Below the pieces are notes generated by a model. That model saw nothing but the letters and a program-made list of their open reading frames with translations. It was not told where the DNA came from and made no database searches. From an uncultured Chromatiales bacterium (lineage in GTDB: Bacteria > Pseudomonadota > Gammaproteobacteria > Steroidobacterales > GCA-2729495): DNA of 34,337 nucleotides. Positions 1 to 34,337 of this stretch are shown piece after piece. Position 1 is the first letter of the stretch. Every line of letters starts with the position of its first letter. The position numbers and the translations under genes were made by a program. The stretch spans positions 1 through 34,337 of the forward strand of contig CBDTTT010000001.1 of assembly GCA_965363345.1 (NCBI GenBank), in the 5' to 3' direction.

Positions 1-742
1 TGATTTCTGCAATTGCCTTGATACTTTTAAAACCGTATTTCCAGGGCACAACCAGGCGCAGTGGCGCACCATTCTGGTTGGGCAGCTCTTTCCCATAGAC
101 ACCCACAGCCAGGATAGCTAGGGGATTCATTGCTTCGGCGATGGTTAAACCTTCGCGATACGGCCAGTCGAGCACCGGTCGCAACTGGCCCTGCATTTCG
201 GAGGGCCTTTCGATGGTTTCAAAACTCACGTACTTCGCATTGGAGGTTGGGTTGAACCGTTTTAGGATGTCACCCAGCGGAATACCGACCCACGGAATCA
301 CCATTGACCACGCTTCCACGCAGCGCAGGCGGTAAATCCGCTCTTCTAATGCATGAGGCTTGATGATGTCTTCAAAAGTGAAGTCGCCGGTGATCCCGGC
401 CTCGCCATCAACCCGCACGCTCCAGGGCATGGGCTTGAAAGAGCCCGAGTTCATATAAGGGTCTTCTTTGCCTGTGCCAAACTCGTAGAAGTTGTTGTAC
501 TGAGTGACATCTTCATAGCTGTTCGGGGCTGCGTCGGTACTGAAAGGGCTTTTCTTGAGCTCTCCCAAGGAGCGCAGTTGTTGTGGAGTTTCTTTTGCAC
601 ACGCGCTATTGCCCAGTAATGCTGTCGCGCCTATAAAGCCCATGCTGCGCATAAAGCCGCGACGGTTCTGGTAGAACGTTTCTGACGCGATCTCAGAAGG
701 TTTTGCATCGCTGGCTTTGGGCTTTCTAATTAACACAGGCAT
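1..742 (-). CDS. msrP: Protein-methionine-sulfoxide reductase catalytic subunit MsrP (YedY), molybdopterin enzyme. The N-terminal ~247 codons are present and the C-terminus runs off the left edge.
   Basis: This ORF is not in the track because it is truncated. My minus-strand translation from the ATG at 742 gives MPVLIRKPKASDAKPSEIASETFYQNRRGFMRSMGF... (Tat motif RRGFM). It continues YNNFYEFGTGKEDP, ERIYRLRCVEAWSMVIPWVGIPL, TSNAKYVSFETI and NGAPLRLVVPWKYGFKSIKAI, which are nearly identical to E. coli YedY motifs as I recall them. Confidence 0.9.
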   Translation of the reverse strand, partial: MPVLIRKPKASDAKPSEIASETFYQNRRGFMRSMGFIGATALLGNSACAKETPQQLRSLGELKKSPFSTDAAPNSYEDVTQYNNFYEFGTGKEDPYMNSGSFKPMPWSVRVDGEAGITGDFTFEDIIKPHALEERIYRLRCVEAWSMVIPWVGIPLGDILKRFNPTSNAKYVSFETIERPSEMQGQLRPVLDWPYREGLTIAEAMNPLAILAVGVYGKELPNQNGAPLRLVVPWKYGFKSIKAIAEI

Positions 743-851
743 ATCCTCGGTTACGGTTAGTCTCTATGTGACCCACAATACCCCCGAAAAAGTTCCGTGT
801 AAGCCCGAATCAACATATAGTTTGTGCTTGTAGAAGTTTTAAGAGGTTGGT

Positions 852-1910
852 ATGCGTATAAATCTGCAGTTTAAGGTCTTGTTGTTGCTAGTGGCGGGCG
901 CGTTGCTGGCAGCTTGTGGACAAAAAGATCCAGTTGAGGAGGTTGCAGGTTCTACCGCCGGAGCTAATGAAGCTGCAGAGGTCATGCTGACGGTAGCGGG
1001 CACCACTTTCCCCGATACTGAAGGGGAGCGTCATTGGCTGAGCTTTGCCGAAGCGGCGACGCAGCTATCCGCTAATACCGTTAAGCCGAAGATGTTGATC
1101 TACGGACAACTGGGTTCCGAGGAGCAGATAATTTCCGGTTTGCGGCGCGGGCGCGTGCAGTTTGCCAATGTGTCGGCGATGGCAGTATCAACCTTAGTGC
1201 CCGAAGCAGCCTTGTTATACGCGCCATTTTTGTTTTCCGGTGAAGCAGAGGCCGATTTTATTCTTGATGAGTACCTGACCCCCTTGTATCGCGAGATGTT
1301 AGCTGAGAAAGGCCTGCACCTTGTGACGTGGTATGAGATTGGTTTCATTCAGGTCTATGGCAAGGAGTCATTGGTGGTGCCTGCCGATGCGAAGGGCCGC
1401 CGCTTCCGGGTTGGGGCCGGCCTTGCATCACGATTGTTCGCGGAGGCGATTGAGGCAGACGTCATTCCGCTGGGTTTTGCCGATGTGGTGGCTGGCTTGC
1501 AAACGGGTCTGATCGAGGCCGGCGAGAACGCGGTTAGCTTGTATGCCCGTTCGGGGATTGCCGGCGAAGCGGGTCATCTGACGCTAACCAACCACTCCTA
1601 TGGTGTATCGATGATTGTGGCGCAGAAGGACTGGTGGGATTCACAGACACCCGAAGTTCAGAGTGCGCTAGGTCAGGCGTTTCCCGATATTTCAGTTTCG
1701 CGCCTGGACGTGAGAGCAGAGTCGTTGCGCGATCTCGACAATGCGCAGGCTTTGGGTATTACGGTTCATCAGCCTGATCCGGCTCAGCAGGCACTGTGGG
1801 TGGAATCGGTATCTGGATTGCGTGCAAGGCTGGCGACCGAGATAGGTGGGCGTTCAGCAGAGATTATTGACGCTATCGAACGAGGACGTCAGGCCTATCT
1901 GGCCGACTAG
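852..1910 (+). CDS. TRAP-type (DctP family) periplasmic substrate-binding protein, predicted lipoprotein.
   Basis: SD AGAGG lies 5 nt upstream of the ATG. The signal peptide carries a lipobox (LLAAC-GQ). The DctP-like core is YGQLGSEEQIISGLRRGRVQFANVS...YAPFLF...GRRFRV. There are no DctQ/DctM membrane genes in the window. Confidence 0.7.
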   Translation: MRINLQFKVLLLLVAGALLAACGQKDPVEEVAGSTAGANEAAEVMLTVAGTTFPDTEGERHWLSFAEAATQLSANTVKPKMLIYGQLGSEEQIISGLRRGRVQFANVSAMAVSTLVPEAALLYAPFLFSGEAEADFILDEYLTPLYREMLAEKGLHLVTWYEIGFIQVYGKESLVVPADAKGRRFRVGAGLASRLFAEAIEADVIPLGFADVVAGLQTGLIEAGENAVSLYARSGIAGEAGHLTLTNHSYGVSMIVAQKDWWDSQTPEVQSALGQAFPDISVSRLDVRAESLRDLDNAQALGITVHQPDPAQQALWVESVSGLRARLATEIGGRSAEIIDAIERGRQAYLAD

Positions 1911-1935
1911 GTTTAGTCGACTAGGTTTGGCCGAC
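1901..1935. repeat. About 2.5 copies of a 14-nt tandem direct repeat (GGCCGACTAGGTTT / AGTCGACTAGGTTT / GGCCGAC) spanning the stop codon of the TRAP binding-protein gene.
   Basis: Read directly. CGACTAGGTTT occurs at 1904-1914 and 1918-1928, and GGCCGAC occurs at 1901-1907 and 1929-1935. Confidence 0.6.
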
Positions 1936-1971
1936 CAGGATGAATGTGTATTAGTGCTGGTGCAGGCTTGA

Positions 1972-3414
1972 TTAGTTCGCTGGCAGATTAGGGTTTGGCA
2001 GTGGCTCGAATGCTTCTTCCTGCTTCTTAACTTTGGTGCTTTCAAAGGCATACTTAAACTCAAGACGATAAGTCAGACCTGTGGTGCTTATCGGTTCGCG
2101 ATTTTTCATTGCGGGACGGTAGTGGGCGTAGCGGAGTTTTTTTGTGGCCCTGCGTTCCAGTGTGTCAGCCGGGTCGGCCTCAATAACCTTAATTTTTTTA
2201 ACAGCGCCGCCCTTGCTTACATCAAAGCGCAACACGATCACTCCATCACCGAACGCTTCCGGATTACTCGCCAGTGCTATTTCGGTGCTTCTTTTTACTG
2301 GATAGTAACGGGGCATTAAGTTCTCACCGATAGCAACTGGCGAACCGAACATGCCCTCGAGTAGTTCCGCATTATTTTCCTGTTCCGCATAGACGTCCCA
2401 CGCATTCTGGTAGGCGGTTTTTGCCGAGCGGGGCACACCGAACAACGTATAGGTATCTCCCATATCCATCAGCAGTTCCGCATGCAAAAGCAGGTCAGGG
2501 ACAGGCTGTGCAGCATTAATTTCTATAGCACGCCGCAGAGCGGCAATGGCCCCGTTGCGCATGGCCATAGCCTGTGACTCGGCATCGGAGAGAGGCGATC
2601 CCGGTGCGGTTAGTGTTGGTTGCGGCAGGTTGCCAGCTTGAATGACATAAGAGGCTGAAAGGTAACGAAGTGTGCCGATAAGTTCAGGATTGTTCTCGCC
2701 GGATGCCCTCGCCATAATTCTATAGGCGCTGCGATAACTGCTGAGCTCATCGGCTGTCTGCCCTGTGCGACCATACCAACGCGCCAGTTTGAAGTGGCTT
2801 GCGGCAAGGTCCGAACTGTTTTCCCCTTTTGTGTACTCCGTAAAATCGATTTGTGTCTGCTGATGGAAATTGGCATTGTCGAGTTCGCTTAGTGCGAGAT
2901 AGGTTTCACTTAGTTCATCACGGATAGCTATCTGATCAAGATTATAGAACCCTTGATTTGCATGATTGATGCGCAACGCACGCAATAGTGATTTCTCTCC
3001 AAGGCGATATTCGCCTGCTTTAAGATACGTCTGCGCCAGCCAATTAAGGGGCATGATGAGTTCTTTGGCAAGCAGCCCCCGATTGCGCTCAATAATTGCA
3101 ATAGCACGCGCTGCGGAATCGCGCGCCGCTAAGTAATCGCTGGTGTAAAACTGAACGGTAGCTAGGTCAGTCAGCGGTGTTACCAGTTCCTCTGCTTCGC
3201 GGCCGTAGGCTTGTTCGCTTAGACGCAACATCTGTTTAGCTGGATCTAAGGCTTCGGCATAACGTTGTTCTGTGAGTAGCCGTATGACTTCTTCATACGC
3301 CGCGGCGCGCTGTTGTAGTAACTCATCTGTGTTTTGTGCAGGGAGTGCGCACGACATTATGAGCAGCAGAGCAGCTACGGTACTTGAACGGCGTTTACTT
3401 ACTAATACATGCAT
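1972..3414 (-). CDS. Exported TPR-repeat protein with a C-terminal TonB-C-like domain.
   Basis: It has an N-terminal signal peptide (AALLLIMSCALPAQN). A long region has TPR-like periodicity (repeated A..Y...G......A motifs). The C-terminal ~90 aa (VIVLRFDVSKGGAVKKIKVIEADP...YRPAMKNREPISTTGLTYRLEFKY) resembles the TonB C-terminal fold. Confidence 0.55.
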   Translation of the reverse strand: MHVLVSKRRSSTVAALLLIMSCALPAQNTDELLQQRAAAYEEVIRLLTEQRYAEALDPAKQMLRLSEQAYGREAEELVTPLTDLATVQFYTSDYLAARDSAARAIAIIERNRGLLAKELIMPLNWLAQTYLKAGEYRLGEKSLLRALRINHANQGFYNLDQIAIRDELSETYLALSELDNANFHQQTQIDFTEYTKGENSSDLAASHFKLARWYGRTGQTADELSSYRSAYRIMARASGENNPELIGTLRYLSASYVIQAGNLPQPTLTAPGSPLSDAESQAMAMRNGAIAALRRAIEINAAQPVPDLLLHAELLMDMGDTYTLFGVPRSAKTAYQNAWDVYAEQENNAELLEGMFGSPVAIGENLMPRYYPVKRSTEIALASNPEAFGDGVIVLRFDVSKGGAVKKIKVIEADPADTLERRATKKLRYAHYRPAMKNREPISTTGLTYRLEFKYAFESTKVKKQEEAFEPLPNPNLPAN

Positions 3415-3649
3415 GTTGAGCTGACCGAAATTTTGGTGAGGCGTGCGTCAACGTTAATGGGGCTTTGTCGTCGTAAACCACAGCCCATAGTGTAACAAGC
3501 AAACCGTAAGTATTTGTTGCAGGGTTTAATCCTGCTTGTGAATGCACGGTATCTTTTTGTGCTTTCAGTTCGGGAACTACGGCAACTATTCTGCTGTCCT
3601 GTATATAAGCTGCTATGTTTGGCGTTGCTGTACAGGAGTTTTGAAAGCG

Positions 3650-4285
3650 ATGGGATTATTTGGACGAAAGCCGGAGATGGTGAGCGAGGCTGATGCACTG
3701 CCTGGACGCATCGAGGCTATGCAGGTAAACAACAAGCACTACGTGTCTGGCCATCCGATTGAGGAGCCTTTTCCGGCTAATCTGGAGTCTGCGCAGTTTG
3801 CTCTGGGCTGCTTTTGGGGTGCTGAGCGGTGTTTCTGGACGCTCGATGGCGTCTATTCAACCGCTGTGGGCTATGCTGGTGGCTATACGCAGAATCCTTC
3901 GTATGAAGAAACCTGTTCGGGGATGACGGGGCATACCGAGGTTGTTTTGGTTATCTATGATCCCGCAGTCATATCATTTGGCGAATTGCTTAAAGTGTTT
4001 TGGGAGTCGCATGACCCGACACAGGGTTTACGACAGGGCAATGACGCGGGTTCGCAATATCGCTCTGCGATCTATGTCGATGACGCCACACGTTTTCAGC
4101 AGGCTGAGGATTCGATGCGGGCATTTCAGCAACAGCTTACGGCCGCAGGCTATCCACCGATTACTACTGAGCTTGCCCGCGACAAAACCTTCTATTATGC
4201 AGAGGACTACCATCAGCAGTATCTTGCGAAGAATCCCTCAGGTTATTGTGGTTTGGGAGGTACGGGGGTGACTTGTCCGGCTTAG
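3650..4285 (+). CDS. msrA: Peptide-methionine (S)-S-oxide reductase MsrA.
   Basis: From the ATG at 3650 the product [20 protein letters not shown]...[14 protein letters not shown]...[26 protein letters not shown]...[13 protein letters not shown]...[26 protein letters not shown] is collinear with E. coli MsrA. The track start at 3542 adds a Cys/Tyr-rich extension that is not conserved. Confidence 0.95.
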
Positions 4286-4644
4286 TTAAGCACCCGATAG
4301 CCCCGATAGCGCAAGCATCGTTTCACGACGTCCTCTTTATTTTTGGTTTCCTTGGAGGCTGAGCCTGCACCGGCAAGAATTGCGCCGACTGCAGCAGCTT
4401 CGCCGATATCACTATTTTTTCGAACCGCGCCAACTGCACCGCCCACAGCAGCGCCACCAGCAGCGCTTTTAGCCACGCCACTAGCCACAGGTACCTGATC
4501 GGCATATACCCTGCAGTCGGCAAGGTCCTGCTCATACACCGTCATGTTTACGCCTTTGGTATCGATGATTGGGTTGGGCTGCGCTGAGCATGCAGCTATT
4601 AAAACTGCTGCAATTGGAGTAAGTAAGCGGGCGGGTACGTGCAT
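4282..4644 (-). CDS. Small glycine-zipper outer-membrane lipoprotein.
   Basis: It has a lipobox (VLIAAC-SAQ) and a Gly/Ala zipper ([14 protein letters not shown]...[14 protein letters not shown]). Its stop codon overlaps the msrA stop codon. Confidence 0.6.
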
Positions 4645-4742
4645 GAATACTTCCAGGTAATAGTCCGATTATGTGCTACTGGTTTTAACGCAGTTAGCAT
4701 GCAATGGTTGACAGCCTAACCCGACTCGGCAAGCATGTGGAA

Positions 4743-5453
4743 ATGAAACGAATACTGATTTTTGCCGTATGTGCTTTGTTGCTAGTGAGTTGTAGCAATG
4801 TTCCTGAGCCTCCTGAAGGCCCCATGTCGATGTCGCCGCCAAATTGGCTGGCTAAGGCAACGCGCTATAAGGTTGCCGATGGCGATTCTTTGCTCGCAAT
4901 CAGGGCTTATAGGTCGGGCAGTCTTGCCCGACTTGGACACAATCATGTGATTAGTGCCGAGAGCCTTACCGGACAGGTGTATGTAGGCAGTTCTTATGAG
5001 CAGACCTGGATTGAGCTGCAGTTGCCGGTGAGCAGTTTGCTTGTCGATACACTTGATATGCGAGCTCGCTATGGCGAGGACTTCGCATTAGCGGTTCCCG
5101 AGGACGCAATTGCCGGTACAACCGAAAATATGCTGGGAGCTGATGTTTTGAATTCAGCTTCCTGGCCTCTGGTCGTTATTCGCGGTGCCGCGATAGCTTG
5201 TGATTTGCCGCAATGTCAGCTGCGTTTGGAAATAGAGCTAAAGGGGCAGCTGAGCCAGCACGTTGTGCCGGTCCTCGTTGAACAACATGACGACCGTTTG
5301 CTGGTTCATTCGGAGTTTGGCTTATCACAAGCCGCTCTTGGGCTTAAGCCGTTTAGCGTGATGATGGGGGCGTTATCTGTTGCTGATGAGCTGCAGTTTG
5401 AGCTGGATTTGGTCGCTATCGAAGTTAGCGCTAGCGAAGCATCTATGCAGTGA
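4743..5453 (+). CDS. Lipoprotein, probably with a YceI-like (polyisoprenoid-binding fold) domain.
   Basis: From the ATG at 4743 the product begins MKRILIFAVCALLLVSC-SN (lipobox). The layout LLAIRAYRSGSLARLGHNHVI...LTGQV...ELQLPVSSL...LEIELKGQLSQHVVPV...HSEFGLSQAALGLKPF matches my recollection of YceI-family beta-barrels. The family call is tentative. Confidence 0.5.
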   Translation: MKRILIFAVCALLLVSCSNVPEPPEGPMSMSPPNWLAKATRYKVADGDSLLAIRAYRSGSLARLGHNHVISAESLTGQVYVGSSYEQTWIELQLPVSSLLVDTLDMRARYGEDFALAVPEDAIAGTTENMLGADVLNSASWPLVVIRGAAIACDLPQCQLRLEIELKGQLSQHVVPVLVEQHDDRLLVHSEFGLSQAALGLKPFSVMMGALSVADELQFELDLVAIEVSASEASMQ

Positions 5454-5507
5454 TATATTCAGATTTATCGTATAGCAATTGTGTTTATAAATTGAGTGAG
5501 GCTAAGC

Positions 5508-6473
5508 ATGTCGGATAAAAAATCAGCTGAAGGTATGTCAATCGACCGCCGTCGTTTGTTGGCGGGAATCGGTGCAGCAGGTGCCATGAGTATGGCGCCA
5601 TCAGTGCAGGCAGAGCCCTGCTCTAAAGCTGTCGAATGGACGCTTGATCTTGACGAGGCAAAAGATAACTTACGCGCATTGCTGAAATTGCAGGCTGATC
5701 TTTCCGGCGCAGATGCCCTTTCCGGTTTTCCCGGTAAGGTATGGGGCTGGGTGCCTGGTAAAGGTAATACTCTGCTATTCAATACCTACGGGATTGGCTG
5801 CAGTCATATCGAAGAGGTTGAAAACGGCTATCGTTTTTATCATCGTGAGTTGCTTTATTACACCGACCCTAAAACCAATGAAGTGCTCGACACCTGGAAT
5901 AATCCTTACACAGGCAAGACTGTTGATGTGCGTCATATCCTGAATGATCCCGTCAATCGTTTTTATCCTTTTGCAGGTGGTCGGTTTGCACCACCGTTCG
6001 CGTATGAGGTTCATGGTAACGACATCGTTTTTCAGATTAGCGTGTTCCGATTTAACGAATCTCCTATGAGTCGTGCTGAGTACCCCCTGCATTCGGCTGA
6101 CGATAACTATCAGTCGGCAGAACTATGGGGAATGATTGGTCGTATTGAAGAAGTTATGGACCCGGATGTTACATCAGCGAGTTGCGTCACTTCCTGGTCC
6201 CGACTTTCGCAGTGGTTGCCGTTTATGGAAATGGGTAATGCACCGGGTAACATGGTATTCCACAGTCATTCATATAAGTTGATGGGTGGAGCTGCTGAAC
6301 TCCCACCACAAATTCTTGCGTATACCGAGAAGAACTATCCGAAGTATCTCGAGTCACCTAAAGAGTGGTTGGGGATGAAGGAAAACAAGAGTCAGGTCAC
6401 CGAAAGCAAGAAAGAAATCGATCGCCGCTGGGCACAGGATGGTCCGGCAGGGTCAGTGTTTGAGGTGAAGTAG
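5508..6473 (+). CDS. Tat-signal exported protein of unknown function, probably DUF1838 family. Paralogue of 23978-24811.
   Basis: SD GAGG lies 7 nt upstream of the ATG at 5508. It has a twin-arginine signal (SIDRRRLLAGIGAAGAMSMAPSVQA). With the second copy it shares L+AL+KL, YYTDxxTxExLDxWxNPY(T/S)GKxVD and TSAxxxxSW. Confidence 0.6.
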   Translation: MSDKKSAEGMSIDRRRLLAGIGAAGAMSMAPSVQAEPCSKAVEWTLDLDEAKDNLRALLKLQADLSGADALSGFPGKVWGWVPGKGNTLLFNTYGIGCSHIEEVENGYRFYHRELLYYTDPKTNEVLDTWNNPYTGKTVDVRHILNDPVNRFYPFAGGRFAPPFAYEVHGNDIVFQISVFRFNESPMSRAEYPLHSADDNYQSAELWGMIGRIEEVMDPDVTSASCVTSWSRLSQWLPFMEMGNAPGNMVFHSHSYKLMGGAAELPPQILAYTEKNYPKYLESPKEWLGMKENKSQVTESKKEIDRRWAQDGPAGSVFEVK

Positions 6474-6489
6474 ATTCGCAGCTTCGTTT

Positions 6490-6533
6490 CAGGCAATAAA
6501 AAACCCGACTTTTGTCGGGTTTTTTATTGCCTG
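6490..6533. terminator. Bidirectional rho-independent terminator between convergent genes.
   Basis: It is a perfect 20-bp inverted repeat, CAGGCAATAAAAAACCCGAC / GTCGGGTTTTTTATTGCCTG, with a TTTT loop. The GC core CCCGAC/GTCGGG is flanked by an A-tract on one side and a T-tract on the other. Confidence 0.85.
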
Positions 6534-6578
6534 AATTTGTACGATCTAATTTATCGGGACTACAGCTGTAACGCTTGT

Positions 6579-7667
6579 TTAGTTCGCAGCTGCTTGGCTC
6601 ATTAACTGTCGGGCTTCATTTGCCCAATTTGCCCGATGTGCCTTCTTCGTGCGGGCTGCAATGTTTTTAAGCTCGGCTTCCCCTAATTCTGCCAGCTGTG
6701 CGTAGTTGAATACGCCCGCATCATTTAGGCGACGCTCTAGGCCGGGACCGATACCGCGAATTTTCTTAAGGTCATTCTTTGCAACCTGCATATCGGTGTG
6801 GGTTTCCTCGAGCTGGTCTGAGTTCTGATTGTCGCTATGTAGCTGTGGTGCGACATGGTCACTCGCAGTTTCGGTGAGAGCCAGATGTCTCGAAGTGGCC
6901 TCTGCCGCAATTCGTTCCTGCTTTACAACCCGCGCCTTCTTAATAGCATCCGAGAGTCTGTTTAGTTTGGCTTCAGTCTGTTGTTGTTCGTTGCGAAGTG
7001 CTCTAATCTGATGCTTGAGCCTATCGATGACTTCCCCTTGCTGGGTGTTTTCTGTGGCGAGAGGCTTAGCCCATTCTTGCAGTGCCTGAAGTTGTTTTTT
7101 CATGCTGGCTTCAGCGGCTCTACTGCTGTGCAGTTGGTCACGCAGGTCTGCCATAGACCCTTCTGTCGCCATGCTTGGTACCGGCGCGGATGGGTTTTTC
7201 TTGGCCGACAAGAATTCAAGCTCGCTGCGAAGTTCTGCTATTTGTTTTTCATAGCCGACAATGTCTTTTAGAACTTTTTGGCGGACTTTATCTTTTTCGA
7301 GATGGGTTTGCTGCAGCGTGTTGATCATTCGCTTCTGGCTGCCATGCTCAACCCGAATCCGATCACGATCTTCCTGTAGGTGGGCGAGTTGTTGAACCTG
7401 TTCGTTGATACGGTCTTCGTAGCGGCTATTTTTTGCGGCAACCTCTGCCTTGTCGTGATGCAGTTGTTGAACTGTAGTTTGAAGTTCCGATATTTCCAGC
7501 GGCAATTCGGGAGTGTCAGTAGTTGACTCTTCAGCTGCCTTATCAGCATCGTTGTTGCCGGTCGCCGTTGTTGTTTGAGTTAGCACTGCTTTGCAGACAA
7601 CCCAGCCCAGCAGAAAGGCTATGCCGCCGGCTATTAGTGCTGTAATTAGTGTGGCTGCAATTGTCAT
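6579..7667 (-). CDS. Membrane-anchored long coiled-coil protein with a C-terminal helix-hairpin-helix-like motif.
   Basis: From the ATG at 7667 the product begins MTIAATLITALIAGGIAFLLGWVV (one TM). About 280 aa follow that are rich in Q/E/K/R/L with heptad-like character. The C-terminus is DLKKIRGIGPGLERRLNDAGVFNYAQLAEL. Confidence 0.6.
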   Translation of the reverse strand: MTIAATLITALIAGGIAFLLGWVVCKAVLTQTTTATGNNDADKAAEESTTDTPELPLEISELQTTVQQLHHDKAEVAAKNSRYEDRINEQVQQLAHLQEDRDRIRVEHGSQKRMINTLQQTHLEKDKVRQKVLKDIVGYEKQIAELRSELEFLSAKKNPSAPVPSMATEGSMADLRDQLHSSRAAEASMKKQLQALQEWAKPLATENTQQGEVIDRLKHQIRALRNEQQQTEAKLNRLSDAIKKARVVKQERIAAEATSRHLALTETASDHVAPQLHSDNQNSDQLEETHTDMQVAKNDLKKIRGIGPGLERRLNDAGVFNYAQLAELGEAELKNIAARTKKAHRANWANEARQLMSQAAAN

Positions 7668-7966
7668 GTAGTTAAATTCTTCGCTGCTCTTTGCTGCTTG
7701 CAATCGCAAGTGCTTATAAATGCTGCTATTTGCACTACATTATGTCAGCTGCTGCGAGTCAACAATGAGCTAGTTCACATTTTTGCATCGTATTACTGGG
7801 AAAAGAGGGTAGTCGTGCTCCTCGGTAGAGATTCTATTGCTGTGTTCGGGTTGTGCAGGCAGTTATGGCACAGCCCACCGCAGCGACTATTGCGGATAGT
7901 CTTTATGGCATCATCGCTGCAGAGGTGGGATAGTTAACCTATACACATGCTGAGGAGCACTAACTG

Positions 7967-8230
7967 ATGGAACTAAGCAAATTGCAATCAATGATTGGAT
8001 CGCTGAACACGCGCGTAAATCATAGCGTATCTTTTGATAAGACTGAGGCCGATGCTATCCGGGCAGAAGTCGCCGCAATTTCTGCGTTGCTTGTTGAGAT
8101 GAGCTCTGCTCATGATGAGCCGATCAATGATCAGTTGACCCGGATGGCTGCAGAGTTTGAAGCAGATCACCCTCAGGCGTCCCGATTGCTTGAGAGAATG
8201 GCTGATACGCTCTCGAAACTGGGAATTTAG
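7967..8230 (+). CDS. Small (87 aa) helical cytoplasmic protein, possibly DUF4404 family.
   Basis: A strong SD GAGGAG lies 9 nt upstream. The product has no signal peptide and is acidic. Its C-terminal ...HPQASRLLERMADTLSKLGI resembles the DUF4404 ending as I recall it. Confidence 0.5.
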   Translation: MELSKLQSMIGSLNTRVNHSVSFDKTEADAIRAEVAAISALLVEMSSAHDEPINDQLTRMAAEFEADHPQASRLLERMADTLSKLGI

Positions 8231-9133
8231 TTAGCTAGCAAATTTCAGTAAGTGATCGCATAGCTCATGCGATTGATCTTCGACGATGTAAAAACTGGCC
8301 TTATCGATGAGAGCGTGTGGCTGATTTTTGCAGCCCGGAATATGGGCTAGTAGGTCTGTCGGACCCATTGCTGAGCCCTCAAACTGTTTGCTAAACAACG
8401 TTAGCACCGGCTTGTTCCAATTTGCCAGAGCAGCCCACGCCGCCAGATTTGCTTCACGGGCCGGGCTGTCGGGAGAAATTGGCAGGATCATCGGAAATCT
8501 GCGTGGCCCGGTTCTGTAGCTTTGATCCGGATAGGGGGCGTCGTACGCGTCGACAATTTCCGGAGAGAGTTCTTTGACCGTGCCTTCCTGCACCATCTCG
8601 CCTTGTGGAAATACGGGCAGAGCTAATTGCACCTCACGCCATTGAACAAACCATGCATGACCCGCCGAGGGCTCACCTGTTGGTAGTTGAGTATTGAGCA
8701 ACACAAGTTTGCCAAATATATCCGGGTTCTCGGCAGCTATGCGCAAACCAAAGAATCCGCCCCAGTCGAACATAAAGCCAATGGCGTTGCTGACCCCCAG
8801 TTGTTCCAGAAAGGATGTATTCCAAGCGATGTGCCGGTTAAATTCGTAGTCTTCTTCTTGCACCAGCTTGTCGGAACGACCAAAGCCAATGTAGTCGGGC
8901 GCGATTACCCGATAGCCAGCCGCTACCAGCACCGGAATCATATGCCGGTACATGTACACCCAGGCACCTTGCGACGGGTATAGAACAATTGTCTCGGCAT
9001 CGCTATGACCTTCATCAATATAGTGCATCCGCAACTCACCATAGCGCTCGTCCTCAACAGTGATGTAGTGTGGCGCGAAATCGTAATCGGGCAGTTTCTC
9101 GAATCGTTCGTCTGGTGTGCGCAATGGTTTCAT
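8231..9133 (-). CDS. Haloalkane dehalogenase (HLD-I, DhlA)-like alpha/beta-fold protein, apparently with a degenerate catalytic apparatus.
   Basis: MKPLRTPDERFEKLPDYDFAPHY...MHYIDEGHSDAE...YRHMIPVLVAAGYRVIAPDYIGFGRSDK...FDWGGFFGL...YDAPYPDQSYRTGPRRFP is collinear with Xanthobacter DhlA from memory. The nucleophile motif DWGG is present, but the HGEP, catalytic acid and GHF positions differ (see findings). Confidence 0.7.
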   Translation of the reverse strand: MKPLRTPDERFEKLPDYDFAPHYITVEDERYGELRMHYIDEGHSDAETIVLYPSQGAWVYMYRHMIPVLVAAGYRVIAPDYIGFGRSDKLVQEEDYEFNRHIAWNTSFLEQLGVSNAIGFMFDWGGFFGLRIAAENPDIFGKLVLLNTQLPTGEPSAGHAWFVQWREVQLALPVFPQGEMVQEGTVKELSPEIVDAYDAPYPDQSYRTGPRRFPMILPISPDSPAREANLAAWAALANWNKPVLTLFSKQFEGSAMGPTDLLAHIPGCKNQPHALIDKASFYIVEDQSHELCDHLLKFAS

Positions 9134-9166
9134 AGTATTGATTTCTGATGCGTGAATAATGAAGCG

Positions 9167-10054
9167 TTAGTTTTGTTTTGGTATTGGCTCTAGTTGGCGT
9201 ATGTATTCGATTATCGCGCTGCGATCGCCTTCAGACAACAAGGCCGTATTCTCATCAACGACTGTACTCATTTCTCCGCCGGCAAAATCTCCGTTAGGTA
9301 GCATCCCAATTTCGAGAAAGAGACTTAGGTCATTACGCCGCCACGACTTTAGACCGTCTTCATGAGGTGTAAGGTTGGGCGCGGCTTTAGCGTCGCCGAA
9401 GCCCGGTGCACCTGCAAGCTCGAGTTCACTGTTTAACCCGCCAAGCTCGTTTCGAGGTGTGTGACATTCGCCACAATGACCCAGGTGTCTGACGAGATAG
9501 GCACCCCGATTCCATTGTTCATCTTTACTTGGCTCAGGCTGGAAGCGGGCGTCCGAAAAATACAGCCACTTCCAGAACATCACTGGCATGCGCCAAGATG
9601 CGTACCAGACCAGTTCGTGGTCTTTGTTCGGAGTGCCAAGTGCTGGCAATGAATCAAGATAGGCTTTGATATCGAGTAGATCAGTATCGCTCAGACCGGT
9701 ATAAGCCGGGTAGGGGAATGCAGGATAGTAGTGCTCTCCATCGGGGTTAATGCCCTGTTGGAAAGCGGCTAAAAATTCCTTATCTGACCAGTCGCCAATG
9801 CCGTGCTTCGGGTTGGAGGTAATGTTCGGGCTATAGAACGTACCAAAAGGGGAGACTAGCGGGCGGCCTCCGCCAAAATCCGGGCCTTTGTCGGCCGTAT
9901 GGCAGGCAATACAGCCGCCAGCATTTGTGAGGTATTGGCCGCGCTCCGCGTTTGCCGCAGAAGCTTCGGTGTTGAATAGAACAATAAGCAGGCCCGCGCA
10001 CAGTGGCAAAATAATGAGCCACTGTGCAACGGAAAATAGCTGTTTAGTGTTCAT
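9167..10054 (-). CDS. Dihaem c-type cytochrome (COG2010-like, related to the cytochrome subunits of membrane dehydrogenases).
   Basis: It has two CxxCH motifs (CIACH, CGECH). From the ATG at 10054 the product begins MNTKQLFSVAQWLIILPLCAGLLIVLF...ASA (signal or anchor). GIGDWSDKEF...YPAFPYPAY is typical of this family. The start overlaps the cytochrome c' stop by 11 nt. Confidence 0.85.
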   Translation of the reverse strand: MNTKQLFSVAQWLIILPLCAGLLIVLFNTEASAANAERGQYLTNAGGCIACHTADKGPDFGGGRPLVSPFGTFYSPNITSNPKHGIGDWSDKEFLAAFQQGINPDGEHYYPAFPYPAYTGLSDTDLLDIKAYLDSLPALGTPNKDHELVWYASWRMPVMFWKWLYFSDARFQPEPSKDEQWNRGAYLVRHLGHCGECHTPRNELGGLNSELELAGAPGFGDAKAAPNLTPHEDGLKSWRRNDLSLFLEIGMLPNGDFAGGEMSTVVDENTALLSEGDRSAIIEYIRQLEPIPKQN

Positions 10055-10505
10055 GTTCCGCACGGAAGTCGTCGTGACATGTTTTGCACGATTTGCCGAC
10101 TGCCTTGAATGCGGCACCCATGGCGGCGCGATCATTTGCTTCGGCTGCTGCTGCCAATTTTGCCGTGGCATCCTTCACATCATTGGCATATTCCTGATAG
10201 GTGTCCATCTCTTCCCAGATGGCAGGTAAAGCATCGCCACCTTCAGAGCCTGCGTGCACGAGATCAGCTACGAGAGAGGCAGAGGCTGCCAGAGCCTTAC
10301 TATTGGCAATAATATGTGCCTCAGATGCTTGCAGATCAACCTTGCCTAAAAAGACGCTAATAAATCCTCCGAAACTTGAGCTCATCGTGTTCATGACCTG
10401 AGACCGATACTTTGCGGCATCGCTGAGTTCATCATCAGCCATAAGGCCTTGTGCGGACAATAGCAGTGCTGTTGCAACGAGTGTGGCAAGTAGTTTGTGA
10501 TTCAT
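10044..10505 (-). CDS. Class II cytochrome c (cytochrome c' / c-556 family).
   Basis: It has a signal peptide (ALLLSAQGLMA-DD), four-helix-bundle-like composition and a single C-terminal haem motif, CKTCHDDFR. Confidence 0.85.
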   Translation of the reverse strand: MNHKLLATLVATALLLSAQGLMADDELSDAAKYRSQVMNTMSSSFGGFISVFLGKVDLQASEAHIIANSKALAASASLVADLVHAGSEGGDALPAIWEEMDTYQEYANDVKDATAKLAAAAEANDRAAMGAAFKAVGKSCKTCHDDFRAEHEH

Positions 10506-10520
10506 GATTGGTTCCCGTTA

Positions 10521-11525
10521 TTAATTCAAAATTTCGTTTTTACTAATAGATTCTAAGGTATCGTGTTTTTGATCGGGCAGATCAAGTGTGCCGTCTAGGA
10601 AAGCTCTTACATCAACTCCTGTAATATCGCCTGCTTCCTGAACAGCCATGTGCCCAACGCCCGGATAGATTTTCAGTTGCACCGATTCAGCGCCACTGAG
10701 TAGCTCGATAAACTCGGGTGCTTGCTCAACTTTTGCTTGTGGGTTTGCTTCACCCCAGAGGATGAGTACGGGGGCTCTGACCGCGGCGACAACGCTTTCC
10801 AGGTCGCCGGCTTCGTATTGCCGCAGGCGGTCGAGCTCTGCTGCGCGCTGACCTTCACGCATCCACATGTCGTACCAGCGGTCTACGAGTTCTTCAGGTA
10901 ACTCCGTGGTTTCTCCCCAGGCGGAAGACAGCATGAATTCTGGGATAAAGCGGGGCAAAATATAGGCAAGTATTTGAGATGACTTTCCTGGCCTGCCGCG
11001 TTGCTTCATCATTTCTTTGCCTTCGAGCGAGCCGGGGCTGAGTAATATCAACTTGTCGACACGTTCGGGGTGGCGGCTGGCGTAGTGCAATGCAACGGTA
11101 CCGCCTAGTGAAGTGCCGCCTATGGAAAGCGTTTCAAGGCCGAGTGCATCAATAAAGCGTTCGGCAAGTTCAACGGTGCGTTCCACCGTGTAGTCGCCTG
11201 TCGGATCCGGACCTGTTAGGCCATGACTGGTCATATCAAAACGAATAACGCGATAGTCGTCTTTTAACGCATCGACCCAGGGTTCCCAGCCTAGCAAGCT
11301 GGCAAAGTGAGCATGCACCAGCACAATGGCCGGACCTTCGCCTTCATCACGGTAGTGCACTCTGACACCGTCGATGTTCATAAAGCGTGAAGCGTCATTT
11401 GCGTATTTTTCTTCCAGCACTTCAGCGGGAATATCGCGGTACGCCCAAAGGGCAACGGCCAGCGCGATCAGCGATAGGGCCAGCAGTGTTCCCAGCGTGT
11501 ATCCAATGTAGCGTAATACTTTCAT
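10521..11525 (-). CDS. Alpha/beta-fold hydrolase with an N-terminal transmembrane anchor.
   Basis: SD AGGGGA is present. The TM segment is YTLGTLLALSLIALAVALWAY. The nucleophile elbow is GGTSLGG and a C-terminal GVGHM histidine motif is present. Confidence 0.75.
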   Translation of the reverse strand: MKVLRYIGYTLGTLLALSLIALAVALWAYRDIPAEVLEEKYANDASRFMNIDGVRVHYRDEGEGPAIVLVHAHFASLLGWEPWVDALKDDYRVIRFDMTSHGLTGPDPTGDYTVERTVELAERFIDALGLETLSIGGTSLGGTVALHYASRHPERVDKLILLSPGSLEGKEMMKQRGRPGKSSQILAYILPRFIPEFMLSSAWGETTELPEELVDRWYDMWMREGQRAAELDRLRQYEAGDLESVVAAVRAPVLILWGEANPQAKVEQAPEFIELLSGAESVQLKIYPGVGHMAVQEAGDITGVDVRAFLDGTLDLPDQKHDTLESISKNEILN

Positions 11526-11696
11526 TCGGTTCCCCTATTGTCTATTAACTGATAATACGTCAGCAGAGTCCTTACTCGTAAGTCCCGGAGCTGATATGCC
11601 GCTGTGCGGTGGCTCTGACTGGCTGTTGATGGTAGGTTGGCAAAAATGGCTAGTGGGTCGATATTAGCTGCTATAGGAAATTTCTCTGGAGTTGCT

Positions 11697-12833
11697 ATGT
11701 TTCTTGCGTTGCGTGATCTGGCTTTTGCTAAAGGCCGCTTTTTCCTGATGAGCATGATTATTGCTCTGGTGGCTTTTCTTATGACATTGCTCAGTGGCCT
11801 GTCGTCGGGCCTCATTAAGAACAATATCTCGGGCTTGATGGCGATTGATGCGAATTATATCGCCTTCGAATACAACGATCGTCCGAATTACCGCAACAGC
11901 CTGGTCGAGCGTGAAATGTGGGAAGGTTGGCGTGAGTCTCCGGGAGTTCTTGCTGCTGAGCCTTTGGGCCATACGATGTTTACGGCCCGAACGCCCGATG
12001 ATGTGCCACTGGATGATGTTGTGCTGTGGGGCATCGAGTCCGGCAGTTTTCTGGAACCGACAGTGGTCTCTGGCGAACAGCTGGGCGGCTCGGAAGACGG
12101 GGTCATTATTACCGCGATTCTGGCCGAGAAGCATGGCGTCGGTTTGGGCGATGTTGTGGTGCTCGATCGTGTGCTTACGCGACTTACCGTCGTTGGCATA
12201 GCTGAGGAATACAATATTGGTCATGTGCCTGTCATCTATACCCCGATGAGGAAATGGCAGGAGGCCACATACGGTCCCCCGGGTGGGCCGCCTCCCGGCG
12301 AAGAGTTGCCGGGCATTTTGTTTGATTACTCCAGCGTCATTGCTTTGCGACTTGAACCCTCCGCGAATATAGAAGAGTTGGATATTGAGTGGGGCACGGT
12401 CTCACTGAATAAGCAGATCGCCTACGAGGCATCCTCCGGCTACAAGGAGGAAGTTCAGACGGTGCAGATGATTCAGGCGTTTATGGTGATTATTTCGGCG
12501 CTGGTTATTGGTGCGTTCTTTACTATCTGGACGATCCAGCGAACCCAGGAAATCGGTTTAGTAAAAGCGCTTGGTGGCTCAAGTGGTTATCTGCTGCGAG
12601 ACACTATGGCGCAGGCTATGATTGTGACTCTGTTCGCTGTTGGTGCGGGTACTTTGGGTGCAGTCTGGCTAGGTTTCTCGCTGGAGGCCTCGGGCAGGTC
12701 GTTCATGATGGTGCGAGATGACATACTCGGTTCTTCGGGACTATTGATTATTGCAGGTTTGGTTGGGAGCATGGTGTCAGTGCGACTTATTACCCGTATT
12801 GATCCGATCATTGCGCTGGGTCGCACACGTTAG
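11697..12833 (+). CDS. MacB/FtsX-type (type VII) ABC transporter permease, HrtB-like layout.
   Basis: SD GGAG lies 6 nt upstream of the ATG at 11697. The N-terminus MFLALRDLAFAKGRFFLMSMIIALVAFLMTLLSGLSSGL is TM1. A ~230-aa extracytoplasmic domain follows, then three C-terminal TMs, and the protein ends ...RIDPIIALGRTR. Confidence 0.8.
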   Translation: MFLALRDLAFAKGRFFLMSMIIALVAFLMTLLSGLSSGLIKNNISGLMAIDANYIAFEYNDRPNYRNSLVEREMWEGWRESPGVLAAEPLGHTMFTARTPDDVPLDDVVLWGIESGSFLEPTVVSGEQLGGSEDGVIITAILAEKHGVGLGDVVVLDRVLTRLTVVGIAEEYNIGHVPVIYTPMRKWQEATYGPPGGPPPGEELPGILFDYSSVIALRLEPSANIEELDIEWGTVSLNKQIAYEASSGYKEEVQTVQMIQAFMVIISALVIGAFFTIWTIQRTQEIGLVKALGGSSGYLLRDTMAQAMIVTLFAVGAGTLGAVWLGFSLEASGRSFMMVRDDILGSSGLLIIAGLVGSMVSVRLITRIDPIIALGRTR

Positions 12834-12842
12834 GGAGTCGTA

Positions 12843-13535
12843 ATGAGTTTGCAGGTAAATGATGTAGTGCTTGAATTGGGCGATGGTGATCAGAAAATTA
12901 CCGCGCTTGACCATGTTAGTTTTTCTGTCGATGACGGTGAGTTGCTCGGCGTGCTGGGTCCGTCTGGTGCTGGTAAATCGAGCCTTTTAGCCGTGTGCGG
13001 TGGGTTGCGTCACCCAACCAGTGGCTCGGTGCTGATTGGTGGTAAGGATTTGACCGCACTGAAGGATAGTGAGCTGACAAAGTTGCGGCTGGAGTCGGTT
13101 GGTTTTGTGTTTCAACAATCGAACCTTGTCTCTTCGTTAACTGCCTTGGATCAATTGACACTGATGGTGCACTTAAGTGGTAAAAGACCGGGCAAGGCAG
13201 ACCGGGAGCGGGCATTGGCGTTGCTCAAATCCGTCGACATGGAGCATCGTGCCGACCGTCGCCCTGATCAATTATCGGGTGGTGAGCGTCAGCGCATCGG
13301 TATTGCCAGGGCACTGATGACATCCCCTTCACTATTGTTGGTTGATGAGCCGACCTCCATGCTAGATCAGGTTCGCGGGCGACAGATCGTCGACTTGCTT
13401 CGTGAGCAATGCTTTGAGCGAGGTGTTGCTGCCGTTATGGTGACTCATGATCGTTCAATGCTTGAGGCGGCTGATCGCAGCCTGCATATTGTGGATGGTC
13501 GTTTGCAGGATGACTCCGACTACGCCGATCACTAA
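12843..13535 (+). CDS. ABC transporter ATP-binding protein (MacB/LolD/HrtA family).
   Basis: It has Walker A GPSGAGKSS, signature LSGGERQRIGIARAL, Walker B LLLVDEPTSMLD and the H-loop VTHD. SD GGGAG is present and the gene starts 9 nt after the permease stop. Confidence 0.9.
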   Translation: MSLQVNDVVLELGDGDQKITALDHVSFSVDDGELLGVLGPSGAGKSSLLAVCGGLRHPTSGSVLIGGKDLTALKDSELTKLRLESVGFVFQQSNLVSSLTALDQLTLMVHLSGKRPGKADRERALALLKSVDMEHRADRRPDQLSGGERQRIGIARALMTSPSLLLVDEPTSMLDQVRGRQIVDLLREQCFERGVAAVMVTHDRSMLEAADRSLHIVDGRLQDDSDYADH

Positions 13536-13604
13536 AACTTATTGTTTCTGTCGTTGTCTCTTTTGGCATTGGTACAGAATAAACATTCAGCTGAGGACAG
13601 CACC

Positions 13605-14708
13605 ATGAGGAAACTCGCTCCCGCCTTTCTATTGCCCGCTATTGCGGCTTTTCCTTTGTTGTTTTTTGCAGCGGCAGGCCTGGCTGAAAGTCATCACGAC
13701 ATGCACGATATGCATGACATGCACGCTGGTGCTCCGGAAATGGGTGCCGATGGCAAGCGCGATCCCGGAGATATGGATCATACGATGACGCCGGAACAAC
13801 TTACGGCGCTGCGCGAGAAGATAGCGCTGTATCGCGCACTCACAGACCGTGAGGCCCAACTCAACATGGCGATGATGCGGCCCAACTACGAGTGGTATGT
13901 CAGCGACTCCGCTGTAACTAATGATGTCGGTGTATTAGTTCTCGCGCATGGCGTTGGTGACAATAGCGATCGATTATTCCGTGATAGTTTGCGGCCAATG
14001 GCTGAGGATAGGCCGACCGCGATTTCTTTCGGCATGGCGATGATGATGTCGTCGCATATTCAGTCGAGTGTCGATGATCTTGAGGCTGCCGGAGCCAAAA
14101 CCATTGTTCTGGTGCCAACTGCGACGACCGAGTACAACTCGCTGAATCGGCAATGGGAATATGCTTTTGGCATGCGTGAGGATTCCTCCTATCTTGATGT
14201 TCCGAAAGTTAATACCAGTGCCAAGGTACTCATGGCTTCGAGCTTTAATGATCACCCGCTGATCAGTGAAGCTCTGATTGAGTATGTGCAGGAGAAGAGT
14301 GTCGACCCGGAAAATGAGACGGTCATCTTTGTGGGGCATGGTCCCGAAGAGATCGATGACAACGTGCTCGATTTAGAAGTGCAGCAGGCCCATGTTGACC
14401 GGATGCTGGAGCAGGGTGGTTTTGCCGAGGTTAAGATGATTAACCTGCAGGACGATGCTTATCCGCCGATTCGAGCAGCAAATGTTAAGAAGCTGCGGCG
14501 TTGGGTAACCACTGCCCAGCGCAAAGGCAATACAGTGATTGTTGCCGTCGTAACATCAGCAAGTTTTGGCGTGCAGCAGAAGATTGTCGAAGACTTGCGC
14601 GGTCTTGATTATAAATTTGCTGATAGGGGGCTTATTGAGCACCCCAATTATCAGAAGTGGATTCTCGCCGCTGTTGATGAGCGTCTGGCGGAAGAGCAAG
14701 CCCTCTGA
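13605..14708 (+). CDS. Exported two-lobed protein with a class II chelatase (CbiX/CbiK)-like layout and a His/Met-rich N-terminus, copy 1.
   Basis: SD GAGGA lies upstream of the ATG at 13605. A signal peptide ends AAGLA-ES. The mature N-terminus is SHHDMHDMHDMH...DMDHTM. The two lobes start VLVLAHGVG and VIFVGHGPEE. It also has TTEYNSL (compare the CbiK GxEY motif) and DHPLI. The fold assignment is motif-based and tentative. Confidence 0.5.
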   Translation: MRKLAPAFLLPAIAAFPLLFFAAAGLAESHHDMHDMHDMHAGAPEMGADGKRDPGDMDHTMTPEQLTALREKIALYRALTDREAQLNMAMMRPNYEWYVSDSAVTNDVGVLVLAHGVGDNSDRLFRDSLRPMAEDRPTAISFGMAMMMSSHIQSSVDDLEAAGAKTIVLVPTATTEYNSLNRQWEYAFGMREDSSYLDVPKVNTSAKVLMASSFNDHPLISEALIEYVQEKSVDPENETVIFVGHGPEEIDDNVLDLEVQQAHVDRMLEQGGFAEVKMINLQDDAYPPIRAANVKKLRRWVTTAQRKGNTVIVAVVTSASFGVQQKIVEDLRGLDYKFADRGLIEHPNYQKWILAAVDERLAEEQAL

Positions 14709-14714
14709 TCCTGG

Positions 14715-15287
14715 TTAGCGGGTAAAGCGACCTTTCACCGCAATGACAACTGCGGTTAGCATAATCAGCAATGTCGATGCCTGTGCAAGATAGGTTGTCG
14801 CCAGCTTGATTTGTTTCGCGATGACGGCAGCATCAGCCGCGCTATTAAGTTCGTTCGGGAACGCCACTATTACGGTCAGCAAGCTTATATTCTCCAGCCA
14901 GTCGAATAGCGTTGGGATCAGCAGCAAGACAAACAAATTCTTTTGTAAGGCGATCTCGTACCAGCGAGGGAGACTATGCCGCAGCACGTAGGGCCAGATT
15001 GTCGCTAGAAACAAACCTGCGAACAATGGGAAAAAATAGTCGATTGCTGTGAATACGTAGTAGAGGTCGTATGCCTTGTCACTATAGCCAGCAAGCTGCG
15101 AAAAGATTTCATCGGTCGTGAGTGAATTCTGTAGATCAAACGGCAGAGCACCTGCTGCATGAGGCTGAAACTTTTCCCCTATATAAAGTAGTGTCCGCAG
15201 GCTGCCTGCGAAGCCTACAAACAACAGTACGAATCCCCCGAGCGAAAATGAACATCGAACAATGAATTGATTCAGCAGCTCTAGCAT
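14715..15287 (-). CDS. Integral membrane protein of unknown function (about 4-5 TM), located between the two chelatase-like paralogues.
   Basis: It is a 190-aa ORF with hydrophobic segments (GGFVLLFVGFAG, YFFPLFAGLFLATIW, LFVLLLIPTLF, ASTLLIMLTAVVIAV). I recognise no family. Confidence 0.55.
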   Translation of the reverse strand: MLELLNQFIVRCSFSLGGFVLLFVGFAGSLRTLLYIGEKFQPHAAGALPFDLQNSLTTDEIFSQLAGYSDKAYDLYYVFTAIDYFFPLFAGLFLATIWPYVLRHSLPRWYEIALQKNLFVLLLIPTLFDWLENISLLTVIVAFPNELNSAADAAVIAKQIKLATTYLAQASTLLIMLTAVVIAVKGRFTR

Positions 15288-15498
15288 GTGTGGACCTTTT
15301 CAAAGTAGCTTTGTAATTTTTGTTATAACCTTATCGTCCCGCATCTCCGTGAGCAGTTCAAGCGAGAGATGATGCGCTGTCTTCACTACATTGGGTTATG
15401 CAAATACTTGTCTGCTGCAGTAATGACAGGCATCCTGAGTCGGGATGGCATCGTTAAGGTGCGCGCTCGGTATATTAGGTCAAATGATGGTGAATGTG

Positions 15499-16605
15499 AT
15501 GAAGTCGGTGAATGTCAGAGGAGCCCAATGTATAGGGCGGTGGTGTTTACGACTTGCGCCTGTCATATGCGCGCTATTTTTCGTTTCTGTGAGTGCTGAA
15601 GAGACTAGCCATCAGCATGATGCTCATCACATGAGCAATACCGATATGGATGAGCAGGGCCGACGCCTCTATGGCGAGCGACATCAGGTAACTGATGCAG
15701 CGGCAGATGAGTTGCGTGGCCGTATCGATCAGTTTGCCGGAGCTGATACGGCAATGATTCAGACGGTGATGGACCGAATGGATTCTAACTACGAATGGTA
15801 TGTCAGTGATCTCCAATTGCGTGGTGGTACTGGCGTCATGATTCTTGCTCATGGGTTCCGTGCTTCCGGAGACAATATTTTTCGACAGCGCCTTGAGCCT
15901 CTGGCTGATCAGAACCCTACTGCACTCGCACTTGGCATGAGCATGATGATGTCAGACCACATTCAGCTAGCTGTCGATGACCTCGAGGCGGCTGGTGCAG
16001 AGCGCATAGTAGTAGTGCCGGTGGTGAGCAACAGCTCGAATAGCTTAATGCGGCAATGGCAATACATTTTTGGTATTAGCGACGAGCCGGCATACACGGC
16101 AGTGCCGCGGGTTAGTGCTGATGCCGAACTGTTATTTGCGAAGCCACCCGGCGACCATCCGCTGATTCAGGAAGTTCTTGTCGATTATGCTAAAGAGATA
16201 AGTCAGGAACCAAAGAAGGAGTTTTTGCTTCTCGTGGCACACGGTCCTGAATCAGAGGCTGACAATCAAATAGCCCTAGCTATGCTGAATGGCATGTTAG
16301 GCGAAGTTCAGCATGAAATCGGTTTTGCAGGTGCTGGTGTCGCCTCGCTTCAGGACGACGCGCCTACAGCTGTGCGGACCGCAAATATTGCAGCAATGCG
16401 TGCAATGGTGGAGCAGGCCCAGGCAGATGGTTACAAGGTTCTGGTGATAACCAACCTGTTAGGCGCAAGAACGGCGCAGGCAGAGCTACGCAGGAGCCTT
16501 AGAGGCCTGAGTTATACATTTAATGCGAAAGGCATTGTGCAGCACGATAACTTTATTCGCTGGATCGAAGCCTCTGTCGCTGAGGCGACTGCACCTGAGT
16601 CCTGA
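15499..16605 (+). CDS. Exported class II chelatase-like protein with a His-rich N-terminus, copy 2 (paralogue of 13605-14708).
   Basis: It shares NYEWYVSD, ILAHG, GMSMMMSDHIQ, VDDLEAAGA, QWQYIFG, DHPLI, AHGPE and LQDDA with copy 1. The signal peptide ends FFVSVSA-EE and the mature N-terminus is ETSHQHDAHHMSNTDMD. The start is uncertain and could be 15484, 15487 or 15499. Confidence 0.5.
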   Translation: MKSVNVRGAQCIGRWCLRLAPVICALFFVSVSAEETSHQHDAHHMSNTDMDEQGRRLYGERHQVTDAAADELRGRIDQFAGADTAMIQTVMDRMDSNYEWYVSDLQLRGGTGVMILAHGFRASGDNIFRQRLEPLADQNPTALALGMSMMMSDHIQLAVDDLEAAGAERIVVVPVVSNSSNSLMRQWQYIFGISDEPAYTAVPRVSADAELLFAKPPGDHPLIQEVLVDYAKEISQEPKKEFLLLVAHGPESEADNQIALAMLNGMLGEVQHEIGFAGAGVASLQDDAPTAVRTANIAAMRAMVEQAQADGYKVLVITNLLGARTAQAELRRSLRGLSYTFNAKGIVQHDNFIRWIEASVAEATAPES

Positions 16606-16609
16606 GTCT

Positions 16610-17254
16610 CTAGTTGATCTCAGGTGACTCTGTATCTTCGCTATCCAACTGCTGTTGCTCAATGGCAGCGGTAATCTCTTTTGCGATTTCGGCTAGAAGA
16701 TTACTGAGTGCCTCAGCGTGGTCTGAATAGCTGCTGGATGATGCTTGCTGTGTAGTTGTTGAGCGTGTTACGTAGTAAACGGTCTTGACGTTCACGTCTG
16801 ACAAAGCCCACTGCATGCTTAGTGTGGCTAGTTGGTCTGCATCCACATCGAATCGAGTTACTGTCCCAATTACACGTAAAGTGGTTATTTCGCTGGCCTC
16901 GTTTCCAATCCCAAATTCGTGTACCCAGTCGCTGCCGAGTTCTTTCGAAATATTGACTGTTAGTACTCTCGTAAATCCCCGCTCCAGCGGTTCGATCCAA
17001 CGATCGTACTCAGCTACGTTCATCTGATTGTCTTTCCCGCGGGTTACCATTTGCGGGCGATTCAGGTACCTGGGCATGTAGATAGGCCCTACCCTTAACG
17101 ATACATCTCTTGTTGGCGATACAGTGCTATCAATCACTGTTTCCTGAAGCGTGTAGTAACGGCTTGCCGGTGAGGAGCTGCAGGCCCCTAGTAGTGTTGT
17201 AACAATGACCACTAAAAGAATCGTTGTTGACGTTTTAACAGATTGTGAATACAT
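16610..17254 (-). CDS. PqiC/YmbA-like (DUF330) ABC-transport auxiliary lipoprotein.
   Basis: It has a lipobox followed by the family hallmark (LLGAC-SSSPASRYYTL). It lies immediately downstream of the MCE gene. The ATG at 17254 has SD AGGTGA, and the GTG at 17266 is an alternative start. Confidence 0.75.
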   Translation of the reverse strand: MYSQSVKTSTTILLVVIVTTLLGACSSSPASRYYTLQETVIDSTVSPTRDVSLRVGPIYMPRYLNRPQMVTRGKDNQMNVAEYDRWIEPLERGFTRVLTVNISKELGSDWVHEFGIGNEASEITTLRVIGTVTRFDVDADQLATLSMQWALSDVNVKTVYYVTRSTTTQQASSSSYSDHAEALSNLLAEIAKEITAAIEQQQLDSEDTESPEIN

Positions 17255-17266
17255 ATCGGGTGTCAC

Positions 17267-18247
17267 CTATTTCTTACCGCGAACCAGCGCTTCGGGGTGT
17301 TGTTCGAGGTAGTCTGCCAGCACCCTGATTGAACGGGCAGCATCAGATACTTCTTCAAGCGTTTGAGAAAGCTGCACAGATAACACCGACTCCCCATCCA
17401 GCTGACTGCGTGCGGCAAATAAGAATGCTTCGGCCTGTTCCAGCGTGCCTGCGAGGTTGGTGATGGCAGGTCCAACATTTTCATCAAGGTCATCGATAAG
17501 CACCTGCGCGCTATTGATGGCGGCAGTCAGGTCTTTGACGGCCTTGCTCATATCTTGAGGAAGGGCCTGAGTACCTTGATCATTGATAAGCGTGTCGATG
17601 CCGGCAAATGCGCTGCGTAACTCCGCTGAGTTGGCGAGCTGGTCAACACCATCGAGAATGCTGGTAACTTTCTTGCTAAGTTCTTTTACATCAAGTCCCT
17701 GTTGGAGCTCAGAGAAGAATCGCTGCGCGTCTTCAATTGCTTGCGTGATACCCGAGGTCACAGTGGGGATTTCCGGATAGGGAACCGTCTTGTTTTGAAA
17801 TACCGCCTCAGTATCGGGCTGAAAATCGAGTTCAATCATAAGCTGGCCAGTCACAAAGCTTTCTGAATCGAGCTGGGCACGAAGGCCTGCATTGATCCAC
17901 TCATCAATACTGAACCTGTTAACGGCCTTGGCGCGGGATACTTCTTCATTGCCCTGAATGAAGCTGAACTGTTCGGGGTCTATTTCGTAGACAACAGGTA
18001 TGAGGGTGTCTAGATTATCGAGCGATGCTATTAGCTTAATGTCTGTGACATAACCGACCCGCACACCACGAAACAGCACGTTTGACCCAACCCTTAGGCC
18101 TTTTACCGAGCCGCTGAAGTAACTGACGAATTGAGATTTATCTTTGAATATCTCGCTGCCGCCAAAGAGCATTGCCGATATGGCGAACAAGGCGATGGCC
18201 CCTATTACAAAGCTGCCAATGAGAGCTGGATTTGATTGTTTACTCAT
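17267..18247 (-). CDS. MCE-domain (MlaD/PqiB-like) substrate-binding protein with a long helical C-terminal extension.
   Basis: It has an N-terminal TM (ALIGSFVIGAIALFAISAMLF), an MCE core (FSGSVKGLRVGSNVLFRGVRVGYVTDI) and an Ala/Leu/Gln-rich helical tail of ~150 aa. Confidence 0.8.
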   Translation of the reverse strand: MSKQSNPALIGSFVIGAIALFAISAMLFGGSEIFKDKSQFVSYFSGSVKGLRVGSNVLFRGVRVGYVTDIKLIASLDNLDTLIPVVYEIDPEQFSFIQGNEEVSRAKAVNRFSIDEWINAGLRAQLDSESFVTGQLMIELDFQPDTEAVFQNKTVPYPEIPTVTSGITQAIEDAQRFFSELQQGLDVKELSKKVTSILDGVDQLANSAELRSAFAGIDTLINDQGTQALPQDMSKAVKDLTAAINSAQVLIDDLDENVGPAITNLAGTLEQAEAFLFAARSQLDGESVLSVQLSQTLEEVSDAARSIRVLADYLEQHPEALVRGKK

Positions 18248-18259
18248 ACAAACAGTTTC

Positions 18260-19069
18260 CTATGGTGCCTGGTCATTTTTAGATGCGTCATTGGCGGTAT
18301 CTTTCTCTGGGGCAGCTTTGCCCCGTAGCAGGAAGTTTCTCACATCAAATATGGGTGAGGAATCCCTGAGTGCTGTGGGATTGCCTGTGGCTAGCTGCGT
18401 GCGTGTTACGGGGTCCAGAAATACTGAGTTGTTGCCAATATCAAAAATACTGGAAAGCTCATGTGTGACAACTACCACGGTTGTTTTCAGGCTATCACGA
18501 ATTTCAAGAATGAGATCGTCGAGTAGTTTGGCGCTGATCGGATCGAGGCCGGCAGAGGGCTCATCAAAAAACAAAATTTCCGGATCCATTGCCATGGCAC
18601 GCGCGAGTCCTGCACGCTTTTTCATACCGCCGGAAATTTCACTCGGATAGTAATCGTCGAACCCGGCAAGACCTACCAGCGATAATTTGTAGGCACAGAT
18701 TTCACTAATTTCGCGTTCACTGAGGCTAGTGTACTGTTTTAATGGCAGGGCAATATTCTCGGCAAGCGTCATTGAACTCCACAGCGCACCGCTCTGGAAC
18801 AGAGTGCCGAACTTTTGCTTCATGCCGAGTTGGGTCTCTGCGTCAGCGCTCCAGAAGTCACTGCCATCGTAGCTAACGGAGCCGGTGTCGGGTTGTTTAA
18901 GGCCGATCAGGCACTTGAGCAGCGTGCTCTTACCACAGCCGCTGCCGCCCATGATGATGAATACGTCACCGTGATTGACGGTGAAGTTGAGGTTCTGCTG
19001 AATAACGAAGTCACCGTAAGCCATGGTCATATTGCTGACGGTAATGTGAGGACGGGCGGCATCAGTCAT
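18260..19069 (-). CDS. MlaF-like ABC transporter ATP-binding protein.
   Basis: It has Walker A GGSGCGKST, signature ISGGMKKRAGLARAM, Walker B ILFFDEPSAGLDP and VTHE. Confidence 0.9.
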   Translation of the reverse strand: MTDAARPHITVSNMTMAYGDFVIQQNLNFTVNHGDVFIIMGGSGCGKSTLLKCLIGLKQPDTGSVSYDGSDFWSADAETQLGMKQKFGTLFQSGALWSSMTLAENIALPLKQYTSLSEREISEICAYKLSLVGLAGFDDYYPSEISGGMKKRAGLARAMAMDPEILFFDEPSAGLDPISAKLLDDLILEIRDSLKTTVVVVTHELSSIFDIGNNSVFLDPVTRTQLATGNPTALRDSSPIFDVRNFLLRGKAAPEKDTANDASKNDQAP

Positions 19070-19071
19070 CG

Positions 19072-20199
19072 TTATATCCCCACATTAATGTAAATGACGG
19101 TGAGTATGGCAGCACTGACAACGATCATGACAATACCCATTACGACAGCTTTGGTTGTTGCCTGGCCTACCGCCATGGCGTTGTTGCCACAGTTCAAACC
19201 CTGCATGCAGCCCGCAAGAGCGACGAGGCTGCCATAGACTATAGATTTGAATAGTCCGCCAAATAATGTGCTCAGATCTACCGCTGCTTGGGTCTGCACC
19301 AAATATTGAATGGCGCTGATATCGAGCATAGCGACACCGACAGCAAGCCCGCCGAGTATGCCCATTAGGCTGCTGTACATAGTGAGCAGCGGCATCATGA
19401 TGATGAGGGCAATAACCCGTGGCAGTGCCAGAAAGTCGATGGGGTCTATGCCCAAGGTTGTCAGGGCATCAATCTCTTCATTTACTTTCATCGTGCCGAT
19501 TTGTGCTGCATAAGCTGCACCGGTGCGACCCGCCATGATTATGGCCGTCATAATAGGTGCCATTTCGCGAACCATGGCGACGGCAACCAGGTCGGCGGTG
19601 TAAATGCCGGCGCCAAAGCTAGTCAGTTGCATCACGCCAACGAAAGCAAAAATCATGCCGATCAAAAAGCTGATTAGGCTAACGATAGGAAATGCCTCGG
19701 CCCCGGCCTCCTGAATAATGACCACGAGATCCGATTTCAGATAATTGGCCTTGCCTTTGAAGAACCGGCCTATAGACAGGGCTAGTTGTCCGACGAATTC
19801 ATTGATCTCTTTAAGTGATTCCCAGAGTTCGATACTGGCATTGCCGACATCTGTCGCAAGGCTTGTTTCAATAGTTTTTTTGCGCGCGCCCTCACGTTCT
19901 TCAACAGCGAACGCAAGGCGGAGTAGGCTAGCCGCCCCTTCAGGCAGGCCGTCAAGATTGACGTCTATGTTATGCCGGATGCAGTGGGTGTAAATACTGA
20001 CGAGAGCGGTTAGCAGTCCTGTATCCCAGCCCTCAAGAGCCTCGCAGTTAAAGCTAAGCTGCGTCGAGCTTTCAGGTATTGCAGCGACAATGTCATCAAC
20101 ACGTGGTCGGCCAGCATCCATGAGCCATTCCCCTGAAAACAGGACAATAGGATTGCTTTCATTTGAGCAATCAATAGCTACTTTTGCTGCTGCTTTCAT
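19072..20199 (-). CDS. MlaE-family ABC permease with an N-terminal STAS-like (MlaB-like) extension.
   Basis: The C-terminal ~260 aa match the MlaE pattern (FPIVSLISFLIGMIFAFVGVMQL...AMVREMAPIMTAIIMAGRTGAAYAAQIGTMKVNEEIDAL...). The first ~110 aa are soluble, with a STAS-like layout (VLFSGEW...LSFNCEALEGWDTGLLTAL). Confidence 0.8.
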   Translation of the reverse strand: MKAAAKVAIDCSNESNPIVLFSGEWLMDAGRPRVDDIVAAIPESSTQLSFNCEALEGWDTGLLTALVSIYTHCIRHNIDVNLDGLPEGAASLLRLAFAVEEREGARKKTIETSLATDVGNASIELWESLKEINEFVGQLALSIGRFFKGKANYLKSDLVVIIQEAGAEAFPIVSLISFLIGMIFAFVGVMQLTSFGAGIYTADLVAVAMVREMAPIMTAIIMAGRTGAAYAAQIGTMKVNEEIDALTTLGIDPIDFLALPRVIALIIMMPLLTMYSSLMGILGGLAVGVAMLDISAIQYLVQTQAAVDLSTLFGGLFKSIVYGSLVALAGCMQGLNCGNNAMAVGQATTKAVVMGIVMIVVSAAILTVIYINVGI

Positions 20200-20413
20200 A
20201 CGCCCTGACTGGGAGCCTCGATATAGGGTGTTGAGTGGTATCTATGAGCCAACAAAGTAACACATTGAAGGTTTTCTCAGTGAATTGTCCTGCCCATTTG
20301 TGATATCGCCAATTGTGCTAAATCATGGCATGGGTAATGCTTTATTAGGAACCGGTTCCGTGTGACAATTCATTCGGAGAAGAGAACTTAGCGTATGCGG
20401 GGAGTTAAATTTA

Positions 20414-21088
20414 GTGGGTAGTTATATATCAAAAATTTTTGGGGCATCGCCTGTTGCGCCGATTCAGGATCACATGGAGCTTTGTTATAAAGCTGCGAAA
20501 GAATTAATCGTTTTTTTTGAGGCGGTCAATGGTGGTGACTGGAATAAGGTCACCCAATCTCGTGAGAAGATTGTCAGGCTCGAGAACGAAGCCGATGATG
20601 CGAAAAAACAAATTCGCATGCAGTTATCGAAAGCTTTGTTTATGCCGGTTGCCCGTGGTGACTTGCTTGACCTGGTTCTGGTTCAGGACCAAATACCCAA
20701 CCTTGCCCGTGATGTTTCTGGTTTGGTTATCGGGCGCAAGATGACGATTCCAGACAGCTTGCAAGAACCGTTTATTGCTTTTGTTTCCCGTAATGTTGAT
20801 GCCGCGAAGGGCGCTCGCAAAACTATTCGCGAGCTGGATGAGTTGTACGAAACCGGTTTCCGTGGTGCAGAGGCAGAGCTGGTTGTCCGTTTGATTAGTG
20901 AGTTGGATCAAATAGAAAACGATACTGATGAGCTGCAAGCGAAGCTGCGTAAGATATTGTTTGGTATAGAAAAAGATTTATCTCCGATTGATGTGATGTT
21001 TTTGTATCGGGTGATTGAATCGATTGGTGACATTGGTGATATGGCCGAACGCATTGGCCGTCGCCTCGAACTTTTGATGAATCACTGA
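20414..21088 (+). CDS. DUF47/TIGR00153 PhoU-like phosphate-transport accessory protein.
   Basis: It starts at GTG with SD GGGGAG. The product is helical (ENEADDAKKQIR...IENDTDELQ...IGDIGDMAERIG) and sits in the canonical position directly upstream of a PiT gene. Confidence 0.8.
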   Translation: MGSYISKIFGASPVAPIQDHMELCYKAAKELIVFFEAVNGGDWNKVTQSREKIVRLENEADDAKKQIRMQLSKALFMPVARGDLLDLVLVQDQIPNLARDVSGLVIGRKMTIPDSLQEPFIAFVSRNVDAAKGARKTIRELDELYETGFRGAEAELVVRLISELDQIENDTDELQAKLRKILFGIEKDLSPIDVMFLYRVIESIGDIGDMAERIGRRLELLMNH

Positions 21089-21096
21089 GTACAGAC

Positions 21097-22347
21097 ATGG
21101 AACATGCAACTATATATTTGCTGCTTGCGGCCGCCTTTGGCTTATTTATGGCCTGGGGTATCGGTGCAAACGATGTCGCAAATGCCATGGCGACATCAAT
21201 TGGTTCAAAAGCATTAACGATTAAGCAGGCAATAATCATTGCCGCAATTTTCGAATTTGCCGGGGCAGTTCTCGCCGGAGGTGAGGTTACTTCAACTATC
21301 CGTAAAGGCATGGTCGACTCTGACGCATTTGCCGCACAACCCGAACAACTGGTATTCGGGATGCTTGCGGCATTGCTGTCAGCGGGCACTTGGTTGCTCA
21401 TTGCATCCAGGAAAGGTTGGCCGGTATCAACTACGCACTCAATTGTTGGCGCAATTGTCGGTTTTGCTGCAGTCGGCTTGGGTATGGAGTCCGTCAAATG
21501 GGTCAAGATTGGCACCATTGTCGCGAGCTGGGTTATTTCACCGGTTTCCGCGGGTATTTTTGCTTACTTGATATTTTCGTCCATTCAAAAGCTCATTTTA
21601 GGCCAGAGTGATCCTTATGAACGGGCGCAGCGTTATGCGCCGTTCTATATATTTGCCACGATTTTCCTTATTACTTTGGTGACTTTGTTTAAGGGGCTTA
21701 AGCACGTAGGTTTGGATTTAACTACTGGCGAGGCATATATGTTTGCCGCCATATTTGCCGGGGTTATCGCTCTGGCGGGCAAGTTCCTCGTACAGCGAGT
21801 TAAGATTGATAAAAATGCTGATAAAGACTTTCACTTCGCATCGGTAGAGAAAGTTTTTGCAGTTCTTATGGTTATTACAGCCAGCGCAATGGCTTTTGCA
21901 CATGGCTCTAATGATGTGGCCAATGCTATTGGTCCGGTTGCCGCGATTATCAGTGTTGCGCAAACTGGCCAGGTTGCTCAGGAGGCTCCGTTGCCGTTTT
22001 GGGTTTTGGTGCTTGGTGGGCTAGGTATCGTTGTTGGTCTCGCTACGTACGGACGTAAAGTGATAATGACTGTCGGCAGTAATATTACGTCTCTAACGCC
22101 AAGCCGTGGCTTCGCCGCTAATCTGGCAGCAGCATTTACGATTGTATTTGCATCCGGCACAGGCATGCCGGTTTCAACCAGTCATGTATTGGTTGGCGCG
22201 GTAATGGGTGTTGGTTTCGCCCGTGGTATCAGCGCTATTAATCTGGCAGTAGTTGGCCGGATTTTCTTATCGTGGGTTATTACTATTCCTGTCGGCGCAG
22301 TTTTATCAATTATCTTCTACTTTATCCTGCGGACAATCTTTAGCTAG
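21097..22347 (+). CDS. PiT-family inorganic phosphate transporter.
   Basis: It has the duplicated signature GANDVANAMATSIGS / GSNDVANAIGPVA and is polytopic (~10 TM). Confidence 0.9.
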   Translation: MEHATIYLLLAAAFGLFMAWGIGANDVANAMATSIGSKALTIKQAIIIAAIFEFAGAVLAGGEVTSTIRKGMVDSDAFAAQPEQLVFGMLAALLSAGTWLLIASRKGWPVSTTHSIVGAIVGFAAVGLGMESVKWVKIGTIVASWVISPVSAGIFAYLIFSSIQKLILGQSDPYERAQRYAPFYIFATIFLITLVTLFKGLKHVGLDLTTGEAYMFAAIFAGVIALAGKFLVQRVKIDKNADKDFHFASVEKVFAVLMVITASAMAFAHGSNDVANAIGPVAAIISVAQTGQVAQEAPLPFWVLVLGGLGIVVGLATYGRKVIMTVGSNITSLTPSRGFAANLAAAFTIVFASGTGMPVSTSHVLVGAVMGVGFARGISAINLAVVGRIFLSWVITIPVGAVLSIIFYFILRTIFS

Positions 22348-22402
22348 TTATCTATTGCGCGTATATCAAGCCAAATACTATTGGTGCAGAATGTGCGGAC
22401 AC

Positions 22403-22443
22403 AAAAAAGGGGTGAGCATTGCTGCTCACCCCTTTTATTTTTA
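22403..22443. terminator. Bidirectional rho-independent terminator.
   Basis: The stem GGGGTGAGCA / TGCTCACCCC has a TTGC loop, is preceded by AAAAAA and is followed by TTTTATTTTT. It lies between convergent genes. Confidence 0.85.
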
Positions 22444-22464
22444 CTCGCGATGTTCTGCTGAGTT

Positions 22465-22827
22465 TTAAGGCATTATCCAGTCGCCGCCCTGGAAGCCGCA
22501 GCCGATTTCCAGACCGTCAACTTCGCCGCTCATGTACAGGACTTTCATATCGCCCATGTCGCATGTGCCAACGAGTCCTTCTGTTGGGCAAGCGCCTTCT
22601 GCATGTGTTGCATCTGCATTGTCAGCTGCTCCACCTAGTTCTGCGCATGACTCAGCGCCAACAGGCTCCTGACAAACATCAAATGGGCCGGCAAACATGT
22701 TTTCCTGAACGTAGCTGCATGCACCTTCGCCAGTAATTTCAACGCCACCGTCATGAGCACCTGCCATTGCCAGATTTGTTCCAGCAATTGTCAACAGTAA
22801 TGCACCAAGAATTCGAATAGATTTCAT
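22465..22827 (-). CDS. Small secreted acidic Gly/Cys-rich protein of unknown function.
   Basis: From the ATG at 22827 the product begins MKSIRILGALLLTIAGTNLAMA-GA (Sec signal). The mature ~98 aa contain 6 Cys and many D/E/G residues. The gene is monocistronic, lying between a 310-bp upstream region and the terminator. Confidence 0.6.
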   Translation of the reverse strand: MKSIRILGALLLTIAGTNLAMAGAHDGGVEITGEGACSYVQENMFAGPFDVCQEPVGAESCAELGGAADNADATHAEGACPTEGLVGTCDMGDMKVLYMSGEVDGLEIGCGFQGGDWIMP

Positions 22828-23150
22828 ATTAAGTCTCACTCACTTTTATGTATGTAAATTTCAAAACGGATAATAACAAAATCGGTTGACCCGTCAGCCT
22901 GCCGATTTAAACATATTCGCGACTGGTCGCAAGGTGGACAAGGGTGCCTGATGTTGTCTGGCAGGCATCGGCCTATCTGGCCGATATGTCGCAGTGATAT
23001 GGTACATCGGTGGATTGAGGCTTAAGGGAGGAGAGGCATGGTGAGGTGGCATCCGCTACGGAGTGACCGTGTCGCATATCTAAAAATCGCCTAAGCTACT
23101 GATATATATTCCTAATAATCACTTAGATTGGTTTTAAGCAGGGGCTTACT

Positions 23151-23963
23151 ATGCGTTCTTTCATTATTATTTTGCTTGGCGGAGTACTTTTAGCCGCATG
23201 TCAGCAGCCGCTGAGCAAAGCGGAACCGGCAACTGCCGGATTCGATGCGGGCAGCTCAACTGTGCTGATAACTGGCTCTAACCGCGGGATAGGTCTGGCT
23301 TTTGCGCGCTATTATGCGCAAGAAGGCTGGAATGTTATCGCCACTGCGCGCAATCCGGAGCGGGCAAACGAGTTGCAGGAACTCGCGGCTGCGAATGCTA
23401 GCGTGATTATTGAGCAGCTGGACGTGACGGATCTCGAGCGCATTAATGAGCTTGGTGCTATCTATGCGACAACCCCTATTGATGTCCTGATAAACAATGC
23501 GGCCATTCTGGGCGACCTTACGGCGCAGAGTTTCGGCTCCTATGACAAGCAGCTATTTGATCAGGTGATGGCGGTCAATGTGTTTGGTCCGATGAAAATG
23601 ACCGAGGCTTTCTTGCCTAGTATCTTGCTGGGCGAGCAGAAAAAGATTGTGACCTTATCGAGTGGACTGGGCTCCTTAACGCTGATGGGGGGTATGAAGC
23701 CAATGGCTTACTATCGAATCAGCAAGGCCGGAATGAATATGTCGATGCGCGGTATCCGCGCTGAACTCAGACCGCAGGGCGTTGTCGTAGCATTGATGGC
23801 TCCCGGCATGGTGGGCACCCAGTTGTTGGCGGACTCCGGTTATGATGGGCCTTCATTGACGCCTGCAGAAAGCGCTGCTGCCGTGGCAAAGAATATAGAC
23901 GCGCTTACCCTGAAAGATCGGGGTAAGCCGATTAATTTCAATAGCAAAACAATACCCTGGTAA
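23151..23963 (+). CDS. Short-chain dehydrogenase/reductase (classical SDR, C-factor-like) carrying a lipoprotein signal peptide.
   Basis: It has a lipobox (GGVLLAAC-QQ, Cys17), followed by TGSNRGIG (the Rossmann fold's dinucleotide-binding motif), NNAA, SSGLGS and the catalytic YRISK (YxxxK). Confidence 0.8.
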   Translation: MRSFIIILLGGVLLAACQQPLSKAEPATAGFDAGSSTVLITGSNRGIGLAFARYYAQEGWNVIATARNPERANELQELAAANASVIIEQLDVTDLERINELGAIYATTPIDVLINNAAILGDLTAQSFGSYDKQLFDQVMAVNVFGPMKMTEAFLPSILLGEQKKIVTLSSGLGSLTLMGGMKPMAYYRISKAGMNMSMRGIRAELRPQGVVVALMAPGMVGTQLLADSGYDGPSLTPAESAAAVAKNIDALTLKDRGKPINFNSKTIPW

Positions 23964-23977
23964 GGGTTGGAGTTCTG

Positions 23978-24811
23978 ATGCAACTTTCACGGAGAAGTTT
24001 TACAGGTCTTATGGGTGCGGCGGCGGGCAGCTTTATGGTGCCTAGCTATGCTGAACCAGTCTTAACCGCGCCTGATGATATTTTGCATGCGCTGATAAAG
24101 CTCCGTGGCACGCTCGATGACAGGCTCGTGATGTGGTGGATGAAGGGCATGCGTTATGGGGTTGTTGATGACCGCATTACTCCCTTATATGGAATGAAGA
24201 CCGGAGGATTTCAGCTGTATAAGGAGTTGGCTGATGGCCGTCACTCTATGACGATGCTGGAGTTGGTGTTTTTTACCGACCTGGAAACGGAGCAACCATT
24301 GGATCAGTTTACCAACCCGTATAGCGGCAAAGTAGTGGATATACCGGAGCAACGACTGGGTCCTTATACGGTTTACCACACGACTCAAGGCGTTGAGATA
24401 CCGCGTAACCCGGCTTTCGGCACGTTTGAATTACGGACAGGGCTAGGACCTGTCGTTGTGCAGGGCGACGATGTCTGGATCAGAGACGATAGTTTTGTCG
24501 ATGTTGATTCTGATCAGCCGATGATGGGCAAGCATACCTACAATGAGTTTGTTACTTATCGAGGTAGTCTCAAAGATATTGAGAACCCCGAACTCACATC
24601 CGCACCCGCTACTGTTGCTTTCCAGAGCGTGACAAGCTGGCGCGAATGGATGGGTGCCGAAGGTGTTGGCGGACATACAACCGCGCGGGCTGCCGGGAGA
24701 AAGTGCTTCTCATTGGATGAGTTTCCGGATGACTACCTGCAGATACTTAACGACCGTTATCCTGAAATAGCCAAAGACCCTCGCGCTGCATTACTCCCAA
24801 AACCAGCTTAG
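23978..24811 (+). CDS. Tat-signal exported protein, probably DUF1838 family. Paralogue of 5508-6473.
   Basis: SD GGAG is present. The Tat motif is SRRSFTGLMGAAAGSFMVPSYA. The core FFTDLETEQPLDQFTNPYSGKVVDI is shared with the other copy. It starts 14 nt after the SDR stop. Confidence 0.6.
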   Translation: MQLSRRSFTGLMGAAAGSFMVPSYAEPVLTAPDDILHALIKLRGTLDDRLVMWWMKGMRYGVVDDRITPLYGMKTGGFQLYKELADGRHSMTMLELVFFTDLETEQPLDQFTNPYSGKVVDIPEQRLGPYTVYHTTQGVEIPRNPAFGTFELRTGLGPVVVQGDDVWIRDDSFVDVDSDQPMMGKHTYNEFVTYRGSLKDIENPELTSAPATVAFQSVTSWREWMGAEGVGGHTTARAAGRKCFSLDEFPDDYLQILNDRYPEIAKDPRAALLPKPA

Positions 24812-24817
24812 CTGCGG

Positions 24818-25177
24818 TCAGGTTTCCAGCGACTCGTAGTTGTTCCAGTCGAATTGTGGTGTGCAGACACAGAGGAAAATCAGGTCGGTTTCACCGGTAT
24901 TCCTGATGCGTTGTCTTGCGCCAGCGGGAATAGTAATGCTTTCGCCTGCGATTAAATGCACGGTATGGGCATCACCAACTTCTGCGTAGCCCTGTCCATG
25001 CGTGACCAGATAGCGTTCTTCGGTGCCAGCCACCCGATGCCATGCGGTCGTAACACCCGGCTCTACCCTAGCTCGCGCTATCGAGACATTCGGATCGTTC
25101 GCAGTATTGTGAAGTTCGATGATATGGCAGCGTTCTTCGGTGTAATACTCAGCTCCGGCTGAGACTTTCTCTATCAT
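24818..25177 (-). CDS. Cupin-domain protein (119 aa).
   Basis: A strong SD GGAGGA precedes the ATG at 25177. It has a cupin beta-barrel pattern (TTAWHRVAGTEERYLVTHGQG...GESITIPAGARQRIRN). The longer track ORF would overlap the upstream gene. Confidence 0.7.
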   Translation of the reverse strand: MIEKVSAGAEYYTEERCHIIELHNTANDPNVSIARARVEPGVTTAWHRVAGTEERYLVTHGQGYAEVGDAHTVHLIAGESITIPAGARQRIRNTGETDLIFLCVCTPQFDWNNYESLET

Positions 25178-25188
25178 GATGTCCTCCG

Positions 25189-27240
25189 CTAACCGTTCGT
25201 TATAGCACTGGCCAGGTCTTGCAACTTCATCACTGGTTCGCTGCAGGTATTGCCGCGGCATATGTAAGCCACGGTTGTGTCGGCAGTTTGTTTGGTTGCC
25301 AGAGCCTCTGGCAGACCGCTAGCTGTATCGGGTATCGCAAAGCTCAGACGCTCAGGGCTGAATAATTGCCTGATGGTTGCACACCATTCGGCGGCCTCCG
25401 CATCGCCCCGTACGATAATGATTTCAGTGGTGGACAAATATTCATCCAGCGCGGTAATTAACGCGGCATGCCCATGCGGAAATTCGATCATTGATGCCCA
25501 GCCCGCAATCAGGGTGCGCTCCGCAGCCCTTATATAACGAGCATCTCCAAGTAGGTGGCCGAGTCGGTTAAGCGCGAGCGCGGCTATTGCATTGCCTGAT
25601 GGCATCGACTCATCGCTGAAGCTTTTCGGACGATAGAGCAGCTTCTCATGGTCGTTTGCGGTAAAGAAGAATGCGCCATTCTCCTTGTCTTCAAATTTCT
25701 CAAGCAGTTGCTCCGCCAGCCAGATAGCAAACTGTAGGTGATCGTTATCCCAGCGTTGTTGCAGTAGCTCGATAACAGCATCGAGCAAGAAGGCATGGTC
25801 ATCTAGATAGGCGTTAAAGCGTGCTTTGCCATCGGCATAACAGGCGAGCAGCTGCCCGTCTTCCTGCATGTTATGGCGGATGAAATCTACGGCACGAGCT
25901 GCAGCATCAGCCAGTTCCGGCTTGGTGAGAGCGCCACTGGCGATGGCAAGACCACGGATCATTAAGCCATTCCATGCCACCAGTATTTTCTCATCGCGAC
26001 CGGGCGGTATTCTGCTGTTCCGTGCACCGAGCATTTTCTGCTGAGCGCTATCGAGCAATGATTGAAGTTTTGATTTTGTGTAGCCCGAATGCTCCATCAA
26101 ATCGTCTAAGGACATTCGGTTTGTCAGATGCCAGCGGCTTTCAAAGTTGGGTGCTTCACGCAGCCCGTATAGGTGTTCTGCGGCCGTGTACTCGTAGCTG
26201 TCGAGCAGACCGTTAAGTTCATCCGGGGTCCATAGATAAAACAGGCCTTCTTCACCTTCCGAATCGGCATCCAGCGTGGCATAGAAGCCACCTTCGGGTG
26301 CTTGCATATCGCGTATCGCCCAATCGGCAGTAGCGGCAGCAACCCGACGGAAGGCATCATCGCCACTGGCTTGCCAAAGCTGTGCGGTAAGTGCCAGTAA
26401 TGGACCATTGTCGTAAAGCATTTTTTCGAAATGCGGAATCTGCCACTGTTGGTCGACTGAGTAGCGATAGAAACCACCGCCCACTTGATCATACAAGCCG
26501 CCATTTTGCATGCGACTGATACTGAGCGCGGTCATGAACAGCGCATCGACATCAGGCTCGCTCTGGTTGGCACTCTTACGCCAGTGCCGCAGCAGGCGTT
26601 CCAGATTGCTTGGGTGCGGAAATTTCGGGGCGCTGCCAAACCCACCCCAGTCTTTATCGAAATTCTCAGCCAGTTGCTGACGTGCGGCGGCGATCGGAGT
26701 ATCGCTTAGTTCAATTCCATTGTCCGGTGCTTGAGGCTGAATGCTCTGCAAAGCATTCAGCAGAGCACCGCTTTGTTGTTGCAGGTCATTCTGATTTTTT
26801 GCGTAGTGTTGCGATAGCTGATTCAGCAACTCGATAAATGATGGCATGCCATGCCGGGCTTCCTTAGGGAAGTAGGTGCCGGCAAAAAAAGGTAGGTGTT
26901 CTTTCGGTGTCAAACACACGGTAAGCGGCCAGCCGCCGCCGCGCTGGGTCAGTAGCTGGTGAGCGGTCTGGTAGATTTTGTCGAGGTCGGGTCGTTCTTC
27001 ACGATCGAGCTTAATATTTACAAACTGGCTGTTCATGATCTCAGCTGTTGCGCCATCTTCAAACGACTCGTGTGCCATAACATGGCACCAGTGACACGCC
27101 GAATAGCCGATTGATAGCAGTATGGGCTTGTTGGTATCCGCCGCCAGTTGCAGCGCTTCTTCACCCCAAGGATGCCAGTCGACGGGGTTGTCCTGATGCT
27201 GAAGTAAGTAGGGACTGCTTTCCTGAGATAGACGATTCAT
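25189..27240 (-). CDS. YyaL/DUF255 thioredoxin-domain protein fused to an (alpha/alpha)6 six-hairpin glycosidase-like domain.
   Basis: The N-terminus [22 protein letters not shown]...[23 protein letters not shown] is the hallmark of this family. The product is 683 aa. Confidence 0.85.
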
Positions 27241-27357
27241 GGCTGAGTGTATGTTGTTGGTGCTTAGACCGATTGTAGAAAACGAGACTATAACCTGTCT
27301 GCAAATTTAGTTGATAGCAATCGCATCTGTCGGGAAAGACTGTTGTAGAATCGCTGC

Positions 27358-28212
27358 GTGTTTATATATTCCGACATAGATCCTATCGCACTGCAACTCG
27401 GTCCTCTGGCAATTCGCTGGTATGGATTGATGTATCTGATCGGTTTTTTGGGTGGCTGGGCGCTGGGCCGCAAGCGCGCCAAAGAATGGGGCTATCCGTT
27501 TAAAGTCGAGCAGATTGATGATCTGCTGTTCTATATTGCTATGGGCGTTATCCTCGGCGGCCGTGTTGGCTACATGTTGTTTTACGGCTGGACCAATGTC
27601 GTTAATGATCCGCTAAGTATTTTGCGTATCTGGGAGGGCGGGATGTCCTTCCATGGTGGCTTGTTGGGCGTGATCATTGCGATGTGGCTGATGTCACGCA
27701 AAGTGGGTTGCTCTATTTTCAGAGTTACCGATTTTATTGCCCCGTTTGTGACGATCGGCCTCGGTGCCGGACGCGTAGGCAACTTCCTGAACGGCGAGTT
27801 ATGGGGCGCAACAACAGATTTTTCACTTGCCGTTATCGTGAATGGCGTTCCTGTTCATGCATCGAACCTGTATGAGGCCGTACTTGAAGGTCCCGTGTTA
27901 TTCATTATCTTATGGGTCTATTCGGCATTGCGGCCACCCGTCATGGCTGTGTCAGGCCTGTTTCTTCTTTGTTACGGCTTGTTCCGGTTTCTGGTTGAGT
28001 TTGTGCGGATGCCGGACGCGCATATTGGGTATCTTGCGTTTGACTGGCTGACGATGGGGCAGGTTTTAAGCACCCCGATGATTATTTTCGGTGCGTTATT
28101 TATTGTGATGGCGTACAAGAGGAACGAGTCATCACTTGAGCCCGCTGCCAGCAGGCAGGGCAATGTTAAAGATACCGTAAAAACCGGTAAGTCGAAAAAG
28201 CGGAAGAGGTAA
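27358..28212 (+). CDS. lgt: Phosphatidylglycerol-prolipoprotein diacylglyceryl transferase.
   Basis: IDPIALQLGPLAIRWYGLMYLIGF...GGRVGYMLFY...WEGGMSFHGGLLGVII...DFIAPFVTIGLGAGRVGNFLNGELWG is collinear with E. coli Lgt. It starts at GTG and I see no clear SD. Confidence 0.92.
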   Translation: MFIYSDIDPIALQLGPLAIRWYGLMYLIGFLGGWALGRKRAKEWGYPFKVEQIDDLLFYIAMGVILGGRVGYMLFYGWTNVVNDPLSILRIWEGGMSFHGGLLGVIIAMWLMSRKVGCSIFRVTDFIAPFVTIGLGAGRVGNFLNGELWGATTDFSLAVIVNGVPVHASNLYEAVLEGPVLFIILWVYSALRPPVMAVSGLFLLCYGLFRFLVEFVRMPDAHIGYLAFDWLTMGQVLSTPMIIFGALFIVMAYKRNESSLEPAASRQGNVKDTVKTGKSKKRKR

Positions 28213-28215
28213 ACC

Positions 28216-29010
28216 GTGCAGCAATATAAGGATTTGATGCGACACGTATTGTCGGAAGGCGCGCATAAAGATGATCGCACGGGTACGGGTACCTTGAGTG
28301 TGTTCGGGTATCAGATGCGTTTTGATTTGCAACAGGGCTTCCCAATGGTGACGACCAAGAAGCTGCATACACGTTCAATTATTCATGAACTTCTGTGGTT
28401 CCTGAATGGCGACACCAACATTAAGTACCTTAATGAAAACGGCGTTAAAATTTGGGATGAATGGGCGGATGAAAACGGCGACCTGGGGCCGGTCTACGGT
28501 AAACAGTGGCGCTCCTGGCCGACTCCTGATGGTCGTAATATCGATCAGCTAGAACAAGTTATGGAGCTACTGCGTAACAATCCGGATTCGCGCCGGATTA
28601 TTGTTAGTGCCTGGAATGTTGCTGAATTAGATCAGATGGCATTGATGCCCTGTCACGCTCTTTTCCAGTTCTATGTTGCCGAAGGCAAGTTGTCATGCCA
28701 GCTGTACCAGCGTAGCGCAGATATTTTTCTTGGTGTGCCGTTTAATATCGCCTCATATGCTTTATTGACGCATATGGTTGCGCAGCAGGCAGGGTTGGAA
28801 GTGGGTGATTTTATCTGGACCGGTGGCGATTGCCATTTGTACCTGAATCACCTGGAGCAGACAGAGTTGCAGTTATCGCGTGATCCTTTGCCGATGCCGA
28901 AGCTCAACATACTGCGCAAACCTGATTCGATATCCGGATACAAGTTTGAAGATTTCGAAATAGAGGGTTACGAGTCTGGAGCGCCGATTAAGGCTCCGAT
29001 CGCAATCTAG
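28216..29010 (+). CDS. thyA: Thymidylate synthase.
   Basis: The product is 264 aa and near-identical in its motifs to E. coli ThyA ([42 protein letters not shown]...[22 protein letters not shown]). It starts at GTG with SD GAAGAGG and follows the canonical lgt-thyA order. Confidence 0.97.
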
Positions 29011-29017
29011 ATAGCAC

Positions 29018-29845
29018 TCAGAACTTTTTGGGCTGAGCGCTTTCTACCTGCACCGGCTTTGCGTCCGGCACATCAAGTTGTATCGCCGTGAGTTGCTGGC
29101 CCCAGACGCAGCCCGTGTCTAACCCCAGTAGTTTTTCCTGTTGCAATAGCCCCAGAGCTGACCAGTGTCCAAACACAATGCGCCGGCTCCCTGTGGCGCG
29201 ATCAGGATGCTCAAACCAGGGCGATAAGTTTGCCGGTCTGCCTTTTAGAGGCCCCTTATAGGCGAAGTCCATGCTGCCATCAGCCCGAGTAAGGCGCAGG
29301 CGAGTGAGGCTATTGGTAATGCAGCGGAGGCGATCATGACCTTCCAGGTTATCAGACCAACGCCTGGGTTTGCGGCCATACATCGCCCCAAGGAACGCCG
29401 CCGCCGCATCGTTGCGCAATACTGTTTCTACTTCCCTTGCGAGTTGCAGCGTCTTGAGTCCATCCCAGTATGGCGGTATGCCCGCATGCACCATCAACGT
29501 ATCCAGCGCCGCATCATAGTGAGCGAGTGGTCTTTGTCGCAGCCATTGCAGTAACTCGTCGGCATCATCCGCTTCGAGTATAGGTTGGAGGTTGTGTTTG
29601 ATGTCGGGGGTCTTACTGGCAAAACGCAGAGCCAACAGGTGCAGATCGTGGTTGCCGAGAACGGTTATACATGCATCACCGAGTGATTTCACATAGCGCA
29701 ATGTTGCCAGTGAATCCGGCCCCCGGTTGACCAGATCGCCTACTAGCCAGAGTTGGTCATGTTCAGGGTCAAACTGTAGCTTGTCGATCAGTTGCCGGAG
29801 TTCGTTGTAACAGCCTTGAACATCGCCAATTGCATATACGGCCAT
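29018..29845 (-). CDS. apaH: Bis(5'-nucleosyl)-tetraphosphatase (symmetrical).
   Basis: It has MAVYAIGDVQGCYNEL...LWLVGDLVNRGPDS...GNHD metallophosphatase motifs. Its start overlaps the apaG stop (TAATG). Confidence 0.93.
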   Translation of the reverse strand: MAVYAIGDVQGCYNELRQLIDKLQFDPEHDQLWLVGDLVNRGPDSLATLRYVKSLGDACITVLGNHDLHLLALRFASKTPDIKHNLQPILEADDADELLQWLRQRPLAHYDAALDTLMVHAGIPPYWDGLKTLQLAREVETVLRNDAAAAFLGAMYGRKPRRWSDNLEGHDRLRCITNSLTRLRLTRADGSMDFAYKGPLKGRPANLSPWFEHPDRATGSRRIVFGHWSALGLLQQEKLLGLDTGCVWGQQLTAIQLDVPDAKPVQVESAQPKKF

Positions 29846-30231
29846 TAGTTGAGCATTTTAGGCACGGCTAGTCCGAATACGGGAATCTTTGCATCGAACG
29901 CATGCTTCTCTTCTGAGATCATGCCGTAGCTGCCTTCCATACTGCCAACCGGGGTTTTCAGAATAGCTCCGCTGGAATAGGTGTGCACCGCGCCCGGAGA
30001 TATGTAGGGCTGCTCACCGATGACACCATCACCATGAACTTCCTGAACGCCGCCATCTGAATCAGTAATGAGCCAGTGTCGTGTCAGTAGGCGAGCAGTT
30101 TTACTGCCGCAGTTTTTTATCGTGATGGTGTAGCCAAATACAAAGCGATCATCATCGGGATTCGATTGATTTGCCATGTAGGTGGCTTTCGCCGTTACGG
30201 TAATGCTGTCGGTAAGTTGAGTATCATTCAT
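29845..30231 (-). CDS. apaG: ApaG (DUF525) protein.
   Basis: From the ATG at 30231, DDDRFVFGYTITIKN...RHWLITDSDG...EVHGDGVIGEQP...Y.SG is collinear with E. coli ApaG. Confidence 0.9.
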   Translation of the reverse strand: MNDTQLTDSITVTAKATYMANQSNPDDDRFVFGYTITIKNCGSKTARLLTRHWLITDSDGGVQEVHGDGVIGEQPYISPGAVHTYSSGAILKTPVGSMEGSYGMISEEKHAFDAKIPVFGLAVPKMLN

Positions 30232-30288
30232 GTGCGCTATTCTACCGTATGAAAACACGATTGGTGGCTGTAGTCACAAACCAATTGG

Positions 30289-31062
30289 CTATATTCTTTT
30301 GGCTAATTCCAGGAAGTCTTTCGGGGCTAGCACTTCTGCACGTAAGCCCGGATCGATACCCGCGGCTGCTATTGCATCAGCATTGAGCAGTAACTTTAAA
30401 GAGTTGCTTAATGTTTTGCGCCGCATGCCAAAGGCTTGAGTGACCACTTGCTTGTATGCAGGGTATAGCTCATCACTAACCAGCGGTGTTGCCAATGGCG
30501 TTAAGCGGGCAAAACTGGAGTCGACTTTTGGTGGCGGGGTAAAGCAATTTGGTCCGATGTTAAACAGGTGCTCAACTTCGCAGCGCGCCGCCAGCATCGC
30601 AGTTAAACGGCCGTATTGCTTGTTTCCAGGCTCGGCAGCCATCCGCTGCACGACTTCTTTCTGCAGCATGACATGGATGTCCTGAAACAGAACTGCAGAG
30701 TCAAGAAAGTGGAACAACAGAGGTGTGGAAATATTATAGGGCAGGTTTCCGACCAGACGCAGCGCTTCGCCTTCGTATGGCAGCGTCGAGAAATCAAACT
30801 TGAGGGCATCACCACGATTCACTCTGATGTTCTTTGCCCAGGGTTGTTGCTCAAGCGCATCAGCCAAATCACGGTCGATTTCTACGACATCAAGTTTTTC
30901 AACGGAGCGGCTGACAACCTCGGTAATGGCGCCGCGGCCAGGCCCGATCTCAACAATATGATCGGTAGCTGCAGGTCGAATCGCATCAACAATTTTGCCT
31001 ATGATGTTGCCATCATGCAGAAAGTTTTGTCCGAAGTGCTTTTTCGGCGCGTTGAATTTCAT
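30289..31062 (-). CDS. rsmA: 16S rRNA (adenine1518/1519-N6)-dimethyltransferase.
   Basis: It has KKHFGQNFLHD...VEIGPGRGAIT...GNLPYNISTP motifs. An ATGA overlap joins it to the pdxA stop. Confidence 0.95.
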   Translation of the reverse strand: MKFNAPKKHFGQNFLHDGNIIGKIVDAIRPAATDHIVEIGPGRGAITEVVSRSVEKLDVVEIDRDLADALEQQPWAKNIRVNRGDALKFDFSTLPYEGEALRLVGNLPYNISTPLLFHFLDSAVLFQDIHVMLQKEVVQRMAAEPGNKQYGRLTAMLAARCEVEHLFNIGPNCFTPPPKVDSSFARLTPLATPLVSDELYPAYKQVVTQAFGMRRKTLSNSLKLLLNADAIAAAGIDPGLRAEVLAPKDFLELAKRI

Positions 31063-32063
31063 GTGTCGCTTGCCAGCGCTTGTTGATGGTTGCGCACCAT
31101 AGTAATTGCTGTCCTGACTGCGACTAACAGGCTTTGCGGGTCCGCCTTGCCCGTGCCAGCCAGGTCAAGAGCCGTGCCGTGATCAACCGAGGTTCTGATA
31201 ATGGGCAGCCCTAGTGTGATGTTGACGACATTGCCAAAGCCTGCATGCTTAATGACGGGCAAACCCTGATCGTGATACATCGCGAGTACCGCATCGAAAT
31301 TCTGGAGTGAGCCTCGCGTAAACGCCGTGTCAGCCGGCAGCGCATCAGAAAGTTGCAGGCCTTCTGCCCTCAAGGTTTCGATAGCAGGCTGGATTATTTC
31401 TATTTCCTCGCTACCCATGTGTCCACTTTCGCCTGCGTGGGGGTTTAAACCAAGTATCGCAATGCGGGGGTGGGCTATACCAAAACGGGTTTGCAGATCA
31501 CGCTGAACAACCCGGCAGGTCTCGATGAGTCGATCTCTGGTAATCGCATCGGGTACGGCGCGCAATGCTAAGTGGGTGGTAACGAGCGCGACCCGAAGTT
31601 CTGCGCTGCTGTCCGCCAGCATCATGACAGGCAGCTGGCCGCCACTGCGTTCAGCAAGATACTCGGTGTGTCCTGAGAAGCGAATACCGGCATCATTGAT
31701 GCTGCTTTTTTGAATCGGGCCGGTCACCATGGCCGCAAATTCAGCGTTTAGGCAGCCGTCGCATGCGGTATTAAGGCTTTCCAATATCGCGTGTGCATTC
31801 GCAGGGTCCGGCTCGCCAGCTATGGCGGCTTGCTGTAGTGCTACAGGACTAACACACAGCTCTCCCGGCAGAGATGGCATTGCAGCAACGTTGCGGTCGT
31901 ACTCCCGGATAGTGACGCTTAGGCCTAGCTGCTTGGCGCGGTGCTCAAGTAATGTTGGGCTGCCGATAACAACGAGTTGTGCGTCCCAGAGTTCTTGTGC
32001 GAGAACCAGTGCAATGTCTGGCCCGATACCAGCAGGTTCGCCGAGTGTAATGGCGATACGCAT
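31059..32063 (-). CDS. pdxA: 4-hydroxythreonine-4-phosphate dehydrogenase.
   Basis: From the ATG at 32063, MRIAITLGEPAGIGPDI...GHTEYLAE...LNPHAGE.GHMG.EE...AMYHDQGLPV.K...VNITLGLP.IRTSVDHGTA is collinear with E. coli PdxA. Confidence 0.93.
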   Translation of the reverse strand: MRIAITLGEPAGIGPDIALVLAQELWDAQLVVIGSPTLLEHRAKQLGLSVTIREYDRNVAAMPSLPGELCVSPVALQQAAIAGEPDPANAHAILESLNTACDGCLNAEFAAMVTGPIQKSSINDAGIRFSGHTEYLAERSGGQLPVMMLADSSAELRVALVTTHLALRAVPDAITRDRLIETCRVVQRDLQTRFGIAHPRIAILGLNPHAGESGHMGSEEIEIIQPAIETLRAEGLQLSDALPADTAFTRGSLQNFDAVLAMYHDQGLPVIKHAGFGNVVNITLGLPIIRTSVDHGTALDLAGTGKADPQSLLVAVRTAITMVRNHQQALASDT

Positions 32064-32097
32064 AGTGTTGTTGGTGTCGCTCAATTGAAGAGCCCGA

Positions 32098-33441
32098 TTA
32101 CAATCGATACTCGACAAAGGCTTCATCACGAATACGACGAATCCAAAGTTCAGTTTCTTCTTCGAGCTTGGCGTTCCGGATGGCCATTATTGCCCCACGT
32201 TTCTGGATTTCAGCTGTGGTATCGAAGGTTCTGCGACCCCTAACCTCTAGAATGTGCCAGCCGAACGGAGATGCAAAGGGCTCGCTCAGTTGCCACATCT
32301 CAAGAGAGTCTGCCATCGCCTGAAACTCCGGTACAAATATGCCGGGTCCGGTCCAGCCTAGGTCGCCGCCTTTGGCAGCAGAACCAGGGTCTTCTGATAC
32401 AGCGGTGGCGACAGTAGCAAAATCCTCACCTTCAACAATCTGATCACGTATTTTGGTGAGCTGTTGCTTAGCAGTGTCGCTGTCCTTGATTTCGGTTGTC
32501 TTGATGAGGATGTGACGGATTTTTGTTTGCTCTTCGAAGCTCTGAGTCTTGCCGCGAATCTCCTCGACGCGAATAATATGAAAACCACTACCTCCGCGGA
32601 TAGGTTCCGAAACATCGCCTTCCTGCATTGCGGGAACCACTTGGGCAAACAGCGTGGGCAGTTCGCCGCCTTTGCGCCAGCCGATGTCGCCGCCCTGTAA
32701 CGCCTGCTGACCATTTGAGTTGGCTACGGCCAGTTTTGCGAAATTTTCGCCATTCTGAGCCCGTTCATACAGCGCGTTAACTTTCTCTTCTGCCGCATTG
32801 AGCTCATCGGTAGTTGCGCCGGCAGGTATGGAGATCAGAATATGTGAAAGTTTGTACTCTGAACTGTTCTCTTTTGCCTGACGTTCCAGATAGTTTTCGA
32901 TCTCGCGTTCGCTAACAGCGATGCGCGCAAGCACATCACGTTGCCTGAGTCTTTCAACAATCATCTGCTTGCGGACTTCTTCACGAAAAATAGCGTAGTT
33001 AATACCTTCCTGAGCAAGCATTTGCGGCAGTTGCACCAGCGTGATGCCGTTGCGTGTAGCAATTTCTGAGAGTGCATTGTTGAGCGCTTCATTGGGTATT
33101 TGGATGCCCGTGCGTCCTGCGCGCTGCAGTTGAATCTGCTGGATAACGAGTCGTTCCAGAATTTGTTGAATGAGCACGTCCTGCGGCGGCATTTGCGTAC
33201 CACTTTCCTCCAAGCGCTTTGTGATGTTTCTGATCTCATCAGTGAGTTCGCTTTGCAGTACTACGCCATCATTCACAACGGCAGCAACCCCATCAAGTTC
33301 AAGCATTGATGCACTCACGCGGGGCAGTTCTGCCGTGTTAGTTGTCTCCTGAGCACTGGCGGACTGGTAGCCAAGCAGGATAAAGCCGCAGCTCACGATG
33401 GTTGCTGAGCGAAGAAACGAAAGAGTGGGAATTAGAAGCAT
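32098..33441 (-). CDS. surA: Periplasmic chaperone / peptidyl-prolyl isomerase SurA.
   Basis: It has a signal peptide, the N-terminal chaperone domain (DGVAAVVNDGVVLQSEL) and two parvulin domains (HILI..., GGDIGW / GGDLGW). It sits in the conserved position between lptD and pdxA. Confidence 0.9.
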   Translation of the reverse strand: MLLIPTLSFLRSATIVSCGFILLGYQSASAQETTNTAELPRVSASMLELDGVAAVVNDGVVLQSELTDEIRNITKRLEESGTQMPPQDVLIQQILERLVIQQIQLQRAGRTGIQIPNEALNNALSEIATRNGITLVQLPQMLAQEGINYAIFREEVRKQMIVERLRQRDVLARIAVSEREIENYLERQAKENSSEYKLSHILISIPAGATTDELNAAEEKVNALYERAQNGENFAKLAVANSNGQQALQGGDIGWRKGGELPTLFAQVVPAMQEGDVSEPIRGGSGFHIIRVEEIRGKTQSFEEQTKIRHILIKTTEIKDSDTAKQQLTKIRDQIVEGEDFATVATAVSEDPGSAAKGGDLGWTGPGIFVPEFQAMADSLEMWQLSEPFASPFGWHILEVRGRRTFDTTAEIQKRGAIMAIRNAKLEEETELWIRRIRDEAFVEYRL

Positions 33442-33514
33442 GATTAATAGACAGTTCGATAATAGGAGATGTTCCCTGCGATAGCAGATATCGCAGCAGA
33501 GCGAGGGTTATAGA

Positions 33515-34337
33515 TTAAAGACTAGTATAGCCAAGAATACCACTTTCAAACTGGCTACTGACGGAATTGCCAACCTCGGTTAAGCCCTTAAGGACGAACT
33601 GGATGCCAATCGAGACGTTGTCTTCGTCAATATCACGGCTTACTTGTTGGCGGGCTATTAAGCGCACGCCCCAGCAGCAGGTTTCATATTCCACACCGGC
33701 AAATTGGTCTACGAAGACATCGTCCTCAAACGAATAGATGGCGCGCCCCAAGAGATTCCAGCGAGGATTAATTTTCCAGCCAAATGATGCGCCGCCCTGG
33801 TCGAGAGCTGATTGTCGTTGGTAGCGGTAGTCGAGGTTAAAAACTAAAGCATCAAGAGGCTCTGCATGCAGCCTGAAATTACCTTGATCCGTTTTTGAGG
33901 TGGTCGAGTTAAATTGGTAACCGGCTTCAAAGTCCCAGCTTTCATAGACATTAATCTTCGCTCTCAGCAGGTAGTCACCGGAGTTGCTGGTACGTGGTTC
34001 TTCATCAGGCAAGGTTACTTTTTGTTCTGTGTAATAGCGCGCGGTGCCAAAAGCGGCGGTGAGCACTTCGCGTCCGGTTTTGTTGCCAAAGACTCTCGAC
34101 GTGAAGCCTAGGTTTAGTTGGTTAGTATCACCAATGCGATCGTATCGAAGATAGCGATTGGGACGAAACAACTGCACAAGGTTATTATCCGGCAGAATGG
34201 TATCGAAAACGGGCAGTTCGCTCTGATCCTGAAATGGCACATACACATATTGTGCCCGTGGCTCCAAAGTCATCGTAGACCCGTTTGAGAATGAACGCTC
34301 AAATGTTGCGCCACTATCAACGCTGTAGACACCAGCA
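33515..34337 (-). CDS. lptD: LPS-assembly outer-membrane protein LptD. The C-terminal ~274 codons are present and the N-terminus runs off the right edge.
   Basis: The reading frame stays open beyond the track's Met up to the window end (...AGVYSVDSGATFERSFSNGST-MTLEPRAQYVYVPFQDQSELPVFDT...). It has beta-barrel-like alternating composition and lies upstream of surA. Confidence 0.88.
   Translation of the reverse strand, partial: AGVYSVDSGATFERSFSNGSTMTLEPRAQYVYVPFQDQSELPVFDTILPDNNLVQLFRPNRYLRYDRIGDTNQLNLGFTSRVFGNKTGREVLTAAFGTARYYTEQKVTLPDEEPRTSNSGDYLLRAKINVYESWDFEAGYQFNSTTSKTDQGNFRLHAEPLDALVFNLDYRYQRQSALDQGGASFGWKINPRWNLLGRAIYSFEDDVFVDQFAGVEYETCCWGVRLIARQQVSRDIDEDNVSIGIQFVLKGLTEVGNSVSSQFESGILGYTSL

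Follow-up and report, generated by a model that had tools for sequence, protein, structure and literature searches.

A candidate haem or metalloporphyrin hand-over module: an HrtBA-like ABC pump followed by two exported chelatase-fold proteins in an uncultured gammaproteobacterium

The Locus and Its Genes

The window, that is, the whole 34,337-nucleotide stretch of DNA analysed here, derives from an uncultured Chromatiales bacterium. Its forward strand carries a gene for an HrtB-like type VII ABC permease of 378 aa (11697-12833) and, starting 9 nt downstream, a gene for an HrtA-like ABC ATPase of 230 aa (12843-13535). After a 69-nt spacer (13536-13604) comes the gene for ChlA (13605-14708), a 367-aa exported protein with the class II chelatase fold. 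The gene for its paralogue ChlB, whose start is uncertain, lies further along the same strand (15445-16605). Between the two paralogues, on the minus strand, is a gene for Mem190 (14715-15287), a helical membrane protein of 190 aa without a family assignment. Upstream of the pump, also on the minus strand, are genes for an alpha/beta hydrolase (10521-11525; Pfam Abhydrolase_1, 8e-26), a cytochrome c' (10044-10505; Cytochrom_C_2, 1.3e-24) and a dihaem cytochrome c (about 9167-10051; Cytochrom_C, 4.1e-14). Every reading frame named in a preliminary description of this DNA was recovered in place. The candidate undescribed module of pump and chelatase-fold proteins that it put forward is supported at the sequence level by the HrtB-like permease, by the chelatase-fold models and by conserved synteny in 44/44 loci, and its function is treated conditionally below. 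An HrtBA-like pump joined to two exported chelatase-fold proteins is a combination that nobody has described.

The HrtBA-like Pump

The permease has four TM helices, of which TM1 and TM2 flank an extracytoplasmic domain, and it matches Pfam FtsX (4.9e-10), a comparison that the preliminary description had recommended. HrtB of C. diphtheriae (7w78_B) aligns with it over the full length at 34% identity (E 7.5e-39), while the other FtsX-type structures, FtsX, YtrF and MacB, give E values of at least 0.048. By its sequence the permease is specifically HrtB-like, beyond the general MacB/FtsX type. The ATPase (Pfam ABC_tran, 2.5e-34) matches HrtA (7w7a_A, E 3e-50), and its translation shows the Walker A motif GPSGAGKS, the signature LSGGERQR and the Walker B motif LLLVDEPT. 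The earlier assignment to an HrtBA-like pair is borne out by the end-to-end match with CdHrtB and by retention of haem-site residues, as follows. Both the haem ligand Glu219 (E219) and the stacking His163 (H163) are present in 48/48 orthologues, and L39 in 46/48; L223 is replaced by V in 47/48, and P301, kept in 39/48, is S in the window copy. The roles of the HrtB Glu and His residues at the haem site are described in PMC9271180. Just after H163 lies a clade-specific conserved insertion, KWQEATYGPPGG..PGE.LP.

The Gram-positive HrtBA systems (C. diphtheriae, 7W78-7W7D; S. aureus; L. lactis) share with the window pump a four-TM FtsX-type permease with a separate ATPase, the Glu219 axial ligand, the stacking His163 and the hydrophobic L35/L39. 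A further likeness is the TetR-type regulator gene in the operon of most relatives, as in hrtRBA of L. lactis. The window-type system differs in its diderm proteobacterial host, in a conserved insertion of 20-25 residues in the extracytoplasmic domain of the permease, in having Val for L223, in the chelatase-fold gene for an exported protein that always follows the pump, and, in the window copy, in loss of the regulator. According to a 2024 review, no HrtBA homologue was known in Gram-negatives. Haem-expelling HrtBA has so far been known only from Gram-positives, and the window supplies a close relative from an uncultured marine proteobacterium.

The Paralogues ChlA and ChlB

ChlA begins with a signal peptide, behind which comes a disordered tail rich in His and Met; a conserved N-terminal extension of helices and a pair of CbiX-like lobes make up the rest. 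Its N-terminus, MRK-LAPAFLLPAIAAFPLLFFAAAGLA|ES, reads by eye as a Sec signal peptide. ChlA and ChlB are indeed paralogues, at a measured identity of 40% over 356 residues (E 3e-80) rather than the roughly 45% first estimated. Since orthologues of ChlB are about 356 aa long, its true start is probably ATG 15499 (MKSVNV...). Several ChlB orthologues carry a lipoprotein-type signal peptide with an L-A-G-C lipobox at the N-terminus, and a signal peptide or lipobox is found in all members of the family, all of which come from uncultured MAGs. ChlA has 475 homologues.

The paralogues model confidently as class II chelatase folds. In Foldseek searches the AlphaFold2 model of ChlA (pLDDT 87.6) has SirB structures as top match (TM 0.68-0.74 overall and 0.70-0.73 for 5zt7), and the periplasmic CbiK(P) of Desulfovibrio vulgaris (2xvz) follows at TM 0.63 and E 6e-6; DR2241, CbiK and HemH are further best PDB matches. 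These matches agree with the class II chelatase-type layout claimed in the preliminary description, and the motifs it listed as shared, DHPLI, LQDDA, NYEWYVSD and QWxYxFG, together with the strand and HG that open each lobe, are all present. The profile searches it called for gave a divided answer: sub-threshold Pfam CbiX matches occur in 29/36 family members, but ChlA and ChlB of the window themselves score below the thresholds that Pfam sets for CbiX, CbiK and Ferrochelatase. On the N-lobe of ChlB the CfbA model of NCBIfam aligns from end to end (1.2e-6).

Among the ChlA residues retained by at least 93% of 97 family members (91-97/97) are H59, M88, M91, Y98, H115, M144, M146, M147, H245, Q282, D283, D284 and Q324. 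Of the canonical pair of metal-binding histidines, each lobe keeps only the first; in place of the second, the N-lobe has Asn/Ser and the C-lobe Gln. The Met cluster GMAMMMS and QDDA fill the remaining active-site positions, with Met at the position of the metal-binding Glu42, and the clusters MNMAxM and GMAMMMS are invariant. As only half of the two-His metal site survives, no chelatase catalysis is implied.

It is nevertheless possible, if rather unlikely, that ChlA and ChlB are active periplasmic chelatases or dechelatases. They would take the iron out of haem on its way from or to the pump, as a means of iron salvage in an iron-poor ocean, or would place a different metal in a porphyrin, as FetB of P. 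gingivalis does in making Mn-PPIX; carrying the metal ion would fall to the His/Met-rich tail, and HrtBA would supply the substrate or clear a lipophilic product from the membrane. The invariant sets H115/M144, M146, M147/N178 in the N-lobe and H245/D283-D284/Q324 in the C-lobe speak for such an activity, as does the 13.7% His content of the tail, compared with 2.6% in the rest of the protein. Ferrochelatase HemH works with one His and a carboxylate. His-rich accessory regions are known in class II chelatases, e.g., CfbA (PMC8179277), and FetB, which is CbiK-like and exported, inserts metal enzymatically (PMC13065792). Weighing against it are the replacement of the second His, strict in SirB, CbiX, CbiK and CfbA, the sub-threshold Pfam scores of the window proteins, and the Glu ligand of HrtB, which implies a metallated rather than a metal-free porphyrin as substrate (PMC9271180).

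The tail invites another explanation. Tandem (MDHSQ)n repeats, up to seven of them, occur in 18 alphaproteobacterial family members. They are similar to the copper-binding repeats DHSQMQGM found in CopA/CopB of Pseudomonas syringae and to the HxxM/MxH motifs of SilE and PcoE. ChlA and ChlB would then be periplasmic metal-ion binders or metallochaperones, for Cu(I)/Cu(II) and perhaps Ni or Zn, with no tetrapyrrole involved; the module would serve in metal stress, and the pump would move a metal complex or something unrelated. The repeats, the invariant MNMAxM and GMAMMMS and the Met in place of Glu42 favour this proposal. We nonetheless regard it as improbable, given a neighbouring HrtB-like pump with invariant haem-specific Glu and His; neither the window nor those related loci that were inspected showed copper-resistance genes (CopA, CusCBA, multicopper oxidase), and a literature search on the (MDHSQ)n repeat gave nothing citable.

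Conservation of the Module and Its Neighbours

Synteny was followed in 44 non-redundant loci that have a close ChlA orthologue, from uncultured Gamma- and Alphaproteobacteria. Each of them has ChlA downstream of a close HrtA homologue, at a distance of no more than 1.2 kb, and HrtB adjoins HrtA in 43, the remaining locus running off its contig. The order HrtB-HrtA-(TetR)-chelatase-like is kept throughout (44/44), so the co-occurrence of ABC pair and paralogue that the preliminary description wanted checked across genomes is found in every related locus. The second paralogue is present in 15/44. Many homologues carry the JGI/IMG label 'sirohydrochlorin cobaltochelatase/ferrochelatase', which would make ChlA an ordinary cytoplasmic CbiX/SirB enzyme whose gene happens to neighbour those of an unrelated ABC transporter. 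This is hardly credible in view of the signal peptide or lipobox in all members, the incomplete catalytic His pair and a synteny of 44/44 loci spanning two proteobacterial classes; sirohaem and cobalamin genes were not found nearby.

The alpha/beta hydrolase has an N-terminal hydrophobic segment, read by eye in the translation as a membrane anchor, and matches 6i8w over its full length (E 6.9e-18), a structure that we take to be the P. aeruginosa phospholipase PlaF. It is divergent from HrtB in 25/44 loci and is a candidate second periplasmic partner of the pump. By analogy with YbbAP-TesA it might even be the true partner, with a lipid-like ester as substrate and the chelatase-fold genes as passengers. 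The match to the presumed PlaF and a divergent layout like that of tesA/ybbAP (PMC12646458) would suit this possibility. We consider it very unlikely: the hydrolase is missing from 19/44 loci whereas ChlA is in all 44, the haem residues of HrtB are kept, and the alphaproteobacterial modules have two ChlA-type genes and no divergent alpha/beta hydrolase.

The cytochrome c' and dihaem cytochrome c genes (9167-10505) share the divergent operon with the hydrolase. A divergent cytochrome operon had been described earlier and is present, but the immediate divergent neighbour of the permease gene is the hydrolase gene, with the cytochromes behind it. The fit then claimed between this operon and the module does not hold up well: cytochrome c' occurs in only 12/44 loci, and the tie is weak and peripheral.

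Mem190 had been noted as a minus-strand polytopic membrane protein between the paralogues, and its AlphaFold2 model (pLDDT 95.8) agrees, with long, largely hydrophobic helices H16-43, H70-105, H118-142 and H148-189 in a bundle that we read as about four membrane-spanning helices. It has no match in Pfam or NCBIfam or among PDB folds (best E 0.46), and its homologues number only 71, every one hypothetical. The gene is downstream of ChlA in 29/44 loci.

Expression Signals

A GAGGA ribosome-binding site stands 7 nt ahead of the ChlA ATG, and no terminator-like hairpin was found between 13535 and 13605; the 69-nt gap and its lack of a hairpin, both pointed out previously, are thus confirmed from the sequence. 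Gap, ribosome-binding site and missing terminator would be signals for co-transcription of the pump with ChlA. At 11637-11665 the divergent promoter region (11526-11696) contains a sigma-70-like TTGGCA-17-GATATT; in the same region, the permease ATG at 11697 is preceded by a GGAG ribosome-binding site.

A TetR-family gene lies between HrtA and ChlA in 32/44 related loci and is absent from 10/44. In TetR-bearing relatives a palindrome, TTGACAc.gTGTCGA, covers the -35 box. The TetR gene is lost from the window, and the palindrome has decayed; with regulator and operator both lost, expression in the window strain is probably constitutive. In Firmicutes, hrtBA is under TetR regulators (PMC11442138, PMC12670364).

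A Proposal for the Function of the Module

Homology to HrtBA, conserved ligand residues, a chelatase-type fold, export signals and tight synteny are what the locus presents. We propose, giving it about an even chance, that the module is a diderm HrtBA haem-extraction system with dedicated periplasmic partners. Most likely the pump draws its ligand, haem or a metalloporphyrin, out of the inner membrane and passes it to a chelatase-fold partner in the periplasm. The HrtB-like permease would extract the ligand through its conserved Glu, as axial ligand, and the stacking His; ATP binding by HrtA would squeeze the site and eject the ligand, which would be taken up in the inter-lobe cleft of ChlA rather than slipping back into a membrane. 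ChlB, a lipoprotein in some relatives, may join in receiving it, and in most relatives the TetR repressor gene between pump and ChlA would make the operon ligand-inducible. What we infer is that a physical hand-over takes place, which ligand is moved and how ChlA acts upon it. ChlA may sequester or chaperone the ligand, or may remove or exchange its metal, and the cleft residues and His/Met-rich tail are compatible with the latter.

The classical active-site positions are invariant in both ChlA lobes. H, M and Y are typical haem axial ligands, and we count those that are invariant in the predicted cleft of ChlA in favour of haem binding. In vitro, CdHrtBA released haem only when the acceptor protein HasA was supplied (PMC9271180), and LolA, EnvC, MacA and TesA exemplify the periplasmic partners with which type VII ABC transporters typically work (PMC12646458). 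Several points count against the hand-over proposal. The His/Met-rich tail and Met clusters are nearer to Cu(I)/metal-ion sites than to a plain haem pocket, the second catalytic His of chelatases is absent from ChlA and ChlB, and a need for haem detoxification is not evident in free-living marine bacteria. An outer-membrane exit component is not visible. Haem or metal as the ligand, and detoxification or salvage as the purpose, remain matters of interpretation, and we judge the module worth experimental follow-up.

Relation to Other Chelatase-fold Systems

CbiK(P), likewise exported and with the two-lobe fold of class II chelatases, has a sequence identity of about 14% to ChlA and is a precedent for periplasmic haem binding by this fold. 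It keeps a His/Glu/His cobalt site, and its neighbours are import-type transport genes. The window proteins, in contrast, add an N-terminal extension of about 80 residues and a His/Met-rich tail, have Met and Asp-Asp/Gln residues in the cleft, and are tied to an exporter-type pump. FetB/IhtB of Porphyromonas gingivalis, another exported CbiK-like protein linked to haem/porphyrin metabolism, belongs to a TonB-receptor/ABC-importer locus. It differs in being a surface lipoprotein of a haem-auxotrophic member of the Bacteroidota, without HrtBA and without a His/Met-rich tail; its metal insertion outside the cytoplasm was shown recently (PMC13065792).

SirB, CbiX and CfbA resemble the window proteins in structure (SirB giving the best matches), in the strand-HG lobe openings and in the full-length CfbA alignment. 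These enzymes are cytoplasmic, however, and have a strict His pair and a Glu; in ChlA and ChlB the second His has become Asn/Ser or Gln and the Glu has become Met (N-lobe) or Asp-Asp (C-lobe). LolCDE-LolA and YbbAP-TesA follow the same logic of a type VII ABC transporter with a periplasmic partner, but here the partner fold is chelatase-like, the presumed cargo a metalloporphyrin and the complex putative.

In three loci examined from the wider exported CbiX-like family of other phyla, no pump was found nearby, which suggests that the pairing is specific to the ChlA subfamily. A further 28 more distant paralogues are solitary, with no adjacent HrtBA, and so the chelatase-like fold also works apart from the pump.

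Gene Content of the Locus

All five genes of the preliminary description are present in the ORF table. The permease gene runs on the plus strand from an ATG at 11697 to 12833 (378 aa) and is followed, after a 9-nt gap, by the ATPase gene at 12843-13535 (plus strand, 230 aa). ChlA, the first of two paralogous proteins, is encoded from the ATG at 13605 to 14708 (plus strand, 367 aa). The ORF of the second, ChlB, opens at 15445 and ends at 16605, also on the plus strand, and the likely start codon is the ATG at 15499. Between the two lies a minus-strand gene for a 190-aa membrane protein, here Mem190 (14715-15287). The 69-nt gap upstream of 13605 contains a ribosome-binding site, GAGGA, and, in agreement with the earlier description, no terminator-like hairpin. 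ChlA and ChlB are indeed paralogues (E 3e-80 over 356 residues), but their identity, put at about 45% by eye, is 40% when computed. Every motif listed earlier for the pair is common to both proteins. Both also have, as judged by eye, the features of a Sec signal peptide, namely a basic and then hydrophobic N-terminus that ends in an AxA-like site; the stretch after it is rich in His.

Conservation of the Module

In GTDB, scanned at one genome per species, 72 loci were found, all from uncultured MAGs and labelled either Gammaproteobacteria/‘Chromatiales’ or Alphaproteobacteria/Rhodospirillaceae. The window proteins were mapped onto these loci and onto four contigs from an exact-protein look-up; all relatives are MAGs, and all the support is computational. 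In 44 non-redundant loci, ChlA follows a close HrtA homologue at a distance of no more than 1.2 kb, with HrtB adjacent in 43 and off the contig end in the other. The neighbourhood of pump and ChlA is therefore conserved across Gamma- and Alphaproteobacteria, and the module is present at every locus in which ChlA identity reaches 49%. Mem190 is encoded downstream in 29 of the 44 loci, a second chelatase-like paralogue is present in 15, and cytochrome c′ in 12. The alphaproteobacterial order is ChlA′-(two small genes)-HrtB-HrtA-ChlA-TetR. In some relatives, ChlA is followed by a gene of 312–316 codons, which was considered as a cryptic ChlB; its product is unrelated and has no Pfam match.

The recurring neighbours of the module are the exporter-type HrtBA, a TetR-family regulator, Mem190, and an α/β hydrolase. 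No haem or iron importer genes (TonB receptor, binding protein, or type II ABC importer) were found in the window and the related loci inspected. In this respect, the ChlA family, tied to an exporter-type pump, differs from CbiK(P), the periplasmic homologue of Desulfovibrio vulgaris, and from FetB/IhtB, which are tied to import systems. The module is real, conserved and undescribed; it is built from recognisable parts, and its function is inferred.

The Pump and Its Haem Site

Pfam assigns FtsX and ABC_tran to the pump proteins and nothing more specific. In a search of all PDB sequences, the permease matches HrtB of C. diphtheriae (CdHrtB, 7w78_B) end to end, residues 1-377 against 1-343, with E 7.5e-39 and 34% identity, whereas FtsX, YtrF, and MacB reach only E 0.048-0.66. 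The ATPase matches HrtA with E 3e-50. The description of the pair as HrtBA-like is thus borne out, the permease being closer to HrtB than to FtsX, YtrF, or MacB. Judged by sequence, the pump is strictly HrtBA-like: every sequence-level test of membership places it with HrtBA of the known kind, and it would be expected to work alike.

In CdHrtBA, Glu219 is the axial ligand of the haem and His163, in the extracytoplasmic domain, stacks on the porphyrin; the lower half of the site is lined by L35, L39, L223, and P301 (PMC9271180). We aligned 48 orthologues from the related loci with CdHrtB, whose sequence was rebuilt from the search alignment. Glu219 and His163 are each present in 48 of 48. Of the lining, L39 is present in 46 and L35 in 37 orthologues; the position of L223 is Val in 47, and that of P301 is Pro in 39 and Ser in the window. 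Directly after His163, all 48 proteobacterial orthologues have an insertion in the extracytoplasmic domain, KWQEATYGPPGG..PGE.LP...FD, which CdHrtB lacks. This conserved, clade-specific segment corresponds to window positions 12200-12290, permease residues about 170 to 200. It is a candidate surface on which a periplasmic partner could dock.

According to a 2024 review, HrtBA homologues had not been identified in Gram-negative bacteria, and haem efflux pumps in diderms were an open question (PMC11442138). Our literature search found no later report of such a Gram-negative homologue. The locus offers concrete candidates for diderm haem efflux pumps, with the HrtB ligand residues intact, in dozens of uncultured marine Gamma- and Alphaproteobacteria.

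ChlA and ChlB Have a Chelatase Fold with an Altered Cleft

The two paralogues had been said to have the layout of class II chelatases. Neither protein has a Pfam match at E ≤ 0.01, the gathering thresholds of CbiX, CbiK, and Ferrochelatase not being reached, and sub-threshold CbiX matches occur in 29 of 36 family members (best E 1.7e-5). The NCBIfam matches are of the CfbA/CbiX type and all weak; the match of CfbA to ChlB covers the full CfbA model (E 1.2e-6) at 28.5 bits against a cut-off of 120. A homologue search returned 475 relatives, which in IMG are unnamed, ‘hypothetical’ or ‘sirohydrochlorin cobalto-/ferrochelatase’. No chelatase in the PDB was matched significantly by ChlA, ChlB, or the family profile in sequence and profile searches, and the link to the fold comes from structure prediction.

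The AlphaFold2 model, built from a 36-sequence alignment (pLDDT 87.6, pTM 0.83), has a signal helix, a disordered segment (residues 26-45), a helical extension (63-89), and two Rossmann-like lobes, each with a β-α-β-α-β-α-β-α pattern. In a Foldseek search of the PDB, SirB ranks first (TM 0.68-0.74 on the target), followed by CbiK(P) (2xvz, TM 0.63) and then DR2241, CbiK, HemH, and CpfC; the probability is 1.00 for SirB, CbiK(P), DR2241, CbiK, and HemH. Sugar-binding proteins rank after the chelatases, with much lower TM scores.

In class II chelatases, the metal is bound at a strictly conserved His that follows strand 1, together with a second His behind strand 3 and a Glu behind strand 2 (PMC8179277). 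As reference, we took His9/His75 of CfbA, His10/His76 of SirB, and His145/His207 of CbiK, plus the Glu, and mapped the cleft positions by the secondary structure of the model and a HMMER alignment to CbiX-S rather than by coordinates. In ChlA numbering, the cleft of the N-lobe is formed by H115, M144-M146-M147 (in GMAMMMS) and N178, and that of the C-lobe by H245, Q282-D283-D284 (in QDDA) and Q324. The first His is present in both lobes (H115 and H245, in 96-97 of 97 family members). In place of the second His, the N-lobe has N178/S179 and the C-lobe Q324, and the Glu position is taken by Met or by Asp-Asp; the canonical His pair is thus only half present. The cleft residues are nevertheless kept in 91-97 of the 97, and N178 is invariant in the 36-sequence alignment, which indicates a strong constraint on these positions.

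The earlier assignment thus stands for the fold, as modelled, and fails for the Pfam thresholds and the His pair. ChlA and ChlB share their fold with the class II chelatases but not these defining features, and for this reason, we call them chelatase-fold proteins and not chelatases. On the predicted structure, they define, within the class II chelatase superfamily, an exported and unannotated subfamily whose cleft chemistry is altered.

Export Signals and the N-Terminal Tail

Inspected by eye, the 97 members have hydrophobic N-termini with AxA-type or L-A-G-C sites, that is, the signal peptide or lipobox expected of exported homologues. Their mature domains lack Cys. The ChlB orthologues of several relatives begin with a lipoprotein signal peptide (L-A-G-C or L-S-G-C, Asp being absent at +2) and are without the His-rich tail. 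The window ChlB has an ordinary signal peptide. The lipobox genes are at 11020 in related locus L009, 8810 in L010, 7468 in L011, and 11683 in L015, and in L002/L075. The arrangement hints at a pair of a soluble ChlA and a membrane-tethered ChlB.

His-rich accessory regions are known in class II chelatases, e.g., CfbA (PMC8179277). In the present family, the tail consists of the approximately 34 residues upstream of the invariant H59, with 13.7% His against 2.6% in the remaining protein, and has pLDDT < 50 in the AlphaFold2 model. Gammaproteobacterial members have HxHHxH-type runs in the tail, and some have MDHEG-type repeats. Tandem (MDHSQ)n repeats, up to seven copies, occur in 18 of the 97 members; most of these are stand-alone paralogues from Alphaproteobacteria, and two are stand-alone paralogues from Gammaproteobacteria. 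In Rhodospirillaceae members, two to seven copies directly follow the signal peptide (L046-L064; e.g., the genes at L053 7854-8954 and L045 5488-6399, and L051). A literature search for MDHSQ-type repeats found nothing. The MDHSQ repeats are similar to those of Pseudomonas syringae CopA/CopB (DHSQMQGM) and to the HxxM/MxH motifs in SilE and PcoE; like the MDHEG type, they look like periplasmic Cu/Ag-binding His/Met motifs.

A Proposed Role for ChlA

Haem is not carried through the membrane by HrtBA. The pump takes it up from the outer leaflet and lets it go when ATP binds, a step for which the acceptor protein HasA was required in vitro (PMC9271180). Without an acceptor in the periplasm, haem released in a diderm would partition back into membranes. 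A periplasmic partner that defines function is typical of type VII ABC transporters, examples being LolA, EnvC, MacA, and TesA (PMC12646458). Given the invariant synteny, the simplest reading is that ChlA is the partner of the pump; ChlB may be one too, in view of the lipoboxes of several of its orthologues. The co-encoded chelatase-fold protein would then be a built-in answer to the question of where expelled haem goes in diderms, and possibly a new type of partner for the ‘pump plus periplasmic partner’ paradigm of type VII ABC systems.

We suggest that the ChlA cleft receives a metalloporphyrin, with invariant His, Met, and Tyr residues as putative axial ligands. The next step might be sequestration, hand-on, or removal or exchange of the metal. 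In view of the metal-binding tail and the invariant ‘active-site’ positions, a (de)chelatase reading is still alive, and FetB, an exported CbiK-like protein of P. gingivalis, is catalytically active (PMC13065792). It is tempting to go further and to imagine, in oligotrophic marine Proteobacteria, the first Gram-negative HrtBA as an ATP-driven extract-and-process machine. The pump would draw haem or another metalloporphyrin from the inner membrane and dock, perhaps via the extracytoplasmic insertion, with a partner from a new periplasmic branch of the chelatase superfamily. The docked partner would strip or swap the metal by means of its Met-rich site, its His/Asp site, and a His/Met-rich, metal-shuttling tail, coupling porphyrin detoxification to recovery of Fe or Cu. 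We consider this full scheme unlikely.

Regulation

In Firmicutes, haem efflux genes are under the control of TetR-family repressors (HrtR, FhtR, and HatR; PMC11442138, PMC12670364). Of the 44 loci, 32 have a TetR-family gene between HrtA and ChlA and two, both alphaproteobacterial, have it after ChlA; ten lack it. In the window, the gene is cleanly missing, leaving the 69-nt gap. The TetR and promoter sites correspond to 13536-13604 and 11600-11696 in the window and to 9342-9965 in the related locus L004. TetR-bearing relatives have in common a palindrome, TTGACAc.gTGTCGA, across the -35 box upstream of hrtB. This palindrome has decayed in the window, where a promoter-like TTGGCA-17-GATATT is still present. 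The loss of TetR and of its palindrome, with the promoter kept, suggests that expression is constitutive in the window strain. In the PDB, the TetR proteins of the relatives have generic TetR matches only, with no HrtR among the matches listed. Residues H108, H132, and M71 are conserved in their ligand domain and are only suggestive of haem sensing.

Neighbouring Genes

The AlphaFold2 model of Mem190, a helical membrane protein, is very confident (pLDDT 95.8), and no Pfam, NCBIfam, or PDB fold match was found. Its 71 homologues all belong to the same clade, are usually encoded beside the module, and share the invariant motifs PFD(L/M)QN, FPLFAGL, FDWxEN, and K..KL.

A c-type cytochrome operon had been placed divergent from the permease gene. 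The cytochrome genes are present, but the immediate neighbour is the gene for an α/β hydrolase (10521-11525, minus strand) with a hydrophobic N-terminal segment, read by eye as a membrane anchor; next on the same strand come the genes for cytochrome c′ and a dihaem cytochrome c. The hydrolase has a full-length match to 6i8w, the phospholipase PlaF, and its other best matches are generic esterases and MCP hydrolases. A chlorophyllase- or pheophytinase-like role in chlorophyll detoxification finds no support in these matches. The tesA gene, encoding a recent example of a partner, is divergent from ybbAP (PMC12646458), and the hydrolase gene has the same layout relative to the pump as tesA/ybbAP in E. 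coli. By this analogy, the hydrolase could be a second, TesA-like partner; it is divergent in 25 of the 44 loci, and the counter-point is that it is missing from the other 19.

The ORF of the dihaem cytochrome c (9167-10171, minus strand) overlaps that of cytochrome c′ by 128 nt. The start is probably an internal ATG at about 10051 (MNTKQLF..., with a signal-like segment next), which gives an 8-nt overlap, typical of translational coupling.

On the other side, a Mla-like lipid-transport operon (16610-20199, minus strand) converges on the end of chlB. It encodes MlaE (19072-20199), an ATPase (18260-19069), a MlaD-like protein (17267-18247), and an ABC auxiliary lipoprotein (16610-17266), and the closest relatives (L004, L007, and L008) have the same arrangement. 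Two DUF1838 paralogues are encoded in the window (5496-6473 and 23978-24811, plus strand). DUF1838 is also found beside a stand-alone chelatase-fold paralogue (L060, 9065-10597) and, in L002 and L004, close to the module. The association may be a recurring one, or it may simply mark an abundant family in these genomes.

Distant Paralogues and the Wider Family

A further 28 paralogues, which are more distant (38-47% identity), occur on their own; in four cases, the same genome also encodes a full module. The genomic context of two, those of L053 and L060, was uninformative. A profile search over 1.84 billion cluster representatives returned 940 relatives at E ≤ 1e-3, of which 157 reach E ≤ 1e-30. 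The distant relatives are exported CbiX-like proteins of 290-320 aa that pass the Pfam CbiX model, lack the N-terminal extension, and have the motifs LAHGG, FGMGM, SSHS, HGP..DN, RDDAP, and GGIE. On three Omnitrophica-type contigs from groundwater and sediment (L078-L080), the CbiX-like gene (e.g., at 6001-6927) lies between those for GTP cyclohydrolase I and ThiC. A link to the pump might have been general to exported CbiX-like proteins; the pump is absent from these three loci, so the link is a property of the proteobacterial subfamily.

In about ten Rhodospirillaceae loci (L046, L051-L054, L057, L059, and L061-L063), the stand-alone paralogue has a YbbAP-like type VII ABC system 1-3.5 kb upstream, encoded on the opposite strand (e.g., L053 1796-5121). 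The system consists of a duplicated FtsX/MacB_PCD permease of 880 aa and an ATPase. This proximity may simply be inherited synteny.
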